Source: a virus
Virus record (IMG/VR): IMGVR_UViG_3300020213_000031
DNA length: 64,000 nucleotides
Direction: 5' to 3' (one strand)
In this document: positions 1 to 64,000 of the stretch, piece after piece
How positions within the stretch are numbered: the first letter of the stretch is position 1
Layout of the letters: each line of letters opens with the position of its first letter
Position numbers and translations under genes: made by a program
The notes under the pieces: model-generated
Databases searched by the model: none
The model's input: only the letters and a program-made list of their open reading frames with translations
What the model was told of the DNA's origin: nothing

Positions 1-193
1 GGAGCTTTTGTGGTGATATAGTACCTTCCTCATTTATAAATGGATTCACTTATATTACCACACATTCTTAGCATCCCAATGCTTCTTTCTCTCTCTTGCT
101 TATCTCCAAGGGATCGCATGGTGCCAGTGATTGCAGCATGTCTTTCGATTGCATGTGTTGTGTGTTGGCAGATGTGTGCAGCCTTGGGTGGAT

Positions 194-362
194 GTTCCAT
201 GTGTTCACTCACGATTGAATGCTGTGAGGGGTTGGCCTTCAGCGATGTTGAGCAGTCGAGGCATTGCCTGTGTTCCATGTGTTCACTCACGATTGAATGC
301 TGTGAGGGGTTGGCCTTCAGCGATGTTGAGCAGTCGAGGCATTGGCTGTGTTCCATGTGTTG
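194..362. repeat. 78-bp tandem direct repeat, about 2.2 copies (copy1 194-271, copy2 272-349, partial copy3 350-362)
   Basis: Unit gttccatgtgttcactcacgattgaatgctgtgaggggttggccttcagcgatgttgagcagtcgaggcattgcctgt recurs with 1 mismatch; seen directly. Confidence 0.85.
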
Positions 363-746
363 GTTGGCATTCTAATGCTGCGGGGAGTTAGCCTTCTGCG
401 ATGTTGTGCGCACAGATCCTTGTGTCATCTGAGTGGGATGTTGCGGGGTGTTGCGTAACGGAGCCAAGATAGATGGATGTGTTGGGAGGGTGTGGGGGCG
501 GTTGGGGGAGGTTAGAAGGAGAGGGGGTGAGTACACTCATCGAGAGCTGGTCGGCGAGGAACCTTACGGCAGATACCTTCGAGAATTGGGGAGAATGAAC
601 CCCAACGGGTGACATACTTCAGAGTCTCGGGCCAGTGCTCTGAATCGTCTTCTGTGATGTGTTTTCCATCCAGGTCGGAATGAAAGCCAGTTTTAAGTCG
701 TTTGGTTTTGATCGGAGTGAATAGATCCATTGCAGGAATTCTCTCA

Positions 747-998
747 TCAAAGTGAGGTAGAGTCACTGCTCTCAGATTTTTTAATGGTGTATGGCATTCT
801 CATGATCCACATCTCTTCTGCGCTGAAGTCTTCGAAGCAACGACACTTCTTTTCCTTTTCCATCCAGACGCCTCCCGAGTATAGGTTTTCAGGGTAGTCC
901 TTGCACCACTGGTCGCATTGACCGGCTTTGAAGGAGGCTTGGCATAGTTGACCGAGAGTGATCAGAATGAGTAAGGTCTTCATTCCTAATTGTATCAC
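747..998 (-). CDS. small secreted Cys-rich hypothetical protein (likely start at internal Met, MKTLLILI..)
   Basis: N-terminal hydrophobic signal-like segment then 6 Cys; no known motif. Confidence 0.3.
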   Translation of the reverse strand: MIQLGMKTLLILITLGQLCQASFKAGQCDQWCKDYPENLYSGGVWMEKEKKCRCFEDFSAEEMWIMRMPYTIKKSESSDSTSL

Positions 999-1077
999 CG
1001 CGTTAACTAATGGTGAATGTTGACATCACCTTTTTCCTTTGCTACACCTTATAAACCAACTTTTGAAGGAGATGAGC

Positions 1078-1260
1078 ATGAATCAACCCAACGATCCCCT
1101 GGTAAGGCTAGCTCGCGTAGAGCAAACGACTCAAAACCTGATCAACAACATCAATAATTTGCTGTCTGAGAACTCCAGGCTCAAGGCTCGCGTAAAGACC
1201 CTGGAGGTCGAGTGTGGCCTTGTGGCAGACGATTCAGGCGAAGATGACCTCGAAGGCTAA
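1078..1260 (+). CDS. small coiled-coil hypothetical protein
   Basis: ATG preceded by GAAGGAG at 6-7 nt spacing; heptad-like LxxNxxN pattern. Confidence 0.35.
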   Translation: MNQPNDPLVRLARVEQTTQNLINNINNLLSENSRLKARVKTLEVECGLVADDSGEDDLEG

Positions 1261-1657
1261 GCAGCCGTTAAGTGCCAGCCAGAGGCGAGCCATAGCGGCG
1301 AAACTGGAGCGTAGGAAGGCGAGGGACTCTTGGGCCGTCATGAAGCTAATGGTGCCGTGTGAGAAGAAAGAGAAGAAGGATCAAAATACTCGGTGAGCCG
1401 AAGACTGAGATGCCTGTACAGCCCATCAATATTCCGATAGTGAAGAGTATGGGGTATCATGGTGGTGGCGGGGACGACTTCTACCTCACTTCAGCATATT
1501 GCGACCGAGATCAGATTCAGTGGATTTATCATCGAGAAATCGCTCGCGGGTTGTCGACCCCCGAACGCATGAGGTGTGATTGCTGTGGTGCAGACTTATA
1601 CGTTTCTAAAAACAACGGTCAATTCATGTCGTCCACAACGATTCCAGAGGTCGTTGG

Positions 1658-2668
1658 ATGGGTAAGGCACGAGAGCAGCAAAATCCTAACCTTGGCCCTT
1701 ATCGAATCGAGCTTAGAGATAACAAGGGACGTTTTACCCGACTTTATTCGAAGGCACGATTTTTCAGGGCGTATTTCCAAAATAAAGCTATATCAAAGCT
1801 CCTACGCTTCCCCGATGGTTGGCTCGTCAAACAAAAACGAGCTTCTGTCGAACTTACAACTTCTCGACACACTAAGCGTTATTTTAAAAAAGAAAAAGAA
1901 GCTAAAGATCGTCGTAAGGGAAGAAAAGCTGGAAGAAAGCCCGCTGTTCGTAAGCCCAGCGTTGAGGAAGAAGCACGAGAAACAGTTGCGGAGCTACCTC
2001 GAGAACGCCCGGAGAATGTCATCCAAACGGAAGACGACGACTTCTTCTGGTCCAGAGTTGAAGCTCTCCGCGACCGACTTGAAGACATTGAGCGAATCCC
2101 TGGACAAGCATCTAAACTCATTTTTCCAATGGAAGCGTCGAGCAGGGGTGTCGCAGCCCATCCCATGAAGCGGCTGGATAAGAAGACGAACAAGTGGGTT
2201 GTCGACAGGGGAAATGTTTTTAAGCGACTTCTGAGTGGCGGGGCGAAGAAGAGGAATCTTATATGGTGGGCAGCGAAGACCTTTTTACAAAAGCTAGGAA
2301 CAAAATACTTCGAGACGGTGGCGCGTCGTACTTCCAAAAGAACTTTATCTTTCCGGGTGTTTCTAACGACAAACCTTCCAAAGCACGAGGAAGTTCTGAT
2401 GGCTCCAGCGGGAGTTCACAGCATAATTTACGATCGAGCGGTAACAAACAAAAAGCTAATGCTCGAAAGAATGACGAGCCAGTTGGTGGCAGGCATTATG
2501 CGCTCTCTCTACAAGGGCGAGGCTTATCCAGAACTGTCGCTAACGAGTTCAGGCGCATTCTTTCAGGTGATACCAGAGTCCGCGAAGTCGATTGGGAAAA
2601 GCTCGACAAAGACCCAGAACTTCAAGCTAGCCTTTACGATTTTCTTGGAAGAGGAATTCTCAAGATAA
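1658..2668 (+). CDS. basic (K/R-rich) hypothetical protein immediately upstream of and overlapping polB; terminal-protein candidate
   Basis: Positional analogy to TP genes upstream of protein-primed polB; overlaps alternative frame 1359-2168 and polB start; boundaries uncertain. Confidence 0.3.
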   Translation: MGKAREQQNPNLGPYRIELRDNKGRFTRLYSKARFFRAYFQNKAISKLLRFPDGWLVKQKRASVELTTSRHTKRYFKKEKEAKDRRKGRKAGRKPAVRKPSVEEEARETVAELPRERPENVIQTEDDDFFWSRVEALRDRLEDIERIPGQASKLIFPMEASSRGVAAHPMKRLDKKTNKWVVDRGNVFKRLLSGGAKKRNLIWWAAKTFLQKLGTKYFETVARRTSKRTLSFRVFLTTNLPKHEEVLMAPAGVHSIIYDRAVTNKKLMLERMTSQLVAGIMRSLYKGEAYPELSLTSSGAFFQVIPESAKSIGKSSTKTQNFKLAFTIFLEEEFSR

Positions 2669-4644
2669 CGAATATCCCCAAGATTCCCTGCCAATATGAG
2701 CCATCAGATAAATTGTATTTAGGCTTAGACACAGAGGACAACTCTAACGGGATTCCACACTTTTACCAGATTGCAACGAGAGATTGCGTTTATATCTGTT
2801 CAAGCTTTCGCGCTCTCTTCAGATACGTCATTCAAGAGTACAAACTCAATTATCGCAATCACGTTGTCTTTGGCACTAACATTGAGTACGAGCTTGGAAA
2901 TATTCTTAAAGACTTTGATGCAAGCCCGGAGACAATGGACATCAAATGGCGCAGGGGCAGGCTAACCAAGTTTGCTTTATCTTACGATCCAGAATTGGCT
3001 TATTGGGGCCGTGACGACGACCGCAAGGGTAAGATGGTTTTTTGGGATACGATGAACCATTGGCCTATGAGCGTCACCAAGATGGGTGAATCGCTAAAAG
3101 AGCATCTTGGCACCGATCTTACAAAACTAGATCGAGATTTCTATGGTTTCAAGTACGCCGCGATGGACGCGATCATTTCTAGGTCTTACGCCTGCATCCA
3201 GCGAGCATATTACGAGAAGAAGGGTATCAAGCTAAAGGCGACGCCAGGATCGACAGCTCTCTGCGTATACGATCAAGGGGTCGGCAAGACGAAGTTCCGC
3301 TCGGAGCGGATCAGGCAAACCCACACACCTGAAGACATTGAATGGATCATGGAGGGGTTACGAGGCGGCAGGACGGAAGTTTTCTCCACGCGAAAGCATT
3401 ACGGGAACGTTGAGTATCTGGACATCAACAGCGCCTATCCATTTTCGATGAAGCATGGAGTGTTCCCAAACCTCATGCAGCACTTCTGGATAGAAGGAGA
3501 TAAAGAAATCAGGGAGTGCATCGACGCCGATTACGAGGGGATGGTTGAATGTGACGTTGAGGCGATAAACCTTCACCCGTTCACGATGATTTACCCGTAT
3601 CTCGGATACAAGGACAACGATACGCAAAGATTCTTTTTCCCTCTCGGAAAATGGAAATCTAAATACACTTTCTTTGAAATCAGAAATGCGGAGAAGCTCG
3701 GATACAAGTTCAAGTTCAGAAAAGCGATCGTCTATGAAAGATGCAAGAAGCATCCATTCCAGAAGTACGTTGATTTTTGCTACGCGATCAGGATGGAGGG
3801 GGACGCAACGAAAAACAAACTCCTTAAAGACGTGGGCAAGTCTTTGGGAAATAATTTGTATGGTAAGTGGGGAGAGCGACAGATTTTCTCCACTCTGGTC
3901 GACCCAGGAAAGTATAATGCCGACGATTTAATCTCATGCGCCAGAATTGGAACAGGCGTTGTGATGGAAGAGGACGAGGGTTACGCCTCTCACACGAACG
4001 GGATTTGGGGTGCCTACATCACAGCAATTTGTCGTGACCTTCTTTATCAGCACATGGTTAGCGCGTGGAATGAAGGCAACGTGATTCTTTACGTCGACAC
4101 TGACGGAATCTTTATCACTGGCGGGAAATTGCCAAAGAATGATCCCGTCAAGCTTGGCGCCTTGAAGCATGAAGGCACTCTTTACTATTTCAGAGCGTAC
4201 TTGCCGAAGCAGTATGAGTATCAATATTTGGATGAGGCTACAGGCTTTGGACGCGTAAATCCAAAAACTGGAAAAACAGAAACAGTTTACAAAGCTAAAG
4301 GTATTCCAGAATTTTACGATATTGTGAATGAGAAAGGTGAAGCCATTCTCGATGCGAACGGGGTTCCAAAGAAGGGGAATTTACGGGAGAAGTTTTTCGC
4401 TACAGGGGAAGCGGACTTTAGGAAGCCGTTGAAGGTTCGGGAAGCGATACGTCGCAAGAAATTCAAAGACCCCAACATCAATCCTGGAATCGACGCGATC
4501 AACGCATGGATTTCTGTAAAGAAAGAGTTGCGCGGGCACCTTACAAAGAGGACGGTGCTCAAGAACGGCTGGACGCTGCCGCTTTGGATTTCAATGAAGC
4601 AGCCTGATTGGTACAGTCCCCCAGAAATGTTCTGTAAGGATTGA
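2263..4644 (+). CDS. family B DNA polymerase with 3'-5' exonuclease, protein-primed (phi29/PRD1-like) type
   Basis: Exo I YLGLDTEDN, Exo III YAAMD, motif A YLDINSAYPFSM (Dx2SLYP-like), motif B KSLGNNLYGKWG (Kx3NSxYG), motif C ILYVDTDGIFI (YxDTDS), KxY-like KQYEY. Confidence 0.85.
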   Translation: MVGSEDLFTKARNKILRDGGASYFQKNFIFPGVSNDKPSKARGSSDGSSGSSQHNLRSSGNKQKANARKNDEPVGGRHYALSLQGRGLSRTVANEFRRILSGDTRVREVDWEKLDKDPELQASLYDFLGRGILKITNIPKIPCQYEPSDKLYLGLDTEDNSNGIPHFYQIATRDCVYICSSFRALFRYVIQEYKLNYRNHVVFGTNIEYELGNILKDFDASPETMDIKWRRGRLTKFALSYDPELAYWGRDDDRKGKMVFWDTMNHWPMSVTKMGESLKEHLGTDLTKLDRDFYGFKYAAMDAIISRSYACIQRAYYEKKGIKLKATPGSTALCVYDQGVGKTKFRSERIRQTHTPEDIEWIMEGLRGGRTEVFSTRKHYGNVEYLDINSAYPFSMKHGVFPNLMQHFWIEGDKEIRECIDADYEGMVECDVEAINLHPFTMIYPYLGYKDNDTQRFFFPLGKWKSKYTFFEIRNAEKLGYKFKFRKAIVYERCKKHPFQKYVDFCYAIRMEGDATKNKLLKDVGKSLGNNLYGKWGERQIFSTLVDPGKYNADDLISCARIGTGVVMEEDEGYASHTNGIWGAYITAICRDLLYQHMVSAWNEGNVILYVDTDGIFITGGKLPKNDPVKLGALKHEGTLYYFRAYLPKQYEYQYLDEATGFGRVNPKTGKTETVYKAKGIPEFYDIVNEKGEAILDANGVPKKGNLREKFFATGEADFRKPLKVREAIRRKKFKDPNINPGIDAINAWISVKKELRGHLTKRTVLKNGWTLPLWISMKQPDWYSPPEMFCKD

Positions 4645-5218
4645 CACCAGATTTCTACCTGCTATATTTTCGTCTTGACCTGATAGGTCGTGCATCCGAG
4701 CACAAGTGATTTCCCTGGTTGGGAGTTGGAATGGAGTTCGATTCTCCGTTCCGGTCATGTCGGAGCCTATCGGGTCATTTTCTTCTTGCACATCACGATA
4801 AAACAATTGCGAACTTAGCGACGCGTGGATAGAGATACTCGGTTTGGTATTCTGGGAGTCGATCCCCGGCGAGTGTTGCAACTTTCTCAAATAACGCGTA
4901 GTGCCGATGCCTCTAGGTGGGTAGCTTCCAGCGAGGGCAAAGGCGCTTTGGGCAGTAAGGCAACTGCAAATTGTCCTTGGATACTTTGGGGTTCGACTCC
5001 CCTCCAACGCTAAGTTCATTTTCTTCTAGCATTTAATCACCATTATGATATGACCTACTTCTTCGTAGGTCGCGTGGAGCGGCTAACCCCTCGCCTGATA
5101 AGTGAGGCTCGACCATGTATTAAGAAAATTCGAATGTAGGGGCGACCACCTTGAAACTCGATAAGCCTAAACCTTTGGTCGGGTAGAGGCACTCCACACT
5201 AATTTTAAGGAGGCATTT

Positions 5219-5605
5219 GTGAGCAGACCTTTGTTCAAAGCAATCGAGTTGACCGTGATAGAAGCGCTTGAAGGTGTAAAGATCACCATCAAGGATTGGC
5301 GCGAGCTTGAGGACGACGAAAAAATGGTTGCCCTTTTGCTGGCATCAAATTTTGTCGGCCCCTTCGTAGACAAGTTGCAGGAATATTCCGGCTACCCAAC
5401 AGAGCTGATCGAGAAAACGTATAAGATTGCTCAAGAGAATAAAATTTGGGAAGGCGATAAAGTCACATCTTATAACCAAGAAGCGGGTAGCGCCTTGCTC
5501 GTCATTCACAGTTTGATCATGACAGGCATTGTTGAGCAAGTCGTGGAGAATGGTCAAGATAGGCTTTTAAACTCGCTCGATACGAAACCAGAAATCTTTT
5601 GCTAG
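5219..5605 (+). CDS. hypothetical protein
   Basis: ORF with GGAGG RBS upstream; no motif. Confidence 0.4.
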   Translation: MSRPLFKAIELTVIEALEGVKITIKDWRELEDDEKMVALLLASNFVGPFVDKLQEYSGYPTELIEKTYKIAQENKIWEGDKVTSYNQEAGSALLVIHSLIMTGIVEQVVENGQDRLLNSLDTKPEIFC

Positions 5606-5614
5606 GGAGATAAA

Positions 5615-6031
5615 ATGAATATTGCTCTTACATCGATAGGTATTTGGCTCGTGTTCTTTTTTGGTTGGCAATTGCGTGAGGAGTCAGTCAAGAGAATGCT
5701 CACGTCGTGGGATTTGGGTTCTCCGATTTTCTTTCTTTCGTTCGGAATGTTTGCCGCGATGGAACATCCAAGTTTCAGGGAGAGGGATCATATTGGATTG
5801 ATGGTCCCCAGCCTTCGAGTGGTTGAGGATTGGCGAAAAAGTTTTGGTTTTCTTTGGGTGCGCGTTGGGGTGAGAGACATGGGCGAGGCAGACATGTACC
5901 TTTACTACGAAAGAATTCACGCGATGGTGGAGGCGAGATATGCAACGATGGGTGAAAATTCGCGGGAAAATGAGACCATCGATCGAGTATCTAAAGACCC
6001 TCAAGACTATCCCCCATGCGGACACGCTTGA
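5615..6031 (+). CDS. hypothetical membrane protein
   Basis: Two N-terminal hydrophobic helices. Confidence 0.35.
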   Translation: MNIALTSIGIWLVFFFGWQLREESVKRMLTSWDLGSPIFFLSFGMFAAMEHPSFRERDHIGLMVPSLRVVEDWRKSFGFLWVRVGVRDMGEADMYLYYERIHAMVEARYATMGENSRENETIDRVSKDPQDYPPCGHA

Positions 6032-6814
6032 AGGCTGGGAGCTGAAGATGGAAAGCCCGCAGTACCGCATGAGATTTTGGTCGGGGTCTTGCATTAGCGG
6101 AAATGGGTTCATTGATTCTTCTTGCGTAGAATTTCTTTCGCAAGATGGATGGGTTCAATGTGAGTATTTTACTCGGGAGGACTATGGAACCGAAGCATGA
6201 GTGGCGAGATTTTGATTTTATGTATTACCATTCCAAAGGCAGAATGTTCAAAAAATTAATCTGCAAGAATTGCGGCGCAAGGGCGCGAAAGTTTGGGAGC
6301 GATATCGAGATTGAAGCAAGAAGCCTGGATAAGAAGACAATGAGGAATTGCTCGAAATGAAAACTAAATGTTGCTGTATTCGCGAGCGTTTGACGAAGGT
6401 TCTCGATGAATTGATTTTAGAAATTGATGAAACCTGTATAGAAGATTTCTCGCGCTTGCACCCACTTGTTTTGAAATCTTACGCGTTACTTAAAGAAGCC
6501 AAGCCGATGCTTGGACATTCTTGCAAGCCACTAACAACTGAAGAAGGAGTCTGTCTATGATCTGTAAACATTGCAAAAAAGAATTGCCCTCAATTTTCGT
6601 TGGAACCACCACAACTTGCACTTGCGACAAATGAACAAGCGTGAACAGGAAAAACTATTACGAGAGAGCGGATTTTTTATTAGGAAGATCGGCGCTAAAC
6701 ACACTATATGGACAAATGGAACAGACGATGTGGCAATCTCAAAGGGAAGTAAAGTCTCCCCTTGCACGCTACGATCTTTTAAATCAATCATGAGAAAGGC
6801 CAAGGCGAACGCTC

Positions 6815-7471
6815 TTGGATAGAAGTATGAGACAAACTTTATTGGCTATTGGCACATGGATCGTTTTAGGTTTTATCAGTCTTGTCGTGGGCTTTGTTTT
6901 TATCGCAATGTTTTCTGGCTGCACAGCCGCACCCAAAGAAGTTTCCGCGATCGTGACGGCAACATCAACAAGTACATCAACGAGCACGGACTATCAGGCG
7001 AGCTGGCCCCAAAAGGAGTACACTGAAATCCTTGTGAAGTCTCTCGACAATCACGGGCAAGCGCTTATGCAGTCCTACCCACCCGAAGTTTGCGGCGATC
7101 GTAAAAAATATTACGTTGCACTTATGTCCGCTCTAGCAGGCTTTGAGAGCAGCTTCGACACGAACGCTAAGTACACTGAAAACTTCAAAGACAACAAAGG
7201 GAAATATATTGTTAGCCGTGGCCTTTTTCAGATGTCGCTTGAAAGCTGCAATGGCAATTACGCTTGCGCCTTTAAGAGCGATAGCGAAATTCATGATCCG
7301 AAATTGGCGATTGTTTGCGCGGTAAAAGCAGCGAACAAGCTCGTCAATCGCGATGGCGTGCTTTACTCTGAATCGGCCCCATGGAAAGGGCTTAGCGCGT
7401 ATTGGGCACCTTTCAGAAACAAGGCAAAACGTGAAGCGATGATTGCAAAAGCAAAGGCGACCTGCAAATGA
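6815..7471 (+). CDS. lytic transglycosylase (SLT domain) lipoprotein
   Basis: Signal peptide + lipobox FSGC; SLT motifs AGFESSFD...GLFQMS...Y. Confidence 0.65.
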   Translation: MDRSMRQTLLAIGTWIVLGFISLVVGFVFIAMFSGCTAAPKEVSAIVTATSTSTSTSTDYQASWPQKEYTEILVKSLDNHGQALMQSYPPEVCGDRKKYYVALMSALAGFESSFDTNAKYTENFKDNKGKYIVSRGLFQMSLESCNGNYACAFKSDSEIHDPKLAIVCAVKAANKLVNRDGVLYSESAPWKGLSAYWAPFRNKAKREAMIAKAKATCK

Positions 7472-7761
7472 AAACAGTAAGAGCGAATTTGAATTATTTT
7501 GTGGAGAGTGGAATCCACACGAGAGCTAGCGAGGATGGCGAGCTTGTCGACATTTCTTACATGGCTAAGGAAGCGCTTGAGGCTTTGAACGGTCAGGAGC
7601 TTGAGACAGCTATGAAGGTTTTCGATATGATCGTGACGACTATCAGGAGCAGTCCAGCTCATCCAGGCAACCCACATGATTGGGATTTTGTAGCGAAGAG
7701 GATTGAAAATATGAAAAATGTGTTCCCGTCTCTTTTCAACAGCGTAATTGGAGGAAAATAG
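7468..7761 (+). CDS. hypothetical protein
   Basis: ATGA overlap with upstream gene; no motif. Confidence 0.35.
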   Translation: MKTVRANLNYFVESGIHTRASEDGELVDISYMAKEALEALNGQELETAMKVFDMIVTTIRSSPAHPGNPHDWDFVAKRIENMKNVFPSLFNSVIGGK

Positions 7762-7978
7762 TGACTTATTCATATCACATTGACGGCCCGCTACCTCTCA
7801 GCGGGAAATATATTGTAAGCAGGCACTCTGTCCTCAACAATGGAACGATGATCTTCGACAAGGAACTCAATCCAAAGACTTTGGAGTTTGTTCGAGACAA
7901 TGGGATGTGCGACAATTTTTTCCTCAATCCAATCTCGGCGGCGAATGCTTTAGCTACAGCGTTGGGTCGGGAGGCGGA

Positions 7979-8242
7979 ATGAAAATCGCAATTCTAAAAT
8001 GCCGTGATTGCGGAGAGGTTTTGAATGAGACGGAGCCATTTCCAGATAAGGAAGAAGGCAGAGTCGCCGTTTCCAGCGGCCTCGCGGCTGGCCCATGCCC
8101 CAAGGGTTGCCGATCCACGTTTTCGGATTTGAACATGAATACGACACTTGAAGTGAGGAGCGTAGACGATGAATCAGGAAAAAGATTGTTTCGGCAGGCC
8201 AGTAATATTGAACCATCAGTTGCGACGCAAACACCTCGTTGA
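7979..8242 (+). CDS. Cys-rich zinc-ribbon hypothetical protein
   Basis: CRDCGE...CPKGC pattern; ATGA start overlap. Confidence 0.35.
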   Translation: MKIAILKCRDCGEVLNETEPFPDKEEGRVAVSSGLAAGPCPKGCRSTFSDLNMNTTLEVRSVDDESGKRLFRQASNIEPSVATQTPR

Positions 8243-8762
8243 TTCCTACTTGTCTGGCAAGTCTGCCAAGGCCGTTGGGAAAATTTTCGGCATCTCAGCG
8301 TGCAGGGTTTTACAAATTTTAGAAAAAATGAAGGTTCCACGTCGAACGCCGCACCAGACCCGATATTGGAAAGGTTCAAATGGAAATCAAGAAAACAAAT
8401 GAAGGCGTTGCGTTTGCGTGTGGATCGAGTTGGGGTATTGGTGCCTACACTTTTTTCCTTGAGGATGGCGTGACTGAGGAGGCTTGTTATGGCTATCCAC
8501 CAAAAGGAATGAACCCACATAAATTTCGCCCAGACATGGAGAGTTGCTTCCCGCGAGAAATAGAGGCGTGGGAGAAGGCAAAGCTTGAGTGGGATGTGAG
8601 AAAGATGGGGATGAGTTTGAAATATGGCACGTTTAAGAAATAATCTCGCTTCTAGGCGATGGATCAATGGCGGTTTACCGATCCACAATGGCGATTGCTT
8701 GATAGAGCAAATTATGGTCGAGGAAAAGTTGTACGGAAAGTCTTGGACTGAAAGGATTTTAT

Positions 8763-9191
8763 TTGATGAGCAACACAACCCAAAAAATTCTCCGCTGTCT
8801 TATGATGACCCAATCAAACAACGACCACGAAGCGCTCGTCGCCGTTCGAAAGGCTAATCAATTATTAGCCGTTTGCAACTTGAATTGGGAGCAATATTTG
8901 GGTGTAGCCAAACGCATGGATGTCGATGAGCAGGAGACTCGCGATCAGCCCGATCCGGAATCAGAAAATCCTGACAACTATGAGAAGCCGACAAGAATGA
9001 GTCGCTATGACCGAACCGCCGAGATGCTCGCCCAGGTGCGCAACCACCTCGAACGCACAGGCTCACCAGCAATCGATTTTATCGCCAGCCTTGAACGTGG
9101 GCTGGCAAATTTCGGATCGCTCACCCCAGGTCAAATGGCAGCTCTTAAAAAGTTTCACAAAAACGCTACAAGGGCGCGAGCACCCTTTTGA
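8763..9191 (+). CDS. hypothetical protein
   Basis: ORF only. Confidence 0.35.
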   Translation: MMSNTTQKILRCLMMTQSNNDHEALVAVRKANQLLAVCNLNWEQYLGVAKRMDVDEQETRDQPDPESENPDNYEKPTRMSRYDRTAEMLAQVRNHLERTGSPAIDFIASLERGLANFGSLTPGQMAALKKFHKNATRARAPF

Positions 9192-9470
9192 CTTCTGCCG
9201 CCAATAGTGCAGAATAAATCAAGGAGAATGAGAATGAAATTCCAAGGTACGGAAATTTTTGATATTCAGCGAACCGCCTACGACAACCTTCGAGGCTTTT
9301 TTGGTCTCCCAGCAAAAACGGTAAGCACGATCGCCATAGCGCTCGATGCAGCCGTCATTTTTGGAATGCTGAAAGCGAGAGAGCGCGATGACGACGTAAG
9401 GGTAAGCACTGAAGTGTTGATTGCGTTGCTCGCCGACAAAACGAACAGATTGAAAAACCTGTGAGACACA

Positions 9471-10079
9471 ATGAGGAAAACACCAAAAGAAATCCGTAAA
9501 ACTTTAAAAGAGCATTATCACAAGAAAAACGGCTGCGAAGGAAAAAGAAAGTATCTTGATGAAAGCTCAGCACAGTCTCGCGCCGCTTACGACAAGCAAC
9601 GGTTCAAAGGCCACAAGCGCAAAGGCGAAGAGGCCCACAGGCCGTATCGTTGCGTTTTCTGCACCTACTGGCATATAGGCACGCCGACGAACCCAAATTA
9701 CCGTCAGGACTTCAAAGAAGTCGTGGAAAAGGCCCAGCTCATTCACGCTGGAGTCCCGATCTTTCGCCCTGAGCGCAATCTCCCTCGTCCAGACCTCTCC
9801 AGCCTCTATCTAAAAGGTTTACTAAAGAAGGAAAATTTGATTCATGGAGAATATTATATCGGATATTGCAAGTTCGCAGTCGTCGCTCGTTGGCACAGCG
9901 AAAATGGGCTATTCTACTATCAGACAGACGGGCGCGAGAATTCGCGCCCACACCCAGCGGACGATATCGGCGGAGATATATTCACCCCCGTCGACAAAAT
10001 CCAGCCAACACGAAATCAGCGCGTATATGAAGCGTTCGGGGAAGCCCATCCGATTGAAAGGCCCAGATTTAATCCCTGA
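9471..10079 (+). CDS. hypothetical protein with CxxC...H motif (PYRCVFCTYWH)
   Basis: ORF; possible zinc-binding motif. Confidence 0.4.
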   Translation: MRKTPKEIRKTLKEHYHKKNGCEGKRKYLDESSAQSRAAYDKQRFKGHKRKGEEAHRPYRCVFCTYWHIGTPTNPNYRQDFKEVVEKAQLIHAGVPIFRPERNLPRPDLSSLYLKGLLKKENLIHGEYYIGYCKFAVVARWHSENGLFYYQTDGRENSRPHPADDIGGDIFTPVDKIQPTRNQRVYEAFGEAHPIERPRFNP

Positions 10080-10346
10080 TGTGAGGGATGGTGGCGGTTT
10101 CACGTTCAAGTACATCGCGAACAAGCTTGAGGGGGAAGATGCGCGGGAGCAAAAGCTGGAAAAGAAAGATGATGAAGATCCGCTGCAAGTATTGTTCGAA
10201 AGCTCTCCGCTCGGGTGGATACGGGGCGAAGAACATTAAGGGGCGCAGTTGGTGTAACGGCTGCGACGGGAACTTGGTTCGAAATTCTTTGGATGGAACA
10301 GGAAAGAGGAAAGAGCGCGAGAAAGGTAAAAAGGAATGTAAAGAGG

Positions 10347-11063
10347 CTAAATAGGAAATCCAGCTTTCCTGAGTTTCTTTCTTAAATCTTCAGGCGCCTT
10401 AATTTTTTCAACAGCTTTCCAGATGTCTTTTAGAATCATTCGACGCATTTTTGTGTCAGACTTCCAGATTTTCAAATTTGTTCTTACCTGCGCCACATAG
10501 TCGGCAAAAACATCTCCAGAAATATCTTCGATTGGTGTGTGATTTATCCCAGCTACTCGATACCGAAGTTCTGCCAAGAGCTGCTCAAGGTGTGGTTTGT
10601 GTTCGATCATCGTGTTTGGATATTTCTTATCCCAACGGCTCCGACCTCTAGCATATTTTTGTAGAAGTTGAATGACGTGAACAAACTCATGATCGTACAT
10701 ACCGCGAAGCGCGTTAAAATATCTTCGAGCGTCTGGGGCATTCGTCGGCGTGGGGAGCGGTCTTATCGTGAGAGAAATAAATTCTTTATGTAGGTTTGTT
10801 TCTTTGTGGTGGAGGACTTGACCATCGAAACCAGGAGGCAAATCCTCGTAGTCGAAAACGAGTCCAATCTCTCGTGGAAATGTCAACCAAAGCTCTTCCA
10901 TTCTTTTTCTTGGTCCAGGCTTTTCGAATTGCGCTAATTTTCGCACTTTCGCTGGAACGCTGTGAGCAAATAGATCGTAGTAAAAATTAAATCCAACGTC
11001 GTAAATTTTTCTTATGGTTTTGTTCTTGAGAACATTTCTAAGGACTGATGGATTTTTTCTCAT
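10347..11063 (-). CDS. putative Zn-dependent metallopeptidase
   Basis: HExxH motif (DHEFVHVIQ). Confidence 0.5.
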   Translation of the reverse strand: MRKNPSVLRNVLKNKTIRKIYDVGFNFYYDLFAHSVPAKVRKLAQFEKPGPRKRMEELWLTFPREIGLVFDYEDLPPGFDGQVLHHKETNLHKEFISLTIRPLPTPTNAPDARRYFNALRGMYDHEFVHVIQLLQKYARGRSRWDKKYPNTMIEHKPHLEQLLAELRYRVAGINHTPIEDISGDVFADYVAQVRTNLKIWKSDTKMRRMILKDIWKAVEKIKAPEDLRKKLRKAGFPI

Positions 11064-11470
11064 CTTTACCTTTCGCAGCAGCGCTTATAGCTGTAAGCAG
11101 ACCAATAACAGCCACTCCCCAGAACAGGGTTCGTTTGCTAGACGGATTTTTAGCTGACTGAGCTTTCGATTCGCGCCTAGCCCAATCGACGCCAGCCGTA
11201 CCACCCCAAAGCAACCAGGCGATATATCCAGCCGTAGGGCCGCCGTCACGCGCCTTGCGGTAAGGGCTTGAGTGTTGGCGATGTCGATTGAAGGATGACA
11301 TACGCCGAATCGTTGACAGAGAAAGGTTTCGCCCGCCCGCGATATCTCTCGCACGAGCAACGCCGACACTCGTGCCGCCACGACGCCATTCACGGCGAAG
11401 CCGTAGTCCTAGTTTTGCGTTCTGTCTGGCCTTGATTGGGGCTTTCATTTGAATTCCATCTTTACGAAGA

Positions 11471-11764
11471 TTAACGCCGTTTAGCTAAGCGAGCTTCAGC
11501 TTTAATTTCTTTTCTGAACCTTTTTCCGTCAGCGGTGAGAGCGTAATACAACGCCTTGGAGCCAGGGCTTATATAGAGTTGTAGAAATTCATACTCTTCC
11601 AAAAATTGAAGATACTTACGCAGCTTCGTCATGTTCGTGTATCTAATCCCCATAGCGCTGGCTATGTTATATATCTGCGACGAACGCTTCAGCGCGAGGG
11701 AGTTAAGAACGTCGAGCAAAAAGAAAAGATTGATAGGGTAATTGTAAACTAAATGCCTTTTCAT
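11471..11764 (-). CDS. small winged-helix-like putative transcriptional regulator
   Basis: Size and helix pattern only; weak. Confidence 0.3.
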   Translation of the reverse strand: MKRHLVYNYPINLFFLLDVLNSLALKRSSQIYNIASAMGIRYTNMTKLRKYLQFLEEYEFLQLYISPGSKALYYALTADGKRFRKEIKAEARLAKRR

Positions 11765-12186
11765 TCAACATCCATGACCTTCATAAGGTCCACGCTGTCA
11801 CGCAATTCTGGGTGAGCCATTGCAGCTTTACGCATTTTGTTTACGCGAAGGAGCGCAGCGCGACCAGCCTTGACTTCTTCATAGTCGCAAGTTTTCGGGG
11901 AGCGAGCACAGAGTTTGTCGATGTTGGCTTGCATGTCAGCGAACCAGGCACCGTCAACGCAAATCATGCCGATGCGTTTTTCATCCCAGGCAGTCTTGTC
12001 GAGAAGAACGGGAGGACACTTAATAAGGTCGCACAGGGTGCGAACCCCAGTGGCGCCGAAGCGTCCTTTATCTCCCCAGGCGGTGGTATCTTTTACTTTT
12101 ATGGAGTGGGCGCCGCAGGCGGAGAGGATGCTAAGCGTTGACAACACCAGGGCGATTTTTAACCAAATCTTGTAAACGTTTTGCAT
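11761..12186 (-). CDS. lipoprotein, hypothetical
   Basis: Signal peptide + lipobox LSAC. Confidence 0.45.
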   Translation of the reverse strand: MQNVYKIWLKIALVLSTLSILSACGAHSIKVKDTTAWGDKGRFGATGVRTLCDLIKCPPVLLDKTAWDEKRIGMICVDGAWFADMQANIDKLCARSPKTCDYEEVKAGRAALLRVNKMRKAAMAHPELRDSVDLMKVMDVE

Positions 12187-12487
12187 ATTCTTTTTCCTCT
12201 TCAGGCGTGAGCGCAGGACGCGATTGAGCTTCGCGCAGCATTGTAATTTCGGGAGCGTAATGATCTTTGGCGGCTTGTGAGAGCTGATCGATCAGCGCAA
12301 CTTTGATTTCGATAACTCCATGATCGATAAGCCAGCCCACTCCCCAATCGATGACTTTTTTAATGCCATCGCCGAGGAGTGGAATTTTAAGAACGATCCC
12401 AACCAATGGAAACTGGATCGACACCGCAGCGAGCAGCGCCGGAATAATTCCACCAATAAAAATCGTTCTTAAAATTTGGCTAATCAT
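12131..12487 (-). CDS. membrane protein, hypothetical
   Basis: Multiple hydrophobic helices. Confidence 0.4.
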   Translation of the reverse strand: MISQILRTIFIGGIIPALLAAVSIQFPLVGIVLKIPLLGDGIKKVIDWGVGWLIDHGVIEIKVALIDQLSQAAKDHYAPEITMLREAQSRPALTPEEEKEYAKRLQDLVKNRPGVVNA

Positions 12488-13030
12488 TTAAGCAGCAGGA
12501 GTTGCAGGCGTGGATGGGGTTTTGATATCGCGAAAAGCGGTATACACAATCATGGCTCCGCCCGAGGTGAATAGACCACTGATGATCGCTTCAACAATGC
12601 TGCCACCTTTCGACCAGGCTTCGGCCACATATCCACCACAGGTAACGATAGCGATGACAGCTCTGAGATAATTTCCAGAAATCTTTTCCAAGATTCCGTA
12701 AATTTCCTTGGAGCGAAGAATTTGGAATACTGGAACGAGAACCATGGACGTACTTGCTTTTGTCTGAATCGCAGCCCAAAGCGCCATGATTGCAGGAACC
12801 AAAGCAACGTCGGCTCCGTCCGCAGCTAGAGCGTAGAGGGGGAAGAGAGACATAAGGAGAACAGGCACGAGGTAACGAGCCGCAGGGAGACTGAGCTTTT
12901 TGGTAAACATTAGGGAGTCCTTTCCAATTGATGGTTTCTGACTTTCCAATTTTACACGCAATCTCTTTATTATGCCAACCCTAGAGGCTCCACACGCTCT
13001 GGAACGGGGGCGGCGGGCCGTTTCATCCAT
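12488..13030 (-). CDS. polytopic membrane protein, hypothetical
   Basis: 4-5 hydrophobic helices. Confidence 0.45.
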   Translation of the reverse strand: MDETARRPRSRACGASRVGIIKRLRVKLESQKPSIGKDSLMFTKKLSLPAARYLVPVLLMSLFPLYALAADGADVALVPAIMALWAAIQTKASTSMVLVPVFQILRSKEIYGILEKISGNYLRAVIAIVTCGGYVAEAWSKGGSIVEAIISGLFTSGGAMIVYTAFRDIKTPSTPATPAA

Positions 13031-13273
13031 ATCTTCTCAACGAGGGCGATTTTTGGCTGGCCGGTCACTAAATCCTTACCGCCGAACTCCTGGTAGGACG
13101 TGACTGAGAAAGGCTCGTAGCCGGAATCAAGCAAATCTTGGCATTCTTTGGCGCCTTCAGCGCCGCCTTGGCGAAGAACGGCGCAGGCGAAATCCCAGCC
13201 TTTGATCATGACGGGTTGTTTTGGGAACTGGATTACATTGTCCATTTTTTACCTTTCACAAATGGTGTACACT

Positions 13274-13630
13274 ATGAAAATGAATAGCATACGAGTAGAA
13301 CTTTGCAAGCAAGCAGACGACGAGCATCGAGCATCAATCAGGCAGTATGCACACACCTATCACCACGACAATGTGATTTGCTTTGCTCGCGCAGCAACCA
13401 ATCTCACCGACAATCAATTTTGGGCGATCATGGCTCATGAAATTGGACATTTGATTGCTGGATATGAAGGCTCGGAAAGCGACGCCAATAGGGCCGCGAA
13501 TCAGTTCTTTGGAATAAAGATCCGCTATCGCGACAGCAAGAACGGCGAGCGGCTCGAGACCATAACCGACAAAGAGGCAAGGAAAGTTAGTCGGATACTT
13601 AGCAAGATGGATTTTGTAAAAAGGCTATAA
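13274..13630 (+). CDS. ImmA/IrrE-family metallopeptidase domain protein
   Basis: HExxH motif MAHEIGHLIAGYEGSE; start taken at internal Met MKMNSIRV to avoid overlap. Confidence 0.5.
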   Translation: MKMNSIRVELCKQADDEHRASIRQYAHTYHHDNVICFARAATNLTDNQFWAIMAHEIGHLIAGYEGSESDANRAANQFFGIKIRYRDSKNGERLETITDKEARKVSRILSKMDFVKRL

Positions 13631-14069
13631 GCCGATCCATCGCGTGTTTTGGTTTCCCTTTCATGAGGGGAATCTCTGGAGTGGGCGGAACATACTCAAC
13701 GTAAGGAGTTGGTCTCAGGATGAGGCCGTATTCGATCCACAGAATTTCGCGGCGAACTTGTTTGGCGGCTTTTTGAACTTTACGTTCTAACCCCTTTGCC
13801 CACAGCATCATCGTTCCCGCTTGTGGAGAAGACCTCGGCGATCGTTTTCTGGTGCTCTTTAATTTTGCCACGCTCTTCCTCCAGTAAATCGGCCACAGCC
13901 CTCAAGGCGCGATGGTGCTCATGAGTACCGTCGCTCGCTCGCGAATGGTCTCGAAGGAACTCGATCATACTATCGAGGGAAATGTAGACTTGCCCATTTT
14001 GACCAGGCTTCGCAAAGAATTTTAGATCAACGCTCATGGGAATGGAGATTACACCATTCTCCGGATGAG

Positions 14070-14741
14070 TCAAATGTTTTTGATTCTGATGAGGGTGGCC
14101 GTGGCGTAAGCCCACTGGCGAGGACCAAAATCTTTTTCTTTCATTTTGAATTTGCGCTGAGTCGATCGAACGGCTCGGCGTTTTTTCATCTCATCGGCTT
14201 TGGTTTTAACGTAGCGGTCGATACCAAGCCCTGGCTTCTTTGGGTTCTTTTTTCGCTTCTTGGGATTGGCGGCCACGAAATCATTCATTACGATTTCTTT
14301 AGTGTCGGCGCCGCTCGGCAAGAGGATGTCATCAGTATAATCATCGGTGGCATCATCGGTCGCAGCGGAAGTGGCCGGATAAACTTTCAGCGAAATTCTA
14401 TCGTCATCAGCTTTTCCATAAAGCCTGTGAAGGTATTTAATTTCGTCAGCGCTGAATTTTCGGTAGGGTTTCTTGAACCTGTATTCAGCGATCCTTACAG
14501 CGTCGTCAAAGAGGAAATCTTTATTGGCTGGATTGCCCTCTTCTTCAATGCCGAACATTTCGTCCCAGCATTTCGGGCAAGTTTGGGAAATGAACATTTC
14601 CCGCAATTCCGGCGACAGTTTAGGAAATGCGTCTTGAACGTGCTTTCCGCTTTCCCATTCTTTCAGTCCTTTTTCGGGAACAGATACAGCAATGGGTTTT
14701 TTGCAATAGTGGCAGGGAATTTTAAGTTTCAAGATTTTCAT
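14070..14741 (-). CDS. zinc-ribbon protein with basic C-terminal tail, hypothetical
   Basis: CHYCKK...CPKCWDE plus K/R-rich C-terminus. Confidence 0.4.
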   Translation of the reverse strand: MKILKLKIPCHYCKKPIAVSVPEKGLKEWESGKHVQDAFPKLSPELREMFISQTCPKCWDEMFGIEEEGNPANKDFLFDDAVRIAEYRFKKPYRKFSADEIKYLHRLYGKADDDRISLKVYPATSAATDDATDDYTDDILLPSGADTKEIVMNDFVAANPKKRKKNPKKPGLGIDRYVKTKADEMKKRRAVRSTQRKFKMKEKDFGPRQWAYATATLIRIKNI

Positions 14742-14975
14742 CAGTTTAACCGATCCTTGTCCTTCACATCTTGGGCTTCTCTGCTTATGATGTGTTCAGC
14801 TAGAAGATCATTTTGTTTCTCTTCCAGGTAATTCGCTACCGCTTTCACGGCTGCGTTATAAATTTCGTCGTCATCCTTCAGAGTCCTCGTTGACCGCAGG
14901 AGCGTTATCAAGCTCTGAAGCTCAATATACAGCTTTTCGTCATCAGGGAAAACAAGGATAGTAAGTTCCGACACA

Positions 14976-15203
14976 CTACCTCCGTCGAACAAACCTCTCA
15001 ACGATGAATGCGGCGAATACACTGCCGGTTACCATGACAGCGATCTGCGCCCAAGGCGTTCTGATCGTGCTGGTTTTAGTCTCCAAGACTTCTACTCGTT
15101 TGGCGAGTTCTTTGTGCTCGTGAGGGCAGACGGGACAATTTGCAGGATCTTCACCAAATCCGCGATTGGCGTGCTCCATCATGTGGTGGGATTTGATATC
15201 CAT
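14976..15203 (-). CDS. small protein with C-terminal TM helix (lysis-accessory candidate)
   Basis: CxxC + C-terminal hydrophobic helix; adjacent to M15 peptidase. Confidence 0.3.
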   Translation of the reverse strand: MDIKSHHMMEHANRGFGEDPANCPVCPHEHKELAKRVEVLETKTSTIRTPWAQIAVMVTGSVFAAFIVERFVRRR

Positions 15204-15460
15204 TACTTACCTCGCTCAAGCGACTGAATGCGACCTTCGTGACTGTAAATTACTTTCGTTTGCTCGTCTTGCTTACTTTTGATCGACTCATTGTCTTTCG
15301 AAGTGACGGCGATTCGCTCAACAACGGAACCCATTTGAATGTTTAGCTGGGAAATATTCTTGTTCAAGTCTTGCAGCGTGTAGCCGATATAACTCGAGAT
15401 CACCGTCAGGGCGCCAAAGAATATAATTGGAACAACTTTTTCCCAAGCTAAAGATTTCAT
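15203..15460 (-). CDS. small N-terminal TM protein (holin/spanin-like candidate)
   Basis: N-terminal TM helix + coiled coil; immediately downstream of M15 peptidase. Confidence 0.35.
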   Translation of the reverse strand: MKSLAWEKVVPIIFFGALTVISSYIGYTLQDLNKNISQLNIQMGSVVERIAVTSKDNESIKSKQDEQTKVIYSHEGRIQSLERGK

Positions 15461-16077
15461 GCGGCTTTCCTTTTTGTCACAGCGATGAACGCAATCCCAC
15501 CAAGAACTGCGGCTGTCAATACGATCGGAATTATGGGGAGATCGAAAGAAGCTGAAGGCATGGAGGGGAAATCGTAGCCGCTTGAATCGTTTGAGGGAGA
15601 GGAGCCGATTTTTGCCCGAATTTCTGCTGGCGTGTACGAGTAGTACGATCCGCCGTCTTTATATTTGAGAGCGCCAGCCATTTGCTGACCAAGAGAGTTG
15701 ACGTAGGGGGAGGAGATATGGACGACGCCAATATCTGTTTCGTTGATGATTTCTCCACACGAGTAGCGAAGGCTTGAGGCGGCCAACTTCCAAAAGAAAG
15801 CTTCTGGACTCATCGTGAGTGGTCTCACATCGATGGCTTTCCCCTGCATGTGGAGAGAGGTGCCGGAGCTGTCGGAAAGGGCGGAATTTAACGCAGGTGA
15901 GCGGTATCCGGAGGTGATGTCGAACGGACCAATCGCCTCATATATAAGGTCGCCAATTACGGCCATGGTTTGAAGATTTGCTTGAGAGTTTTGGTCGGGA
16001 GTGTTGCTGATACCCATGGAAGCCGCCGTTTGGCTGGCGGTCAACTGCTCAAGTGTGAAGTATTTCGACAACTGCAT
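15457..16077 (-). CDS. peptidase M15 family (D-Ala-D-Ala carboxypeptidase/L-Ala-D-Glu peptidase-like) cell-wall hydrolase with C-terminal TM anchor
   Basis: SGYRSPALN...SLHMQGKAIDV zinc-binding signature; C-terminal hydrophobic helix. Confidence 0.65.
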   Translation of the reverse strand: MQLSKYFTLEQLTASQTAASMGISNTPDQNSQANLQTMAVIGDLIYEAIGPFDITSGYRSPALNSALSDSSGTSLHMQGKAIDVRPLTMSPEAFFWKLAASSLRYSCGEIINETDIGVVHISSPYVNSLGQQMAGALKYKDGGSYYSYTPAEIRAKIGSSPSNDSSGYDFPSMPSASFDLPIIPIVLTAAVLGGIAFIAVTKRKAA

Positions 16078-16117
16078 CAGTATATCTTAAAGGAAACGGT
16101 TCCTTATGGCGAGTCGA

Positions 16118-16146
16118 CGCTTGACATTCCGGGCTATGGTGATTAA
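16118..16146 (+). promoter_or_regulatory. sigma70-like promoter (TTGACA-17-TAAATA) upstream of XRE gene
   Basis: Sequence match in divergent intergenic region. Confidence 0.35.
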
Positions 16147-16200
16147 ATACCGCTATAACCCTGAATCAATTCATCGGGTAAGCAAAATTTAAGGAAAAAA

Positions 16201-16509
16201 ATGGAACATTGGAACCAAAAAGTGGCCGCAAATCGCGGGAAATCGTGGAGAAATGCGCTCCTTTCTGGACGGCTTGAGGCCGCTCGAAACCCGAGCGCCA
16301 TTCGCCTTGCCAGGATCAAGAAATCGCTCTCACAAGCTGAGGTGGCTAAATCAATCAGCCTCACCTACGCGACGTATGGTGCCATCGAATCTGGGCGCAG
16401 GCCCGTGAAGGAAGATCGAGCCAAAAAGATTTCTGATATTTTGGGCTTGAATTTCAAACGAGCTTTCACCATTATGGGTGAAGGAAAATATGTTGCTCGA
16501 AAGGAATAA
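16201..16509 (+). CDS. XRE-family helix-turn-helix transcriptional regulator
   Basis: LSQAEVAKSISLTYATYGAIESGRRPV HTH pattern. Confidence 0.6.
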   Translation: MEHWNQKVAANRGKSWRNALLSGRLEAARNPSAIRLARIKKSLSQAEVAKSISLTYATYGAIESGRRPVKEDRAKKISDILGLNFKRAFTIMGEGKYVARKE

Positions 16510-16987
16510 CGTGGACGCTCAAGAAATGATGATGACGACTGAGGACAGGTTTGAACTCAATTGCAAAATCGTCAAAAAGAAAATGAGTTACCTCGATCAC
16601 CAATCTCGCGGGAAAAAAGGCAACGAGACAGCAGATGTAATTCTGCTCATTCCTGAAATTACCACCGAGTCGTCTTGCTTTTATACGGCATGGCTTCCCG
16701 ATGAAGCCGACGTTCGAGTGACCGAGTGGGGCGACAAGTTGATCGCGCACTCCGAAATTGGAATGCGTGCCGGATACCCGATCGGTGGATTGATTCGTGG
16801 AGCGCTTTATCGCGCCAACTCCCTCTACCCTTCCCCACACATTTTCATCATGAGTAAAAAAGCCGAAGACCTTTTGCAAAATCATGTTGGAAAGAAAATT
16901 CGTATTACGGTTTTAGGCGAACAGGAATTCGATGAAGCCTACGAGGCCAAGGCGGAAACCAAATCACCCTATTCGGAAATGAGCTAA
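16478..16987 (+). CDS. hypothetical protein
   Basis: ORF only. Confidence 0.4.
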   Translation: MKENMLLERNNVDAQEMMMTTEDRFELNCKIVKKKMSYLDHQSRGKKGNETADVILLIPEITTESSCFYTAWLPDEADVRVTEWGDKLIAHSEIGMRAGYPIGGLIRGALYRANSLYPSPHIFIMSKKAEDLLQNHVGKKIRITVLGEQEFDEAYEAKAETKSPYSEMS

Positions 16988-17065
16988 AATAAGCTTGACA
17001 GTTGTTTTCGGATGTCCCCATACTGCTACTACTCGCGTTGCCTCACCTCAGCGCTCACTCCGGAA

Positions 17066-17103
17066 GGGGTCACATTCTCGCCGATGTGGCCCCTTCTTTT
17101 TTT
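17066..17103 (+). terminator. rho-independent terminator (10-bp GC stem + T-run)
   Basis: GGGGTCACAT-tctcgccg-ATGTGGCCCC followed by TTCTTTTTTT. Confidence 0.55.
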
Positions 17104-17150
17104 GGTCGCCTGATCGCTGCGGGGCGGCGGTCGATTTCTTAAAAATCTTT

Positions 17151-17179
17151 TTGACAACCCTTTTTGACTTCGCTATACC
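17151..17179 (+). promoter_or_regulatory. sigma70-like promoter TTGACA-17-TATACC
   Basis: Consensus -35 with 17-nt spacer, about 85 nt upstream of ATG 17263. Confidence 0.4.
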
Positions 17180-17262
17180 CTATGGTGATTGATGAATACG
17201 AATTGGCGTGGCCGAGACGTGTTTCTCAAACCAACAGAAAAATAGTCACTATAGGAGTGAAA

Positions 17263-17757
17263 ATGAGTAACAAAACCGCCCCCGCAAGTAATGCAGCCGC
17301 ACCCGATCGTAAGCCTTACGATCTGATGAAGAACGCCAAGGCTGCCGGGAAAGCAAAACTGGTAGAAGCAACCCCTCTCAATGGATACAACGGCGATATC
17401 ATCTCGCTGACGGATGCCATGAAGGTTGGCGATTCGATCGAGTTCACGCTCGCAGCGATCGAAACTCGCGGCACTGACGACGACGGTAAAGACCGCGTTG
17501 TTTATGTCGGCAAAGACGCAAACGGTGAAGAGTTTGGAATTTGGGGCCGTGGTGGTCTCAATCTGATGAACCGTGTTCCTCACGGCGCATTCGTTCGTGT
17601 GACCTACTCTGCGTTCGACAAGACCGCAAAGCGTCCTACCCCTCAGCACCAGTTCAAGATCGAACTCGAAGAAGGTGTTCGCCTCCTTCCCGTAGATCAA
17701 GGTTTCATTCCTCCGAGCAAGCGTCATGGCGCTGCCGGGGCTGAAGCTCGCAACTAA
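17263..17757 (+). CDS. hypothetical protein (stand-alone promoter/terminator; possible DNA-binding/SSB candidate)
   Basis: GGAG RBS; own promoter and upstream terminator; function speculative. Confidence 0.4.
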   Translation: MSNKTAPASNAAAPDRKPYDLMKNAKAAGKAKLVEATPLNGYNGDIISLTDAMKVGDSIEFTLAAIETRGTDDDGKDRVVYVGKDANGEEFGIWGRGGLNLMNRVPHGAFVRVTYSAFDKTAKRPTPQHQFKIELEEGVRLLPVDQGFIPPSKRHGAAGAEARN

Positions 17758-18155
17758 ACAAGATTTCTTCTTGTGGGCCGGGGAGAAATTCTCGGCCCTT
17801 TTTCAACAACAATGATGGTGATTGAATGACTGATAGAGATCGCGAATTGCAAAAGGCATATTTTGATTGGGCTAACACTCCGATAGAGCGTTACCGAAAT
17901 CGTCTCGAGACTTGGGAGAAGTACGTCGAAATTCGCGATGGTAAACCCCCGAGACCCACCGAATTGAAAAAAAGAATCTCCCACAGAGACCTCGGTGTGA
18001 GCGAGACAGAGTTTCGTGAAGTGTCTGTAGAGGGCAGCCAGATTCCAGGCATGAGACAGCGGAGATTCGTTCAATGAGCGGATTGATTATTTCCGTAGCA
18101 GTTTTGGTTTTCATTTACGCAGTTTTGAGACTTTTTATAACCGGAGGACAATAAG

Positions 18156-18953
18156 GTGAAATTTTTTAAATTGTTTTTGTTTTTAGGACTTGTTCCGTTT
18201 CTAACCGCTTGTGGCGTTGAGCAGATCGACGAAGGCTATCGCGGCGTCTATCAGCGCTGGGGAGCTGTAGAGGGCGATCCTCTTTTGCCTGGGATATATT
18301 TCTACAACCCAATCTCTGGCAACATTATGGAACTCCCCGTCCTTGAGCAAAAACTCAACGGCACGACGGAAAGCTTCACGGTGGACAACCAGAAAGCCCA
18401 CGTCACATACGTCTTGACGTTTCGCCCTCGCCCGGAAGTTCTTGGGAAGCTGTACGCCTCTGCCGGTAAAGGCTGGGCCGATCAACTCATTCCTCAAGTT
18501 GTCCTCGGGGCGATGAAAGACTCCATCGGACAGATTGAAGCCAATGACTTGGTTCGTAAACGTGAACAAGTCACGATGAACGCGCAAAAGAAAATCGGTG
18601 AAGCCCTGGAGCCTCGTGGCGTGTTGGTTACTCGATTGGATTTCGTCAATCTGAACTTTGAGCCTGAATACGAGAAAGCCGTAGAGGCAAAAGTTACGGC
18701 GATCCAAAACGCGAATGCTGAAAAGAATCGCACCGTTCAAATCAGGGAACAAGCAGCCCAAACGGTATTGACCGCAGAGGCCGCAGCTCGCGCCATGCAA
18801 ATCCAGACGGCTGCCCTTCAGCAGTCTGCGTCCCTGGTCGAGTATGAGCGCGTGAAGAAGTGGGATGGCAAGTTGCCCGATATGTTGATCATGGGCGGTG
18901 GTTCAGCCACGCCGATTATCGACATGAGCGGAGCTTTGGGTCGTAAGAAGTAA
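18156..18953 (+). CDS. SPFH/band-7 (prohibitin/HflC-like) domain lipoprotein
   Basis: Lipobox LTAC; SPFH-like core with long C-terminal coiled coil (AEAAARAMQIQTAALQQSA). Confidence 0.65.
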   Translation: MKFFKLFLFLGLVPFLTACGVEQIDEGYRGVYQRWGAVEGDPLLPGIYFYNPISGNIMELPVLEQKLNGTTESFTVDNQKAHVTYVLTFRPRPEVLGKLYASAGKGWADQLIPQVVLGAMKDSIGQIEANDLVRKREQVTMNAQKKIGEALEPRGVLVTRLDFVNLNFEPEYEKAVEAKVTAIQNANAEKNRTVQIREQAAQTVLTAEAAARAMQIQTAALQQSASLVEYERVKKWDGKLPDMLIMGGGSATPIIDMSGALGRKK

Positions 18954-19723
18954 TTTAACCGATCGGGGCGGCGGACCTTGACCCGCTGCCTCGGTCTACT
19001 TTTGAGGTATTTATGGCGAACTGGAAATTTCTTTTGATTGCGTGGGTTCTCGCTACAGCTACAGGCTTTTGTATTGGCAGTGTCTTTGAAAACTGGCGCT
19101 TGATGCGTAGAGGCCCGATCCCCGTTTCGCAAACAGCCCTGTTTGAAATCAACATGGCTTGCTCTGGCAATTACCGCGACTTGGTTGTGAACCGCCGATA
19201 CGTTTACGCCAATTGCGTTGGCGGCAAGCCCGCGACGGTTCAAAACTACGAAATGAAGTAGGCCGTGGACAAGGGAACACCAAAGACTCTTTCAGGCGCG
19301 ATCGGGAATGGGCTGGAACATTACACAGCCGTTCCCGAAGAGCGCTTTGGTCAAGAGGTGGAAGCTATCCGCCGCCATGTGAAAGACTTTCTCGCGCAAA
19401 AGTTTCAAGCGGCGAAATGTCTCGCACACAGAGGAAAATTTAACACCGAGGCCGACGTGCAGCTTCTCTTCGATGCCTGCACGAGCGTTAATCCGCCTCC
19501 AGTTTATAAGGAATAAAATGTTAGCCAAAACTGATCGCGAAATTCGACTTGAGGAAAAGCTTTCAAAGTCTCTGGAGATTATCGATTGCTTTGCAATGAT
19601 CACCCAAAAATCTTTGGGGATCATGGAACTCAAATATGCCCGCTCGTTGAAGCCTGAAATCGATAAAACGGTTTCCGCTGTGGAAGTGTTCACCATCGAA
19701 AGTAAAAAGATCCTGGGGGAAAC

Positions 19724-20458
19724 GTGAACTTTATTGCAGATGTAGCGGGGAGATACGAGCCGGTTAAGAAGCTTCTGGCAGCGATGCCTCAAGAACGTAC
19801 CTTGTTCCTTGGCGACCTTATCGATCGCGGGCCTCAGTCTCGAGAGGTTGTGGAATTGGTTCGTTCAAAGTACGAGTGCCTGCTCGGCAACCACGAGCAC
19901 CTGTTTATTTCCTTCGTCCGCAATGATGGGAAATATGGAAACACCTGGATGATGAATGGTGGCGGCGCCACGATGGATTCCTACTGCAACAGCAGCAAAG
20001 TCGATGCAATCGTAGCCGGGGTCATGAACGAGCACACCGATTGGATGGACAAGCTGCCACTCTTCGTCGAGACGGATCACGTTTTCGCGAGCCATGCCCC
20101 GTGGTCGGCTCACGAAGATTTTGAGCATGTACAGAAAATTTGGCTTCCTCCGATGGCGCTCTACCCTCACGAGAGATGCAATCCATCGTCCTTGATTTGG
20201 AATCGTCGCGATCCATGCCTACGAAGGTTCAAAGACGCTGACGGGTTGAGCGCCGCACCGTTTGACAAGGTGAAGCTTCAGGTATTCGGGCACAACAGCG
20301 AGCTTAAGCCTCAGCATTTTAATGAAGAGGACGACGATGGAGTTACCATACCGTTTGCGATGGGGATCGATTGTTCGAGAGCGAAAGTTGTGACAGGACT
20401 TCACGTTGACGACGAATTCGGATTGCACAAAGTTACCATTTACCAAGAATCTTACTAG
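19724..20458 (+). CDS. PPP-family Ser/Thr protein phosphatase (calcineurin-like metallophosphoesterase)
   Basis: GDLIDRG and GNHE motifs. Confidence 0.75.
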   Translation: MNFIADVAGRYEPVKKLLAAMPQERTLFLGDLIDRGPQSREVVELVRSKYECLLGNHEHLFISFVRNDGKYGNTWMMNGGGATMDSYCNSSKVDAIVAGVMNEHTDWMDKLPLFVETDHVFASHAPWSAHEDFEHVQKIWLPPMALYPHERCNPSSLIWNRRDPCLRRFKDADGLSAAPFDKVKLQVFGHNSELKPQHFNEEDDDGVTIPFAMGIDCSRAKVVTGLHVDDEFGLHKVTIYQESY

Positions 20459-22428
20459 GAGAGAAAATGATCACCACAAGAAGCGCCACAGGCAAACAAA
20501 GACGATCCTGCCGTCAGCGAAACGATAATCGTCCAATGGGTTGGCAGCCGAGCATCATGGCGAAATGGAAGTACAAGCGTTTGGAAAAAGACGTGGCGGC
20601 TGGGATTTTGCCAAAGTCTTGCCTGAACGTGACGATGAGGATTTTCGGTAAGGGTAAAAAACAGTGAGCAATCCAAGCCACGAGGTTTGGTATAAGGACC
20701 GCGATTTTCCAGAAATTAAACGTGGCGTTTATAATTCATCAGCCGATATTTTGGCGGTCGTTCCCGATGAGAAGCAGCTTCTCAATCTCGTTAACGAGCA
20801 CAACGCTGTGGTGCTTTCATGGGCTGAAGCATCTTATTCTATATCGAAAGCTATCGTCGCGTTCGAGCGGATTGCTAAAGATCAGTGGATATTAAAGAAG
20901 ACAGACTTAGTAATGATCCAAGAAATCGCCCGCGAAGCCCTCGCACGGCTCAAGGGCGACTCCTAATGGGTAAAAAGGTATGTCCATGCGATTGCTGCTC
21001 AAAGCGCCGCGATCGAGCGAAGAAGGTTTGGGAAGCCAAGATGCAGCGGCTCTTAGAGCGGGCTGGTGCGGTTGGGCTTGTCGTTTCGACTTCCAAGAAA
21101 GACAGTAAATGAGAAAGCTAATGACCAAATGTAAAAAATGCGGAACCGTCCTCGTTGGCGAGCTTCAACGCATCCAACATTTTTGCTCAAAACCAAAAAT
21201 TGACGAATGCGATAAAGAGGTTCACGTTTTCTTGGGTAAGCGAAAAACTTGTCAGTGTGGAAGGACGAGGATCGATGACTGACGCTAAAAAACAAGCCTG
21301 GGATTATTTCGCCAAGGGAAATAGATATCTATCATCTGAGGACTATTACAAAGAGAATCCAGAAAAATCTGACGTTTATCGAGCCTACTTGGCTGGTCAT
21401 GAATCCACGATGGAAAGAATTCGTGCGCTAGAGGAAGCGCTCAAGTTTTACGCCGACAAGCAACACATCGTCGAAGTAAACACCGAGCAAGAGTACAGCT
21501 TGAGGGTTGAAGATGGAATGAAAGCTCGAACTGTTTTGGGCGTGCCGTCATGAGCGAATTGCAGAAGAGAGAACCTGGACGATACGGCCCACGCATTTTC
21601 ACAAATGCTAACTTTGTGCAGCTCTCACGTCAAACGGGAACGTGGTCACTCAAGAGGAATGGCGACAATGGGTTCGAATACGTTTCAGAGAGCGAATACA
21701 GTCTGGCTCGGTCGCGGGCGAGTTTTAGGGAGAGGAATCTTGAAACTAAAAATTCCAAGCTAAAGAGCTTGATTCAAGAGGCGCATAGAGTATTCTCTAA
21801 CGCACCAGATGGCTGGACGAATACGCATAGCGATTGGCTGATTCACGATTTGGCGAAAATTGAAGCTGAGCACCGAGTGGAGGAAGAATGAAACTTCGAT
21901 GGTACGTCGTTGAAACGGATTACGGCCCCTCATACATGAAGCCAGCATGGCCCAAGTCGATGAGCCGTGGTAAACCTCATCAGCAATTTCACCATACCCA
22001 GCCTCGCCTTCAGTATAAAGACAAAGGCAAGTCGATGTGGACGGACGTTCCAACCGTTGTGAAAAAAGTAAAGAGCGACAGGGGTGAAGGAATATGAGAA
22101 CCGACAAAAGAATCGCTCGATTGAATTTATGGAGGCGTCCAAATGATGGAAGAATCAAAAGAGTTCAAAGAAAAGGTCAGCTCAAATACCTGGCACAAAA
22201 ATTTCGATGAGGTCGTTGTATTCATCAAGCAAGCGACGAATGAGGAGCCATACGAATCTGACGGCAATACATTGAAACCCGGATGTGTTGATTGGAGATG
22301 GGCGAGGAACATGGAATGTAAATACATTTCTTTAAGAATCGATATGCGAGACGGTGGATTTATTTTGTGTGACAAATCTGGGAATCGGATCAGCCTTGAT
22401 CGATTGAAGTGGCAATATAGGAGCAAAG

Positions 22429-22881
22429 ATGAGGTTTGATCTAGTAAGCAATGAATTGTACCGAGGCTCTCACCCTGAAAGCATGAGCGACCTCTACACG
22501 CTCAAGATGCAAAAAGGAATTCTCCGAATCGTCAGCTTGGAAACATTCTGGCATAAACTTTTCGGTTGGAAGAATGAAGCAATCGCCTGGGAGCACGTTC
22601 ACCATGGACTCTTTCTAAACTTCCCGCTTTCCAATATTTTCCCACCCTCTCAGCAGCAGACGTTGGACATTTTACATATTTTGCAAGAGCCGTCCAGATT
22701 GCCCACTTTCATTCACTGCTATGCAGGGTGCGACCGCACTGGATGGATTTGCGCTTCCTGGCGCGTGCTCAATGATGGATGGACTCCCGCCAAGGCATGG
22801 CAAGAAGCCCTTGATATGGGAATGCACTCTCGGTATAGCTTTTGGTGGAAATATTTCTTTATGAAAATGTGGGAGAATTAA
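22429..22881 (+). CDS. protein tyrosine/dual-specificity phosphatase
   Basis: HCYAGCDRTG = HCx5R(S/T) P-loop signature. Confidence 0.65.
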   Translation: MRFDLVSNELYRGSHPESMSDLYTLKMQKGILRIVSLETFWHKLFGWKNEAIAWEHVHHGLFLNFPLSNIFPPSQQQTLDILHILQEPSRLPTFIHCYAGCDRTGWICASWRVLNDGWTPAKAWQEALDMGMHSRYSFWWKYFFMKMWEN

Positions 22882-23709
22882 ATGGGTGACGCTAACGGAA
22901 ACAAATATGAGAAAATAGACTTACCGAAGGAACCGGCTAAAGCCCCTGTTCCCACAGCACCAGTTAAACCTGGTGAGAAGCCGGAAGATCCGAGCGTGAG
23001 AGTTCTCGGCATCGACGTAGCGAAATACCAGGACAAGCTAGATCCCACAGAGTGGGCGAAGCTTTACGCGAAGGGCTACCGCTTTGTGTTCGCCAAGGCC
23101 ACGGATGGGAAGGCTGGATTGGATTCGTATTACAGCTACCATCGCAAGAACGCGAAAGCAGCGGGGTTCCTGGTCGGGGCCTATCATTTCCTGCGTTACG
23201 GATACACGGCTGAGGAGCAAGCATCTCACCATTTCAAAACAGCCGGAAGGGTATCAGGAGAACTCCCGAGCGTCCTTGACGTTGAGTGGGATCGTTACAC
23301 CCTCGACCAAAAGTACGGCAGCGACAAGCGCATGGACAAATGGGCCGAGAATCACGCCAAGAAGTACGTTGAAACCTTGATGCTACTCAACGGCGGAAAG
23401 AAACCAATCATATATACCAATGCGTACTTTTGGCCGGAGAAGTGTTCCTTCCCGGAATTCTGGAGCCAATTTCTCGTGTGGGTTCCCTCTTACTCCGACT
23501 CCCTCAACCCAGGAGGCAAGCACGTACTGGCTGACCTATCCCCTGCGGAAATCGCAAAAGCTGGCGCTGGTGTGAAAATTCCTAGTGGATGGAAGCAATG
23601 GAACTTTTGGCAAGACGACGACGATTTGGCGATTGGCGATGTGAAGGCGATTGACACCAACGTGTTTCGCGGATCGCTCGAAGACCTGCGAAAGATGGCA
23701 AATGCCTAA
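22882..23709 (+). CDS. GH25-family lysozyme (muramidase), endolysin candidate
   Basis: GIDVAKYQ...FAKATDGKAGLDSYY...GAYHF pattern. Confidence 0.7.
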   Translation: MGDANGNKYEKIDLPKEPAKAPVPTAPVKPGEKPEDPSVRVLGIDVAKYQDKLDPTEWAKLYAKGYRFVFAKATDGKAGLDSYYSYHRKNAKAAGFLVGAYHFLRYGYTAEEQASHHFKTAGRVSGELPSVLDVEWDRYTLDQKYGSDKRMDKWAENHAKKYVETLMLLNGGKKPIIYTNAYFWPEKCSFPEFWSQFLVWVPSYSDSLNPGGKHVLADLSPAEIAKAGAGVKIPSGWKQWNFWQDDDDLAIGDVKAIDTNVFRGSLEDLRKMANA

Positions 23710-24268
23710 AACTCACATGATGACCAATACAAGGGTTCATCGAATTTGGAGGGCGATGCTTTCCCGCTGTCGTAATCCCAAAACCATCAACTACAAACAC
23801 TACGGAGGTAGGGGCATCCGCGTCTGCAAGCGGTGGGAGAAATTCGAGAACTTCTTCGCCGACATGGGGCACCCGCCAGAGAGCCACAGTCTAGATAGAA
23901 TAAATTCAAACGGAAACTATGAGGCCAGAAATTGTCGGCGGTCAAGTCAGATTGAACAGGTGCGGAATACCAATAAAACCATTCGACTTACAATTAACGG
24001 AGCAACAAAGCCGATGGCAGAGTGGTGCCAAGAGCGCGGGATCAGCTACGGCGCAGCCATTAGGAGGCTCCGGAAAGGCTTGTCACATAGTGCGGTACTT
24101 TCTCCATCTCGATTGCCCATGTCAAAGACCAAGAAGCGGCTGATAAGCGACGAACAAATGAAAGAAGTTAGGACGAGGCGTGCGGCGGGTGAAACGCTTG
24201 CGAGCATCGGCGCATCTTTCAACGTGAAGAAGGATCACATTTGGGCGCGACTAAAGGACTCCCCATGA
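23702..24268 (+). CDS. HNH-like homing endonuclease / AP2-type DNA-binding protein
   Basis: YKHYGGRGIRVCKRW..FENFFADMG...LDRINSNGNY...NCR pattern common to phage HNH endonucleases. Confidence 0.5.
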   Translation: MPKTHMMTNTRVHRIWRAMLSRCRNPKTINYKHYGGRGIRVCKRWEKFENFFADMGHPPESHSLDRINSNGNYEARNCRRSSQIEQVRNTNKTIRLTINGATKPMAEWCQERGISYGAAIRRLRKGLSHSAVLSPSRLPMSKTKKRLISDEQMKEVRTRRAAGETLASIGASFNVKKDHIWARLKDSP

Positions 24269-25079
24269 CCGAAGACAAACTACTCTATCATTTCCAAAAG
24301 GGCGGCGAGAAATGATCTGGAATTCCATTAAGTCCATTTTCTGGTGTGGGGTTTTTCACAAGTTCAAACCTTGCATGGATTTGGGCTATCCGGACATTGC
24401 TCCAACGAAAAGTGATATTGGGCAAGATTGCTTGTGCGCAGTTTGCGGGACCACATACGAGGTAACAGGATGAACGTTTCCATCTGCAAATCCTGCCACC
24501 AACAAATCGACGCGGGCGACAAGCACGAGTGCCCGCTTGCCGCTCGCAACGATGACAAGTTTGCAACTCTTCGCTTGGGTGTACTGGGTGTTGAAAAATC
24601 CGCTCAGCGAAGATCAAGAAGATATGGCAAAATCTATCAATAATCTTTTTGCGCTTCTCGGAACGCGGGAAGCGGAAATAAAGAAGCTCAAAGAAAAACT
24701 GGCGAGGGTTGGCACAACCACTTGCTCGCATGGAACGCCGACGAGCGAAAGGTGTGAGATGCTCATGATGGCTTGTTTAGTTCTTGTTGCTGTGGGGCTG
24801 TGGTTCATTCGCGAAGAGCGGAGGATGAAATGAGCATGATGGGTGAAGCCATAGCGTCTGAAAATTTTGACATAATGAAGTTTAGGCTAGAGCGAGCAGA
24901 AGCGGTCATCGCTGAAATGGAGCGAGCCGCGCTTTCAAGAATCGTGTGGCTTAAAGACTGTAGAGACGCGGGCTATTCGAATATGGAAGGCGCCGACAGT
25001 AAAGAGTTTATCTATTGGGAAAAGTGGGCTGAAAATTGCGCTGCCGAGGTTCAAAAGGAAAATAAATCACTCGAGATTC

Positions 25080-25583
25080 TTGCTGAGTACAGGAGAGGTA
25101 AATGATTTCATTCGCCCCATTGACAAACCTTTTCGAGGTGCCATAATGGATGTATGCAATATTGAATCAAATTTAATTTCATCGCAATTCCCGGAGGCAA
25201 GGCTTCCTGGAAACCTCCCTAGTCGAATGGTGCCCCGAAAGATCGGAAAGCTCAACCATTCACCACTAGAGGAAAATATGAAAAGATTCAAAACCCTGTT
25301 CGACATGAAACTCGAACTCAAAGCTCTCGCCGCTCAAATCAAAAAAGACAAAGAACCTCCACGCTCTCAGCATACTCGCGCCATGTTTGAGTTTAGACAT
25401 TTACACGTCGCAAGATGCCTTCTTAAAGGTCGCACGATGCTGGAGATCGAGGGGTCGGACACAAACCGTAAAAGTAAGCGCGACGAAAAATATCTGGCAA
25501 AGCTTTTGGAAAAGTGGACGCCGCTCCACGAGGCCGAGCAAATTGCCTGGAAGGCCGCTAATCTTGAAATGGTGACGGCATGA
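25080..25583 (+). CDS. hypothetical protein
   Basis: ORF only. Confidence 0.35.
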   Translation: MLSTGEVNDFIRPIDKPFRGAIMDVCNIESNLISSQFPEARLPGNLPSRMVPRKIGKLNHSPLEENMKRFKTLFDMKLELKALAAQIKKDKEPPRSQHTRAMFEFRHLHVARCLLKGRTMLEIEGSDTNRKSKRDEKYLAKLLEKWTPLHEAEQIAWKAANLEMVTA

Positions 25584-25876
25584 CGACCGAGCGGTATTCT
25601 GGATACAAATTGTTCGTCATTGTCGACGCCTTCCTTGACCGCTCCCAGCAGGCCGTCCAAGCTCTTCACGCAGCGGTAAAGTTCTGCCTTGACCACCCGG
25701 ACGTGGCAAAAAATAAATGGGGAAACCAAAACGTTGTAATCAAGAAAGCAAAAGATTTTGAACGCTGGGCGTCAGAATCCGATGCCATCTTTGTCGAACC
25801 CTATTGGGATAATAAACAGACCGCCTGTGTCGCCTTTCGCCCGGAAGGTTATGCGGAGGAACTGCCCCTTATTTAA
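25580..25876 (+). CDS. hypothetical protein
   Basis: ATGA overlap with upstream ORF. Confidence 0.35.
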   Translation: MTTERYSGYKLFVIVDAFLDRSQQAVQALHAAVKFCLDHPDVAKNKWGNQNVVIKKAKDFERWASESDAIFVEPYWDNKQTACVAFRPEGYAEELPLI

Positions 25877-25968
25877 ATTTTGCTGTGGTGCTCGGCAGTA
25901 GTGATACCGAGTTAAATGATTTACTCAGATAAAGATCAAAAACACACCAGCCTCAGCAATTCAATTTC

Positions 25969-26045
25969 GGCCCAGTAGCTCAGATGGTCAGAGCGGCTGT
26001 TTTCAACTCAGTGCGTCGCGGATTCGAATTCCGCCTGGGCCTCCA
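25969..26045 (+). tRNA. tRNA with anticodon UCA (opal/UGA-reading; tRNA-Sup or Trp/other-UCA), CCA encoded
   Basis: Perfect 7-bp acceptor GGCCCAG/CTGGGCC, D-arm GCTC-AGATGGTCA-GAGC, anticodon loop TTTCAAC (U33, A37), T-arm GCGGA-TTCGAAT-TCCGC, discriminator U, CCA. Confidence 0.8.
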
Positions 26046-26166
26046 TTTAACTCTGAGCGTCAATGCTCAGCAATTTTCTCAGTCACCACTTGCTTTTTCC
26101 TCAGTCGATGCCATCCTCTTTCTCAGAGAAGCATACAGCTTCTTTTTCAATAGGAAACCCTCCAAC

Positions 26167-27924
26167 ATGACGCAAAGACGCACCATTTCCGACGAACGCG
26201 ATGAAAAACGCTCCCTGGCGCATCTCCAGGCCACCCTGGACAGCGAAGAAGGCGAACTTGACGACCTGGATTACACCGAGGAAGAGGCTGAAGAGGCTCT
26301 AAAACCTGACCCCGTGGCGGTCAAAGCTGAACGCGGCATGGAAGAATTGTCTGTAGAGCAAATTATTGCCCGAGCAGAGTCCTCGGAAGAGTGGGATATC
26401 TTCGAAGACATCGGCGCCCACCTCGTTTCACGCGGCGATCAGGTCAAGTATTCGGTAAAACTGAACGGAGAACATCGGGCAACCATCCCTCATCCCTGTT
26501 CCTACGATTGGCTTCAGAAAAAATACGGTGGCGGCTCATACCACGTCACCCTTCGTTCCTACCTTTTTTCGAAAAAAGCAGGCGGCGGATACCTCAAATC
26601 GCAGTCCAAAATGGTCGCCAACCCAGCCGACGATGAAGCCGACGCCGACGCTCCACTTCCTACAACCCTCGCGGGCGTCATGCCAGCGCCAGAAAAGGCG
26701 GCCTCCCCCGTGGAAATGCTCTCCATCCTGCAATCGATGAACGAAAAAGCGCGTTCCGAGCAACGAGCTGAGATGGAACGCATTCGCGAGGAGAACCGGC
26801 TTCGAGAGGAGAGGCTTGAACGTGAAGCAAAGTCCAGAGAAGAACGTCTCGAGCGGGAAGCCAAGGAACGCGAATCGAAACGCGAGTCTGAAGGCTCTTC
26901 CACGATGATGATGCTCATGAAATTCATGGAGCAATCCAGCGTAGCCGCACGCGAAGCAGCCAATCGCCAGAATGAAATGCTGATCGCGCTCCTCACAAAG
27001 TCGCCGCCTCCAGAGCGAGAAGACAAAAAAACCGACAAACTCTTCGACATGCTTCTCGGTGTGATGCTCGACAAGAAAGCAAAAGGCGATTCTCTCGATC
27101 CGTTGGAACTTCAGAAGTTGCTCAGCGCCGCAGAGGATAAGGGGTATTCCCGAGCGAAAGAAATTCGTGAGCTTGCGCAAGAAGAAGCCGCACGCCTCTC
27201 CGCTCGTATGGGTGGTAAGGATGACGACGAGGATGACGAAGACGAAGAGCCAAAAGAGAAGTCGACGACCAAAATGCTTCTCGAAACCATCGCTCCGATG
27301 ATTTCGCAGTTTGCTCAAGGTGCGGCTCAGGCGCAAGCGCAGCCGCAGCCGGTTCGCAGAGCCTTGCCGCCTCAAATGCGTCGCCCGCTCCCCGCTCCCG
27401 GCCCGAATCCCAATATGCCAGCCAGACCCCCCGCCGCGCCCGCCGCTCCAGCCAGACTGCAAGCGGCGCCCGCTGGTGAGCATCCTGTAAAGGCTGCAAC
27501 TAATCCAGTGCAGCCCCAAAGACAAAGCCTCAACCAAGTAATGAACCAATCAAAACCGCAAGCGGTGAAAGCGACTATGAAGCCGACGAAGAAAGAAATT
27601 GTCTCCGAGACTGTAGTAAACAAGATCACGGCAGACCTGACTGCCAATTTCCTGACCGGAGGATACGATCCGGAGAAAACAGCGGACGCCGCGCTTGCGA
27701 GCTTGGCCGACTACAAGTTTGACGATGGAGCGAAAATTGACGCTGCTTGGCTTCTGACCAACTTCACGCTGGATGAAATGAAAGCTGTAGCCAAGGCCAA
27801 AGGAATGCCGGAAGCCATCAATGCCTACCTGGAGCGCTTCTACGAGCGCGTAAAGTACATTGAAGGCGCTCAAAAGATCCTTGAGGGTGGATCGCAGCCT
27901 GCCAGCACGCCAGATTCCGTCTAG
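26167..27924 (+). CDS. acidic, coiled-coil, Pro/Ala-rich virion-module protein (scaffold/internal-protein candidate)
   Basis: First gene of late module; REERLEREAK repeats, D/E-rich and PA-rich low-complexity segments. Confidence 0.45.
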   Translation: MTQRRTISDERDEKRSLAHLQATLDSEEGELDDLDYTEEEAEEALKPDPVAVKAERGMEELSVEQIIARAESSEEWDIFEDIGAHLVSRGDQVKYSVKLNGEHRATIPHPCSYDWLQKKYGGGSYHVTLRSYLFSKKAGGGYLKSQSKMVANPADDEADADAPLPTTLAGVMPAPEKAASPVEMLSILQSMNEKARSEQRAEMERIREENRLREERLEREAKSREERLEREAKERESKRESEGSSTMMMLMKFMEQSSVAAREAANRQNEMLIALLTKSPPPEREDKKTDKLFDMLLGVMLDKKAKGDSLDPLELQKLLSAAEDKGYSRAKEIRELAQEEAARLSARMGGKDDDEDDEDEEPKEKSTTKMLLETIAPMISQFAQGAAQAQAQPQPVRRALPPQMRRPLPAPGPNPNMPARPPAAPAAPARLQAAPAGEHPVKAATNPVQPQRQSLNQVMNQSKPQAVKATMKPTKKEIVSETVVNKITADLTANFLTGGYDPEKTADAALASLADYKFDDGAKIDAAWLLTNFTLDEMKAVAKAKGMPEAINAYLERFYERVKYIEGAQKILEGGSQPASTPDSV

Positions 27925-27976
27925 GCATAAGAAAAAGATCGTGTGAAAATAGGTGGAGGAGTGAATCATTGCCCTA

Positions 27977-28624
27977 TTGATTTGCTCCTTTACTCGCCCC
28001 GAGTTCATCCGGCTTTTCGCCGAGACCGGCAGGGGCGGCTCGGAGTATCCGTTGCCTATTTTACAATTGAAGCCGCAATGGGAGCTGGGTGCGCTCCCTT
28101 CAACTCAATCGACAGAGCTTTCCTCTTCCGATAGAGGCAATTACGAGACTGTCGAAATCATGCGCCGTAAAGCGCGAGAGAACTCTTCGCACCCGCTTGT
28201 GCGCGGCCTTGCGCTGAAAGTCCTGGAGCAATCCGGAGTCAAATCCCACAATTTTGTTGACGAAGCGAAAGCTTTGGCCGAGTTCATCCAAAAAGAAGTG
28301 CGCTACGTTCGTGACACTAACGACGTTGAACAGCTCCATGATCCTGTTTACATGATCCGTAGAATTATTGAGGGCACCGCTCAAGGCGACTGCGACGACA
28401 TGGCTCTCATCCTTGTCACGCTTCTCTTGTCTGTAGGCCACCAGCCGTATTTCGCCATCGTTCGCTACCGCGAGGTGGCCGGACCATTCAACCATATTTA
28501 TGTAGTTGAATACGATCGCAACTGGGGTGGCGCAAAGAAGCGTATCGTTATGGATACCATCCTGAAAGATCGCCCCATCGGAACAGAGGTTCCACACAAA
28601 TCTAAGATGGAGATCAAGGTATGA
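27977..28624 (+). CDS. transglutaminase-like cysteine protease fold protein (maturation protease candidate)
   Basis: GDCDDMAL...GH...D pattern (Cys-His-Asp); true start may be downstream. Confidence 0.4.
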   Translation: MICSFTRPEFIRLFAETGRGGSEYPLPILQLKPQWELGALPSTQSTELSSSDRGNYETVEIMRRKARENSSHPLVRGLALKVLEQSGVKSHNFVDEAKALAEFIQKEVRYVRDTNDVEQLHDPVYMIRRIIEGTAQGDCDDMALILVTLLLSVGHQPYFAIVRYREVAGPFNHIYVVEYDRNWGGAKKRIVMDTILKDRPIGTEVPHKSKMEIKV

Positions 28625-28884
28625 GTGAAATTGAATTGCGATTCAATCCACAGCTTGGCACTTGGTACAATCCGCTTACTTGGTACGGGAAAGAAAGCTC
28701 ACCAGCGCCTCAAGTTCAAACAAAGCCCGCCGTTGACGACTTTTTTGCTCCAGGCGAAGAAAAGAAAATGGAGCAGCTTATACGCGAAAAACTTATCGCG
28801 GAATGGCGCCACAATTTAATGCTTGCCGCCGCAGGCGCGGGGTTTGCGCTTGTGCTTATACTTTTGTTTAGGAAGAAAAAATGA
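28621..28884 (+). CDS. small C-terminal-TM membrane protein
   Basis: ATGA overlap; C-terminal hydrophobic helix. Confidence 0.4.
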   Translation: MSEIELRFNPQLGTWYNPLTWYGKESSPAPQVQTKPAVDDFFAPGEEKKMEQLIREKLIAEWRHNLMLAAAGAGFALVLILLFRKKK

Positions 28885-29585
28885 ATCCTTTATTCTTGAT
28901 CGGCGGAGTAGCTGCCGCCTCTTATATGTTGAACGAATCTTCTCCTTCTACAGCGAAAGCCGACAATCGCGACCAAGGCTTGACCAATCAAGACAGCTCC
29001 GATCCTCTTCCTTGGGATTCAATCATCAAGGGGACTATCGCGGTCGTTGCCGCTGGCGCCGTGCTGAAATCTTTTGGTGGAAGGCAGTTGCCCGATACTT
29101 TTGATCGCGCCGGAAGGTCTGAGGGAGCGTTAGCGTTTAGGGAACTCTCAGCAAAGGTTCCGTCGATGAGCAGGATTACAGAACTCGAACAAGTTTATGA
29201 AGCCAATCAACAAAAATACGCTCCATCGATCACGAGTGTTTTTGAAGAAGTTGCGGCGGCAAGAGATGCAGCATCTCAGGCACGATGGGTCGCTGAACAA
29301 GAATCTGATCGTCTCTGGCGCCAGCGTCTTGAATTGGCTGAAATTGAGAAGCAGCGCGAATATAAACGCCAAGCAGATATCCGGGAAGCGCAATACCAAA
29401 TGCGAGAAGCCGTGAAGCAGGCGAAGCCTATGTCCTATAAAGAATATCAAGTCTCTTCGTTCGACAGCAAAAAACCAACAACGACCGCAAGCGCAAGCGG
29501 GATAACGGGTAAGACGAGCAGCCAAAAGCTCGATTCTTCGGGGCCAACTCAAAAAATTCAGCGCATTGTACTCAAGAGGGGATGA
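28881..29585 (+). CDS. N-terminal-TM coiled-coil membrane protein
   Basis: ATGA overlap; N-terminal TM. Confidence 0.4.
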   Translation: MNPLFLIGGVAAASYMLNESSPSTAKADNRDQGLTNQDSSDPLPWDSIIKGTIAVVAAGAVLKSFGGRQLPDTFDRAGRSEGALAFRELSAKVPSMSRITELEQVYEANQQKYAPSITSVFEEVAAARDAASQARWVAEQESDRLWRQRLELAEIEKQREYKRQADIREAQYQMREAVKQAKPMSYKEYQVSSFDSKKPTTTASASGITGKTSSQKLDSSGPTQKIQRIVLKRG

Positions 29586-29800
29586 TGAAAAACTTCGGCA
29601 CCATTTCTCAAGAGCAAGTAATCTCAACCGGAGCTGAGGCCGTTCAGGCGATTCAGTCGGCGTCTGATGAATCGTCCGCGTTTGTACAACAAGCGGCGGT
29701 CCACCCCGACCAGATAGCGGAGAACGCCAAGAAAATGAGTGTTCTCGGCTGGGTCGTTACGCTGTACACTCTCAACTGGTTTAGAAAGATGATTTTTTAG
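29582..29800 (+). CDS. small C-terminal-TM membrane protein
   Basis: ATGA overlap; TM helix. Confidence 0.4.
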   Translation: MMKNFGTISQEQVISTGAEAVQAIQSASDESSAFVQQAAVHPDQIAENAKKMSVLGWVVTLYTLNWFRKMIF

Positions 29801-29809
29801 GAGCAAGCG

Positions 29810-30244
29810 ATGCAATATGTAGTGCAAAACGGAGACACGCTCTCCGCCATTTCTCAAAAGTTTTACGGTTCGCCCAGCTATTACAGGGCGATCGTTGCCG
29901 CCAATCCAATTATTCAGAACGAGAATCTGATCCAAATTGGCTGGATGCTCGAAATTCCTGGCTCCGAATTGCTCGGTCCAATTCGCCCCGGCGACCCGAC
30001 GATGCGTCCGCCTGGAGTATCTTCAGGCTTCACGCCTTCACCATCGCCTTCTCCACAACCGCTTCCTTCGCCGTATGGCCCCGGAACCGTATTGCAGCCA
30101 ACACCAGCGCAAGAGTCGAAAACTAAACTTTATTTGCTCATTGCTGCCGCCCTTGTTGGTGGTTTCTTCATTGTGCAGTATCTTTCAAAACAACAGGCAG
30201 CTCCTAAAGAGAAGCCAACCGAACCGCAGGCGGAGGCCGTATGA
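29810..30244 (+). CDS. LysM-domain protein with Pro-rich linker and C-terminal TM anchor
   Basis: YVVQNGDTLSAISQKFYG...IVAANP LysM signature; TM LYLLIAAALVGGFFIV. Confidence 0.65.
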   Translation: MQYVVQNGDTLSAISQKFYGSPSYYRAIVAANPIIQNENLIQIGWMLEIPGSELLGPIRPGDPTMRPPGVSSGFTPSPSPSPQPLPSPYGPGTVLQPTPAQESKTKLYLLIAAALVGGFFIVQYLSKQQAAPKEKPTEPQAEAV

Positions 30245-30858
30245 TCAGGCAGATGGGCGATTTTGGAGCGGACGACGAAGTTTACATGATCCACGTGGTC
30301 GTGGCTGGCGACTCTTTGTCGAAGATTTCAAAAGAATGGTACGGCGATTATTCACACGTCCAAGAGATTGCCGACCTGAATGGGATCGCCAATATAAATA
30401 ATATCAAAGTAGGACAAGTCTTGAAGCTCAAGAATCCGCAGATTCCTGAAGACATGCCGATCAAGCCTGGGCCTCCCCATCAGAGTCCAATCCTTGTGCC
30501 ATTGCCACAGCCAGCCCCACCAACTTACGACCTTCCTTACACGAGGCCAATTACGTTGCCTGCGCCGCCCAAGGAAATTCCGTACACGCAGCCGATCACG
30601 CTCCCCGCGTTGCCGCCACCCACGTCGGGCGTCCCCACGCCACCAGCCGCGTATGTGCCACCTAAGAATATTTCCATCATGGATTTTTTCCGCCAGGTGC
30701 CAACCCTCGCCGTGAAAAAATTCTTTGGTTTGACTGTGCTTCAATGGGCTGCGGTTACTGGTTTGGTTGGTTTGAGTATTGGGATGCTGACTTTAGGCAG
30801 CTCGAGAAAAACCGCGACGAATCCTAGACGGAAAAGAAACGCAATCCGGAGGAGATAA
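30241..30858 (+). CDS. LysM-domain protein with Pro-rich linker, TM anchor and basic NPRRKRN tail
   Basis: HVVVAGDSLSKISKEWYG...LKLKNP LysM signature; TM; C-terminal ATNPRRKRNAIRRR. Confidence 0.65.
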   Translation: MIRQMGDFGADDEVYMIHVVVAGDSLSKISKEWYGDYSHVQEIADLNGIANINNIKVGQVLKLKNPQIPEDMPIKPGPPHQSPILVPLPQPAPPTYDLPYTRPITLPAPPKEIPYTQPITLPALPPPTSGVPTPPAAYVPPKNISIMDFFRQVPTLAVKKFFGLTVLQWAAVTGLVGLSIGMLTLGSSRKTATNPRRKRNAIRRR

Positions 30859-31919
30859 TGCACTTTCTCAGCAATGTCGCTTTTGGCGATGTCGAAAATT
30901 CGGACATGACCTCGACGATCAAGGACGTGAGCGATCGTATTGCTGCGTCTTCCAATTATCAGACTTGCGCTCCCGGACAACTCGTTTCTGAATACGCCTC
31001 AACCGATTTATCAAAAACCAAGCCAACGCTTGATTTTACTCTTCCAGAAGTAAAAGCGTATGAAGCGTGCGGGGACGAGCGAACGAGAAAGCTCGCCTCC
31101 CTTGTGATGAATCTCTCCGACGAGGACGCTGCCGCAAACTTGGCGAAGGTTGATGATATCGATGGGCTGATTCGCGACATCAATGATTTCAAAACCTACC
31201 TTCAGGTAAAAATTCAAACCACGAAGGGTCTGACAACGCCGCAGTTTGATTCTTGGTATTATGAGCAATACTGGGGAAACTGGACGCTCTATCGCAGAGC
31301 CTCTGGCTTGTTCGGCGCAGAAAGCGTCAAACGTGCAAACAAAAAACAAGCCTTAGCGCAACTCGTAAAATCTCAAGCGAGCTTTCAGCTTTCAACGCAA
31401 ATTCAAGATTTCTATCTGGACTTGTCGAAAAAATACGGTCCCAGATTTTCCTTGGGCGAGCAAAAGAAGCTAAAAGATTTCTTCGTCGATACGACTGTGT
31501 ACGAGTGGAAGATTGAAGACTTTCTGTCGGTGGGTCAGCTTTTGGAGCGAGAACTCACACACGAGGACGTAGCGAAATATTATATGTACGTTCCGATGGC
31601 GGTGACGGGTTACTACTTCGAAGGAAAGGATAAATCTCCGACCGATTATGTGGCAAGAGTGAAAGAGTTCTCGGACGCTGCAAAAAGAGCGCTAACTTCT
31701 TTCATTGGCCCGCTTAATGGTGCTACAGCAATTTCGATGGACACCGCTTCCAAGATCGCGCAAAAGTGTAACAACGATGCCACCTGCATCGCGAATCACT
31801 TCCGCGACGTGGCCGCTGGCGCTGTGGAGCCAGTTGGTGATAAAGTAGGCGTAAGCGCTGGCACCGTTGTCTTTGTAGCCGCCACAACCTTTGTTTTATG
31901 GAAATTTCTTAAAAAGTAG
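30858..31919 (+). CDS. C-terminally membrane-anchored virion-module protein
   Basis: TAATG overlap; C-terminal TM VVFVAATTFVLWKFL. Confidence 0.45.
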   Translation: MHFLSNVAFGDVENSDMTSTIKDVSDRIAASSNYQTCAPGQLVSEYASTDLSKTKPTLDFTLPEVKAYEACGDERTRKLASLVMNLSDEDAAANLAKVDDIDGLIRDINDFKTYLQVKIQTTKGLTTPQFDSWYYEQYWGNWTLYRRASGLFGAESVKRANKKQALAQLVKSQASFQLSTQIQDFYLDLSKKYGPRFSLGEQKKLKDFFVDTTVYEWKIEDFLSVGQLLERELTHEDVAKYYMYVPMAVTGYYFEGKDKSPTDYVARVKEFSDAAKRALTSFIGPLNGATAISMDTASKIAQKCNNDATCIANHFRDVAAGAVEPVGDKVGVSAGTVVFVAATTFVLWKFLKK

Positions 31920-31930
31920 GAGAGAAGATT

Positions 31931-32626
31931 ATGGCAGACGAAAAAACCGCAGCCGCCGCGAAAAGCATTGGTACGACCGCCGCAGGCGCCGTGGGCACTA
32001 TATATGGAGGCCCAGCAGGTGGAGCCATTAGCTCGCAGGGCGCAGCCTCTCTTTGCGATTGCTGCTGTGGTGGGGCATCGAAATCTGCCGACCAGAAGAA
32101 AGCAATCGATCAGCAGCACCCCCTCACGGGTGATGCCGCCGTTGATGCTCAGATTCAAAAGCAGCGCGACGCCGAGTTCAAGAAATGGCAAACGCAGCAA
32201 GACGTTCAGCAATTTGAACAACTCCCCCCTGACACTCAGGCTCTTCTTCCAGGCATCAAGCAGTTCGCCGACAACCTTTACGCCCAGATTCCTGAAGCCG
32301 ACCACAACTTGACGCTCGCCGAGACCGTAGCGAAGTATCCTGAATTGTCGGAATCGGCATACGCGCAGATTCAAAAGGCCGTTCCGTCGCTCAAAAACAT
32401 GCCTCTGAGTTACGCCATGGCGCTCGCGAAGGCTTCCGGTGCCGATCAGATCAAGCTTTCGGAAATCAAAGCTCGTCTCGACAACGTGGCTCAGAATGCT
32501 CCTTCGGCTCAGAAGATCATGCAGGGGCAAAGTTCGAATATTGGGACTCTCGCCGTGGGTGGCGCAGCCCTTGTTGCGGGTCTTATCGGCATCGTGGTTC
32601 TCGTCAAAAAGATGGGTAAGCGATAA
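31931..32626 (+). CDS. C-terminally membrane-anchored protein with Gly/Ala-rich N-terminus and CDCCCGG motif
   Basis: C-terminal TM LVAGLIGIVVLV. Confidence 0.45.
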   Translation: MADEKTAAAAKSIGTTAAGAVGTIYGGPAGGAISSQGAASLCDCCCGGASKSADQKKAIDQQHPLTGDAAVDAQIQKQRDAEFKKWQTQQDVQQFEQLPPDTQALLPGIKQFADNLYAQIPEADHNLTLAETVAKYPELSESAYAQIQKAVPSLKNMPLSYAMALAKASGADQIKLSEIKARLDNVAQNAPSAQKIMQGQSSNIGTLAVGGAALVAGLIGIVVLVKKMGKR

Positions 32627-32729
32627 TTTTGCTTTGGCTGGCCTCGATAGGCTAGGCACAAGAAACAAAAGTCACTAAAATAAAGAAGCAGGCGCGGGAT
32701 GCGCTGCAAAGCCTTATAAGGAGATCGAA

Positions 32730-33248
32730 ATGCACAACCAATATCCCCAGATGGGATGCTCTGACGGCGCGATGGGTTACTATCACAAGGGACTTGGCAC
32801 CGTAATTTACGATGAACCAGGACAAATGAATGGCGGTCAGATGGGTGATGCACTCTCTAATCTCTTCGACGTTGTGAAAAACCAGATCCCCGGCCTCACG
32901 CAGAACGTTTTCGGGAATTGGCTTGCGACCACCAAAGAAGGCCAAACCTTCCAAAACCAGGCTGAAGCCCTTGGCGCTCAAGCCGCAGCCTCACAAATGG
33001 CCGCGCAAGACGCAACCTTTCGCCAGAATTTGCAAAGTTTTTACAATTCTCAGCTTTCGAGCCTGAAGCAAAACTACAAAACTTATTTGATGTACGCAGC
33101 CGTTGCCGCTGTGGTAGTTGGCGCCGTGATTTATTTCGGCCCAGCTATCAAACGCTCGCTTATGGGAAGCACCAGAGCTGTAGCAACGAATCCTCGCCGG
33201 AAAAGAAATTCTAGCCGTCGTCGTTCCAGGAAGTCGCGTCGTCGGTAA
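32730..33248 (+). CDS. membrane-anchored protein with basic NPRRKRN tail (paralogous tail to 30241-30858)
   Basis: TM + C-terminal ATNPRRKRNSSRRRSRKSRRR. Confidence 0.45.
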   Translation: MHNQYPQMGCSDGAMGYYHKGLGTVIYDEPGQMNGGQMGDALSNLFDVVKNQIPGLTQNVFGNWLATTKEGQTFQNQAEALGAQAAASQMAAQDATFRQNLQSFYNSQLSSLKQNYKTYLMYAAVAAVVVGAVIYFGPAIKRSLMGSTRAVATNPRRKRNSSRRRSRKSRRR

Positions 33249-33261
33249 AAAGGAGTTCTAA

Positions 33262-34281
33262 ATGAATCTTATTAATCTCGTTCTGCTTGGCCTTGGAGCC
33301 AAAGTTCTGCTTTCCAAGAGCGCACCCGTTCAAGCGAAAGCAATCGCTCCTTCTGGCAGCACCCTCGACCCCGCAACGAGCGGTGAGCTGTCTGTCGCTC
33401 CGTCGCCCTATGCGCCGAATGCCGCTCTTCCGAGTTCCAAAGACCCCTACAAGCGTCCTCCCACGGCTGTTCATGCTGGTGAAAATTGGGGCGACGACAA
33501 ACGCGCCCGCGAACGTGCCCTTCACAAGGCGCCGCTTTCTGCTGACTACGTTCCCGATTACAACGAGATGTATGAGGAAAAATACGGCGCCGACGCTCTC
33601 GCTGCTGAATCCGCTCCCCTTACTGTTGGCGGGAAGTCCGTGCAGCTCGAACGTCTGAACGAAGTCGCCAAACGTGCCTCATCTCGCGAGCGTGCCGCTC
33701 AGATTCGTGAACAGCGGATCGCCATGGATTACGACGAGAATGATGTATCGGTGGCAGAAGACGGCGGCATTGAATTGCACAAATATCGCCAATCTCGCGC
33801 CCTCGTGGCAGATGTAAATAAAGACGCGGCCATGGATGCTCGCTCCAGGGCAATCGAGATGGCTGAAGATGCTCAAGTGATTCGTGAGAACAGGAATCGG
33901 TCTGCGGCTCATGGTCGCGATATCGAACGTTCCATTCGCAGAGACATCGACCCCAACCTCGATATGGCTTTTCAACAAGGTTATCGCGGTCAGATGGGTG
34001 GAACTTTCACGAAAAATCCTGAAATGGGGTTTGCTGACGCTCAGCCTGTTTCTTTCCGCGAGGGGAATTTTGATCAGTCGGAAGTAGTCGCTTCTACTCC
34101 CTTCAACAATGCTCTTCGCTATGAAGACCTTTATGCGAAAGGTCAGGCCGATTGGCCTCTCGTTTCTCAGCAGAAGGATATGAATTCTGACTTTGCTGGA
34201 GTTCTCGTAAACGAGGCCGGTTCGGCAGATTTCTCGCACGACATTGTGTACGATGTGAAAGAAGATTTCGGGAGACGCTAA
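33262..34281 (+). CDS. N-terminal-TM virion-module protein
   Basis: N-terminal TM; charged helical body. Confidence 0.45.
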   Translation: MNLINLVLLGLGAKVLLSKSAPVQAKAIAPSGSTLDPATSGELSVAPSPYAPNAALPSSKDPYKRPPTAVHAGENWGDDKRARERALHKAPLSADYVPDYNEMYEEKYGADALAAESAPLTVGGKSVQLERLNEVAKRASSRERAAQIREQRIAMDYDENDVSVAEDGGIELHKYRQSRALVADVNKDAAMDARSRAIEMAEDAQVIRENRNRSAAHGRDIERSIRRDIDPNLDMAFQQGYRGQMGGTFTKNPEMGFADAQPVSFREGNFDQSEVVASTPFNNALRYEDLYAKGQADWPLVSQQKDMNSDFAGVLVNEAGSADFSHDIVYDVKEDFGRR

Positions 34282-34844
34282 TGGCTTACGCTATCGACAA
34301 ATCGGGCGGCAGTGGTGAGTTGACGACCTCCGAGCAGGCTTGGGCTAAGATCGACGAACTTCACAGGAATTTCGACGAGCTGATGACTAAGCGTCTCGAG
34401 GTTTACAAGACAATCTCAGCCATGCCGCTTGGCGCTGAGCGTGATTCCGCTGTTACGGAATTCAATGATATCGAGAATTCTTTCCTTAGTTACGTTTGGC
34501 CTGGAGTAAAGAAAATTTTCGATACACTTGGGTACGAAAGTCCGAACACGCAGCTTCCTGGAACCCTTGGTTTCCTTCCCGCCATTTGGGCAGCTTTCGT
34601 CGGAGCGAGCTGGGCGACACAGCTCATCGTTGCCGCATCTGCCGTGGCACTTATCGGCTACACGATTGAAATTACCGCTCGTTACTCAGCAATGCTCATT
34701 CGCCCAAGCCTCGCTCCGTATGTGAACAAGGGAAGCGTTTCAGACATCGTGAAAAGCTCGATGAAATATCTGGTTATTGGCGGTCTAGCTATCGCCGCGA
34801 TTTACGTTCTGGCACCGACGCTGCTCAAGGGAGCAAAAAGGTAA
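34281..34844 (+). CDS. polytopic membrane protein
   Basis: TAATG overlap; 2-3 hydrophobic helices. Confidence 0.45.
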   Translation: MAYAIDKSGGSGELTTSEQAWAKIDELHRNFDELMTKRLEVYKTISAMPLGAERDSAVTEFNDIENSFLSYVWPGVKKIFDTLGYESPNTQLPGTLGFLPAIWAAFVGASWATQLIVAASAVALIGYTIEITARYSAMLIRPSLAPYVNKGSVSDIVKSSMKYLVIGGLAIAAIYVLAPTLLKGAKR

Positions 34845-35566
34845 TGGCCGAATACGCTGCATGGGTTGATCGCATTTACGCTCAAGCGAAAGACGCCCGC
34901 GTAAAAGAGCTTGAGAAAATCATCTCAGCTTTTTCCGCTCGCTCAAAAACTGCGTACAACCTCGCGGAAGCCCTTTCAGACTTGAAAGAATTCGAAAAGC
35001 CTTCTTTCCTTACTCACCTTCATGAAGTGCCGCTCAAGGGCGGAAAGCCTGGAACCTTGGAGCATTGGAAGTTCGCTGGACCCGTATTGGCTGTGAAGCA
35101 CAAAAAATTGCCACTGATCCTGGCCGTCGCTAAAGACAACAAAGCCTTCACGGGAAAAAAGAATGAGAGCTTGGATTCTATCGAGAAGGACTTCGATATT
35201 CGCCAGGTGCTTTCATGGACGAATGTTGTTTCAAGAATGACCTCTAAACAGAAGAGCAAGCTCGCCTCCCTTCTGATCGACGGTATCGGCACCCAAAAGA
35301 AGACGAAAAAGCCCGAAGAGGTTTGGCTGTCTGACTTTATTGAGGGTGAAAAAGAGTTTCGTGTGATTGGGTTTGCAGCCAATGCACCCTATATCAACGT
35401 CGATCGCGCTTTCGGTGATACGAAGCCGATTTGGGTTCACCCATGGGGTATTCCCTCCCTGCTATTGAAGCACAAAACACTTCCCGTTATAATGATGGTA
35501 AGTCCGGCGATAAGGCTAAACGAAAACCTTCTAGGTTCTAGGAACATGGAGGGTTACACAGGCTAG
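34844..35566 (+). CDS. hypothetical virion-module protein
   Basis: TAATG overlap; no motif. Confidence 0.4.
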   Translation: MAEYAAWVDRIYAQAKDARVKELEKIISAFSARSKTAYNLAEALSDLKEFEKPSFLTHLHEVPLKGGKPGTLEHWKFAGPVLAVKHKKLPLILAVAKDNKAFTGKKNESLDSIEKDFDIRQVLSWTNVVSRMTSKQKSKLASLLIDGIGTQKKTKKPEEVWLSDFIEGEKEFRVIGFAANAPYINVDRAFGDTKPIWVHPWGIPSLLLKHKTLPVIMMVSPAIRLNENLLGSRNMEGYTG

Positions 35567-35690
35567 GCCCAAATAGGCTGCCGGAGGGGTAAAAATGAAG
35601 TTGCAGTACGTTTTCGGAGCAAATCCAGCTCCTAGCAAAAAAAAGATAGGCACAAGAAAAAATTCTCGTAAAATTGGAAAAGGAGGTCAC

Positions 35691-37082
35691 ATGGCTAAAA
35701 AGAAAGCCTCGCCCGCTCAGCGTGCGTGGAGAAAAGAATTCGGACGCTTGGCTCGGGCAGGAAAGCTTGGCAAGGCAAACCCCAAGGGCAAAAAGCGCAA
35801 GAACCCTAAAGTCGTGGTTCGCGTAAAAAAAGAAATGCCTGAAGAGAGTCATACCCTCTCGTGGCCCAACAAGGCTGAAGTAGAAGCTGCACGCGAAGAG
35901 CGTGACGCTGCTCGCGCTCAATTGGCTGCCATGCAGTCTGAGTACGATAGTCTTTACTCCTCTCCCTTCTCCCGCGATTTCGTGCTCAGCAAGAGCAAGA
36001 AAAACTATAGCGGATCAACCAATAAACTTGTGGCTGTAGAAAAGAAACTTGCCGCTCTCGAGCGCAAAGTTACAACGGCCAAAGAAAAATATGAAGAGCT
36101 TGTTACCAAGCGGAAAGGGACTATCGTGAGCAAGAAGAATTCCGGCAAAAAGCGCCGTAAACATAAGAGAAACCCAGGAAATCCTGATTACGGAATTATC
36201 GTTGCCGGTAATCCCAAGAAGAAAAAAGCCAAGAAGAAAAAAGCCAAAAAGAAAAAGGCTAAAAAGGCTAAAAAGCGCTCTTACAAGCGTAAATCCAAGC
36301 GTCGTAAGGCCCTCAAGGCTCTTCCGATGGTGATGAGCCACTCTTTCCCTCTCAGCAAAAAGCGTAAAGCTGGAATCTCTCGCAGACGCCGTTTGCGTGC
36401 AAAAGTTTCCATCGGCAACCCAGGCTCCGCAAAAGACATGCTCATGAAGTATGGCGTTGTGGCTCTGGCTGGTGCTGCGTACCCTTGGTACAACTACGCG
36501 ATCAAGCGCTTCATCGTGAAGGGTCTTGACGATCTGACGAAAGGTGCCGTAAGCCGCTTCCTCGGCCCCATCGACGCAAAAGTTCCGGGCGTAACTGCTC
36601 CCGGTATCGCTCTTGCTGTTGTGCTCGGTCTGAAGATCGCTGACGACAAATGGTCGTTCATGAAGAAGCTTGGCGCTCAAGCTGACATGGCCGAACAGGT
36701 ATTGGACACCATGGGCATCCTCGCCGCAGCCGAACTTGGCCGCGTAGGAGCTGCTTACGCCAAGATCGACCCCGTTGGGGCTGGTATGAGCGGCGTGGAC
36801 TTCTATCCTTCCAGCATGGCTGGTGCAGACTTTGGTTATCTGACCGATGGCTACCGTCAACGCGCTGGCGATTTCGGAAATGTGAAGTTCTTCCCTGCCG
36901 GTATGGCTGGAGTGGAATTTTATCCTCCCGGATCGCAAGGCGACCAAATGTATGTTCCTTCGATGAGGGATCAACTGCGCGAAGCCGAAGGCTTGGGCGA
37001 GACTCCCGAAATGGGCGGAATCCCCGAAGGCTTGGGCGAAATCCCTGAAGGCATGGGCGAAGACCCAGGCCAAATGGGCTAA
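35691..37082 (+). CDS. lysine-rich highly basic protein (DNA-binding/internal core protein candidate)
   Basis: AAGGAGGT RBS before ATG 35691; KKKKAKKKKAKKKKAKKAKKRSYKRKSKRRK tract. Confidence 0.5.
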   Translation: MAKKKASPAQRAWRKEFGRLARAGKLGKANPKGKKRKNPKVVVRVKKEMPEESHTLSWPNKAEVEAAREERDAARAQLAAMQSEYDSLYSSPFSRDFVLSKSKKNYSGSTNKLVAVEKKLAALERKVTTAKEKYEELVTKRKGTIVSKKNSGKKRRKHKRNPGNPDYGIIVAGNPKKKKAKKKKAKKKKAKKAKKRSYKRKSKRRKALKALPMVMSHSFPLSKKRKAGISRRRRLRAKVSIGNPGSAKDMLMKYGVVALAGAAYPWYNYAIKRFIVKGLDDLTKGAVSRFLGPIDAKVPGVTAPGIALAVVLGLKIADDKWSFMKKLGAQADMAEQVLDTMGILAAAELGRVGAAYAKIDPVGAGMSGVDFYPSSMAGADFGYLTDGYRQRAGDFGNVKFFPAGMAGVEFYPPGSQGDQMYVPSMRDQLREAEGLGETPEMGGIPEGLGEIPEGMGEDPGQMG

Positions 37083-37089
37083 CCCCCTC

Positions 37090-37152
37090 GGAGCGGGAAC
37101 TCAACCGCTCCAAAAATTTGAATTCCGCAAGGTAAGGGTTTGAACCTTGCGG
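37090..37152 (+). terminator. tandem stem-loops downstream of basic-protein gene (terminator candidate)
   Basis: GGAGCGG-8-CCGCTCC and CCGCAAGGT-10-ACCTTGCGG. Confidence 0.4.
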
Positions 37153-37250
37153 AGTTTGTAAACCAAATCAAGCCCATGGACAGTCACACGCCTATACAAA
37201 TATTTTTCGGGCGGCGACTTAAATGAAAACGAAAAAAGGAAACAAGCAAT

Positions 37251-37916
37251 ATGCCTATCGTAAGACTTCCCGGAGGCGACCTTCGTGACGAAATTCGCCA
37301 ACCTCTCTATGACACCCTCTCCGTAGCTGGTAGCGGTGTTACCTCGTTCACTGGCCTGCTCACTGGTTCGACCCCGAACGCATTCGACGGTCAACAGTTT
37401 TTCTCGAACATTCAAGGAAAGCAACGTTGGCAGACCAATATGCTGCAAGCAAACCTTCTCCAGACCGCTGTATCCTTCCGGATGCAAGGTATGGCGATCG
37501 ACGCCCAGTATGCTCAAGGTGTGCCCGCCGCTGACGCTCTCGTAGCGCTTCACGGCAGCTTCCTTCCCGCTGTTCAAGATTTCGCATCCCTGCGTCTTCG
37601 CATCGGTGAGAAAGACTACTGGGAAGGCCCGCTTTCCTATCAAATGGGTCGCATCGTTGGTAACGCCGGTCAACAAGCTTACCAGCACGCTGGTCAGCCT
37701 GCCGTTCAAGGCATCATCCTCGCCGGTCGCCATGTAGTGGACATCAATCCTCTGCAAGCTTTCTTCGCTCAACTGAGCGTTGACGTGCCTGCAAGCATCG
37801 ATGCTTCGAACGCTGCCGACCTCAACAAGAACAACGTTGGCAACGTAATCGCTGGCCTCGACATTGTTAACCTGAAGATGAGCCTCAAGGGTCTTCTTCG
37901 TCGCCCGGTTCAGTAA
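37251..37916 (+). CDS. abundant small beta-rich virion protein (major capsid/virion protein candidate)
   Basis: AAGGAAACAAGCAATATG RBS; followed by 190-nt hairpin-dense terminator region (37920-38060). Confidence 0.45.
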   Translation: MPIVRLPGGDLRDEIRQPLYDTLSVAGSGVTSFTGLLTGSTPNAFDGQQFFSNIQGKQRWQTNMLQANLLQTAVSFRMQGMAIDAQYAQGVPAADALVALHGSFLPAVQDFASLRLRIGEKDYWEGPLSYQMGRIVGNAGQQAYQHAGQPAVQGIILAGRHVVDINPLQAFFAQLSVDVPASIDASNAADLNKNNVGNVIAGLDIVNLKMSLKGLLRRPVQ

Positions 37917-38109
37917 CAGCCCGCCCGACCATCGGGAGGCGAAAGCCTCCTGAATGGGCTAGGGCTGCTGCACCGACAGTCCAAGGATGGTGTCGGAAGA
38001 AAAAGTTAGCTGGATGCCGCTGTTCATGGAGGGGAGCGGCGTCCTTTAACTTAAACCATATAGGTTTAAGTAATTCGCCCGACCAGTTCGGGTTATAGAG
38101 TTTCATCGA

Positions 38110-38781
38110 GTGGGGATTCTCCCCAAGCTCAGCAGCCGCCACGGCGGCCTGATCGCCTCGGGGAGAACATCTGGAATGGAAGACAATGATTTTCTCGAAG
38201 TCCGTAAACAAATCCGCAGAAAAGAACGCCTCGCCCGTAAGGAGCATCGTATGAGCAAACGGCTCGAAGAGAACATTTTGTCCTCTATCCCCTCAGGTCT
38301 TATTCCTGGAAACGTTGGCCCCTACGATTCTGTAGCATGGCCCTTTTCCTATACCGTGACTTTTGATTTTGGAGCCTCTCCCGTTACCTACGGCCCAAAT
38401 ACAAAACAAACGCAAAGCTTTCAAGTAACCCAAGAAGCTGCATTCATCTGTGGCTCGCTCTCGAGAAAATGTCTCGATGGTGGTCCCATGGGTGAACTTT
38501 CCCCACTTCAGTTGATTGTGCGAGATCGCCAATCCACTCGCCAATTCATGGATTTCCCCATTCCTCTTCAAGCCATTGCGAAAAAAACGCCGCAAACGAT
38601 TTGGGAAGTTCCACTCATCCTTATGCCGAGTGCGTTCCTCGACGTAGAGATGACGAGCTGGGCGCCTGTAGACCAAGTTACTGGCGGTCAGAGCAGCAAA
38701 ATTAGCATCACGTTTGCTGGATACCGCACGCGGACCAAAGACATTGGCACTGTGCTCAGCACCATCTTTGGTCGGAAGTAG
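38110..38781 (+). CDS. small beta-rich virion protein, paralog of 38790-39464
   Basis: Shared motifs WPF.Y/F...Q.QS/T.SF.VTQEAxF with next ORF; start may be internal Met. Confidence 0.45.
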   Translation: MGILPKLSSRHGGLIASGRTSGMEDNDFLEVRKQIRRKERLARKEHRMSKRLEENILSSIPSGLIPGNVGPYDSVAWPFSYTVTFDFGASPVTYGPNTKQTQSFQVTQEAAFICGSLSRKCLDGGPMGELSPLQLIVRDRQSTRQFMDFPIPLQAIAKKTPQTIWEVPLILMPSAFLDVEMTSWAPVDQVTGGQSSKISITFAGYRTRTKDIGTVLSTIFGRK

Positions 38782-38789
38782 GAGAAATT

Positions 38790-39464
38790 ATGGACTACCG
38801 CAAAATTCGCGACAACAACCGGAACCAGCAGATGAACTCGCAGCTCAACCGTCGCCTTGCCCCTCAGTCGGGCGCTGAAGGCAATGCTGGACGTGAGTTG
38901 CAAGACAAATTCTCGCACGGAATTCTTTCTGGAATTCAGCCCGGAAACATTGGCGACATCAACAGGGTCATTTGGCCCTTCGCCTTCCAATTTCAGACCG
39001 CCAATGGTGTCGTGCAAGATATTGAGCCTGGGCAATCGCAAACTCTATCCTTCTCTGTAACGCAGGAAGCTGGATTCTTGATGCGAACCATTTCGCACAG
39101 CACGTTTCGTAGACTCGGCGCCGTCGCGCCCTACTTCTACGAGTATGTGGACCCTTACTATTTCGATGAATCGTCAAATTCGCCAAACGGTCTTAGCTTT
39201 TCTCTGCAAGATGCAGTTTCGACGAGGCAATACACCGGCTCCCTGAACGGTCGCACGAACGAAGAAATTTCGATGCTTGGAAATGCGAACTACCCATTCG
39301 TTTACCCATCGACCGTGTTCTTGCTTCCTAATCAAACGATGCTGCTTAACCTGACGAACAACAGCCCAATTTCGGAAACGTACCGCACCTTCGTAACCGT
39401 TTGGGGTTACAGAATCCGCGTTGAGGATGCTCAACAAATCTTGTCGACTGTGAGGATGGGGTGA
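38790..39464 (+). CDS. small beta-rich virion protein, paralog of 38110-38781
   Basis: Shared motifs as above. Confidence 0.45.
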   Translation: MDYRKIRDNNRNQQMNSQLNRRLAPQSGAEGNAGRELQDKFSHGILSGIQPGNIGDINRVIWPFAFQFQTANGVVQDIEPGQSQTLSFSVTQEAGFLMRTISHSTFRRLGAVAPYFYEYVDPYYFDESSNSPNGLSFSLQDAVSTRQYTGSLNGRTNEEISMLGNANYPFVYPSTVFLLPNQTMLLNLTNNSPISETYRTFVTVWGYRIRVEDAQQILSTVRMG

Positions 39465-40096
39465 AAAATAAGTTTCCCCTCTTCGGCCCGAATTCCACGG
39501 GTCGTCATCGCGAACAAGGCGCCCCCAAGATGGGCGATTGGGGAAACTCGCGTGCAAGCGATCCCTTTGCCTCCGTGGCTCCGATGTCGCCGGAAACTTT
39601 CGAAGAATCACGAAATCGTTACGAGTTTGCGGTTCCCGTTATCCTCCCTCGGACGACATACGCCCCGGAAGGCGCTCGCACGATCGATTTCCGCAGGGTG
39701 ATTTCCGTTCCCGCAGGAGCAGTGAACGTAGACCTGATGGGATACGTTTGCCTGCCATCGGCAACAACCGTAGTTTACTTCTACGGCTTGATCTTGCCAG
39801 CGGGGGGATTTCCCGATGTAGAGTGGCACCCAACAGTCGACGATCAGAGGGTTTTGCAGTATCATGGAAGTCCTGGAGCAAACGTAAGCCCTAACCCGGC
39901 AACGCATTTGAACACAGCGACGGGAATTGATTTTTCGGCACCTAGCTTGGCTCGTTGCCAGCTTCTTTTGCAGCCTGGGCAAGCGTTGCGATGGAGAGTG
40001 ACAAACAATACTGTAGCGCCAGTTGATATGGGCGTTCGAATGGTTGGATACATGGATTCGAGCCAGCAGCTCTTGTCCTCTAAGTTTGGAGATTAG
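39461..40096 (+). CDS. small beta-rich virion protein (GTG start overlapping TGA)
   Basis: Translationally coupled to previous gene. Confidence 0.4.
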   Translation: MKNKFPLFGPNSTGRHREQGAPKMGDWGNSRASDPFASVAPMSPETFEESRNRYEFAVPVILPRTTYAPEGARTIDFRRVISVPAGAVNVDLMGYVCLPSATTVVYFYGLILPAGGFPDVEWHPTVDDQRVLQYHGSPGANVSPNPATHLNTATGIDFSAPSLARCQLLLQPGQALRWRVTNNTVAPVDMGVRMVGYMDSSQQLLSSKFGD

Positions 40097-40098
40097 TC

Positions 40099-41337
40099 AT
40101 GGCGTCAGCAGCAGTAAATACACAGCGGCTTTTGGAGACTTTCCACGGTATTCAGGGCGGACGCTACGACCCTTCCGTTCAAAGCACTCAGGGTAGCGCT
40201 GGCACGATTTTTATTCAGTTGCCGCCCTTTGGTCTAAGCACTCCGTTTGCCTTGTGGCAAAAACAAGACAATGGAAACACAACCAATTGGGCTGAGATTT
40301 CCGCCAGCTCGACGGGAATTACTGATTACAAAGCGCCAGTAAACCTTGCATCCACGGCAGACGTTCCGCTCTCTGGTGGCGCCGCTCTGTTGATTGATGG
40401 TGTAGCCGTAGCCAACGGCAATCGCATCTTGCTCAAAGACCAAGCCACTGCAAGCCAAAACGGAATTTACATCGCCAGCGGAATCGGCACGGCTTATCTC
40501 TTGACTCGCGCTCCTGACGCAAATACTTCGGCTGAAGTTACACAAGGTATGTTTACCTGGGTGATGTTCGGCTCCACGAACCTCGAGACCGGCTGGATTT
40601 TGACCACGCCGAACCCGATCACGCTTGGCACGACTGCGTTGACGTTTGTGGAGATTCCGATTCCTGGTCTAACATCTGTTGGAGCATTCGACACACAGCC
40701 GCCTTCGGTTGATGGTGCCGTAATTGTTGGTAGCAGTATTTTCTTTCAATCCATGAATGGCGGCGCAAGCCCTGTGGGGATGCTGAATTCTGGTTCACAA
40801 AACCTTGTCGGCGATAAGAGCTTCTCTCAGCCTATCCAGTTTTTCAACCAGGGCGTAACACCACCATCTCCCGCAGGTGGCACGGCGGAAATTTATTCCA
40901 ACGTTTCCGAATTGATGGAGCAACAAGACTCCGCAGGAAATATTCGCATCGTAAACGGTATCGTCCAAGACACAGCCGTGGACATCGTTACGGCTCCAGC
41001 ATTCATCAACTTCATTGGCGCAAACTCTGTTGTAGCGAACGGTCTTGGCGTCGATGTCGACGTGACGGCTGCGGTTGGAGCAACTTGGGATCGCGAAACG
41101 TTCGTTATCGCGGCGCCCGACATTGTAAACGGCTACCTCGATCTCGCCAACACAGCAATCGATGATTCCGTAAATCCGACTCCCCAAGGTTCCGGCCCCC
41201 TCATCGGCGGCTCGATCGCGGCGGGTGACGACTTTGAAATGTCGATCGTCGGCCCAATTACTCGTGTGACCTTCTCTCCAGCCGTAGTGGCTGCCTGGGT
41301 TGTTGGTCAAAGAGTTCAAGTTCAGTACCAGTTTTAA
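40099..41337 (+). CDS. fiber/receptor-binding-like virion protein
   Basis: Ser/Thr/Gly/Ala/Asn-rich beta composition; position in fiber block. Confidence 0.4.
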   Translation: MASAAVNTQRLLETFHGIQGGRYDPSVQSTQGSAGTIFIQLPPFGLSTPFALWQKQDNGNTTNWAEISASSTGITDYKAPVNLASTADVPLSGGAALLIDGVAVANGNRILLKDQATASQNGIYIASGIGTAYLLTRAPDANTSAEVTQGMFTWVMFGSTNLETGWILTTPNPITLGTTALTFVEIPIPGLTSVGAFDTQPPSVDGAVIVGSSIFFQSMNGGASPVGMLNSGSQNLVGDKSFSQPIQFFNQGVTPPSPAGGTAEIYSNVSELMEQQDSAGNIRIVNGIVQDTAVDIVTAPAFINFIGANSVVANGLGVDVDVTAAVGATWDRETFVIAAPDIVNGYLDLANTAIDDSVNPTPQGSGPLIGGSIAAGDDFEMSIVGPITRVTFSPAVVAAWVVGQRVQVQYQF

Positions 41338-41350
41338 ATAGAGGTAATTT

Positions 41351-44300
41351 ATGAGTGACGGAAAAATTCTTCAGCGGTATCAGCCCTACGCTCCTGCCAC
41401 TCCGACCAATTACCCTGGCACGACTCCTGTAAACAATCAGGAAGCTCTCGACTCGGCTGTGGCGATGCTCAATCTCGCAAACGCTCAAATTTACGTTGAT
41501 GCGGCTGCTGGATCAGATGTAACCGGAACAGGTGCGCAGCTTCGTCCGTTTCAAACGATTGAAGCGGCTCTTGCCGACGCTGTAGCTAAGCCGGTCGGCA
41601 ATTATACCTTGATGCTTGCCACTGGCAACTATGGAGTCGGGCCTATAGCTTGGCCTGTAAGCGCAGGAAAAAATATCTCCGTAGAAGGTGTCGGTTTGAA
41701 CTCAGGAATTTCCGCGCCGATAACTTATACCGCTATCGGTGGCGTAGATGAGGAAAACGTAATTTTCTTCAACTTGGGAATCAACGACTTTACGGCTGAT
41801 CTTACCGCCGCCGCAGGAAAATCGGCTGCGATCACATTTGGAAATTGTGGTGTTACCATCACTCGTGCAGACACTCTCGGCATTGGAGCACAAGTCGTTA
41901 GATTGTTTAACTGCCTCCTGACGGGAGTGGATACTTCTAGCACGATGCTTCTAACAGGATGCCAATACATTGGTGGATCGATCACCGTTCGAACGGTGAA
42001 TGGTAAACTTCTCACTTCTTCCACTCTGGTTGCTGGCTGTCCTGCTTTTACTGTAGAGGCTGGAGCTTTCGCTGGGCTGTTTGCATCTTCAACCGCATAC
42101 GCAAACCTCATTGTTGATGGAACTCTTCGCATCATGGGATGCGATACCGAAAATACTTTTACCATCTCTGGCCTCGGCACCCTCGATATCGACGCTGCCT
42201 CTTTGAAACTCGCCCCAGTGCCAACCACGGCAACCGTTACGTTGTTGGATGATGCTCAATATGTTGAGTTTAATCCAACCGCACCCGGTTCATGGCCGGT
42301 GGGAACAGATCAAGTCGCAGAAGCCCTCGATTATCTCGTTGGTCTCGGCAACGGCGACATGAAGCGCAACTCCTTCGTGTTTCAGCCTGGAGGCGTTTCG
42401 AGTGGAAATACTTTCGCTACTTGGGCGGAAGTAATTGCAGCTATCGCTGTTGATGCTGGTCCCAAAACGATTTATTTTGATGACTCCATTGTTTCTCCGG
42501 CAGTCATCCCTGCTGGGGTTTATGCGCTCGAAGAAGTTACATTCGATAATGCTAAAGAAGGACAAGACACTTTCGTAGAAGTCGCAATTGGTGTTAGCTG
42601 GACAGGGTTGTTTGCTATAAACAATATTCAGGTCAACTTCCTCAATACCGCCGTTGTTGAATCTATCTCTGGCCGACTGCTCCAGTTCAACGGAAGCACG
42701 ATTACTGCAAACGGCACTTCACCCATTTGGGATATTGTTGGTTTCGCTCTTATCCAATCTCGCTTTGGCTCAGGCATCAACGGTAGCGCCACCGCCGCTG
42801 CTATAAGCATCGCTGCTGGTCAGACCCTACTTTATTTGATGGTCAACTTCAGCAATGTGAACGCCACAGCAATTATCGGTGGAGTGACTGAAAGTCTCAC
42901 CCTAGTCTATGGTGACTCTTCTCCGCAATTTACTGCACAATCGGGTTTCACCGGAACTCTCACCACTCAGCTTCTCACGCAAGCTCAGTTTGAAGGCTAT
43001 ACTCCGACAACTCCAGGCGATTGGAGTCCAGCGCCTTCCGATGTTGGTGGCGCTCTCGATCAATTGGCTGCAAACGCTTCTGCTGTAGTGCCTACAGTAT
43101 TCGTGTTTCAAGATGGTGGTGTTGCAAGCAAGAACGTCTACGATACCTGGGCCGCCCTCTATGCGGTGCTCTCGACCGTAGCTGGCCCGAAGATTGTCGA
43201 AATCGACGATTCCGTTACAAGTCCTTGCGTGATTCCTGCGGGAACCTACGACGTGGCAGATGTGACTTTCGTATCCAAGAATTATACGTTCTCGGCTACG
43301 CCAATTTTGCATCTTGCCGACCTCTGCGTTCTCGACAATCTCACCCACATCTCGGGCGGATTGTTTGTTGAATCGCAGTCGACCGCTCCTGTTGCAGTAT
43401 TCACGGCTGGCGTCCACAAGATCACCATCGACGGACAAGCTAGCCTGCGTGGTATTCTTGCTGGCGTGCCCGTAATCGATGTAAGTGGGACTGCAATCCT
43501 CGGAATGTCAATTTCCAACAACAGCGCACTCGGCTTGAAGTCGATCACCACAAGCGGTACAGGCCAAGTGCAATTGCTCATGTGGAACACAGCTCAAGTT
43601 GTTACCGATGCCGTTGAAGGCAACGGAGCTATCAGCGTGTCCTATGATGCTGGATCGAATTATTCCACGACACAAACTAATTTCACCGGAGCATTTGGCT
43701 CAGCGTTCTTCGATAATGCCCCTCAAGTTGGATATTCGCCTTCGGCGGCTGGAAACTGGCTCGTATCTCCGACTCAAGTGAAGGCTGCTTTGGACGAGCT
43801 TTCCCATCGAGAACCTTCTACGTTTGTTTACCAAGAAGGTGGCACTACAGGTAAAAATGTGTTCGCCACCTGGGCCGAAGTAATGGCGGCGATTTCAGCA
43901 GCCGGTGAAGGGCCGAAAACGATTCTAGTAGACTCCACTTTCACAAGTCCTTGCGTTGTTCCTGCTGGCTCTTACAGTCTGATTCAAGTGACGTTCAAGG
44001 CTCGCGACAATGGAAGCGTCCTTGAGTTTGCTGACAATGCTACTATTTCAACAAATTTTGTTGGTGTAGAAGGTGGATTGACTTTACGCTCGGTATCCAC
44101 CGTGGCGGTAATGGAAGTTTCAGGGTTTGAGACAATCTTTGTCGATAAGATTTCTGAGATTTCCTCAACCATCTTCCCGTTCTTCCATGTGAACGGCGGC
44201 GGCCCAACGCTAAACCTTATCGTTTCCGAAAACTCTTCGTTGTCCAACGCTGGCGCGGCAGTAGTAGACGTAGACGCAACTGGTGTAGCGAATATTTACA

Positions 44301-44614
44301 GCTACACAGGCTCTACGATTGCTAACGGAACATATTCTGGAGCAGGCACTATTACTGTCGTCAGAGATGCTTCACCGAGCAGAATTCCCGGCACGATATC
44401 TGGCGCTCAAGCAACAGCGAAACAGATTGATTTAGGGGTTCTCGTAAATCAAGCTACCGTGATCTTCACTATTCAAGGTTTGAGCGGTTTGACTTATAGC
44501 TTTGATTACACCTTGACCGATGGGGCGACCAGCACCGTGATTGATTGGACCGGCTTAGGGCTTGACGGTGTTATTCTCGGTGGCGAGAACTATAATATTC
44601 AATACAGAGCATAA
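41351..44614 (+). CDS. large (1087 aa) spike/fiber protein with three internal about-240-aa repeats (beta-helix-like)
   Basis: Repeats PGxW..P..V..ALD.L...FV(F/Y)Q.GG....N.(F/Y).TWA......GPK.I..D.S..SP.V(I/V)PAG.Y at about 42240, 42990, 43690. Confidence 0.55.
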   Translation: MSDGKILQRYQPYAPATPTNYPGTTPVNNQEALDSAVAMLNLANAQIYVDAAAGSDVTGTGAQLRPFQTIEAALADAVAKPVGNYTLMLATGNYGVGPIAWPVSAGKNISVEGVGLNSGISAPITYTAIGGVDEENVIFFNLGINDFTADLTAAAGKSAAITFGNCGVTITRADTLGIGAQVVRLFNCLLTGVDTSSTMLLTGCQYIGGSITVRTVNGKLLTSSTLVAGCPAFTVEAGAFAGLFASSTAYANLIVDGTLRIMGCDTENTFTISGLGTLDIDAASLKLAPVPTTATVTLLDDAQYVEFNPTAPGSWPVGTDQVAEALDYLVGLGNGDMKRNSFVFQPGGVSSGNTFATWAEVIAAIAVDAGPKTIYFDDSIVSPAVIPAGVYALEEVTFDNAKEGQDTFVEVAIGVSWTGLFAINNIQVNFLNTAVVESISGRLLQFNGSTITANGTSPIWDIVGFALIQSRFGSGINGSATAAAISIAAGQTLLYLMVNFSNVNATAIIGGVTESLTLVYGDSSPQFTAQSGFTGTLTTQLLTQAQFEGYTPTTPGDWSPAPSDVGGALDQLAANASAVVPTVFVFQDGGVASKNVYDTWAALYAVLSTVAGPKIVEIDDSVTSPCVIPAGTYDVADVTFVSKNYTFSATPILHLADLCVLDNLTHISGGLFVESQSTAPVAVFTAGVHKITIDGQASLRGILAGVPVIDVSGTAILGMSISNNSALGLKSITTSGTGQVQLLMWNTAQVVTDAVEGNGAISVSYDAGSNYSTTQTNFTGAFGSAFFDNAPQVGYSPSAAGNWLVSPTQVKAALDELSHREPSTFVYQEGGTTGKNVFATWAEVMAAISAAGEGPKTILVDSTFTSPCVVPAGSYSLIQVTFKARDNGSVLEFADNATISTNFVGVEGGLTLRSVSTVAVMEVSGFETIFVDKISEISSTIFPFFHVNGGGPTLNLIVSENSSLSNAGAAVVDVDATGVANIYSYTGSTIANGTYSGAGTITVVRDASPSRIPGTISGAQATAKQIDLGVLVNQATVIFTIQGLSGLTYSFDYTLTDGATSTVIDWTGLGLDGVILGGENYNIQYRA

Positions 44615-44627
44615 ATAGGAATTATCT

Positions 44628-44945
44628 ATGAACTTTTTGTTGGGGAGGATTGTAAATTATTTTCCGTCCGTCCTGGCGAATTGGTTGGTGGTTCCTACCA
44701 CTGTGCCCATCGCTCTGGACTCCCTCGCACAAACTACCAAACAAAATATATTAACCTTTACTGTTAGCGGAAACTGGACTGTTCCCGCTAATGTGACCCG
44801 CGTAAGGGTAACCGCCAGAGGGGCAAGCGGTGGCGGCGGTGGTGGCGGTGGTGGAAGAATAGCCGTCACAGGATCAACAGGAGGTAACGGCGCCTCCGGC
44901 ACAGCCGGAAATAACGGGTTTCTTACTATAGAGTGGGTGGGATAA
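44628..44945 (+). CDS. Gly-rich small fiber-associated protein
   Basis: GASGGGGGGGGGRIAVTGSTGGNGASGTAGNNG tract. Confidence 0.4.
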   Translation: MNFLLGRIVNYFPSVLANWLVVPTTVPIALDSLAQTTKQNILTFTVSGNWTVPANVTRVRVTARGASGGGGGGGGGRIAVTGSTGGNGASGTAGNNGFLTIEWVG

Positions 44946-45394
44946 TGCGTTTCGCTCAGATCGAAGACGTGATTATTGTCAATATTGTAGTCGCCGAAAC
45001 AGACTTTGAAAAAAGTGGTTACGTTTCAATTGATGGTCTTAATCCCGAGCCTACGTTTGGGTGGACTCATAATGGTGAGCAGTTCATCAACCCCATAAAA
45101 TCTGAAAAAGAAAAATTAGAACCAAGCGAACCAGCCGATATTCCAGACGCCATCAAACTTTCTCGCGTAAGCAATTCAATGATCGTAAAGTTTCAAAATG
45201 GTAATTTATTTATAGGATGTTTAGAATTTCCGCCAGAATGGTCAAAAGAAACTCTTGGCAAACTTCTTTATGAAGACGCACCCAGCGTTGGGGAGGTTGT
45301 CGCAACTAAAAGCGGGATAACCTACAACAATAATTTTGTATCTTGGCTAGATTGTGAGAGAATATATAACTACTTGGAAGCGGCTAAATTTTAG
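44933..45394 (+). CDS. hypothetical protein
   Basis: ORF overlapping upstream stop. Confidence 0.35.
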   Translation: MGGIMRFAQIEDVIIVNIVVAETDFEKSGYVSIDGLNPEPTFGWTHNGEQFINPIKSEKEKLEPSEPADIPDAIKLSRVSNSMIVKFQNGNLFIGCLEFPPEWSKETLGKLLYEDAPSVGEVVATKSGITYNNNFVSWLDCERIYNYLEAAKF

Positions 45395-45405
45395 AGGAAA
45401 AATTT

Positions 45406-46461
45406 ATGAGTAATGGAACACTTTCACAATCTCAGTTTAGATACCAGCGACCACAAGCCTCGATATATCGGGTTGGTCCCGATCAATTCTATACAACCAT
45501 TCAGGCTGCAATCGATGCTGCTGTCGCTGACGGTTACACCACCGCTTTAAATTCTGCCACCGTAGAGATTTATCCCAAAGCCCTCGGCGCAAGTTACGTC
45601 GAGAACGTAACACTAAAAGCGGGTGTAAACCTGCAAGGTATCGGTCTAAATGGAGTCGTTGTAGAGGGAAATGCTACTTACTCTACTGCTGGTGGAACCA
45701 GAGCCGATAATACAATCTTTGTTCAGGGTGTTAATCTTACCTGCACTTCTGGCGACACTTTGACGGTAAGCGGAAGCAATCCTCTTCAGCTCATTTTTCA
45801 AAACGGAGCCACGCTCGAAACCCAAGCCGGTGGAGCTGGAGTATGTCTGAGCTATACCGCGACAAGCGGAAATGCCCGCGTGAGATTTAATGCTGGCAGT
45901 TCGATTAACTGTAACGTGGTCGGTGGAACTGCGGTATCTATCACTGGCTCAGGCGGACCTACGCTTGAGTTCCGTCAACGTAACACAGCCATCTTCAGCT
46001 CGAACGGAACCGACATTGCTGTTGGTATCCTGATTGGTGGCACTGGCGGAAAAACGGTTCGTGTTTTCGGTTGCGACAATTTCATGAACGGCGGATTCTC
46101 AACCGCGTGTATCAATATGACCTCTACGAGCGCGTCTGCAAATCTAAACTTTATTCAGTCCATTCTCAGAAATACAACTGGCGATGGGATTATCGTAAGC
46201 GGCGCAGCCTATACCACCGTTCAGTTTGAAAGAAATCGGCTTGAGACTACTGCTGCTGGAAAAAGCGTGTTTGTTACAAACATTGCTGGTGGAATCATTC
46301 GCGCAAGAAGCTGTGTAATTGGTGGTGATTCTGGTGGGAACATTGGTCGCGGTAGCGCGGCTGGCACTATCTCACTTGGAGGCAACGTCTACTTCATCAA
46401 CAGTAACGTGCAAGCCCCCGCCATACTCGCGCTCGATAACGTAACCCCGGTTCAAGTTTAA
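45406..46461 (+). CDS. right-handed beta-helix (pectin-lyase-like) spike/depolymerase candidate
   Basis: Periodic G/N/T/S-rich beta-strand rungs (VSITGSGG, VGILIGGTGG, IIVSGAAY). Confidence 0.45.
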   Translation: MSNGTLSQSQFRYQRPQASIYRVGPDQFYTTIQAAIDAAVADGYTTALNSATVEIYPKALGASYVENVTLKAGVNLQGIGLNGVVVEGNATYSTAGGTRADNTIFVQGVNLTCTSGDTLTVSGSNPLQLIFQNGATLETQAGGAGVCLSYTATSGNARVRFNAGSSINCNVVGGTAVSITGSGGPTLEFRQRNTAIFSSNGTDIAVGILIGGTGGKTVRVFGCDNFMNGGFSTACINMTSTSASANLNFIQSILRNTTGDGIIVSGAAYTTVQFERNRLETTAAGKSVFVTNIAGGIIRARSCVIGGDSGGNIGRGSAAGTISLGGNVYFINSNVQAPAILALDNVTPVQV

Positions 46462-46711
46462 GTTTTATAGCTTGCTTAAATTGCAAGCTGTAAACCAACA
46501 ACATTATAAAGGATTATTATGGACTTGAAATGGATTCTAATTGGCGCTCTCGCATACACCCTTTTAACTAAAAAGAAGGATGGCTCGGCGCCGACAATTA
46601 AAGCCCCAAGCCAAGAAGAAATTACTGCTGCCGCAAACAAAGCCGCACAGCAAGCTCTTGATCAAGCGCAAAGCATTCTGTCGTCGATCTAAACCGGGGG
46701 AGGAGAAGGAC

Positions 46712-47524
46712 ATGGACAAAAATATCGCCCTCCTTCTCATCGGCGCTGGCTTGTGGTTGAACAATAAAAAGTCACGCTCAAACCCAGTATCCAGGCACAA
46801 TTCCATCGATATTCCTGAAGCAACTGAAATCGACCTCGGGAATAAAGCTGATTGGAAGATCACTCCTGAAGAACTGAACCAGGCCGATAGGGGCACCAAG
46901 CAAGAGCTTTACAAGCAAGCAATGAGTGGCGGCCTCACGACTCAGCAAGCCCTACTTGTGTTTGCGGCTGCGGCCATTGCGTGGAAAATCTTCGACGCAA
47001 ACAAATCTCCATCGTCGCCGATGGACCCAGGAATGCGTGCGGCCCTCGATGAATCCGACAGACTTCGAAAAAGAGACGCAGATCCAGGATTTAAAATGGT
47101 CGTGTCCCCTTCCAGGGATGATGTTTACATGCCTGCGGAGAAAATTCCCGTTTACGTTGATCAATCATCGGCGCCAACAAGGGAAGAGAAAGTGGCGCTC
47201 GAGAATCAACTTCGCCGCGAGCGCAATATTCAATACGCGAGGGAAATCGCTGAGCGCGACCGCGCCTTCAATAAAAAAGTGACGCGTGAAATGGCTGCAA
47301 CGGGAACCATGGACCCAAACATTTCCGATTCTGCCTACCAAAGATGGCTCAAGGAACAAGCACGCCTGGAAAACCAAGCCCGTATTGATCCAAACGTTTC
47401 GTATTTTAACAGCAAGAAAACGAATATTGATTCCAGCATTACTGGAAAGACGAGCGGCGCCTATGTCGACTCGAGTACCAACACCCGGAAAATTTCAAAA
47501 CCAGGATTTCTCGCCAAGAGGTAA
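46712..47524 (+). CDS. N-terminal-TM protein, hypothetical
   Basis: GGAGGAGAAGGAC RBS + ATG; N-terminal TM. Confidence 0.4.
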   Translation: MDKNIALLLIGAGLWLNNKKSRSNPVSRHNSIDIPEATEIDLGNKADWKITPEELNQADRGTKQELYKQAMSGGLTTQQALLVFAAAAIAWKIFDANKSPSSPMDPGMRAALDESDRLRKRDADPGFKMVVSPSRDDVYMPAEKIPVYVDQSSAPTREEKVALENQLRRERNIQYAREIAERDRAFNKKVTREMAATGTMDPNISDSAYQRWLKEQARLENQARIDPNVSYFNSKKTNIDSSITGKTSGAYVDSSTNTRKISKPGFLAKR

Positions 47525-47526
47525 TT

Positions 47527-47928
47527 ATGAAAATCGAACACGTTCTACTTGCTGTCGCGGCAATCTTTATTTACAAAAAATCCAAGGACACAAAAGCCGC
47601 CGTAACTCTTGCGCCTGGACTCCCGCCCGCGCAGGCAGACCAACACTCCGATCCGATGCCTCCGCAGTCGACTCCCATCGCTTATGTTTCCGAGCAGCCT
47701 GGACCCGTCGTTTCACAAACGCAAGACGGCTTCATTCAGCCGACCCCTATCAAGCGTCCAATTTATCAAATCCCCGAGCAGGGATCGATCCTGAAACCGC
47801 TTCCGATCTTTGAGCGTAAGCCAATCACCCTCATTCCGATCCAAGGACCAATCAATCGTGGTGGACCGAGCATTCCTCGCGTGGACTATATCGACCCAAA
47901 AACAGGAAAAACGCATACCGCCTGGTAA
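47527..47928 (+). CDS. N-terminal-TM Pro-rich protein, hypothetical
   Basis: TM + proline-rich repeats. Confidence 0.4.
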   Translation: MKIEHVLLAVAAIFIYKKSKDTKAAVTLAPGLPPAQADQHSDPMPPQSTPIAYVSEQPGPVVSQTQDGFIQPTPIKRPIYQIPEQGSILKPLPIFERKPITLIPIQGPINRGGPSIPRVDYIDPKTGKTHTAW

Positions 47929-47931
47929 GCG

Positions 47932-48237
47932 TCAGTCGGCGATCGTTCGACCGTAAACCTTGCGCTCGAGAAATCTTTCCAAGTGCTTGGAAATAATTTC
48001 ATCGAACAGCTTGCGGTTCTCGGGCGTGTTAAGAGCGTCACACTTTTCCGCAATCTCTTGCCCCAAGGCTTCTGCGAGGTCGGTAGGAACATTCTCGACC
48101 CCATGGCGGTTCAGGATTTGCAACACCGGATAAAGCAAAATCGCGGGGAGCGCCTCCTTAGGCTCCATCTCCCCGCGTAGAGTTTTTGCGGCATAGCCAC
48201 AAACGACGAAATCGGTCATCGTCGATTTGATTTTCAT
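47932..48237 (-). CDS. hypothetical protein
   Basis: First gene of convergent minus cluster. Confidence 0.35.
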   Translation of the reverse strand: MKIKSTMTDFVVCGYAAKTLRGEMEPKEALPAILLYPVLQILNRHGVENVPTDLAEALGQEIAEKCDALNTPENRKLFDEIISKHLERFLERKVYGRTIAD

Positions 48238-48695
48238 CCGGTGTGGGTGCCTTCGGATGCGGGTTCAGCTTCCTCGGCAGAAAACATGCGGCTTGAATGA
48301 ATTTCGTTAACCACATGGTTTCTGAAATCGGAAACATCAGCTCTGAGGCTTCTGATCTCAACGCGAAGTTTCGCGTTTTCCAAAAGAGTGTCCTTCAACA
48401 CATTGGTCAACTCTTCGATCGCATTTGGTTTAGCTTCTTCGCTTTCGAAAAAGGCGAATCCTGGGAACTTCAATTGGTCTGTAACGATGCGGCTACCACT
48501 CGGAACGTATTGAAGACCATCGCGGCCCACCTTTACTCCCTGACTACAATCAAACGCATTTTCCATTTCTTTAGCCCTTTCTTCTGCTTTTGCTCGAGAA
48601 TACGAATCACAATGTGGGCAAATTCCATCCACGTTTGTTTCTAAATTTCCCATTTTTCTACCGCAGAGATCGCAAGTATAGTTTTGGTTGCTCAA
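48234..48695 (-). CDS. zinc-ribbon protein, hypothetical
   Basis: CDLCGRK...CPHCD motif. Confidence 0.4.
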   Translation of the reverse strand: MSNQNYTCDLCGRKMGNLETNVDGICPHCDSYSRAKAEERAKEMENAFDCSQGVKVGRDGLQYVPSGSRIVTDQLKFPGFAFFESEEAKPNAIEELTNVLKDTLLENAKLRVEIRSLRADVSDFRNHVVNEIHSSRMFSAEEAEPASEGTHTG

Positions 48696-48891
48696 CGCTA
48701 CTCTTCTTGAAATTGCTGCGCGTAAAGCTCTTGGGCTTCACCGTATTCTTTAATTGCAACTTCAAGCTCTGCGCTCACGTCTTCACCTTCGGCTTCGCGA
48801 GTCCTTAGATCGGAAACCTCGTTGAGGGCATCGTTGAGGGCATCGTTAAGAGCCATCCAGGTTTCCTGCAATGGCGGAAGTTTCTTTGACA

Positions 48892-49551
48892 TCACAAAAC
48901 CTTTCCACCATGGCGCATACTACGCGTTTCGTTATAAGCCAGCTTCATTCGAATCGCTTTCCACAAATCCCAAACAGGGAAGTCAGACGCCTCGCCTTGT
49001 CCGGCGCGATACTGACAGATCAGCTCGAGCTTGGCGAAAGCTCTTCCAAGAAGGTTGTAAGAAGTCTCCAAGGAGTCAAGCTCTCGGGATAGGCCAGCGG
49101 CTTGCGCGAGAGTGAAACAAACGTCGACGTGGTGCTCAAGCGGTGTCTTGTTGAGAAGATCGTCGATCCATGGGGAATCGATCAATTTGTTCTTCTCATT
49201 GGAGGCCAACTGATGAAGATCGAGTTTGCAGAAGCCAGCGAAATCGGCGATTCGAATAGCGCAATCAGCCAACTCTACAAGCTCGCCCTCACACTTCATA
49301 ATATCTGGACTAGACATTACGAAATCCTTGCCACCAAAGCTTTCAACAAGAGCACCATCGGGAACGGTCACTTTGTCGACTCGGCCCAGGTGGAGCGGAG
49401 GCTCACCGTTACGAACGCATTCGGTCGCTTCCGCAATTTCGGAAATCATCAACATCGCACACTCGCCGAACGAGCGCGGCTTTCCAGCCCACCATTGCTT
49501 CTCTACCGCCATTTGATGCGCCACTGCTACTAAATCATTTCTTGTCATCAT
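48892..49551 (-). CDS. MazG-like nucleoside triphosphate pyrophosphohydrolase (all-alpha NTP-PPase) candidate
   Basis: EIAEATE and ELVELADCAIRIADFA acidic helix motifs typical of MazG/HisE fold. Confidence 0.4.
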   Translation of the reverse strand: MMTRNDLVAVAHQMAVEKQWWAGKPRSFGECAMLMISEIAEATECVRNGEPPLHLGRVDKVTVPDGALVESFGGKDFVMSSPDIMKCEGELVELADCAIRIADFAGFCKLDLHQLASNEKNKLIDSPWIDDLLNKTPLEHHVDVCFTLAQAAGLSRELDSLETSYNLLGRAFAKLELICQYRAGQGEASDFPVWDLWKAIRMKLAYNETRSMRHGGKVL

Positions 49552-49554
49552 ATT

Positions 49555-50064
49555 TTACTCCAATAAACTAAAGTTTTTTACTCTCGCCCTTAAAATTGTC
49601 GATCCCTTGTCCTCAATAATTTCTCGTTTAAGCCTCTCCTCTAGCTGCGCTAAAAGAGTATCGACGTAAAGTTTGTTCGCTGCGTGTTCATCATCAAATG
49701 GATATGGAACATCCTTTATGTGGTGATTGTTCATAGAAATATTAGACTTCAATTGCAAGTCATTTCTCCACGCACCATCCATGCACATCGAGCCGGTGTT
49801 GGCGTAGCGCGAAAAGAAGTTTTCCAAAATCATCCAAACAATGTGTTCAACTGATTGATGGAGCGGAGACCCGATGGGGATTGGCGCCTGCGTGCTCTGG
49901 GAAGTAGCCAAAGCGGAATCGACAGAAGCAACATACGCGCTCATCGAATCCTCCCGCCACACTCCATCCCGACCTTGGGCATATTTAAGGTTGCTTATAT
50001 TCTTACCACTGAGCTGATTGTTCAGGTCGAGCTGCGAAGAGTTTGAAGTAGTGTATTGTGTCAT
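49555..50064 (-). CDS. hypothetical protein
   Basis: ORF only. Confidence 0.35.
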   Translation of the reverse strand: MTQYTTSNSSQLDLNNQLSGKNISNLKYAQGRDGVWREDSMSAYVASVDSALATSQSTQAPIPIGSPLHQSVEHIVWMILENFFSRYANTGSMCMDGAWRNDLQLKSNISMNNHHIKDVPYPFDDEHAANKLYVDTLLAQLEERLKREIIEDKGSTILRARVKNFSLLE

Positions 50065-50579
50065 GCGCTCACTCCAGAGCCGGAAGGCTCTCGCAATGCT
50101 ACCCTCTCAAGGCGCCTGATTCGTTCTTCAATACTCGCGTTCGCCGGTAGAGCATCTAGGAGCGAGAAGTCTCGAATGCGGTTAAGCAGGAGGTCTGCGC
50201 TCGATTGCGGTTGAACGCGTTTTGTAATGATTTCGTCGATCATCGGAGCCAATTCCCTGATAAGCTGCTCGACCATAAACTTCCTAGACTTTTCAAACTC
50301 CTGGCGAAAGGCTAGACCATTTATTTCCTCTGATTTTCCTCGAACCATTTTTTCCAAGCCGCCATTGTCGGAGATGAACTTTCCGATGACGCCTTGGCAA
50401 ATCTGTCCGATCGAATCGACGAGGATTGAATCTGAATGGTTGGCGAGGTCGACGTTCAAAACAACGGCGTTCAGCTTGTCTCTCTCGCGTTGATCCATTC
50501 TTTGATAGTCTTCGTAACTGACGGTTTCTGACGATAAACCATTTGCCAGTTGAGCGTGAAAATCTGTATTGCTACTCAT
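50061..50579 (-). CDS. hypothetical protein
   Basis: ATGA-type overlap in cluster. Confidence 0.35.
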   Translation of the reverse strand: MSSNTDFHAQLANGLSSETVSYEDYQRMDQRERDKLNAVVLNVDLANHSDSILVDSIGQICQGVIGKFISDNGGLEKMVRGKSEEINGLAFRQEFEKSRKFMVEQLIRELAPMIDEIITKRVQPQSSADLLLNRIRDFSLLDALPANASIEERIRRLERVALREPSGSGVSA

Positions 50580-50967
50580 CGTCTTCCTCTAAATCGTCCA
50601 GCTCATCGTATTCGTCATCCTCACTGTATTCATCGACGAAGCCGAGGGTTGGTTCCCTGAAGCTCATAAGCTCGCTGAAGTAATTCTTGGTGGAATTAGT
50701 CGACTCCTCTGGAAGAAGAGCGAAATTCAAAACCCTACTCCGAAGAGCGTCGACGTGATTTGGCTTGTGCTTTCCAATTTCTTCGCCGTTCAATTGGTAA
50801 TCGAGAGCGCGAACCTTGTCCCTTGGTGCGAACAATTTGTGGAGGGAGCGCACCAAGGGAGAATCGGGATATTTGGTGAGGTCGATCTTGAGAAGCATCG
50901 AAGTGAAGAACTCTTCATCGAAAGGCTCATGCAACTCGTGTTCGAACCCACCATCCATCCCCAACAT
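50572..50967 (-). CDS. acidic hypothetical protein
   Basis: DE-rich C-terminus. Confidence 0.35.
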   Translation of the reverse strand: MLGMDGGFEHELHEPFDEEFFTSMLLKIDLTKYPDSPLVRSLHKLFAPRDKVRALDYQLNGEEIGKHKPNHVDALRSRVLNFALLPEESTNSTKNYFSELMSFREPTLGFVDEYSEDDEYDELDDLEEDDE

Positions 50968-50968
50968 A

Positions 50969-51769
50969 CTATTCGCTCACTACGGCTGCGTTGACGGTCT
51001 TGCCATCAGTGATGATCGTCTTAGGGAGCGGTCCTTCTTGCCCGTCGATCCGACCCGTAAGGAAACGACTTTCATTCACGCCCGGACGAGCGTGCTGGAG
51101 CAGCGTCATCGTCATTTCGTGCAGGTTCTTGGTGTGGACGGAGCCATTCTGGTTCATCTCGGCCATGGCTTTCGTCATGCGATCGTAATGCTGCTGAGCC
51201 TCTTGTTGCTTCACCTGAGAGATGGCTTCAGCGTTGCGCTTCTCGAGGTCGGCAACGGCTTTAACTTTTTCGTTCTCTACAGCGGCCACACGCTTGTCGG
51301 CTTCGAGCTGAATTTTGGCGACCTTTTGTTCGGATTCGAGTTTTGCCAAGGTCGTTACCTTGTCGACCTCTAGCTTGGTCGTCTCTTCGAGCATCTTTTT
51401 ATTGCGATCGAATTCGTCTTTGAGGTTGGATTCCTTGATTTTGAAATCGTTCTGCTGAGTCAGGATGCGGCGAGAAAAATCGGCTTCCTGATCTTTGAGC
51501 TTTTGCGTAAATTCCGCCTCACGCTGTTTGAGCGTGATATCAAAATCAGACTCTTTATTCTTGAGCGTCAGCCCTTGTGTTTCGATCAACGCCCTCATCC
51601 TCAGACGTTCTTTCATAAAAAACAGCATCGTTTTCTCCTCTTTCGGTTTTGAGAGCTTTGGCGGCTCTCGTTTAATCCTGTAATCGCTAAGGTCGTCAAA
51701 AATGTTCGCCCAAAGTCGCCTAATCACCATTAGCATTTTCGCGATAAGATGCAAGAGAAAATCGATCAT
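50969..51769 (-). CDS. coiled-coil hypothetical protein
   Basis: Long heptad-rich K/E sequence; start may be internal. Confidence 0.35.
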   Translation of the reverse strand: MIDFLLHLIAKMLMVIRRLWANIFDDLSDYRIKREPPKLSKPKEEKTMLFFMKERLRMRALIETQGLTLKNKESDFDITLKQREAEFTQKLKDQEADFSRRILTQQNDFKIKESNLKDEFDRNKKMLEETTKLEVDKVTTLAKLESEQKVAKIQLEADKRVAAVENEKVKAVADLEKRNAEAISQVKQQEAQQHYDRMTKAMAEMNQNGSVHTKNLHEMTMTLLQHARPGVNESRFLTGRIDGQEGPLPKTIITDGKTVNAAVVSE

Positions 51770-51794
51770 TTTTCGTTCTCCAAGCGCGTCATAG

Positions 51795-52975
51795 TTGACC
51801 TCCTCCCCATGCCTAAAGGCAGGGGATTCCCTTAAGCGACGTTAGCCGCTCTTAGCGTATCAAGTCCGATACGGAGGATATTTTTTGCGGCGTTAACATC
51901 TCTGTCGTGTTGACAGGAACACTCGCTGCAAATCCATCCTCTAATTCCAAGACCACTTGGTCCGCTCGGTCCAGTCTTTTTAAGACAAGAAGAGCAAGTG
52001 ATCGTAGAAGCAAACTCTGATACATCAACAACCAACCCCTGGTGCCTTATGGCTTTTTGCTTCAGGATCTGGCGGAACATTCCGGTAGATGCATCTTGTG
52101 AACTTTTACCATGCGACGCTTGCAGGAACTTCCCGCTTACGTCGCCAACAAATATTGTTTTATACTTTCTGGCTAACTCCAAAGTTTTCTTGTGCAGAAA
52201 GTCTTTGCGGATATTTTTAATCTTTGCAGACAGCTTTTGCGCCTGTCTTTTCTTTCGGTGTCTCTGAAAACCGGCCAGCTTATTCTCATGCTTTAAAAAG
52301 ATTCTAGGGTTTTCAACTTTGCTACCGTCGCTTAACACAGCGATATCTTTCAATCCTAAATCAACCCCAACAGCGTCGATTGCGTGGCTTGTTTCGATAG
52401 TGGGAGTTTCAGCGACTAAGTTAATATACCAGTGGCCCCGAGCATCTTGCGAGAAGGAGCCGCACTTGATCTTACCTGGCAGGTCCCGTGACTTCCAGAA
52501 CTTGAAAGCTTGCTTGGCGTAGGTAGCTTTATTGCCATCAATTTTTACACCGGTTGCTTTAAAGGGCACCCAGCCTAGAGACTTCTTTGACCCGCTAGAT
52601 GCCCGCCAGCGAAGTTTTCTCTTCTTAAATTGTATTCTGCGGGTTGCGTACTCTTCTCCAATCGCCTGAACTGTTTGCGAATGAAGCCCTATCTCTTTCC
52701 CGGCACCTGCGGTCAAGTAGTTGAGGTCAAAACCAGATAGGAAGTCCGAGTGATTTCTAATGGCGTTGAAGCTTGTTTCGTTGCAGAAATTCCACACAAA
52801 GTTAACCGATTTAGAAAGGGCAGAAAGCTTTCTACAAGAGAACCCTCCCTTAATTCGGTAGCGATATGTTAACATCATGGAAGCCTTGTAACGTACAATG
52901 TCGATAGAGTCAAGAAGGAAGTACGCCTTATATCCCCACGCCTAAAGGCGGGGGTTTTACGGCGGCGCTGATAAA
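51795..52975 (-). mobile_element. IS200/IS605-family element carrying only tnpB (IS1341-like); boundaries approximate
   Basis: Imperfect subterminal hairpins CCCCATGCC-TAAA-GGCAGGGG (51805-51825) and CCCCACGCC-TAAA-GGCGGGGG (52934-52954) flank tnpB. Confidence 0.6.
51832..52878 (-). CDS. tnpB: TnpB (IS605 OrfB) RuvC-like RNA-guided nuclease
   Basis: RuvC-I GVDLGLKDIAV, RuvC-II-like FVGDVS, zinc finger CSSC...CSECSC, RuvC-III HDRDVNAAKNI. Confidence 0.8.
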   Translation of the reverse strand: MMLTYRYRIKGGFSCRKLSALSKSVNFVWNFCNETSFNAIRNHSDFLSGFDLNYLTAGAGKEIGLHSQTVQAIGEEYATRRIQFKKRKLRWRASSGSKKSLGWVPFKATGVKIDGNKATYAKQAFKFWKSRDLPGKIKCGSFSQDARGHWYINLVAETPTIETSHAIDAVGVDLGLKDIAVLSDGSKVENPRIFLKHENKLAGFQRHRKKRQAQKLSAKIKNIRKDFLHKKTLELARKYKTIFVGDVSGKFLQASHGKSSQDASTGMFRQILKQKAIRHQGLVVDVSEFASTITCSSCLKKTGPSGPSGLGIRGWICSECSCQHDRDVNAAKNILRIGLDTLRAANVA

Positions 52976-53161
52976 GTAAGCGCCTGCGGTGGTGGCGACG
53001 ATCCATCCCCAGGTGCTCCACATGCTTATGTAGTCGCAGAAACAACTTGGCTCAGCCATTTATTTCCAGCTCCCACCTTTTCCGCTCAAGCTCATCGCGC
53101 ATCTGTCTTCGCCGCCCAACGCCAATAAAGTGAAGAGCCTTAGAATCGCATCGATCTTGGA

Positions 53162-53458
53162 TCATAAAATATTCCAATCCTCACGAGAGGAGAAGTCTTC
53201 ATGCGTCCTGATTTTAATGGCTAGAGTCTCTATCGCAGGAACAAACAAGGCTTGATTTTCCTGCGCCCTAGAGAACCATCGCATCACGCGAACGTACACA
53301 GACAACTTCTCGTGATGCCCAAAACGCTTGATTTTTCGAATGGCGGCGTCATGCCACTCATCCGATCCAACGGGGAACGTAATCTTGGCAATCTCTTTGG
53401 CTGTATCGAAATAGTTGGAACAGCATTCCTCGGGACTACGTTTGATGTCGAGTTTCAC
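53162..53458 (-). CDS. hypothetical protein
   Basis: ORF only. Confidence 0.35.
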   Translation of the reverse strand: MKLDIKRSPEECCSNYFDTAKEIAKITFPVGSDEWHDAAIRKIKRFGHHEKLSVYVRVMRWFSRAQENQALFVPAIETLAIKIRTHEDFSSREDWNIL

Positions 53459-53712
53459 TTCTTTACCATTGAATCGCGACCGTCGATGTACGCCGTTCGC
53501 TGGTTGATGTTAATCTCGGTTGCGAGACCCAAGAGATTTGCCATCGTTCCACCAGTGGCGTGTGCTGATGCGCCGGTTGAATGATTGACGGCCAGGATAA
53601 ACTGATAGCCCTTTGCTTGGAGCAGCTCACCAAAAGGGATGATGAGGTCTTCAAGCTCTTTTTCTTGTTCGTTGCGGAGGTCTTTTTCGATTCGCTCATT
53701 TTGAAATGCTCC

Positions 53713-53907
53713 TTAAATCTTGATCGACTCAATATCCCGATCGAAAATTGTCTTTCGACCGTCTTTCCTCGCGTTCTCAATCGCTTTATCGAGAACAACC
53801 CTGATGAGATTGGACAAGGCTTCTGGCGCCGCTCCGCTCGTGTTCATGCTGCCCTTGTTCTTGATGTATGCTTTCACCTTTGAAACCGTGACCAAAACTT
53901 CGCTCAT
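53713..53907 (-). CDS. histone-fold protein (archaeal/bacterial HMfB/HBb-like histone)
   Basis: 64 aa; ...LSNLIRVVLDKAIENARKDGRKTIFDRDIE aligns to the histone-fold L2/alpha3 signature A..AGRKT...DIE; AAGGAG RBS. Confidence 0.55.
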   Translation of the reverse strand: MSEVLVTVSKVKAYIKNKGSMNTSGAAPEALSNLIRVVLDKAIENARKDGRKTIFDRDIESIKI

Positions 53908-53924
53908 TGTCCTTCTCCTTTGTT

Positions 53925-54370
53925 AATGGTGTACCCGGCGAGAATCGAACTCGCGTCCTAAAGTTTTTTCATTCTACAGTCGACATGTTTTTGCGCCCAA
54001 GGCGACACCGAAGTGTCGGGTGGAGATTAAAATCTAGGGGTCTTTCAACCCCCAGACCAGGGCGACCGATTTCTCGGCCACCTCCACCAACCAGATTCTT
54101 ACGATAAGCTCTGGCAAGCTCCCTGCACTTTCCTTCTTGCGAAGTGGACTGCACTACCATTTTTGCCTTTCTTCTTTAACTGGCGCTCAGGCGGCACCAC
54201 AGTCTTCCGTTTTTAGGCGGCGAACTGAAGAGCCGTAGCATTGCTGCCACGGTTCTTGCGAATCACGAAAGATTCAGCATTTACATTTGCGTCCAGATGA
54301 TAACTCAACAAGTACGCCTCTGAGACATGCAGTAGAATTTCCAAACTCCAGTCGAAACCAATTCGGGCAC
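53925..54370 (-). ncRNA. ssrA: tmRNA (ssrA)
   Basis: 5' GUGCCCGAAUUGGUUUCGACUGG and 3' GGACGCGAGUUCGAUUCUCGCCGGGUACACCA match the tmRNA tRNA-like domain; acceptor GUGCCCG/CGGGUAC pairs; internal ORF ending ...ALQFAA-stop. Confidence 0.85.
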
Positions 54371-54610
54371 TTTTAAAATCAACTGAAGAGAGAAGTACCG
54401 GCTGCTCTTAACGCTGGGCCAGCGCAGAGCTTGGCTTGACTCGCATTAATCTTGTACTTCAAAAACCGAACTCTCAAATTGCCTCGATCGACCACCTGCC
54501 GGTCCTCGACCAAACCAACTGCAAGCACTTCTTCTCTCCTCAATTCATTTCAAAATCGTCTAAACACCATTAACATTTCCAAAAAAATAAGCAAGAAATA
54601 TTTCTTACTT

Positions 54611-54889
54611 TTATTCGCTCCCACCACTCGGCGGCTCGATGAAGACGCCCGACTCGCCCTCTATCTCTGTAATCTTTTTTCTACAATAAATACACAGTCT
54701 AATTTTTTTCGTCGCCATGATCCACTTCTTACAATCCGGCCCTAAGCATTGTTTCCTTTTCTCCGGATCGCCCTCGGCGAAGGAAACAAATTGGTGCTTT
54801 TCGACATTTCTCCGATTGCGTTGTTTCAACATCATTCTGGCTAGGATAAGCCATGCAGTGAAACTGTCAACGATTTTGTTGCTTTTCAA
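54611..54889 (-). CDS. zinc-ribbon hypothetical protein
   Basis: CLGPDC...CIYC motif. Confidence 0.35.
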   Translation of the reverse strand: MKSNKIVDSFTAWLILARMMLKQRNRRNVEKHQFVSFAEGDPEKRKQCLGPDCKKWIMATKKIRLCIYCRKKITEIEGESGVFIEPPSGGSE

Positions 54890-55801
54890 GCTCTTGATTT
54901 AGTTCAAGTTCGATCTCCTCACAGACCTTTCGAGCTGCCTGCTCCTCCTGACGAATGGAGCCTAATTTGAGCGCTATATAGGTGTGCCGATCCACCGCCC
55001 GGTCGAACTTCTTCTTCAGCCACTCAGCCTTTGTTAGAAGCTTCTCCGCCAAGCTGCGCCTCGATTTCTGCCTTCCGCTTGTCGTGGACCTGGCGCAGGA
55101 TGTGATACTTCACCACATCCGTTCCTTCGCGAATCCGCCTCAACTGTGGAATGGCCTCCCTCGTGAATCGCCACAAACTGTAACCGGCCACGGCGTTCGA
55201 GAGCGCAATCACAAACCAACAAATCGACGCAATCACTTTATCTCCTTCACGCTCATGGGGGTGGCGGTAAATACCTCATAGTGCAAGTCTGGGTTAGAGA
55301 ACTTGAGCCTTTCGGCCCAGCGGATAGCCTTAGTGCGGTTGCTCCTGAACACACCATAGAATTGGTAGTCGAAGGGGCAGATGTGCTTTCCGTCTTGCAC
55401 TACGAAGTAAACTTTTTTCATAATCTATAAAGGCCCGAGGAGTCGTGATTCGGTCTGCGCAAGAACCCACTGGACCCAAAGTTTCCACTTTGGCCCGCAA
55501 GACGAGAATGCGAACATTCCGCCCACTTTGTTCACCGCGACCAATTCCTTATTCTCCCAGTTGTTGCGAATATAAGCTCTTTTCATTTTCCATCTCCTGT
55601 AAAAGCCATTCACGGCGGTTTTTCCATTCCAGAACTGGCACTCTGGAAAATTCATCAAAGCAATATTGAGCAAGTCTGCGAAGAAGTTCAAGCTTTGAAT
55701 TGTGATCTTTCCTCAAAGCCGCATCTTTGCGCTTTCTAAGATACTTGCGCCTTCGCTCATCAGGCGTCGACCTTAACGGCACGTCAGCTCTCGGTCCCTG
55801 C

Positions 55802-56047
55802 CTACTCATCCAACACCGCCACGAGGTCAAAGCCAGACTCAGCAGGCTTATCCAAGTAAACGCCGTCTTTCGTCCAATGCTCGTAAGTTTGAAATAGCCC
55901 TGGACTCTCAATTTTCTTCTTGCCTTTAAGCTCGTAAAGCTCACCAACCACGGGATGCTTTTTGCTCCACTTGCCGATGAGCGAGATCACTCGAGCCGCG
56001 TGCTCACCGCCTCGGGTTAGGTAGGTTTTCCCCAACTCTAAACGCAT
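55802..56047 (-). CDS. hypothetical protein
   Basis: ORF only. Confidence 0.3.
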   Translation of the reverse strand: MRLELGKTYLTRGGEHAARVISLIGKWSKKHPVVGELYELKGKKKIESPGLFQTYEHWTKDGVYLDKPAESGFDLVAVLDE

Positions 56048-56262
56048 TCGGAATATCCGCTCAGGTAGTCGCTGATGGACTTGATGTTTCGGATGGAAAT
56101 CGAAAGTTTCTTGCGATGCTCTGGGTCTGGCAACGAATCGACAAACGTGGACAGATCATCTTGAATGTGCTTTAGTTTTTTGTGCTCTTTGATTTGTTTG
56201 AAGTAAAGCAAATTCATGGTCAAACACCAATACCAATTCTGTTAGCCGATGCAAGCAAAATT

Positions 56263-56271
56263 TGATATAAT
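56263..56271 (+). promoter_or_regulatory. extended -10 promoter element TGaTATAAT
   Basis: Perfect TATAAT with upstream TG, 30 nt before ATG 56302 in divergent intergenic region. Confidence 0.45.
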
Positions 56272-56301
56272 CTTTATAACGCACCTTGTCCAGGAGGCTC
56301 C

Positions 56302-56550
56302 ATGTTCGATCTTTCCAAACACCCAGCCCTTTCCGTCGAGCGCCTATTGGTGTTCACCGCACTCGGGTATTATCTTTATCGCCAGGTCCAACTTCAAAAA
56401 AGCGGCACCTTGGCCGGTGAAGATTCTTGGATGGTGAAAGTAGATAAAGAAAAGATGTTTGATATGGCTGCCAGCAAATTCAAACTCAATCCAATGCAGC
56501 GTGGAATGATGGAACAAATGTTCAAGCATGTGATGAAGGATGAAGAGTGA
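56302..56550 (+). CDS. hypothetical small protein
   Basis: GGAGG RBS. Confidence 0.4.
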   Translation: MFDLSKHPALSVERLLVFTALGYYLYRQVQLQKSGTLAGEDSWMVKVDKEKMFDMAASKFKLNPMQRGMMEQMFKHVMKDEE

Positions 56551-58301
56551 AACTCCCACAATACGTTGAAGGCGTTCTACAGTACCTCGGTCGCATGGAG
56601 CAGGAGCATGTTGGCACGCCCGCGCAGGACGCTTACGATCGTATGAGAAAAGAACTCATCGAAGAAAGTCTCACGGCTAAAAATCCTGTAGCAAAAGAAG
56701 TTGCCAATCCACCACCAGTGAAACCGACTAAAACATCTGGCGGAACTTTTAATATGTGTGCCGCTTGCGCCAAAAAGTGGGAACACGGAACCGAGCCAAC
56801 CGATGATCCATGCTTGCAACATCGTTACGGCTTCAACGGTTGCGTGTGTGAGAATAATTCCCATTTCGATTCGTTGAATCTTCTCGAAAAGGAAACCACC
56901 GCAATCTTGGAAAAGCGAGAGAAGGAACGCGAACAGCTTATCCTCAAAATTATCTCGCGCATGGAGAACGGTGAAAAGGTTCACCTTAAAAAGGACATGG
57001 CCTCCAGAGTCCTTGCTCATGTTGATATCAAGGGTCACAAGCTGACCGGCGATCTTGAAGTAATCCAAGACGAGCCCGGTTTCGTTCGTATGTTTTTTAA
57101 AGGCGCAGCTTTGAGGAAATCTGGATTGGTTAAAAACAACCCTCGCCGCTCTGATGGTATGTCTCCAAACGACTTTGACCAAGAACAACTCTACAACGGC
57201 ACACAACATGAAAAAGAACACACCGACGATGTAAAAGAGGCGCAACGAATCGCCATGGATCATCTCGCCGAAGATCCGAACTATTACATCAATCTTGAAA
57301 AGTGTATGCCTGAAAAGTCTGGCGACTTTGAACAAATCGAAGATTCCGAGCCAGAAGAAACTTGGGTAGACGATGAAGAGGAACCCGTGGAAGAAAGCAA
57401 CCCTACTCGCCCCACCGTTTCCGAACTCACGAAAGTTTTCAGGGGTGTGATCAAAGACCCCATCAGTGGAAAAGAGAGCCACGGGTTTTATGGAAGCACG
57501 CTCGGTCGAAATCTTAGCGAAAAGGAACGCGAAGAAGTTTGGCGCGACATCCAATTGTTCATCCAAAAGATGGTCGCTCAAATGATGGAAAAGGTAATGG
57601 GTCTGTCCTTGAAGCGAAAAGACGGAAGACCTGGAGCCTTGGAATTCGCGCAAAAGGAAGCGCTGACAAAAGGAGAAAGCAAGGAAGAGATCGAGGAGAA
57701 TCGTTACTACAAACTTTTCTTGACCTCTTACCTCATGAGCCTGCTTCAACATTTCTTTTATATTTCGCCAAAAGGAATCAAGGCCGCCGTCAACGAACTC
57801 GAAGGCGGAAAAACCTGGCGCCAAAAAGCGCAATTCTCCAATCGTGAGGCTGATGCAAAGGCTACCTATCTTGGAATGATTTCCTTGATGGCTCGCGTGC
57901 GTCCACTCAACCTCGCTGTGTGGTTTGGCGAACACGAAGAAGAAGTGAAGAAAATTTACGCTGAGTCGGAAAAGGAATGGAAGAAAATTCAGGACGCTCG
58001 CGGCAAGATTGGCGCCAAGAAATTGGCTGAGCTTGAAAGGGCGAAGATTGCGCAGCGAAAAGAAATTTCTGCGATGAAGCCGGTATCGATGGACGATAAG
58101 GCCGGATCAAAATCCGAGAGCGCTAAAACTCCGCCCGCTCGGCTGGCTGGAAAGATCGTTCCCAAAACGGAACAACTGCTCGACAAGAATTTATTGAAAG
58201 AAAAGTTGAAAGGCTATAAAAAGCCCAGCCCCGATATCACGCAAGCGATTGCGAGACTCGCGGCTGGGACTCCACCGAAAAAGACTAAGAAGCGGGAATA
58301 G
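56547..58301 (+). CDS. large acidic hypothetical protein (584 aa)
   Basis: ATGA overlap; E/D-rich; no motif. Confidence 0.45.
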   Translation: MKLPQYVEGVLQYLGRMEQEHVGTPAQDAYDRMRKELIEESLTAKNPVAKEVANPPPVKPTKTSGGTFNMCAACAKKWEHGTEPTDDPCLQHRYGFNGCVCENNSHFDSLNLLEKETTAILEKREKEREQLILKIISRMENGEKVHLKKDMASRVLAHVDIKGHKLTGDLEVIQDEPGFVRMFFKGAALRKSGLVKNNPRRSDGMSPNDFDQEQLYNGTQHEKEHTDDVKEAQRIAMDHLAEDPNYYINLEKCMPEKSGDFEQIEDSEPEETWVDDEEEPVEESNPTRPTVSELTKVFRGVIKDPISGKESHGFYGSTLGRNLSEKEREEVWRDIQLFIQKMVAQMMEKVMGLSLKRKDGRPGALEFAQKEALTKGESKEEIEENRYYKLFLTSYLMSLLQHFFYISPKGIKAAVNELEGGKTWRQKAQFSNREADAKATYLGMISLMARVRPLNLAVWFGEHEEEVKKIYAESEKEWKKIQDARGKIGAKKLAELERAKIAQRKEISAMKPVSMDDKAGSKSESAKTPPARLAGKIVPKTEQLLDKNLLKEKLKGYKKPSPDITQAIARLAAGTPPKKTKKRE

Positions 58302-58722
58302 CGAGTTCTTCCTCGCCTTCTTCCTCTTCGTCGTCTTCGTCTCCTCCAAGGAGATTTCTTGCTTCGTTGAATACGGCCTCTGCGCCATATTTTTCGAAAA
58401 GTTTTGCCATCGTTTTTTCCAGAAACTCCTCTGGCTGATCTTCCTGCAAGCGATCGATGATGCTCGAAAGCGTGTCATCAAGATGCTCGAGGTCGGCAGG
58501 GTCTTCCCAGCAGATGGCGGGGAAGTTGGACTTCTCCCAGCAAACGCCAAGGATGGTGGCGTGGCGACCGCCTACAGGCGAGCTTGGATCAGGGATTGGA
58601 ACGAACTGGATGGTGCGAACAATGCCTACCTCGCCTTCTTCGTCTGATTCTGGCCCCGTTACACCCGTTTCCGGGTCGGTCACTTGTTTTACTTTACGAA
58701 CGAAAAACGATTCAGTCAGCAT
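58285..58722 (-). CDS. acidic hypothetical protein
   Basis: Convergent to previous gene. Confidence 0.4.
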   Translation of the reverse strand: MLTESFFVRKVKQVTDPETGVTGPESDEEGEVGIVRTIQFVPIPDPSSPVGGRHATILGVCWEKSNFPAICWEDPADLEHLDDTLSSIIDRLQEDQPEEFLEKTMAKLFEKYGAEAVFNEARNLLGGDEDDEEEEGEEELAIPAS

Positions 58723-59099
58723 TCTGGCTCCTTGGAGGGTGGTGATTGATGGGGTACAATTTAGTGGAGGTAGCGCCCCATGCGTCTATGTGAATGGTGG
58801 TCATTGACCAACGATAAGTCAAGTCGGATCGAAGGCTTTTTCCCCTCGTGGGATAAAGCCAAAATTCACGCTGTAAGGCTGGGCCTCGAAGCCTTTACTA
58901 TTGTTCGAGGAGAAGTTGAATGGACACCCTACTCGCCCTTGCCCTCATCTCAGGATGCTCTAGCTTCCTCGCCTGCTTCTTCCTTGGAAGATTGCTCGAA
59001 CCAAGGCGTAAAGAGCGCGAAAGGCTAGCTGATTGCCTTTTCGTTGGTCTGGCGGCGGGTGCGTTCGTCGCTTTCCTTGCCCTTCCCTGGCTAGGCTAG

Positions 59100-60284
59100 G
59101 GGAGCTGAAATTAAACAAATTTTGTTTATTTTGTAGGTGTTTCTGGCTTGGGTAAGGCTAGGGTAAGGCGAAAAAGGCCAGCCCTGGCTACCCTGGATTA
59201 TGGGTAAGGGCAGCATTCCACTTACCCCCTCCCTTGGGTAGGTTCAAAGCTAGCCCATAGGCCCATACCCTTGCCCTTGGGTACGTCCTTCGGGTTGACG
59301 CAGGGCGGCTTGCATAGTCCTACTAATTTGGTACTATAGCTTGTAACGGTGCGTTATAGCCCTAGCCAATAACCTACGGGTAGGTATGACATAGCGTGCT
59401 AAGCCTATAGGGCTATGCGGCAAGGTAGCTGCAAAGGGTAAATGACCAGGGAAGGAACTAGCTAAGCTAGTGTTTTTCCCTGGTTTTTTATTGTCTGCTT
59501 TCTGGCATATATAGGAAAGAAAACGGCGCACGAAAAAAATGGTGATTAGTGCTTTTTGTTCTTCCCTTTCCTTTTCCTCTGTGGAATAACTCTTTTACGC
59601 CGAACAAACACGGCAAGCGGCTAGGCGCTAACCTAGCAGGGAAGGAAAGCAAGTTTATGATGCACCTAACCGTATCGGGAAATTGTCGGGAAAGGCAGAA
59701 ACAGCGTAACGCGCTGCGTAAGCAAATTTCCTCTGATTTCCTTCTTACCGCGCAAAAAGCACGGGAAGAAAAGCGCACACGTCAAGGTACAAGGGTAATT
59801 CCTTGGCTATGCGTAGGCGCGAAGCCGATGCGTCGCATTATCCGAAACGAAACGGTTATAATGCTCCGCGCTGCTACCTAACCTTAGCGCATCACGTCTA
59901 ACGTGGTGTGACTAGGTTAACTCACGAAATTTTTCGTGGGGTGTTATTTCACAATTTGACCGCGCAAAAGTGCGCGGCGCGTCCTAGTTGGGCACGCGAA
60001 CCAAGGCCCGACGATTTACAAAAATGATTTCCTGCGTCACGCGGTAAACGTGACGTGGAAAATTTAGGGGGAGTGATGCGTCAAGGCATCGCTCCTCTAA
60101 CACAGCGCAAAAATTCGCGTCTAGTCTTAATTGGCTAGGCGCTTTTTTGCGTTGCGTTGGAGCAATCCTAAAACGAAAAATAAAGGCCATGGCAATTTAG
60201 TCTTGAGCGTTTCCCATGCATCGCATGGGCTTCGCTGAACAAACCTCCTCCCATTAACCCGGGGGCACTACAGAAGGAAGCCGA
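59100..60284. other. 1.2-kb non-coding region with AT-rich palindrome, GGGTAAGG iteron-like repeats and at least 7 stable hairpins
   Basis: No credible ORF; repeats and palindromes read directly (see findings). Confidence 0.5.
59445..59493 (+). terminator. terminator-like hairpin ACCAGGGAA-22nt-TTCCCTGGT + TTTTTTATT
   Basis: 9-bp stem followed by U-tract. Confidence 0.45.
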
Positions 60285-60734
60285 ATGTCAAAACTCGAAG
60301 ACCTAACGCCGCTTGAAGTCACCGTTTTAAAAGCCCTGTTTGCCTCGTCTAACGGCAACGGCAACGGCCACGACTTCGGCTTCACCGACGATGATGGCGT
60401 AAGGGCTAGCTGCAAACCTAGCCAGCTTGGGGCCATAATTGCCTCTCTTTCAACCAAGAATATTCTTACTGTATATCCACCTGAAAAGATCAACGGAGAA
60501 CATTGGGTAACACAGTTTTCGTTTAATGATTCTAGTGAGATTGAACGCATGTTAAGCGGGAGCGTTGCCAATGTTCTTGATGGACTAACTCCCGATATTC
60601 AAGCTGCGCAATGCTTTCGCAGAAAGCGCCATTGCTTCGACTGCGGCGAAGTGCTCGACACCTGGGACAAGGGGCCAGTTTGCATCACGTGCGTAGACGT
60701 TTGGCACAGTGAAAATGAAGATGAAAGCGAATAA
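60285..60734 (+). CDS. hypothetical protein with C-terminal zinc ribbon
   Basis: GGAAG RBS; CFDCGE...CITC. Confidence 0.4.
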   Translation: MSKLEDLTPLEVTVLKALFASSNGNGNGHDFGFTDDDGVRASCKPSQLGAIIASLSTKNILTVYPPEKINGEHWVTQFSFNDSSEIERMLSGSVANVLDGLTPDIQAAQCFRRKRHCFDCGEVLDTWDKGPVCITCVDVWHSENEDESE

Positions 60735-60774
60735 GGCTCTGGCAATTTTGTGCCTATAACTGAAAGGGAAAATA

Positions 60775-61110
60775 ATGGAAACGATTACGAAAGAAAATCT
60801 GCTCGTCGGCGATTTACTAGTAAATCACGGCGGCGCTACTATGCGATGGAATAATCTCCTACAAGTCACGCAAGTGACGGGTAATAAGGTTTATTTTACT
60901 ACGCCGCTTGCTAGCAGCAACGGAAATCAGGAGGGCGATAATTGGATTACCGGATTAGCGGTATCCAACGTCGTCACGCATAAGGCTAAATTCCACAACG
61001 GGCGTTTAGTTTATTGCGGGAAAATGTCCGACAACGGGTTCAAGGCCCATTATTGGTCTTTTCTTCACCGCACGACTATCGGAGAGAAACATTGCTACTA
61101 CGGAGATTAA
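60775..61110 (+). CDS. hypothetical protein
   Basis: ORF only. Confidence 0.35.
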   Translation: METITKENLLVGDLLVNHGGATMRWNNLLQVTQVTGNKVYFTTPLASSNGNQEGDNWITGLAVSNVVTHKAKFHNGRLVYCGKMSDNGFKAHYWSFLHRTTIGEKHCYYGD

Positions 61111-61111
61111 A

Positions 61112-61813
61112 ATGCAAACACTTCTCAGCATTGGGGCTAATCCAAAATTAGCGAAATCCGATGCGCTGGGAAAATATCTCACGGCAGGTCTAACACTGGC
61201 TCCACATAAATCAGTGTGGGGCCATAATTCTTGCACGTGGGCAACTCCCGGCTGCATTGGAATGTGTCTGCGCTTTGCTGGAAGGGGAGTAATGGCTCCC
61301 GTCCATGCGGCGCGTGTTCGGAAAAGTGAACTGTACTATTCCGATCCCAAAAAGTTCGAGCTTCACATTTCTAAGGAAATAGAAACTTTCGAACGTAGAG
61401 CCAAAAAGCGCGGCAAGCAATTGGCTGCAAGGCTGAATGTGTTGTCAGACCTGGAATGGGAAGCGGTAGTCCGCCGCCATTCAAGCGTAACTTTTTATGA
61501 CTACACAAAAAACGAAGACCGGCTCATGCGATATTCTCGCGGCGAATTGCCGCCGAACTATTACCTGATTCTTTCTCGTTCGGAAATGAATGAAGACTTT
61601 TGCCGCGTGGCACTCCGCAAGGCGTGGTCTAACGTGGCTATCGTCTTTCGCATCAAAAAGGGAAAAGCTCTTCCTGAGAAATGGTGGGGCTATCCGGTTA
61701 TTGATGGTGATAAGCATGACCTAAGATTTACTGATCCCAAGGGCGTAGTCGTCGGACTTCGCGCCAAGGGTAGAGCAATGAAAGACAAGTCAGGTTTCGT
61801 AGTAAACCCTTGA
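61112..61813 (+). CDS. phage GP88-like family protein (tentative)
   Basis: N-terminal GANPKLAKS...TAGLTLAP...CTWATPGCIGMC pattern recalled from phage Gp88-family proteins; uncertain. Confidence 0.35.
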   Translation: MQTLLSIGANPKLAKSDALGKYLTAGLTLAPHKSVWGHNSCTWATPGCIGMCLRFAGRGVMAPVHAARVRKSELYYSDPKKFELHISKEIETFERRAKKRGKQLAARLNVLSDLEWEAVVRRHSSVTFYDYTKNEDRLMRYSRGELPPNYYLILSRSEMNEDFCRVALRKAWSNVAIVFRIKKGKALPEKWWGYPVIDGDKHDLRFTDPKGVVVGLRAKGRAMKDKSGFVVNP

Positions 61814-61826
61814 AAGGAAAAACAAA

Positions 61827-62396
61827 ATGATGACATTGGAAGAAAAGGTTTCCATCATCAGTTCGATTCCAAAAGTGAAAGGCATTTTTGGTTTCGCGGC
61901 TGAGACGGAAAAAACAACGGTAAACGGCGGAGTTTTACAAAAGAGTCGAAAGACAAAAGTTCCGACTCCAGTTCGCTTTCATAAAATTACGACCATTTTT
62001 ACGGGCGTAGTTTTCATGGGTGACAGCTATCAGGAAATGGTAAACAAGGTTCGCGACAAGGAAGGGCTTGAGCCTGACTTTGAAGCGCGGCCCACGTATT
62101 GCTCTCCGGTAACGGAAAACAATCTTGTGTACCAACACAAGAAATCTGGCCAGCTTTATCTCAGGGTATATACCGGATACGGTGCGACCATGACGAGCGA
62201 ACGGAAATATTTCGACGCTTATGGGAAAGAGATCGACGCGGAGGAATATCTTGCGCTCAAAGAAGAGTACCTCAAAAAGGATTCAGACTCTTCGCGCCAA
62301 GGGGTTGAGAACGAAATCAGAGTTCTCAACTACAAAGTGGAGAACGTGACCAAGCTCAAGCGCCATGAAACTTGGATCGGTGGGGAGATGGTATGA
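61827..62396 (+). CDS. hypothetical protein
   Basis: ORF only. Confidence 0.35.
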   Translation: MMTLEEKVSIISSIPKVKGIFGFAAETEKTTVNGGVLQKSRKTKVPTPVRFHKITTIFTGVVFMGDSYQEMVNKVRDKEGLEPDFEARPTYCSPVTENNLVYQHKKSGQLYLRVYTGYGATMTSERKYFDAYGKEIDAEEYLALKEEYLKKDSDSSRQGVENEIRVLNYKVENVTKLKRHETWIGGEMV

Positions 62397-63111
62397 TTAC
62401 TCCATGGGGAAAGTCTCAAGGTAAAGAAATCGTCGCTACCGGAATCACCTTCTACTCGACTGCTGGTCATGGTGGTTACTAGGTGAGCAAGGCGATGCGA
62501 TCTATCATGCCTGCGCGATACGTCAACCATGACGGATGGTACGAGGAAGACTGCGAGTGGGCAAAAGTTGCGCTCTCATTCCCGTACATGTTCACGCCTT
62601 CGATTGTTGAGGCGGCTGCGACTACGTTCCGTCACTGGTGCAACGACGACGGAACTTATCGGAATCATGAAGTGCAAACCTTACCAGCGAGCGAGCTATG
62701 ACCGCGATCGAAATATTGAGAAGGATGGCGGCGATCAGCCCCGGACTAATCGACGGTCAAGAAGATAGTCTTAGTGGTGCCGACGTGGTTGACGGCCTCG
62801 CTTTGCTGCTAGGTAAGGCCGACAAAAAATTAAGAACCAAACTTGAGGAGATTGCTTCTCAAGCAAGAAAGGACGAAGAGAATGAGAACTATGATTGACA
62901 AAGATGGAAACAAGTTCCAAGTTATTGAGCACATCATGCTCAGGAACTTTTGGGAATACTTCGTGCTAAAAGCTCGGAGCAACACCAAACGAATCAAACT
63001 CTGCTTGGTCTTGGGAGTTGAGGATGAAATGGGAGATGTTGATATGGAGGAGATCTCTCCATATATCTTCAGCCGAACTTCGGACTTTAGTGGAGTATTG
63101 CCTGCATCTGG

Positions 63112-63534
63112 ATGGAGCTGGGAATGAATCAAATTTATACAGCAAAATTTGTGCAGGACTTGTCCAAGCTTTCGCCGTCACATCATAAGATCGTGATGGC
63201 GTTCGAGCGTTTCCAACACTCCGGGTTCAATAGAGCGAGGTTCACGAAAGAACTTTATCGCGCTCTAAGTCTATACTGCGGATTCATCGCGCACTATGAC
63301 CTGGACGGGTTTTACAATAGCCGCTTCCGTGGTGCTGAGAATGTGCAGAACACTTATGTCAGGCTCCTGCTCCGGTCGTATGCGCATGAAGAGACTCGGC
63401 TTCTTGTTCACGAGTTGCAGCAATCTGCGGCGCTCAATAAAAATCTCTGGGAAAAGCGTAGCCGCGACGAAGCTGAAGAAGAAATCGGGAAGCTTCGTGC
63501 TCGTGTTAAAAAAGTAGAAGGGATATTCGGATGA
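63112..63534 (+). CDS. hypothetical protein
   Basis: ORF only. Confidence 0.35.
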   Translation: MELGMNQIYTAKFVQDLSKLSPSHHKIVMAFERFQHSGFNRARFTKELYRALSLYCGFIAHYDLDGFYNSRFRGAENVQNTYVRLLLRSYAHEETRLLVHELQQSAALNKNLWEKRSRDEAEEEIGKLRARVKKVEGIFG

Positions 63535-64000
63535 TTGTCTACACACTGATTCATGAGTATAAAGAAGGATTTACTGCCTATGCTTACTCGACCCGCAAGA
63601 AACGGGCTGAAGCCAGGGCGCTCTTATTAAAAAAATTCGCCGGAGACTTCGACACTGACAAAGACTTTCTAATTGAGGATACGGCAGAGCTTGATGTTCT
63701 ACCGTGTAAGAACAATGCCAAAGTTTGAAGTAGTTCATTTTTACGGAAAGAGCTTTCACCTAGAGATAGAAGCCAAGGACGATGATGAGGCCGCCGACTT
63801 GGTTAATGCAATGCCTTGGCAGGAGTTTCGAAACAAAGCCTGCGATTCTGATTTAGCTTTCATCGATGAACAAATAACCGAAATGGAGTAACCATGCCCG
63901 ACCTAACTGCCTTCCGCTGCGACCGATGCGGCCAACCGAACGCGACGCTCGACCCACTTCCAGCGCATCAATGCTGGAACACTACCGAACTTGAAAGAGA

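Follow-up and report, generated by a model that had tools for sequence, protein, structure and literature searches.

Three replication genes in chained out-of-frame overlaps adjoin one end of a linear phage genome

The gene for the terminal protein (TP) lies directly upstream of the gene for the protein-primed PolB DNA polymerase (pPolB) in phi29 and PRD1, and in these phages, as in the Bam35-like tectiviruses, the TP and polymerase genes are directly adjacent or share a few bases. In adenovirus E2B, the 3' end of the pTP gene runs roughly 200 nt into the Pol gene, whose 5' end is read in another frame. The overlap cases of phiX174 (A/B/K/E) and lambda (Rz/Rz1) concern tiny genomes or lysis genes.

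The locus analysed here consists of three replication genes (A, B and pol) with out-of-frame overlaps, adjoining one end of a linear genome. It lies in a stretch of 64,000 nt (the window), which represents the left 94% of a linear phage genome of 67,993 bp. It resembles phi29 (genes 3 and 2), PRD1 (genes VIII and I) and the Bam35-like tectiviruses in that a pPolB of family PF03175 comes right after a basic gene of ~250-340 aa, near the end of a linear genome with inverted terminal repeats (ITRs). It differs from them in that these two genes overlap by 406 nt, the candidate TP gene shares a further 511 nt with a third gene, and the genome is 68 kb in size, compared with about 15-20 kb. With adenovirus, the locus shares the out-of-frame overlap of the (here candidate) TP and polymerase genes in an ITR genome with protein priming (here predicted); adenovirus, however, is a virus of eukaryotes whose mRNAs are spliced, its overlap is shorter and involves no third gene, and A and B show no detectable relationship to its proteins. 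Like phiX174 and lambda, this locus has long stretches read in two frames, with separate starts and suppressed synonymous variation, but here three replication genes form the chain, their 68-kb genome is not short of space, and the arrangement has been kept over deep divergence. The literature searches turned up no account of this phage group, nor of a TP/pol overlap of this kind in phages.

The three reading frames and the genome end

The features of the locus, with coordinates in the window, are as follows:

1-728, no strand assigned: left ITR, located from the end of a sister contig, the start of Logan contigs and arithmetic
1072-1260, + strand: small upstream gene, coiled-coil-like (ORF list, translation)
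1244-1396, + strand: small upstream gene, basic (ORF list, translation)
1410-2168, + strand: gene A, an ORF kept in 18 of 18 loci, 252 aa from ATG 1410
1646-1651, + strand: Shine-Dalgarno (SD) sequence AGAGGT of gene B, followed by ATG 1658, inside the conserved 'PEVVGW' codons of A
1658-2668, + strand: gene B, present in all loci, 336 aa
1886-1892, + strand: heptamer A_AAA_AAG in the A frame, a possible but unproven candidate for a -1 slip site from A to B
2251-2255, + strand: SD sequence GAGGA of pol, followed by ATG 2263, inside gene B
2263-4644, + strand: pol, 793 aa, identified by Pfam PF03175, tblastn and AlphaFold2/Foldseek

The ORFs and polymerase motifs that an earlier note had reported for this DNA were all found in place. 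Gene A occupies frame 3 (1359/1410-2168, stop TGA) and would encode 269 aa if it started at GTG 1359; the earlier note had assigned the frame correctly but let it end at about 1700, whereas it is open through 2168. Gene B (frame 2, K/R-rich, stop TAA) is offset by -1 relative to A, and pol (frame 1) is offset by -1 relative to B. The overlaps, previously described as several hundred nucleotides at each step, measured 511 nt (A/B) and 406 nt (B/pol), and 305 of the 336 codons of B (91%) are common to A or pol. The two small upstream genes, which overlap each other by 17 nt, lead into gene A; they are kept in the related loci L003 and L004, and blastn revealed similarity between window 1067-1223 and L003 564-719. 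The replication module starts ~340 nt internal to the left repeat.

Logan contigs from two SRA runs (L001 and L002) were 100% identical to the window at 699-7899 and 699-5560, respectively, and such base-identical sequence in two independent assemblies means that the cascade cannot be put down to assembly indels. Of 18 related loci with 44-72% pol identity, 16 have the cascade and all have the A/B overlap; the B/pol overlap was absent in L010 and L018. The suggestion that assembly or sequencing indels broke one long ORF into three frames has the look of the frame shifts as its only support, and with identical sequence in independent assemblies and the same -1/-1 offsets in relatives that share as little as 44% pol identity and come from many samples and assemblers, its probability is practically nil. 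A scan of IMG/VR for relatives found none, and deposited phages matched neither window 1-8000 at the DNA level nor B.

No ITR was detected within the 64,000-nt window itself. Inspection of contig ends, as the earlier note advised, revealed the repeat in a sister contig (L082; 67,878 bp, 99.7-99.9% identical to window 52945-64000): the 124 nt at its right end match the reverse complement of window 605-728 exactly, and identity collapses after 728. Both Logan contigs begin at 699 and include 30 nt (k-1) of the ITR up to its boundary at 728. An ITR of 728 bp, which contains three tandem 78-nt repeats at 193-426, leads to a linear genome of 67,993 bp, and the lengths fit (3389 + 604 = 3993 = 67,993 - 64,000). 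Of the right ITR, 124 nt were seen directly, in the sister contig, and the other 604 nt are inferred from arithmetic and the break in the assembly graph. None of 10 candidate ORFs in the ITR was found in the protein collection. In every large contig examined, pol was located 0.7-5.5 kb from a contig end. Pfam scans of 20 larger ORFs of the window showed no helicase or primase.

Dual coding in the two overlaps

The openness of the overlapping frames was evaluated in 2000 resamplings of synonymous codons that left the amino acid sequence of B unchanged. Given the B protein, 3.5-18 stops were expected per overlapping frame, and 0 were observed. The probability of an open A frame was <=0.02 in each of 13 loci, and that of an open pol frame was <1/2000 in each of 11 loci. 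Both claimed frames had 0 stops in 15 loci, compared with 12-25 stops in the third + frame of the A/B overlap and 6-19 in that of the B/pol overlap. With zero stops in the overlaps and retention in diverged relatives, the three-frame cascade to which the earlier note drew attention is confirmed as real and far beyond chance.

Variation at third codon positions of B pointed in the same direction. In four closely related pairs, third-position identity was 0.66-0.71 in the B/pol overlap and 0.60-0.68 in the A/B overlap, compared with 0.41-0.52 in single-coding DNA; in two more divergent pairs it was lower and noisier. Between the window and L003, counted among B codons with the same residue in both genomes, third-position identity was 0.69-0.78 over A (single-coding baseline 0.45-0.50), and over pol it was 0.72 for the N-terminal helix, 0.61 for the spacer and 0.88 for the folded domain. 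The constraint on B wobble positions was thus graded with the conservation of the partner frame.

The N-terminal domain of A contains three invariant Cys residues (C31, C56 and C59; C-x24-C-x2-C), and a Ser of A, S100, is nearly invariant. The tail of A is K/S/L-rich, poorly conserved and encoded across the first half of gene B. Its frame had 0 stops against 3.5-16 expected, and the wobble positions of B, which are the second codon positions of A, showed an identity of 0.68 between the window and L003, compared with 0.41-0.42 in single-coding DNA. The tail is probably coding, on exactly two grounds, namely maintenance of the frame and suppressed variation at B wobble sites.

If only one frame of each overlap were really coding, the second would have to be open by composition or chance. 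Part of the A/B overlap is indeed purine- and Lys-rich, which lowers the number of stops, and the probability of an open frame reached 0.02 in one locus. However, about eight independent lineages retain both frames while the third frame carries 6-25 stops, and the wobble constraint of B tracks the conservation of the overlapping protein. Furthermore, in L010 and L018, where the B/pol overlap is absent, B retains its C-terminal motifs and pol its N-terminal motifs, each separately, which indicates that both frames encode real protein. The confident structural model of B and the partly folded N-terminal extension of pol also speak for dual coding. A single coding frame per overlap is therefore very improbable, and this explanation is already close to refuted. 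Judged from these sequence comparisons, both long overlaps (511 and 406 nt) appear to be genuinely dual-coding and ancient in this phage family. Among the options listed in the earlier note, a TP gene overlapping pol came nearest to reality, although it covers just one of the two deeply conserved dual-coding overlaps, and the others (indels, frameshifting and a TP-pol fusion) found no support.

The polymerase and the candidate terminal protein

Pol scored 101.9 bits (E 5e-29) with PF03175 (DNA_pol_B_2), for which the cut-off is 25.8, and it also matched PHROG 1907 'DNA polymerase' (E 6e-33); tblastn matched it to the polymerases of Bam35, GIL16, AP50 and Methanosarcina spherical virus. The motifs of the family (A, Dx2SLYP; B, Kx3NSxYG; C, YxDTDS; and Exo I-III) were assigned to motif A YLDINSAYPFSM from nt 3415 (YLDINSAYP, residues 385-393), motif B GNNLYGKWG after K526 at nt 3838 (KSLGNNLYGK, residues 526-535), motif C YVDTDG at nt 4090-4107 (residues 610-615), Exo I LGLDTED with D156 at nt 2728 (DTED, residues 156-159), Exo II N206..Y209-E210 (with D in place of E210 in most homologues) and Exo III Y298-x3-D302. 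The residues of the exonuclease and polymerase motifs were mostly invariant across 27 sequences. In a Foldseek search of PDB structures, the AlphaFold2 model of pol (pLDDT 84.7) matched phi29 DNAP chains with E values of 1e-24 to 1e-21 and TM(target) of 0.67-0.73; the next best matches, to the RNA-primed archaeal PolB and E. coli Pol II, had an E value of 1e-9 and a TM of about 0.3. The TPR1 and TPR2 insertions are pPolB-specific subdomains (PMC4889955). The alignment of pol comprised 587-675 columns against 562-572 phi29 residues, counted over whole spans, and at this length the TPR regions should be covered. The sequence and the model place pol in the protein-primed (phi29/PRD1) PolB clade, and protein priming is predicted. 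The earlier assignment to a protein-primed-type polB agrees with the profile match, the tectivirus matches in tblastn and phi29 as the nearest structure; the alternative of an RNA-primed family was contradicted by the match to PF03175 and by the structural comparison, in which RNA-primed PolBs trail (1e-9 vs 1e-24).

The 150-aa N-terminal extension of pol is modelled as a helix (residues 4-17), a disordered spacer (34-85; nt 2362-2517) and a folded mini-domain (88-150), so that the disordered part makes up about a third of its length. Near-invariant residues in the extension are limited to Q121, L124, P139 and I141, none of which is Ser, Thr or Tyr. A TP-pol fusion, which the earlier note had also considered, found no support, as the extension is only 150 aa long, is disordered over a third of its length and has no invariant Ser/Thr/Tyr. 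The TP-pol fusions of fungal and plant linear plasmids are similar in that a pPolB carries extra N-terminal sequence before Exo I; here, however, the extension is short and partly disordered in the manner described, and a separate candidate TP gene exists. In the hepadnavirus P gene (TP-spacer-RT), the spacer is overprinted by preS/S; a preprint describes the domain layout for HBV (bioRxiv 10.1101/2022.02.16.480762). The hepadnavirus arrangement and the present one are alike in having a protein-primed polymerase (here predicted) with a poorly conserved, disordered spacer opposite a more constrained gene, here residues 34-85 opposite the C-terminal domain of B. They differ in that the hepadnavirus enzyme is a reverse transcriptase and not a PolB, and in that the TP is fused to the polymerase there, whereas the candidate TP here is the product of an overlapping gene.

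Gene B was located directly upstream of pol in all loci, and its homologues were found only beside this pol family. The protein contains a K/R-rich disordered linker (residues 92-117), and its C-terminus is conserved up to the stop codon. S297 (nt 2546-2548, motif LTSSG) was invariant in alignments of 13 and of 18 sequences and is the single invariant hydroxyl residue of B. The AlphaFold2 model of B, for which homologues from the search of representative proteins were used, had a pLDDT of 80 and a pTM of 0.58 with a predicted alpha/beta structure, and placed S297 in a loop near the C-terminus (coil 289-300, pLDDT about 69). S297 would provide the invariant Ser/Thr/Tyr expected of a TP, a property that is necessary but insufficient alone.

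Profile and structure searches with B yielded no family or fold match, and comparison with phi29 TP and with viral models revealed no similarity in sequence or fold. The phi29 TP is helical, in contrast to the predicted alpha/beta structure of B. In more distant pPolB elements (L022-L026), which share motifs such as 'GRFTKF' and 'RMSPK', pol is likewise preceded by a basic gene. A profile comparison of this gene with B in hhalign gave a probability of 0.6%, which is not significant, and homology of the two serves as a lead only. Among 1.84 billion representative proteins, 21 homologues of B were detected, and a word-index search returned one identical match only. Standard gene callers give either A plus pol or B plus a pol of 637-645 aa; since they drop one of the three genes or truncate pol, B appears only 21 times in this collection, and a gene with 91% of its codons embedded in the frames of its neighbours is missing from almost all annotation.

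The TP might instead not be B, in which case B would be a replication accessory (DNA-binding or origin-organising) and the primer would be A, another gene or the N-terminal extension of pol. The lack of similarity between B and any known TP is compatible with this, as are the nearly invariant S100 and basic tail of A; moreover, terminal proteins are too diverse to be recognised by sequence, and the overlap evidence is silent on function. On the other hand, the extension of pol has no invariant Ser/Thr/Tyr, the tail of A is poorly conserved, and B occupies the canonical TP position with an invariant Ser in a C-terminal loop. A primer other than B is accordingly considered rather unlikely, while remaining the most serious of the alternatives. 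B is the best TP candidate, and the earlier proposal of the middle ORF for this role is reasonable in view of its canonical position and S297.

Initiation of translation and the proposed model

An SD sequence (GGAG(A/G)T or AGAGGT) was found 6 nt before the start of B in 12 of 13 loci, the start being ATG, or GTG in L020; no conserved RNA structure was found around it. In most loci, pol too has an SD-like sequence before its start. Each of the two frames opens shortly upstream of its start, that of pol just 13 codons upstream, and an N-terminal motif, M-V-D-C-x-x-I/L-F, begins at the pol start codon across the family. Together, these signals suggest that B and pol initiate independently.

Programmed frameshifting had been offered in the earlier note as one reading of the cascade. 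In this explanation, -1 frameshifting, beside or in place of separate initiation, would yield A-B and/or B-pol fusions, the latter being a TP-polymerase fusion. Both steps of the cascade are -1, and A_AAA_AAG occurs in the A/B overlap of the window (1886-1892), with similar A-frame heptamers in most loci. However, these heptamers, which L016 lacks, lie in a Lys-rich stretch at positions that are not homologous between loci. No B-to-pol slippery heptamer is conserved, and four loci (L008, L011, L016 and L017) have no heptamer at all. An open overlap of 400-600 nt would be needless for frameshifting, and the conservation of the B C-terminus up to its stop codon also argues against it. Since B and pol have their own SD sequences and starts where their frames open, and no slippery site is conserved between them, neither frameshifting nor a TP-pol fusion is necessary, and this explanation is improbable.

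The TGA stop of frame 3 had been thought to matter in view of an opal-suppressor tRNA. Recoding of TGA by tRNA(UCA) was rejected, as the long genes have no in-frame TGA and many ORFs end in TGA. Gene A ends in TGA, TAG or TAA among relatives, in the window TGA behaves as an ordinary stop, and the opal tRNA has no bearing on the cascade.

In summary, the locus appears to belong to a linear ITR phage with three separately translated overlapping genes, each of which has a ribosome-binding site and start codon to itself, a phi29-type polymerase and B as TP, a model to which we assign a probability of about 0.65. Gene A would supply a Cys-rich N-terminal domain plus a basic tail, and B and the phi29-type pol would each be read at -1 to their predecessor. 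B would act as the TP, and S297, in an exposed loop, would provide the hydroxyl for priming at the two ITR ends. The helix and mini-domain in the N-terminal extension of pol, which are specific to the family, may, as a conjecture, dock B and/or A, and the disordered spacer of pol would be tolerated filler opposite the tightly constrained C-terminal domain of B. The nesting would place the three products on one mRNA; as ribosomes on an upstream gene would cross the next start site, expression of the genes may be linked, which is likewise conjectural.

A global survey described protein-primed replicons as <50 kb (PMC4889955). Genomes of 68 kb with ITRs, with related contigs of up to 78 kb, would widen the known size range of protein priming. 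Long dual coding of core replication genes is present here in a clean and deeply conserved form in a large dsDNA phage, and economy of space cannot explain the overlaps in this genome. B is a new TP candidate in which one particular residue, S297, is predicted to prime. Tentatively, B may represent a new kind of TP for an undescribed lineage of 52-78-kb ITR phages with protein priming, in which the chained overlaps would be a selected device tying together the synthesis of A, B and pol.

Arrangement and conservation of the overlapping genes

Three successive frames had been read over 1359-4644 in the earlier note, and three long open reading frames, A, B and pol, were located there.

Genes of the cascade
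GTG 1359 or ATG 1410 to TGA 2168, + strand, gene A, frame 3 ORF
ATG 1658 to TAA 2668, + strand, gene B, frame 2 ORF, 336 aa
ATG 2263 to TGA 4644, + strand, pol, frame 1 ORF, 793 aa

Frame 3 was open as described, but it ended at 2168 and not at about 1700. The A/B overlap is 511 nt and the B/pol overlap 406 nt, and 31 of the 336 B codons (2169-2262) lie outside both. In the replication module, the three genes thus overlap in an arrangement that is real, conserved and statistically solid. Assembly indels, suggested as a source of the frame changes, do not account for it: L001 and L002, Logan assemblies from separate sequencing runs, matched it with 100% identity along 7.2 and 4.9 kb of the window, including the entire overlap region, and the closest relative (L003/L004; 72% pol identity) showed the same three ORFs and frame relations, with a B of exactly 336 aa.

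A protein search gave 76 pol homologues, and 18 usable loci (44-72% pol identity) were obtained from a metagenome scan, contig look-ups and a genome scan. The A/B overlap was present in all 18, and the -1/-1 order A, B, pol with both overlaps in 16 (A/B, 507-672 nt; B/pol, 400-468 nt); B and pol adjoin without overlap in L010 and L018. Because a rough neighbour-joining tree places these two loci within the family, and pol is shorter and free of overlap in the more distant pPolB elements (L022-L026), the overlap probably originated at the family base and was then lost twice, a polarity taken from that rough tree. L010 is the sole lineage with B and pol well separated, and between them lies an ORF of 78 aa for which a transmembrane helix is predicted (L010 5660-5896). 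L080 and L081, two contigs of the family, fall in MAG bins with the labels 'uncultured Pseudomonadota' and 'uncultured Methylococcus sp.', a weak hint of host range.

Predicted products of pol, B and A

Every polymerase motif named in the earlier note was found in pol. The protein-primed type is supported by a match to Pfam PF03175 (101.9 bits) and by an AlphaFold2 model (pLDDT 84.7) that was nearest to phi29 DNA polymerase (E 1e-24, TM 0.7), with RNA-primed PolBs matching far more poorly (1e-9). The sole matches among deposited phages were the polymerases of tectiviruses (Bam35, GIL16, AP50) and Methanosarcina spherical virus, at 25-28% identity. One 1002-aa homologue (P0010) contains an intein with a LAGLIDADG endonuclease (PF14890, PF14528). 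The N-terminal extension of 150 residues was modelled as follows.

Parts of the pol extension (AlphaFold2 model)
Residues 4-17, helix
Residues 34-85, disordered spacer, pLDDT <50
Residues 88-150, folded mini-domain, pLDDT 82-96

This extension contains no invariant Ser, Thr or Tyr and hence is not the terminal protein (TP) part of a TP-pol fusion.

A word-index search of 5.8 billion clusters with B returned the identical protein alone, and HMMER, run over all 1.84 billion representatives, detected 21 homologues. Gene callers give either A and pol, or B and a pol shortened to 637-645 aa. The AlphaFold2 model of B (18 sequences) was a confident alpha/beta fold (pLDDT 80, pTM 0.58), in which residues 92-117 form a K/R-rich disordered linker. 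G164 and S297 are invariant, and S297 lies within an LTSSG motif, in a loop 40 residues before the C-terminus. B is the best TP candidate on account of where it lies, its size, its basic linker and the invariant serine. A TP gene overlapping pol had been proposed; the overlap (406 nt here; B and pol overlap in 16/18 loci) stands, and the TP identity of B is putative. In L022-L026 (contigs of 4-18 kb), a basic 195-247-aa gene lies directly upstream of pol, with a small Zn-finger gene farther upstream. The former shares short motifs with B, namely N-terminal 'R(D/N)K.GR(F/I)(T/R)K' and, at the C-terminal side, 'RMSPK' with a strand after it, set against 'LTSSG' of B; the profile comparison between the two was not significant.

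No family was detected for A, in which C31, C56 and C59 are invariant. Its K/S/L-rich tail is poorly conserved, with one conserved patch opposite the disordered linker of B.

Dual coding and translation initiation

For the stop test, the amino acids of B were fixed and synonymous codons were resampled 2000 times with the codon usage of non-overlapped pol. This gave 3.5-16 expected stops in the A frame (P of none <=0.02 in each of 13 loci) and 7-18 in the pol frame (P of none <1/2000 in each of 11 loci). Both claimed frames were stop-free in 15 loci, in which the third plus-strand frame contained 12-25 stops in the A/B overlap and 6-19 in the B/pol overlap, and every minus-strand frame contained stops.

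Third-position identity between the window and L003 was 0.41-0.42 in single-coding DNA and 0.66-0.68 for B in both overlaps, and this increase was repeated in three other closely related pairs. A graded measure was taken at B codons with the same residue in both sequences.

Third-position identity, window versus L003
B opposite folded pol mini-domain, 0.88
B opposite pol N-helix, 0.72
B opposite pol spacer, 0.61
B-only stretch, 0.59
B opposite A, 0.69-0.78
Baseline, single-coding pol and A, 0.45-0.50

The third position of B is the second of A and the first of pol, which indicates that the overlapping products are under selection for their amino acids. In the non-overlapping L010 and L018, B retains its C-terminal motifs (LTSSG ... 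NFK.AF) and pol its N-terminal motifs (M.C..IF; EFR..LS ... LQ..LY) on separate DNA. The per-region profile showed that constraint is divided between the overlapping genes: A is as conserved in the first 150 nt of the A/B overlap as in its N-domain, and conservation of pol covers 2265-2309 and resumes at 2535, with B conserved instead in the interval. On this sequence evidence, both overlaps are judged to be dual-coding.

A GGAG(A/G)T or AGAGGT sequence was found 6 nt before the B start codon (ATG; GTG in L020) in 12 of 13 loci, and the B frame opens merely 5-16 codons upstream of that start. Likewise, SD-like sequences precede the pol start in most loci (GAGGA at 2251-2255 in the window). The pol frame is open for 3-13 codons ahead of this start in most loci, and for up to 35 where the start is GTG; the N-terminal pol motif shared across the family sets in at the start codon itself. 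No -1 slippery heptamer from B to pol was conserved across loci, and four lacked one altogether; no conserved RNA structure was found around the B start. A_AAA_AAG heptamers occur in a Lys-rich stretch of the A frame (1886-1892 in the window) at non-homologous positions, and occasional A-to-B slippage may take place. Programmed frameshifting is thus not required, as B and pol have their own SD and start sequences, and we conclude that A, B and pol would be translated by three independent initiations.

The TGA of frame 3 had also been tied to an opal suppressor. The tRNA(UCA) (25969-26045, +), just upstream of the late-gene block, is normal-sized with an encoded CCA end and an opal suppressor anticodon (ARAGORN label, SeC). 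TGA terminates pol and many other ORFs of the window, no in-frame TGA or sign of its recoding was found in the long genes of the window, and the A stop varies among relatives (TGA, TAG or TAA); TGA is therefore an ordinary stop, and nothing was seen that would connect the tRNA with the cascade.

Genome ends and size

Inverted terminal repeats (ITRs), which the earlier note had advised looking for, were detected through L082, found via a window protein close to the right end. L082 comprises the rightmost 15.5 kb of a sister contig of 67,878 bp that shares 99.7-99.9% identity with the window. In reverse complement, the final 124 nt of L082 match 605-728 exactly, and identity collapses past 728. 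L082 extends 3389 nt beyond the position equivalent to base 64000; with the 604 nt of repeat missing from it this gives 3993, the difference between 64,000 and 67,993, the length of the longest contig with pol. Logan contigs begin at 699, 30 nt inside the 728 boundary (k-1, k=31). From these results, we infer a linear genome of 67,993 bp with ITRs of 728 bp, of which the window represents bases 1-64000; 124 nt of the ITR were directly seen at the right end, in the sister contig. The left ITR contains three tandem 78-nt copies (193-426; 100%, 99% and 67% identity), which may be an origin or TP-binding array. The left ends of L013 (34.7 kb) and L078 (56.3 kb) nearly coincide, with CTTTCCCACCCCCC common to their first 80 nt, suggesting that both extend to the same physical genome end.

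Pfam and PHROG gave almost no matches in the presumed structural block (25984-47928, +), where neither a terminase nor a portal or major capsid protein could be recognised; the only matches were tail-fibre-like and tail proteins at 40099-44614. The early region encodes an SPFH/Band 7 protein (18156-18950, +; E 6e-25) and a calcineurin-like phosphoesterase (19724-20455, +; E 9e-11). tmRNAs are unusual in phage genomes; one was found at 53927-54370 (-) as a full-length match to Rfam RF00023 (67.2 bits, E 5e-24) unreported by ARAGORN. About 1 kb from it lies a 348-aa transposase (51835-52878, -; PHROG 506, E 6.5e-66), which may be an insertion element inside the phage genome.

The larger ORFs of the window yielded neither a helicase nor a primase. 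In all large related contigs (21-78 kb), pol is near one end, at a distance of 0.7-5.5 kb. The phages carrying the cascade are a new ITR-bearing family with a phi29-type polymerase. In a global survey, protein-primed replication was confined to genomes <50 kb (PMC4889955), a limit that this family would exceed.

Follow-up and report, generated by a model that had tools for sequence, protein, structure and literature searches.

Two linked phosphatase genes of an uncultured phage as probable, separately acting accessory phosphohydrolases

The close placement of two phosphatase genes of different superfamilies in one phage genome raises the question of whether they work as a pair on host phosphoproteins or as separate accessory enzymes. 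Both genes lie in a window of 64,000 nucleotides (the whole stretch of DNA that was analyzed) from an uncultured phage, whose genes include a protein-primed PolB. The possibility that the window is host chromosome was rejected because its annotated genes are all phage-like. A preliminary description reported a metallophosphoesterase (ORF A) and a cysteine phosphatase (ORF B), and both were present exactly as described, with the signatures GDLIDRG/GNHE and HCYAGCDRTG 2 kb apart and small ORFs alone between them (Table 1). Its superfamily assignments, a PPP-type metallophosphoesterase and a CX5R cysteine phosphatase, were borne out by profile searches, in which both proteins pass the Pfam thresholds. 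Its labels of Ser/Thr and Tyr/dual-specificity protein phosphatases are not established, because ORF A has Ala8 in place of the motif-I histidine and the general-acid loop of ORF B is free of carboxylates. With a probability of roughly 0.6, the two are genuine, separately acting accessory phosphohydrolase genes in an operon that runs from HTH regulators to packaging genes.

Table 1. Features of the phosphatase locus, with positions in the window
Feature	Position	Strand	Description
Terminator-like hairpin	18961..18996	+	Strong, 14 pairs; directly after SPFH lipoprotein gene; consensus scan
ORF A	19724..20458	+	244 aa; lambda NinI-type (PPP-like) metallophosphoesterase, D6-V-A8 clade
Six small co-directional ORFs	20467..22439	+	Tightly packed or overlapping; ~66, 100, 92, 113, 85 and 98 aa
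ORF B	22429..22881	+	150 aa; dual-specificity-fold cysteine phosphatase; AGGAG ribosome-binding site upstream
GH25 muramidase (endolysin-like)	22882..23709	+	275 aa

ORF A is related to lambda phosphatase (NinI, ORF221; 1g5b) in both sequence and fold. It scores 43 bits against PF00149 (threshold 21.5) and matches phrog_246 ("NinI-like") at 1e-30, and its top sequence match among solved proteins is 1g5b (4e-7), which is also the top Foldseek match of its AF2 model (pLDDT 92.5). Identity to lambda NinI is approximately 20–27%, and ORF A carries an additional insert at 130–185. Like NinI and phrog_246, ORF A conserves GDxxDRG (GDLIDRG, 30–36), GNHE (55–58), two later histidines (H124 and GH190, the latter followed by N191) and an aspartate (D216). 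GDLIDRG and GNHE are invariant in homolog alignments A1 and A4, and H124 and H190, which correspond to the later metal-ligand histidines H139 and H186 of lambda phosphatase, are invariant across homologs.

Unlike lambda NinI, ORF A has D-V-A for D-x-H, GHN for GHT and IDxS for IDTG. Its motif I reads I-A-D6-V-A8-G, in which the aspartate is kept and the metal-ligand histidine is replaced by alanine. The D[VI]AG state occurs in 22 of 29 homologs and co-varies with GHN and IDxS, while the remaining homologs have DxHG, GHT and IDTG. The D-x-A clade is metagenome-only; this state was absent from the cultured-phage homologs checked, and 16-3 p047 and CcrRogue gp267 have DxHG. A wrong start codon was rejected as the cause of the histidine loss, given an in-frame stop upstream and the fact that every clade member begins 5 residues ahead of the aspartate. 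The sister-phage copies retain ADVAG and GHNS despite 44–50% identity, and the variant motif is therefore under constraint. It can be inferred from these motif states that ORF A is still a metal-dependent phosphoesterase, a NinI-type binuclear enzyme with a remodelled first metal site and two other active-site motifs that changed along with it, and it can be conjectured that N191 is a compensating metal ligand. The clade would then be a NinI-like group in which the first metal site is systematically remodelled. Lambda phosphatase is promiscuous in its substrates. To our knowledge, no biological role has been assigned to NinI and phage phosphatases in general are poorly understood; a search of the NinI literature returned no functional study.

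ORF B has the alpha/beta fold of the dual-specificity phosphatases (DSPs). It lies above the Pfam thresholds with PTP-NADK, Tc-R-P and PTP-SAK, all DSP families, as top models, and its confident AlphaFold model is structurally closest to archaeal or atypical DSPs. The N-terminus reads MRFDLVSNELYRG, and no signal peptide, TM segment or hydrophobic N-terminal segment was found in the protein. The P-loop, H96-C97-Y-A-G-C-D102-R103-T104-G105, follows the HCX5R(S/T) pattern. Across 146 relatives, C97, G100 and R103 never vary, D102 occurs in 143 and E50 in 117. The preliminary description had made its reading dependent on the catalytic residues. On careful alignment, Cys97 and Arg103 of ORF B are in place, but its general-acid Asp and the motif-I His of ORF A are missing, which in part undercuts that reading on its own terms. 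The general-acid loop (65–74, FPLSNIFPPS) contains neither Asp nor Glu, and in alignments to SsoPTP and 25xa it is Asn69 that takes the place of their loop Asp. The corresponding column of the 146 relatives holds N in 41, P in 26, G in 19, A in 17 and D in 13 (Asp ~9%).

The closest solved relative of ORF B by profile is TpbA of Pseudomonas aeruginosa (2m3v, 4r0s), a protein DUSP (6.6e-18). TpbA is periplasmic and has a signal peptide, whereas ORF B is predicted to be cytoplasmic and showed no TpbA-like Sec signal peptide or periplasmic location. The TpbA loop carries an Asp (D105) close to the position that aligns, while the loop of ORF B lacks a carboxylate, and the TpbA P-loop (HCKHGNNRTG) lacks the Asp of HCYAGCDRTG. 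In archaeal mini-PTPs (SsoPTP 2i6i, Tk-PTP 5z5b) and atypical DSPs (VHZ/DUSP23, KAP), an Asp of the P-x-P-D loop stands where ORF B has Asn69, and the last P-loop residues are GRTG, against DRTG in ORF B. Siw14/PFA-DSPs, the Mce1/BVP RNA triphosphatases, PTPMT1, MptpB and myotubularins match ORF B less strongly by profile than TpbA does and differ in P-loop residues. None of the substrate-specific insertions of general-acid-independent or lipid-directed cysteine phosphatases was recognized in ORF B.

In the proposed mechanism, the P-loop and Arg103 would bind the phosphate of the substrate and the Cys97 thiolate would attack it, forming a phosphocysteine intermediate. ORF B lacks the usual loop Asp that protonates Tyr or Ser leaving groups, and P-loop Asp102 is conserved in the family instead; E38, E50 or D102 as the alternative acid is a conjecture. 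Judged from these residues, the substrate may, at nearly even odds, have a good leaving group or be a non-protein compound (phosphoanhydride, nucleotide or lipid phosphate). This is somewhat more likely than a phosphoprotein, which would be a tentative candidate, since some bona fide protein phosphatases such as Cdc25 and the myotubularins lack a loop acid or have a P-loop Asp. An inactive or binding role of ORF B would be unlikely. Should the substrates prove to be non-protein (envelope lipids, RNA ends or nucleotide signals), these enzymes would form a class new among the accessory or counter-defence functions of phages; ordinary protein phosphatases would be a matter of routine annotation.

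The arrangement of the locus is consistent with accessory genes carried in an operon. Both phosphatase genes are flanked by HTH regulators on one side and by packaging and structural genes on the other, as the lambda nin region lies between regulators and lysis/packaging genes. This site is compatible with a lambda-nin-like delayed-early position, and the early timing given in the preliminary description would be a deduction from it. The six intervening ORFs have no TM segments and no family assignments except 22143–22439, which matches phrog_9782 (unknown function), and only 20467–20667 is conserved in sister phages. The stop codon of ORF B abuts the start of the GH25 gene (TAA-ATG, the ATG one base after the stop codon), and the GGGAG ribosome-binding site of GH25 lies inside the 3' end of ORF B, indicating that GH25 is translationally coupled to ORF B. 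In the consensus scan, no strong hairpin lies between the one upstream of ORF A and the phosphatase block, and the next comparable one lies at ~25768. From this spacing, a single transcription unit could comprise ORF A, ORF B, GH25 and an HNH gene.

Among the alternatives to two separate accessory phosphohydrolases, the one that survives best, though unlikely, is that one or both enzymes target RNA ends or nucleotides. In that case ORF A would be an ApaH- or Pnkp-like esterase (for Np4N, 2',3'-cyclic phosphates or 3'-phosphates), and ORF B would cleave phosphoanhydrides in the manner of RNA 5'-triphosphatases or PFA-DSP/Siw14 and thereby modulate RNA 5' ends, alarmones or signals derived from NTPs. 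ApaH is the best NCBIfam match of ORF A (4.2e-10) and Pnkp is also listed, but all these matches fall far under their cut-offs; 4j6o and ApaH also appear among the ORF A matches. The top Pfam models of ORF B are nucleotide-context DSP families, the BFVD entry that it matches best is "SIW14-like" and comes from an uncultured Caudovirales phage, and MazG, YAcAr, Rv2179c-like and Thy1 genes occur near the locus in related contigs. RNA triphosphatases and PFA-DSPs typically lack the general acid, as ORF B does. However, the profile matches of ORF B to Mce1 (2e-9), BVP (5e-7) and Siw14 (4e-9) are weaker than that to TpbA (7e-18 when rounded), and its P-loop is unlike the HCTHGxNRTG or HCKRGKHRTG of the cysteine-type RNA 5'-triphosphatases and PFA-DSP/Siw14.

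The preliminary description raised the possibility that the two act together, as a Ser/Thr and a Tyr/dual-specificity protein phosphatase, to reverse host kinase signaling; the targets could be, for example, developmental kinases, BY-kinases or abortive infection of the Stk2 type. Both superfamilies do include protein phosphatases, lambda phosphatase and TpbA are the nearest proteins of solved structure, and the operon lies downstream of early-type regulators. Against this stand the histidine missing from ORF A and the loop acid missing from ORF B. PADLOC returned zero hits, and no kinase domain was found in 46 further ORFs of the window (1–17757, 24773–25876 and 47932–63534), approximately half of the larger ORFs having been profile-searched. 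A literature search on phage DSPs, phage tyrosine phosphatases and phosphatases that counter kinase defences gave nothing relevant, including no report of a phage cysteine phosphatase acting against a kinase defence.

The claim that the two genes act together fares no better outside one lineage. The pair is shared by the window phage and its syntenic sisters L002 and L015; in sister phage L001 it is absent, and a PAP2 phosphatase gene occupies that region, although not in the exactly homologous slot. Eight further contexts of ORF B relatives, on other phage backbones, gave no Metallophos match, and none of the 110 neighbor and 93 control ORFs (203 in total) from the IMG/VR loci of ORF B relatives matched PF00149. 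Co-occurrence across unrelated genomes, as a two-gene system would show, was thus not found. The proximity of ORF A and ORF B thus probably reflects common descent in a single phage lineage and not a conserved two-gene system. A functional pair is accordingly improbable, and so is the kinase-erasing reading, which these data weaken for both genes. Co-function would fit with the retention of both genes in three of the four sister phages.

The adjacent muramidase gene raises the alternative that ORF B is a lysis or envelope phosphatase. It would dephosphorylate a lipid-linked wall precursor or carrier (C55-P/PP, lipid II) or a membrane phospholipid precursor and weaken wall synthesis before lysis, with the PAP2 gene of the sister phage as an analogue. 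Adjacency to cell-wall hydrolases recurs around other ORF B relatives, but it is statistically insecure: lysins make up 4 of 110 IMG/VR neighbor ORFs against 0 of 93 controls (Fisher one-sided p = 0.084, not significant). Accessory genes often gather beside lysis cassettes for positional reasons, and an adjacent lysin is absent in L002, L015, L017, L058, L060 and L023. ORF B has neither a membrane anchor nor a signal peptide, and the imperfect slot of the L001 PAP2 gene also counts against the analogy. A lysis role for ORF B is thus quite improbable, and it is more doubtful still that the acid-less family in general acts with peptidoglycan hydrolases on a lipid-linked carrier, precursor or other envelope phospho-substrate, as a PAP2 analogue; if true, phage lysis would gain an enzymatic component of a new kind. 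A mobile cassette shared by the GH25 gene of the window and the hydrolase gene of L016 was rejected at the sequence level because BLASTP found no similarity between the two proteins.

That one or both proteins are catalytically dead and bind or sequester a phospho-ligand or host protein is very doubtful. In its favor, one canonical catalytic residue is missing from each protein, pseudo-enzymes could arise when a metal ligand or general acid is lost, and general-acid-deficient PTPs serve as substrate traps. However, the other catalytic residues (C97, R103, G100 and D102 of ORF B and D31, N56, H57, H124 and H190 of ORF A) are all strictly conserved across hundreds of diverged relatives, as would not be expected of a pure binding protein.

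The reading as separate accessory genes also bears on how common such enzymes are. The preliminary description considered a CX5R phosphatase unusual in phages, which is true of cultured-phage resources and untrue of metagenomic viral contigs. ORF B has no PHROG match, and against 50,697 phage records (INPHARED) zero matches were obtained with ORF B by tblastn, with a 646-aa conserved late protein by tblastn or with window positions 17–27 kb by megablast. Peptide-pattern scans of IMG/VR with ORF A, ORF B or alignment A3 yielded no confirmed relatives, and a scan of genome contigs gave only eight distant MAG matches and no host clue. The IMG/VR loci of relatives were recovered with a degenerate DNA pattern, which places ORF B relatives on metagenomic viral contigs. 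By sequence, ORF B is part of a large uncharacterized family of roughly 3,040 representatives, found here in phage-type contexts and missing from cultured-phage resources. Small cysteine phosphatases that lack the usual general acid thus appear to be common in uncultured phages, though cultured-phage databases suggest their absence.

ORF A and ORF B of the window phage are genuine members of two phosphatase superfamilies, each in a non-canonical form. The preliminary description had reported two ORFs with the motifs of a PPP-type and a CX5R-type phosphatase and small ORFs between them, and this observation was confirmed, while its interpretation was partly supported. ORF A passes PF00149 at 43 bits (cut-off 21.5), and ORF B exceeds the gathering scores of PF22741, PF22785, PF13350, and PF00102. 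ORF A is also matched by phrog_246, "NinI-like serine-threonine phosphatase," at 1e-30. AlphaFold models built on homolog alignments reached pLDDT values of 92.5 (ORF A) and 95.0 (ORF B), and lambda phosphatase (1g5b) is the top structural match of the ORF A model. Because of the profile scores, the confident models, and the structural match, the motifs of both ORFs are not there by chance. Superfamily membership therefore stood, but the designation "protein phosphatase" is unproven, both variants being non-canonical.

Features of the window and of contigs carrying relatives (L-numbers; L001 is a syntenic sister phage)
Feature	Position	Strand	Details
Protein-primed type family B DNA polymerase	2263-4644	+	PF03175, 5e-29; phrog_1907
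Peptidase_M15_3 gene	15457-16077	-	candidate for the conserved lysin of the lineage
HTH_3 regulator	block from 16201	+	first in the order listed here
Small ORFs after HTH_3 regulator		+	with three strong terminator-like hairpins (17062, 17775, 18961)
SPFH/Band-7 lipoprotein	18156-18953	+	lipobox LTAC; phrog_200
ORF A	19724-20458	+	GTG start, 244 aa; GDLIDRG and GNHE
Six short co-directional ORFs	between ORF A and ORF B	+	tightly packed; preceded by ORF A
ORF B	22429-22881	+	150 aa; HCYAGCDRTG
GH25 muramidase	directly 3' of ORF B	+	followed by HNH endonuclease
HNH endonuclease	23651-24268	+	phrog_3377, 5e-47; directly 3' of GH25 gene
tRNA	25969-26045	+	downstream of HNH gene; Rfam 60.5 bits; anticodon TCA, would read UGA; ARAGORN label tRNA-SeC
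Conserved 646-aa protein	after tRNA	+	followed by structural genes
TnpB/Cas12f-like protein	51832-52878	-	348 aa; OrfB_IS605 and Cas12f1-like TNB domain
tmRNA match	53927-54370	-	RF00023, 67 bits, model positions 1-374, full-length; among phage-like genes
ORF B relative, Rv2525c-like hydrolase	L016:10001-11300
ORF B relative, GH108 with PG_binding_3	L021:3524-4509		pair set among recombination genes
ORF B relative, SLT-type hydrolase	L168:9111-10174
ORF B relatives, GH24 or GH108	L018:4132-6173; L059:4531-6471		about 0.9 kb apart
PAP2-superfamily phosphatase	L001:9566-10069		167 aa; same variable region, downstream of ORF A ortholog

Among solved proteins, lambda phosphatase is the nearest to ORF A by sequence (4e-7). 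Lambda phosphatase and PP1 have G-D-x-H-G at motif I, whereas the aligned motif of ORF A is I-A-D6-V-A8-G, with Ala in place of His. The motif-I His of the PPP family helps hold the first metal. A wrong start codon was rejected as the source of the absent His, since an in-frame stop lies upstream and every close homolog begins five residues ahead of the Asp. D-[VI]-A-G was found in 22 of the 29 homologs with the motif visible; these also carry GHN and ID-x-S, whereas the D-x-H-G homologs carry GHT and IDTG. The change marks out a clade. The remaining ligand motifs (D31, D34-R35, N56-H57, H124, H190, and D216) are invariant among the homologs. The top homologs from cultured phages, p047 of Rhizobium phage 16-3 and gp267 of Caulobacter phage CcrRogue, keep the canonical His. 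NCBIfam matches were all far below threshold, led by ApaH, with PrpA/PrpB and Pnkp next. ORF A is therefore a NinI-type metallophosphoesterase with a putatively remodelled first metal site, and its substrate class is not readable from the sequence.

The preliminary description would have been refuted by missing catalytic residues, and for ORF B half of this refutation applies: the nucleophile Cys97 is present, but the general acid Asp, also named there, is absent. Cys97, Gly100, and Arg103 are invariant in the ORF B family (146 relatives), His96, Thr104, and Gly105 are nearly invariant, and the P-loop Asp102 is conserved in 143/146. In DSPs, the general-acid Asp is borne by a loop that in ORF B (residues 65-74, FPLSNIFPPS) has no carboxylate. 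In profile alignments, Asn69 is the counterpart of the Asp in SsoPTP (PIPDGGVPS) and 25xa (LPLPDFSAPT), while D105 of TpbA aligns one column off. Across the 146 relatives, the residue in the Asn69 column is N in 41, P in 26, G in 19, A in 17, and D in 13. TpbA is the nearest solved relative by profile (6.6e-18), followed by 25xa (a DSP-family protein), SsoPTP, PTP-like phytase, and PTPMT1, and then by VHZ, PFA-DSP1, Mce1, Siw14, and BVP. No signal peptide or TM segment was found in ORF B.

The suggestion that the two phosphatases cooperate found no support, as they occur together only in syntenic sister phages. Three syntenic relatives share HTH regulators, the small ORF at 20467-20667, the 646-aa protein, and other genes with the window phage. 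L002 encodes both phosphatases, with identities of 50% (ORF A) and 49% (ORF B) and a spacing of about 1.1 kb; in L015, which also has both, the spacing is about 0.65 kb. L001 has an ORF A ortholog (61%) but lacks ORF B. Its PAP2 phosphatase has intact motifs (KxxxxxxRP, PSGH, and R...H...D), contains hydrophobic segments that resemble signal sequences, and weakly matches the undecaprenyl-diphosphatase SepP. Outside this lineage, ORF B relatives are found in a DNA-polymerase-A phage (L016), in other backbones (L017 and L021), in YqaJ/RecT phages (L018 and L059), between SSB and polymerase-A genes (L058), and inside a packaging/structural module (L060 and L023); no metallophosphoesterase lies within 6-10 kb of them. 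Near IMG/VR family members, PF00149 was found in 0/110 ORFs at ≤1 kb and 0/93 ORFs at 2.5-7 kb. Among the contexts inspected, the pair is confined to one lineage, and ORF B relatives elsewhere belong to other backbones; therefore, the proximity of ORF A and ORF B reflects shared ancestry and gives no independent evidence of co-function. The proposed action against host kinase-based defence was likewise unsupported: 46 further window ORFs (from 1-17757, 24773-25876, and 47932-63534) contained no kinase domain, and PADLOC returned no defence-system match in the window.

The gene block from 16201 through the structural genes lies entirely on the + strand. An early or delayed-early position of the two phosphatase genes is plausible because the layout resembles the nin, lysis, and packaging order of lambda. 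The SPFH lipoprotein gene, with a strong terminator-like hairpin directly 3' (18961-18996), resembles a moron-type membrane gene and precedes the phosphatase block; it has 76% identity in L015 and is absent from L001 and L002. The GH25 gene has its ribosome-binding site within ORF B, and its ATG directly abuts the ORF B stop (TAA-ATG). The GH25 and HNH genes look like insertions, as both are missing from this position in L001, L002, and L015.

Beyond this GH25, three contexts (L016, L021, and L168) have an ORF B relative immediately next to a peptidoglycan hydrolase, with a different hydrolase family each time. ORF B relatives thus recur beside or within 1 kb of hydrolases from various families. 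ORF B could be read as a phosphatase linked to lysis or to the envelope, the L001 PAP2 protein being a possible analogue. However, wall hydrolases made up 4/110 ORFs near IMG/VR relatives versus 0/93 controls (p = 0.084, not significant), and accessory genes tend to gather beside lysis cassettes anyway for positional reasons. The recurring adjacency is suggestive, not statistically secured, and this link has a low probability.

ORF B, the CX5R member of the two non-canonical phosphatases, had been called unusual for a phage, which held for cultured-phage resources but not for metagenomes. A PHROG search gave nothing at E ≤ 0.01, and tblastn against 50,697 INPHARED records gave no match. BFVD matches are mostly giant-virus, pox, and baculovirus DSPs, the top one being a "SIW14-like" protein of an uncultured Caudovirales phage. 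In metagenomes the family is large: 3,040 cluster representatives pass E ≤ 1e-3, and 304 of them remain at E ≤ 1e-10. Nearly all come from unnamed contigs, and several of these measure 37-58 kb. IMG/VR was scanned with a degenerate HCxxGxDRTG pattern, and the family HMM confirmed 78 of the first 120 matches. Phage-type genes were present in 10/10 inspected contexts of relatives in other contigs.

Other features were observed in the window. The tRNA, which overlaps the called start (25984) of the conserved 646-aa ORF, may be an opal suppressor, although the long ORFs of the window read through normally under the standard code. The large late proteins had no Pfam, PHROG, or INPHARED matches. ARAGORN made no tmRNA call on the tmRNA-like region, which may represent a tmRNA of the phage or what is left of an ssrA attachment site. 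The TnpB/Cas12f-like gene lies just upstream of it. The family B DNA polymerase suggests terminal-protein-primed replication in this lineage, and a similar gene is present in the relative L003.

What the first reader, a model, noticed from the sequence alone, without database searches (positions are those of the whole stretch)
25969..26045. Phage-encoded tRNA with anticodon UCA (opal suppressor) placed at the head of the late/virion operon
The sequence folds into a textbook cloverleaf. It has a perfect 7-bp acceptor stem, a canonical D-arm and T-arm (TTCGAAT), U33 and A37, discriminator U and an encoded CCA. The only anticodon-loop register compatible with these constraints gives 5'-UCA-3', which decodes UGA. 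TGA is nonetheless used as an ordinary stop throughout the window, including many ATGA gene overlaps, so genome-wide recoding is not supported. The tRNA could therefore be a targeted readthrough or anti-host device, a Trp/Cys-derived UGA reader, or a marker of a host lineage that reads UGA as sense. Its position, 120 nt upstream of the first late gene, matches the late-expressed suppressor tRNAs of stop-codon-recoded phages.
Basis: partly seen in the sequence, partly recalled or inferred. Interest (0 to 1): 0.8.

Follow-up and report, generated by a model that had tools for sequence, protein, structure and literature searches.

The report
Opal-suppressor tRNA in PTH2-linked phage cassette
A phage that uses the normal genetic code carries a genuine tRNA that reads the UGA stop codon, and it forms a conserved three-gene cassette with a peptidyl-tRNA-hydrolase-like gene that also sits beside stop-codon tRNAs in other phages, including the recoded Lak megaphages.

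Summary
Window 25969-26045 (+) is a real tRNA with anticodon UCA, called by both ARAGORN and Rfam (60.5 bits), and it is the only tRNA in the window. It is not a selenocysteine tRNA.

The phage uses the standard code. TGA ends 36% of ORFs, I found no in-frame TGA, and TGA is not depleted.

The placement idea is only partly right. The conserved partner is the upstream gene pair: a helical ~100-aa protein (25278-25583) and a PTH2-like peptidyl-tRNA hydrolase homologue (25580-25876). A terminator-like hairpin follows the tRNA, and a unique conserved motif lies beyond it, before the virion operon.

This cassette recurs in 9 lineages on at least two phage backbones. It always carries a stop-reading tRNA: UCA in 4, CUA in 4, and an 8-nt loop containing CUA in 1. 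More distant PTH2-like genes in Lak megaphages, huge phages and Tenacibaculum phage pT24 also lie within 2.6 kb of tta or cta tRNAs.

Most likely the tRNA is a weak, host-charged UGA suppressor. The hydrolase and a phage tmRNA (53927-54370) would then clear its by-products. What the readthrough is for remains unresolved.

Suppressor tRNAs in standard-code phages are already reported. I found no paper describing the link to PTH2.

The parts
25278..25583 (+). First cassette gene: a ~100-aa all-helical protein with the invariant motif E(F/Y)RHLH(I/V)ARCL..GR. Its stop overlaps the next gene's start (ATGA). Function unknown.
   Evidence: It is present directly upstream of the PTH2-like gene in all 9 lineages (alignment A6). 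It has 71 homologues and no Pfam domain. The AlphaFold model has pLDDT 90 and shows a helical bundle with no informative PDB match.
25580..25876 (+). Second cassette gene: a 98-aa divergent PTH2-like homologue of the archaeo-eukaryotic type of peptidyl-tRNA hydrolase.
   Evidence: A profile search reaches many PF01981 (PTH2) proteins at E 5e-9 to 1e-4. The top PDB sequence hit is PTH2 from A. fulgidus (1rzw/3erj, E 0.11). The AlphaFold model has pLDDT 95. The nine best Foldseek PDB hits are all PTH2 structures (1q7s, 2zv3, 3erj, 1rlk, 1rzw), with probability 0.87-1.0. Q27, H30, W47, E73 and T81 are invariant. The position aligned with the Lys of the PTH2 'GK' motif is Gln here.
25969..26045 (+). 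tRNA with anticodon UCA (opal-suppressor type): 7/5 acceptor/T stems, 5-nt variable loop, discriminator U, encoded CCA, and weak anticodon stem ends (G27.U43 and U31.U39).
   Evidence: Syntenic orthologues were found in L001-L006, L009 and L020. Covariation is shown.
26053..26080 (+). Terminator-like hairpin (CTGAGCGTCAATGCTCAG) followed by CAATTTTCTC. It probably marks the 3' end of the cassette transcript.
   Evidence: It was found by the terminator scan and folds at -8.7 kcal/mol. Stronger equivalents sit directly after the tRNA in L020 (19-bp stem plus U tract, z = -7.9) and in L003 (z = -2.6).
26089..26128 (+). Conserved motif CTTGCTTTTTCCTCAG followed by ...CCATCCTCTTTCTCAG, upstream of the first virion-operon gene. 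It is a candidate late promoter or operator.
   Evidence: It is conserved in the window, L003 and L009, and is present in L007. Its only exact or near-exact occurrence in the 64 kb is here.
26167..27924 (+). First gene of the long co-directional structural operon (585 aa, coiled-coil and Pro-rich, no Pfam or PHROG hit). This is context, not part of the cassette.
   Evidence: The downstream genes include LysM proteins and a tail-fibre-like domain.
53927..54370 (-). Phage-encoded tmRNA with predicted tag AESFVIRKNRGSNATALQFAA*. It is a possible functional partner, rescuing ribosomes that read through to the ends of mRNAs.
   Evidence: Rfam RF00023 matches at 67.2 bits, E 5e-24. The tag frame 54278-54213 was translated. 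ARAGORN did not call it.

Best explanation
Shown: window 25969-26045 is a genuine tRNA under structural selection, and its anticodon UCA pairs with the UGA stop codon. It is the last element of a mobile three-gene cassette: a small helical protein, a PTH2-like peptidyl-tRNA hydrolase homologue, and a stop-codon-reading tRNA. The cassette is carried by a novel ~68-kb phage with a protein-primed DNA polymerase, and this phage uses the standard genetic code.

Inferred:
- The tRNA is co-transcribed with the two upstream genes and released by RNase P and 3' processing.
- It is charged by a host synthetase. Trp is the least harmful choice, because an unmodified U34 would also read UGG.
- It competes with release factor 2 at UGA and gives partial readthrough, not complete readthrough. 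The phage ends about a third of its own genes in TGA and shows no backup-stop adaptation, and the tRNA's anticodon stem is weakened.
- The PTH2-like enzyme would recycle peptidyl- or N-blocked aminoacyl-tRNA that falls off ribosomes.
- The phage tmRNA would rescue ribosomes that run to the ends of mRNAs.
- Together they form a kit for tampering with termination at one release-factor-specific stop codon: UGA here and UAG in sister lineages.

The tRNA is not used to decode recoded genes in this phage. The pay-off is not established. It could be host-directed readthrough, insurance against release-factor limitation or attack, or counter-defence.
For: - tRNA identity and register.
- Structure under selection: 14 of 19 pairs show compensatory changes across 8 loci.
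- Synteny: a tca tRNA sits at the same place in relatives whose neighbouring 585-aa protein is only 45-65% identical.
- Anticodon switching: sister lineages carry cta at the same slot (L007, L008, L012-L019, L021). L023 has an 8-nt loop containing CUA.
- Cassette conservation: all 9 lineages that have the PTH2-like gene also have the helical partner and a stop-reading tRNA. L010 and L011 have none of the three.
- Spacing: the first tRNA or tRNA-like gene starts 8-10 nt after the PTH2-like stop in most loci (coordinates).
- PTH2 assignment.
- Wider association: more distant PTH2-like genes lie within 2.6 kb of tta or cta tRNAs in Lak-B7, Lak-A2, LR756500, LR745208, pT24, L025 and L026.
- Standard code: there is no in-frame TGA by coding-potential scan or by colinearity with relatives. 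TGA makes up 36-39% of stops.
- No backup-stop selection.
- Terminators after the tRNA.
- tmRNA.
- Literature: standard-code phages Atu_ph07 (UCA, 267 TGA stops) and XacN1 (CUA) carry target-less suppressor tRNAs and also Pth genes (PMC6102473, PMC5852040). PTH2 and tmRNA accompany tRNA arrays in cluster C mycobacteriophages (PMC5966550).
Against: - Nothing here shows expression, aminoacylation or actual readthrough.
- The discriminator base varies among orthologues (U, G, U, A, G), so the charging enzyme is unclear.
- The PTH2-like subfamily has Gln where canonical PTH2 has the Lys of the GK motif, so hydrolase activity is not assured.
- L003 keeps the tRNA without an adjacent PTH2-like gene.
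- Some more distant PTH2-like loci (RAS14, Ahp1, LR745206, L024) have no stop-reading tRNA within 5 kb.
- Efficient suppression would extend about a third of the phage's own proteins by a median of 46 codons. A benefit of readthrough is therefore not obvious.
- About 4 kb of the contig lies outside the window, and small genes escape the in-frame-stop scan.
Confidence: 0.6

Rival explanations
1. Decoy or non-ribosomal substrate. The cassette's tRNAs are not meant to decode anything. They would be tRNA-shaped substrates, sponges or amino-acid donors for the PTH2-like enzyme, or decoys for host toxins that target tRNA. A stop anticodon would be tolerated simply because it cannot misread sense codons.
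For: In L006, L021 and L023 the slot 8-9 nt after the PTH2-like gene holds tRNA-like genes that cannot decode. One has a 4-bp stem and a GCAA tetraloop in place of the anticodon arm (L021 871-937). Others carry insertions of about 27-85 nt in the anticodon arm, and one has an 8-nt loop. The anticodon-stem ends are weak in the UCA tRNAs. The catalytic Lys of PTH2 is replaced.
Against: All ten seven-nt anticodon loops are fully canonical (U33, purine 37) and carry an exact stop anticodon. D and T loops are intact, and CCA is encoded in most. These features are needed for ribosomal decoding but not for a decoy. In the more distant loci sense tRNAs also occur nearby.
Confidence: 0.13
2. Evolutionary stepping-stone. 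The tRNA is a recently acquired, nearly neutral suppressor that precedes TGA-to-sense recoding, as proposed for a standard-code Agate phage.
For: Borges et al. (bioRxiv 10.1101/2021.08.26.457843) describe a standard-code phage with a TGA suppressor tRNA next to recoded relatives. The cassette's PTH2-like gene has homologues beside tta tRNAs in TAG-recoded Lak megaphages.
Against: The tRNA is kept at the same place, with compensatory substitutions, in lineages as far apart as 45% protein identity. That argues for long-term function. The precondition of the model is absent: GC is 49% and TGA is the second most used stop at 36-39%. No relative examined shows in-frame cognate stops.
Confidence: 0.1
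3. Targeted decoding. One or a few phage genes contain an in-frame TGA, or need a TGA-readthrough extension. These could lie outside the window, be very short, or belong to a satellite element. The tRNA would act as a timing switch for them.
For: This is the established role of suppressor tRNAs in recoded phages. About 4 kb of the 67,993-bp contig was not seen. The scan needs 50 clean codons on each side of a stop.
Against: No TGA in 64 kb has coding potential on both sides, apart from gene junctions and one strain-specific frameshift. Gene order and gene sizes are colinear with relatives. Readthrough extensions after TGA are neither conserved in length nor matched by TAG in the cta lineages. 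The cassette moves between unrelated backbones, so a fixed cis target is unlikely.
Confidence: 0.08
4. Release-factor-independent termination or rescue. The stop-reading tRNA accepts the finished chain at UGA (or at UAG in sister phages). The peptidyl-tRNA is then released and hydrolysed by the PTH2-like enzyme with help from the helical protein. This would allow termination when RF2 or RF1 is limiting or has been inactivated.
For: The close family has only RF-specific stop anticodons: UCA in 5 lineages (the four cassette lineages plus L003) and CUA in 4, with no UUA. The tRNA is genetically coupled to a peptidyl-tRNA hydrolase fold. The cognate stop remains in heavy use as a terminator. The anticodon stems are weak.
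Against: From general knowledge, long nascent chains do not readily drop off ribosomes. tta tRNAs occur beside the more distant PTH2-like genes. No biochemical precedent was found in the literature searches.
Confidence: 0.07
5. Genuine selenocysteine tRNA (as ARAGORN labels it), a host tRNA fragment, or an attP remnant.
For: The ARAGORN label 'tRNA-SeC'.
Against: It has a 7/5 acceptor/T architecture and a 5-nt variable loop, not the 8/5 architecture with a long extra arm. It is complete and carries CCA. It is conserved with covariation inside phage genomes. No selA, selB or SECIS context was seen among the proteins scanned.
Confidence: 0.01

Closest known systems
Orphan suppressor tRNAs of standard-code jumbo phages (Agrobacterium phage Atu_ph07, tRNA-Sup UCA; Xanthomonas phage XacN1, two tRNA-Sup CUA)
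   Same: Each is a phage-encoded tRNA with a stop anticodon in a genome that uses the cognate stop abundantly (267 TGA stops in Atu_ph07). No readthrough target was found. Both phages also encode peptidyl-tRNA hydrolases (PMC6102473 and PMC5852040). XacN1 also has a member of the same PTH2-like subfamily.
   Different: Those tRNAs are one or two among 33-56 tRNAs in genomes of about 385 kb (XacN1) or more, and they are not reported as linked to the hydrolase. Here the suppressor is the only tRNA of a ~68-kb phage and is fixed in a three-gene cassette.
Suppressor tRNAs and 'code-change modules' of stop-codon-recoded phages (Lak, crAss-like, Agate, Jade; Borges et al.)
   Same: Both involve a phage tRNA that reads a stop codon. 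The Jade module clusters the tRNA with translation factors (aaRS, RF). The PTH2-like gene of this cassette has homologues 0.6-0.7 kb from tta tRNAs in Lak-B7 and Lak-A2.
   Different: This phage has no in-frame TGA and no depletion of TGA stops, and its GC content is 49% rather than low. The partner genes are a PTH2-like protein and an unknown helical protein, not an aaRS or RF. That preprint does not mention a hydrolase.
tRNA-array units with PTH2-like hydrolase and tmRNA in cluster C mycobacteriophages; PTH2 in jumbo phages (Iyer et al. 2021)
   Same: Phages co-encode PTH2-type hydrolase, tRNAs and tmRNA as translation or ribosome-rescue equipment (PMC5966550 and PMC7824862).
   Different: Those arrays consist of sense tRNAs, and no specific link to stop-reading tRNAs is described.
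Laboratory and natural opal suppressors derived from tRNA-Trp (anticodon UCA), as in E. coli suppressor strains and Mycoplasma or mitochondrial tRNA-Trp (from general knowledge)
   Same: They share the anticodon UCA, A37, and a class I tRNA body with a short variable loop.
   Different: The discriminator is U here, whereas bacterial tRNA-Trp has G73, and it varies among orthologues. There is no significant similarity to E. coli tRNA-Trp. The nearest E. coli tRNA is a tRNA-Arg at 74% identity, E 0.6.
tRNA-Sec (selC)
   Same: Only the anticodon UCA.
   Different: This tRNA lacks the 8/5 acceptor/T architecture, the long extra arm and the 6-bp D stem.

Membership tests
tRNA (Rfam RF00005) | Cloverleaf that scores above the curated covariance-model threshold | tested here: met
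   60.5 bits against a gathering score of 29. ARAGORN makes the same call.
tRNA (Rfam RF00005) | Base pairs maintained by compensatory substitutions in homologues | tested here: met
   14 of 19 pairs show double compensatory changes across 8 loci.
Nonsense (opal) suppressor tRNA | 7-nt anticodon loop with U33, purine 37 and an anticodon complementary to UGA | tested here: met
   Loop UUUCAAC gives anticodon UCA in the only register found by two programs.
Nonsense (opal) suppressor tRNA | Aminoacylated and able to insert an amino acid at UGA in vivo | not testable with these tools
   This needs reporter assays, acid-gel Northern blots or mass spectrometry. The isotype is unresolved: the discriminator varies and the nearest E. 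coli tRNA match is not significant.
Suppressor tRNA of a stop-codon-recoded (code 4) phage | In-frame TGA codons inside conserved phage genes | tested here: not met
   No TGA has coding potential on both sides, apart from gene junctions and one frameshift variant. Gene order is colinear with relatives.
Suppressor tRNA of a stop-codon-recoded (code 4) phage | Cognate stop codon rare as a terminator, and low GC content | tested here: not met
   TGA ends 34 of 95 ORFs in the window and 39% of ORFs across the tca phages. GC is 0.49.
tRNA-Sec | 8/5 (bacterial) acceptor/T stems, long variable arm, 6-bp D stem | tested here: not met
   The stems are 7/5, the variable loop is 5 nt and the D stem is 4 bp.
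Theta (HDV-like) ribozyme-associated phage suppressor tRNA | HDV-like ribozyme directly 3' of the tRNA | tested here: not met
   A permissive Rfam scan of 25800-26250 finds only the tRNA and chance-level hits. CCA is encoded and a plain hairpin follows.
PTH2 peptidyl-tRNA hydrolase (PF01981), for the neighbouring gene 25580-25876 | Sequence-profile relationship to PF01981 members | tested here: met
   The profile of 5 orthologues reaches about 20 PF01981-annotated proteins at E 5.6e-9 to 9e-4. Direct Pfam scans of single sequences are negative.
PTH2 peptidyl-tRNA hydrolase (PF01981), for the neighbouring gene 25580-25876 | PTH2 alpha/beta fold | tested here: met
   The model has pLDDT 95. Foldseek hits 1-9 are all PTH2 structures, with TM 0.51-0.65 and probability 0.87-1.0.
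PTH2 peptidyl-tRNA hydrolase (PF01981), for the neighbouring gene 25580-25876 | Conserved catalytic residues and hydrolase activity | tested here: inconclusive
   The AxQxxHA helix is conserved, but the Lys of the 'GK' motif aligns with Gln. Which residues are catalytic is taken from memory of the S. solfataricus work. Activity was not tested.
tmRNA (RF00023), for 53927-54370 | tRNA-like domain plus a tag reading frame ending in a hydrophobic-Ala-Ala sequence | tested here: met
   67.2 bits against a gathering score of 47. The tag is AESFVIRKNRGSNATALQFAA*.

The most novel reading that the evidence does not exclude
The helical protein, the PTH2-like protein and the stop-codon tRNA form a dedicated, mobile system for handling stop codons. 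In this reading the PTH2-like family is the general companion of phage suppressor tRNAs, in standard-code phages and in recoded megaphages alike. It would either make suppression tolerable or form a release-factor-independent route for ending or rescuing translation at one specific stop codon. The odd tRNA-like genes in the same slot (tetraloop, insertions, 8-nt loop) would be further substrates of that system.
Probability: 0.25. Interest if true: 0.85.

Novelty: new variant of a known kind. Interest (0 to 1): 0.62.

Why it matters
Suppressor tRNAs in phages are usually read as tools or forerunners of genetic-code change. Their presence in standard-code phages such as Atu_ph07 and XacN1 has had no explanation. 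In this family the suppressor has been kept for a long time. It switches between UGA and UAG specificity. It coexists with heavy use of the same stop codon. It is also genetically tied to a PTH2-like hydrolase and an unknown helical protein. Homologues of the hydrolase sit beside stop-reading tRNAs in Lak megaphages and other huge phages.

If the link is functional, it points to a missing protein component of phage stop-codon suppression or code switching. It also gives a compact three-gene cassette, plus a tmRNA, that can be tested directly in a reporter strain. The cassette could be useful for engineering controlled readthrough.

Tried and rejected
- **Known-phage similarity.** Megablast of 24000-30000 against 50,697 phage records gave no match. 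A sensitive blastn of the tRNA region hit only a tRNA-sized stretch in a Morganella phage.
- **IMG/VR.** Scans for the 585-aa protein and for the PTH2-like protein found nothing.
- **Protein families for the virion-operon proteins.** PHROGs and Pfam were almost entirely negative.
- **Code-4 tblastn.** I searched TGA-containing frames against relatives. The output was swamped by off-frame similarity to real genes, so I abandoned it for a coding-potential scan.
- **Best scan candidates.** The top candidates, TGA at 22095 and 22122, come from a 1-nt GGG/GGGG difference from the near-identical contigs L001 and L002. They are not readthrough sites.
- **Same-frame ORFs.** Three consecutive TGA-terminated ORFs in one frame (8763-10079) and the pair 61827-62768 look like separate genes or non-coding sequence when translated.
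- **Readthrough extensions.** Extensions after TGA stops in the late operon are neither conserved among relatives nor replaced by TAG in the cta lineages.
- **Stop usage.** I found no depletion of the cognate stop and no selection for nearby backup stops.
- **Ribozyme.** There is no HDV-like or theta ribozyme next to the tRNA.
- **Helical partner protein.** It has no Pfam hit, PDB sequence hit or fold match. The ORF beside the Lak PTH2-like gene is not detectably related to it.
- **L003.** The 88-aa gene upstream of its tRNA is not PTH2-like.
- **Isotype.** Assignment by similarity to E. coli tRNAs was not significant.
- **Other translation genes.** No release factor, aaRS or SmpB turned up among about 65 window proteins scanned.
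- **Host.** The genome-collection scan returned only three MAG contigs (Deltaproteobacteria, Desulfobacteraceae, unclassified) holding more distant PTH2-like genes. The host remains unknown.
Full report
**1. The observation**

ARAGORN finds a single tRNA in the 64-kb window, at 25969-26045 on the + strand, with anticodon tca. Rfam's tRNA covariance model matches the same stretch in the same register at 60.5 bits, against a gathering score of 29. The sequence shows these features:
- a 7-bp acceptor stem
- a 4-bp D stem with G18 G19
- anticodon loop UUUCAAC, giving U33, anticodon UCA and A37
- a 5-nt variable loop
- T loop TTCGAAT
- discriminator U and an encoded CCA

The anticodon stem is weak: pair 27:43 is G.U and pair 31:39 is U.U, so the folding programs keep only 3-4 pairs there. 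ARAGORN's 'SeC' label reflects only the anticodon. The 7/5 stem architecture and short variable loop exclude a selenocysteine tRNA.

**2. The genome around it**

The window is a very poorly characterised phage.
- It has a protein-primed family B DNA polymerase (2263-4644) and a GH25 lysozyme (22882-23709).
- It also has M15 peptidase, Band-7, metallophosphatase and phosphatase-like genes.
- A long co-directional operon starts at 26167. It contains LysM proteins and a tail-fibre-like domain, and otherwise has no PHROG or Pfam matches.
- It has no DNA-level relative among 50,697 phage records or in IMG/VR.
- The 585-aa protein just downstream of the tRNA has only 12 homologues among 5.8 billion proteins.

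**3. The genetic code**

The phage uses the standard code.
- TGA ends 34 of 95 ORFs of at least 80 aa (TAA 38, TAG 23), including several ATGA overlaps.
- I trained a codon-usage scan on the long ORFs. It finds no TGA with coding potential on both sides, apart from gene junctions and one site (22095/22122). That site is a 1-nt homopolymer difference from near-identical contigs, not readthrough.
- Gene order and gene sizes from about 16 to 38 kb are colinear with seven relatives.
- The cognate stop is not avoided. TGA is 39% of stops in the tca-bearing phages, and TAG is 27% in the cta-bearing phages against 25% in the others.
- There is no sign of backup stops. The median distance to the next non-TGA stop is 46 codons after TGA-terminated genes and 36 codons after other genes (p = 0.58).
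- Genome-wide or late-gene recoding is therefore excluded for this window.
- The preconditions of the published 'stop-codon depletion, then suppressor, then recoding' route (Borges et al.) are absent. GC content is 49%.

**4. Relatives**

I fetched contigs that encode homologues of the 585-aa protein. The tRNA sits at the same place in lineages whose neighbouring protein is only 45-65% identical. The anticodon is tca in L003-L006 and L009, but cta (amber) in L007. Two lineages (L010, L011) have no tRNA. In L008 the cta tRNA lies 1.3 kb upstream of the 585-aa gene and is still directly behind the same small upstream gene.

RNAalifold on eight of these tRNAs gives a cloverleaf in which 14 of 19 pairs show compensatory double substitutions. 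Only three anticodon-stem pairs are conserved. These are therefore functional tRNAs whose anticodon is kept as a stop anticodon while it switches between UGA and UAG specificity.

**5. The real linkage is to the upstream genes**

The two genes upstream of the tRNA (25278-25583 and 25580-25876) accompany it in L006-L009. They are missing from the tRNA-less L010 and L011.

The 98-aa protein is a divergent PTH2-type peptidyl-tRNA hydrolase homologue:
- A profile of five orthologues has PTH2 of A. fulgidus as its top PDB hit (E 0.11).
- The same profile reaches many PF01981-annotated proteins at E 5.6e-9 to 1e-4.
- An AlphaFold model has pLDDT 95.
- The nine best Foldseek PDB matches are all PTH2 structures.
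- The subfamily keeps the AxQxxHA helix, but has Gln where canonical PTH2 has the Lys of the GK motif. Hydrolase activity is therefore plausible but not assured.

The ~100-aa partner has an invariant E(F/Y)RHLH..RCL..GR motif. It is present in every cassette. It is a confident helical bundle with no recognisable relatives by Pfam, PDB sequence search or fold search.

**6. The cassette is mobile and always carries a stop-reading tRNA**

I searched metagenomes for the PTH2-like protein and looked up contigs of its homologues. This gave further lineages:
- L020 (tca) is on the same backbone as this phage.
- L012 and L013 (cta) are short contigs close to L007.
- L014-L019 (cta) are on a different backbone with a 2,092-aa polyvalent protein. 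The tRNA there is of a different type and has no encoded CCA.
- L021 (cta) and L023 are on yet other backbones.

In total, 9 of 9 lineages with the close PTH2-like family also have the helical partner and a stop-reading tRNA within 350 nt. The count is UCA in 4, CUA in 4, and in L023 an 8-nt loop GCCCUAAC that contains CUA. In most loci the first tRNA gene starts 8-10 nt after the PTH2-like stop codon. The spacing is 37 nt in L007 and 92 nt in this window. L003 is the one exception in the other direction: it has the tRNA without the two proteins.

**7. Transcription unit**

A terminator-like hairpin follows the tRNA in this window (26053-26070 plus a U-rich tail). A 19-bp hairpin with a U tract follows it in L020 (z = -7.9), and a long hairpin follows it in L003 (z = -2.6). 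Beyond the hairpin lies the motif CTTGCTTTTTCCTCAG. It is conserved in relatives and occurs only here in the 64 kb. It is a good candidate for the late-operon control region. The tRNA is thus best read as the 3'-terminal gene of the cassette transcript, not as the leader of the virion operon.

**8. The wider family**

By tblastn against 50,697 phage records, the window's protein hits only TAG-recoded Lak megaphages. A more central family member hits 26 records: 15 Lak phages, huge uncultured phages, XacN1, Xoo-sp13, Stenotrophomonas phages CM1 and RAS14, Aeromonas phage Ahp1 and Tenacibaculum phage pT24.

I examined eight of these loci with 5-6 kb of flank on each side. Five have a stop-anticodon tRNA within 2.6 kb:

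| Locus | Anticodon | Distance from the PTH2-like gene |
|---|---|---|
| Lak-B7 | tta | 0.6 kb |
| Lak-A2 | tta | 0.7 kb |
| LR756500 | cta | 0.8 kb |
| LR745208 | tta | 0.14 kb |
| pT24 | cta (annotated tRNA-Sup) | 2.5 kb |

RAS14, Ahp1 and LR745206 have none in range. Of three MAG contigs with more distant homologues, two have cta tRNAs within 1 kb.

I did not compute a formal background rate. The published surveys I read treat suppressor tRNAs in standard-code phages as exceptions, so 16 of 20 loci is a striking association.

**9. Other translation equipment**

The window also encodes a tmRNA (53927-54370, minus strand; Rfam 67.2 bits, E 5e-24). Its tag frame is plausible and ends in ...ALQFAA. 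No release factor, aminoacyl-tRNA synthetase or SmpB was detected among about 65 proteins scanned.

From general knowledge, readthrough caused by suppressor tRNAs sends ribosomes to the 3' ends of mRNAs, where tmRNA rescues them. Pth and tmRNA functions are physiologically connected in E. coli (Singh and Varshney 2004, cited in PMC5966550).

**10. How it most likely works**

Shown:
- It is a canonical tRNA under structural selection, with a stop anticodon.
- It is tightly linked to a PTH2-fold protein and a helical protein.
- The genome uses the standard code and uses TGA stops heavily.

Inferred:
- The tRNA is co-transcribed with the two genes and charged by a host enzyme. Trp is the least damaging choice, because an unmodified U34 would also read UGG. 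However, the discriminator varies (U, G, U, A, G), and similarity to E. coli tRNAs is uninformative.
- It acts as a partial UGA suppressor in competition with RF2.
- The PTH2-like enzyme and the tmRNA deal with dropped-off peptidyl-tRNA and non-stop ribosomes.
- Suppression must be weak or transient, because otherwise about a third of the phage's proteins would be extended.

The benefit is open. Candidates are host-directed readthrough, insurance against limitation or inactivation of one release factor, and counter-defence. The rival explanations (decoy or non-ribosomal substrate, stepping-stone to recoding, hidden target gene, RF-independent termination) are listed with their tests.

**11. 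Comparison with what is known**

Suppressor tRNAs without a target in standard-code phages are already on record:
- Atu_ph07 has a UCA tRNA and 267 TGA stops (PMC6102473).
- XacN1 has two CUA tRNAs (PMC5852040).
- A standard-code Agate phage has a TGA suppressor tRNA.

PTH2 genes in jumbo phages, and PTH2-like genes with tmRNA in mycobacteriophage tRNA arrays, are also known. I found no report of a specific, conserved coupling of a PTH2-like gene and a helical partner to stop-reading tRNAs in the searchable literature. That search covers open-access papers and preprints only.

**12. Verdict**

The tRNA is real and is an opal-suppressor type. The 'late-operon leader' and 'recoding' readings are not supported. 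The interesting result is the cassette. I rate it a new variant of a known kind, with interest 0.62. There is a 25% chance that the cassette is a dedicated stop-codon-handling system of broader importance for phage code switching.

Noticed in passing
window 53927-54370 (-): A phage-encoded tmRNA: Rfam 67.2 bits, 444 nt, predicted tag AESFVIRKNRGSNATALQFAA*. ARAGORN did not detect it. The 1.9 kb beside it (54400-56300) contains only tiny ORFs.
   Followed up: partly
window 51832-52878 (-): A 348-aa ORF matches a PHROG transposase family (phrog_506, E 6.5e-66). It lies about 1 kb from the tmRNA gene, inside the phage genome.
   Followed up: no
L006 9309-9406 and 9420-9520; L021 871-937 and ~981-1143; L023 1021-1104, ~1112-1240 and 1249-1327: Relatives carry unusual tRNA-like genes in the slot directly after the PTH2-like gene. 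Their acceptor, D and T arms are intact, but the anticodon arm is altered. In one it is replaced by a 4-bp stem with a GCAA tetraloop. In others it is interrupted by insertions of about 27-85 nt. One has an 8-nt loop, GCCCUAAC. None matches a known ribozyme or intron family at Rfam thresholds.
   Followed up: partly
window 26089-26128 (+): The motif CTTGCTTTTTCCTCAG, followed by a second ...TTTCTCAG box, is unique in the 64 kb. It is conserved upstream of the first virion gene in L003, L009 and L007. L006 and L007 have a different repeated box there (CATCTAGCG / CTATCTAGTGGAG). These are probably late-promoter or regulator sites. CTCAGCAATT also flanks the tRNA as a 10-nt direct repeat (25952 and 26066).
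   Followed up: partly
window 22080-22084: The window has GGGG where the near-identical contigs L001 and L002 have GGG. This shortens a small gene (21889-22146, 85 aa) to 69 aa. It is either a strain variant or an assembly error in a homopolymer.
   Followed up: yes
window 2263-4644 (+) and the whole window: A protein-primed type B DNA polymerase (PF03175, E 5e-29) sits in a ~68-kb phage whose structural genes have almost no PHROG or Pfam matches. The phage has no relatives in INPHARED or IMG/VR, so it appears to be an undescribed lineage. The contigs come from JGI metagenomes 3300020057 and 3300015360.
   Followed up: partly
L027 (Lak-B7 MK250026.1 345556-346512) and L034 (Lak-A2): In the TAG-recoded Lak megaphages, a tRNA with anticodon tta lies 0.6-0.7 kb upstream of a homologue of the PTH2-like gene. 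In Lak-B7, the locus where I listed ORFs, an unrelated 127-aa ORF lies between them.
   Followed up: partly
window 8763-9191, 9207-9464, 9471-10079 (+): Three consecutive ORFs share one reading frame. Each ends in TGA and is separated from the next by 15 and 6 nt. Each has its own start and they read as separate proteins, so this is probably coincidence.
   Followed up: yes
window 12131-12487 (-): A 118-aa ORF has a borderline hit to sigma-70 region 1.2 (PF00140, 22.4 bits against a cut-off of 22). It may be a fragment of a phage sigma-like factor. The following ORF, 11761-12186, has no hit.
   Followed up: no
window 61112-61813 (+), 56547-58301 (+): Beyond the tmRNA lie a GP88-family protein (PF17338, E 1.5e-42) and a 584-aa protein with a DUF5661 domain. 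These show that the phage genome continues on that side.
   Followed up: no
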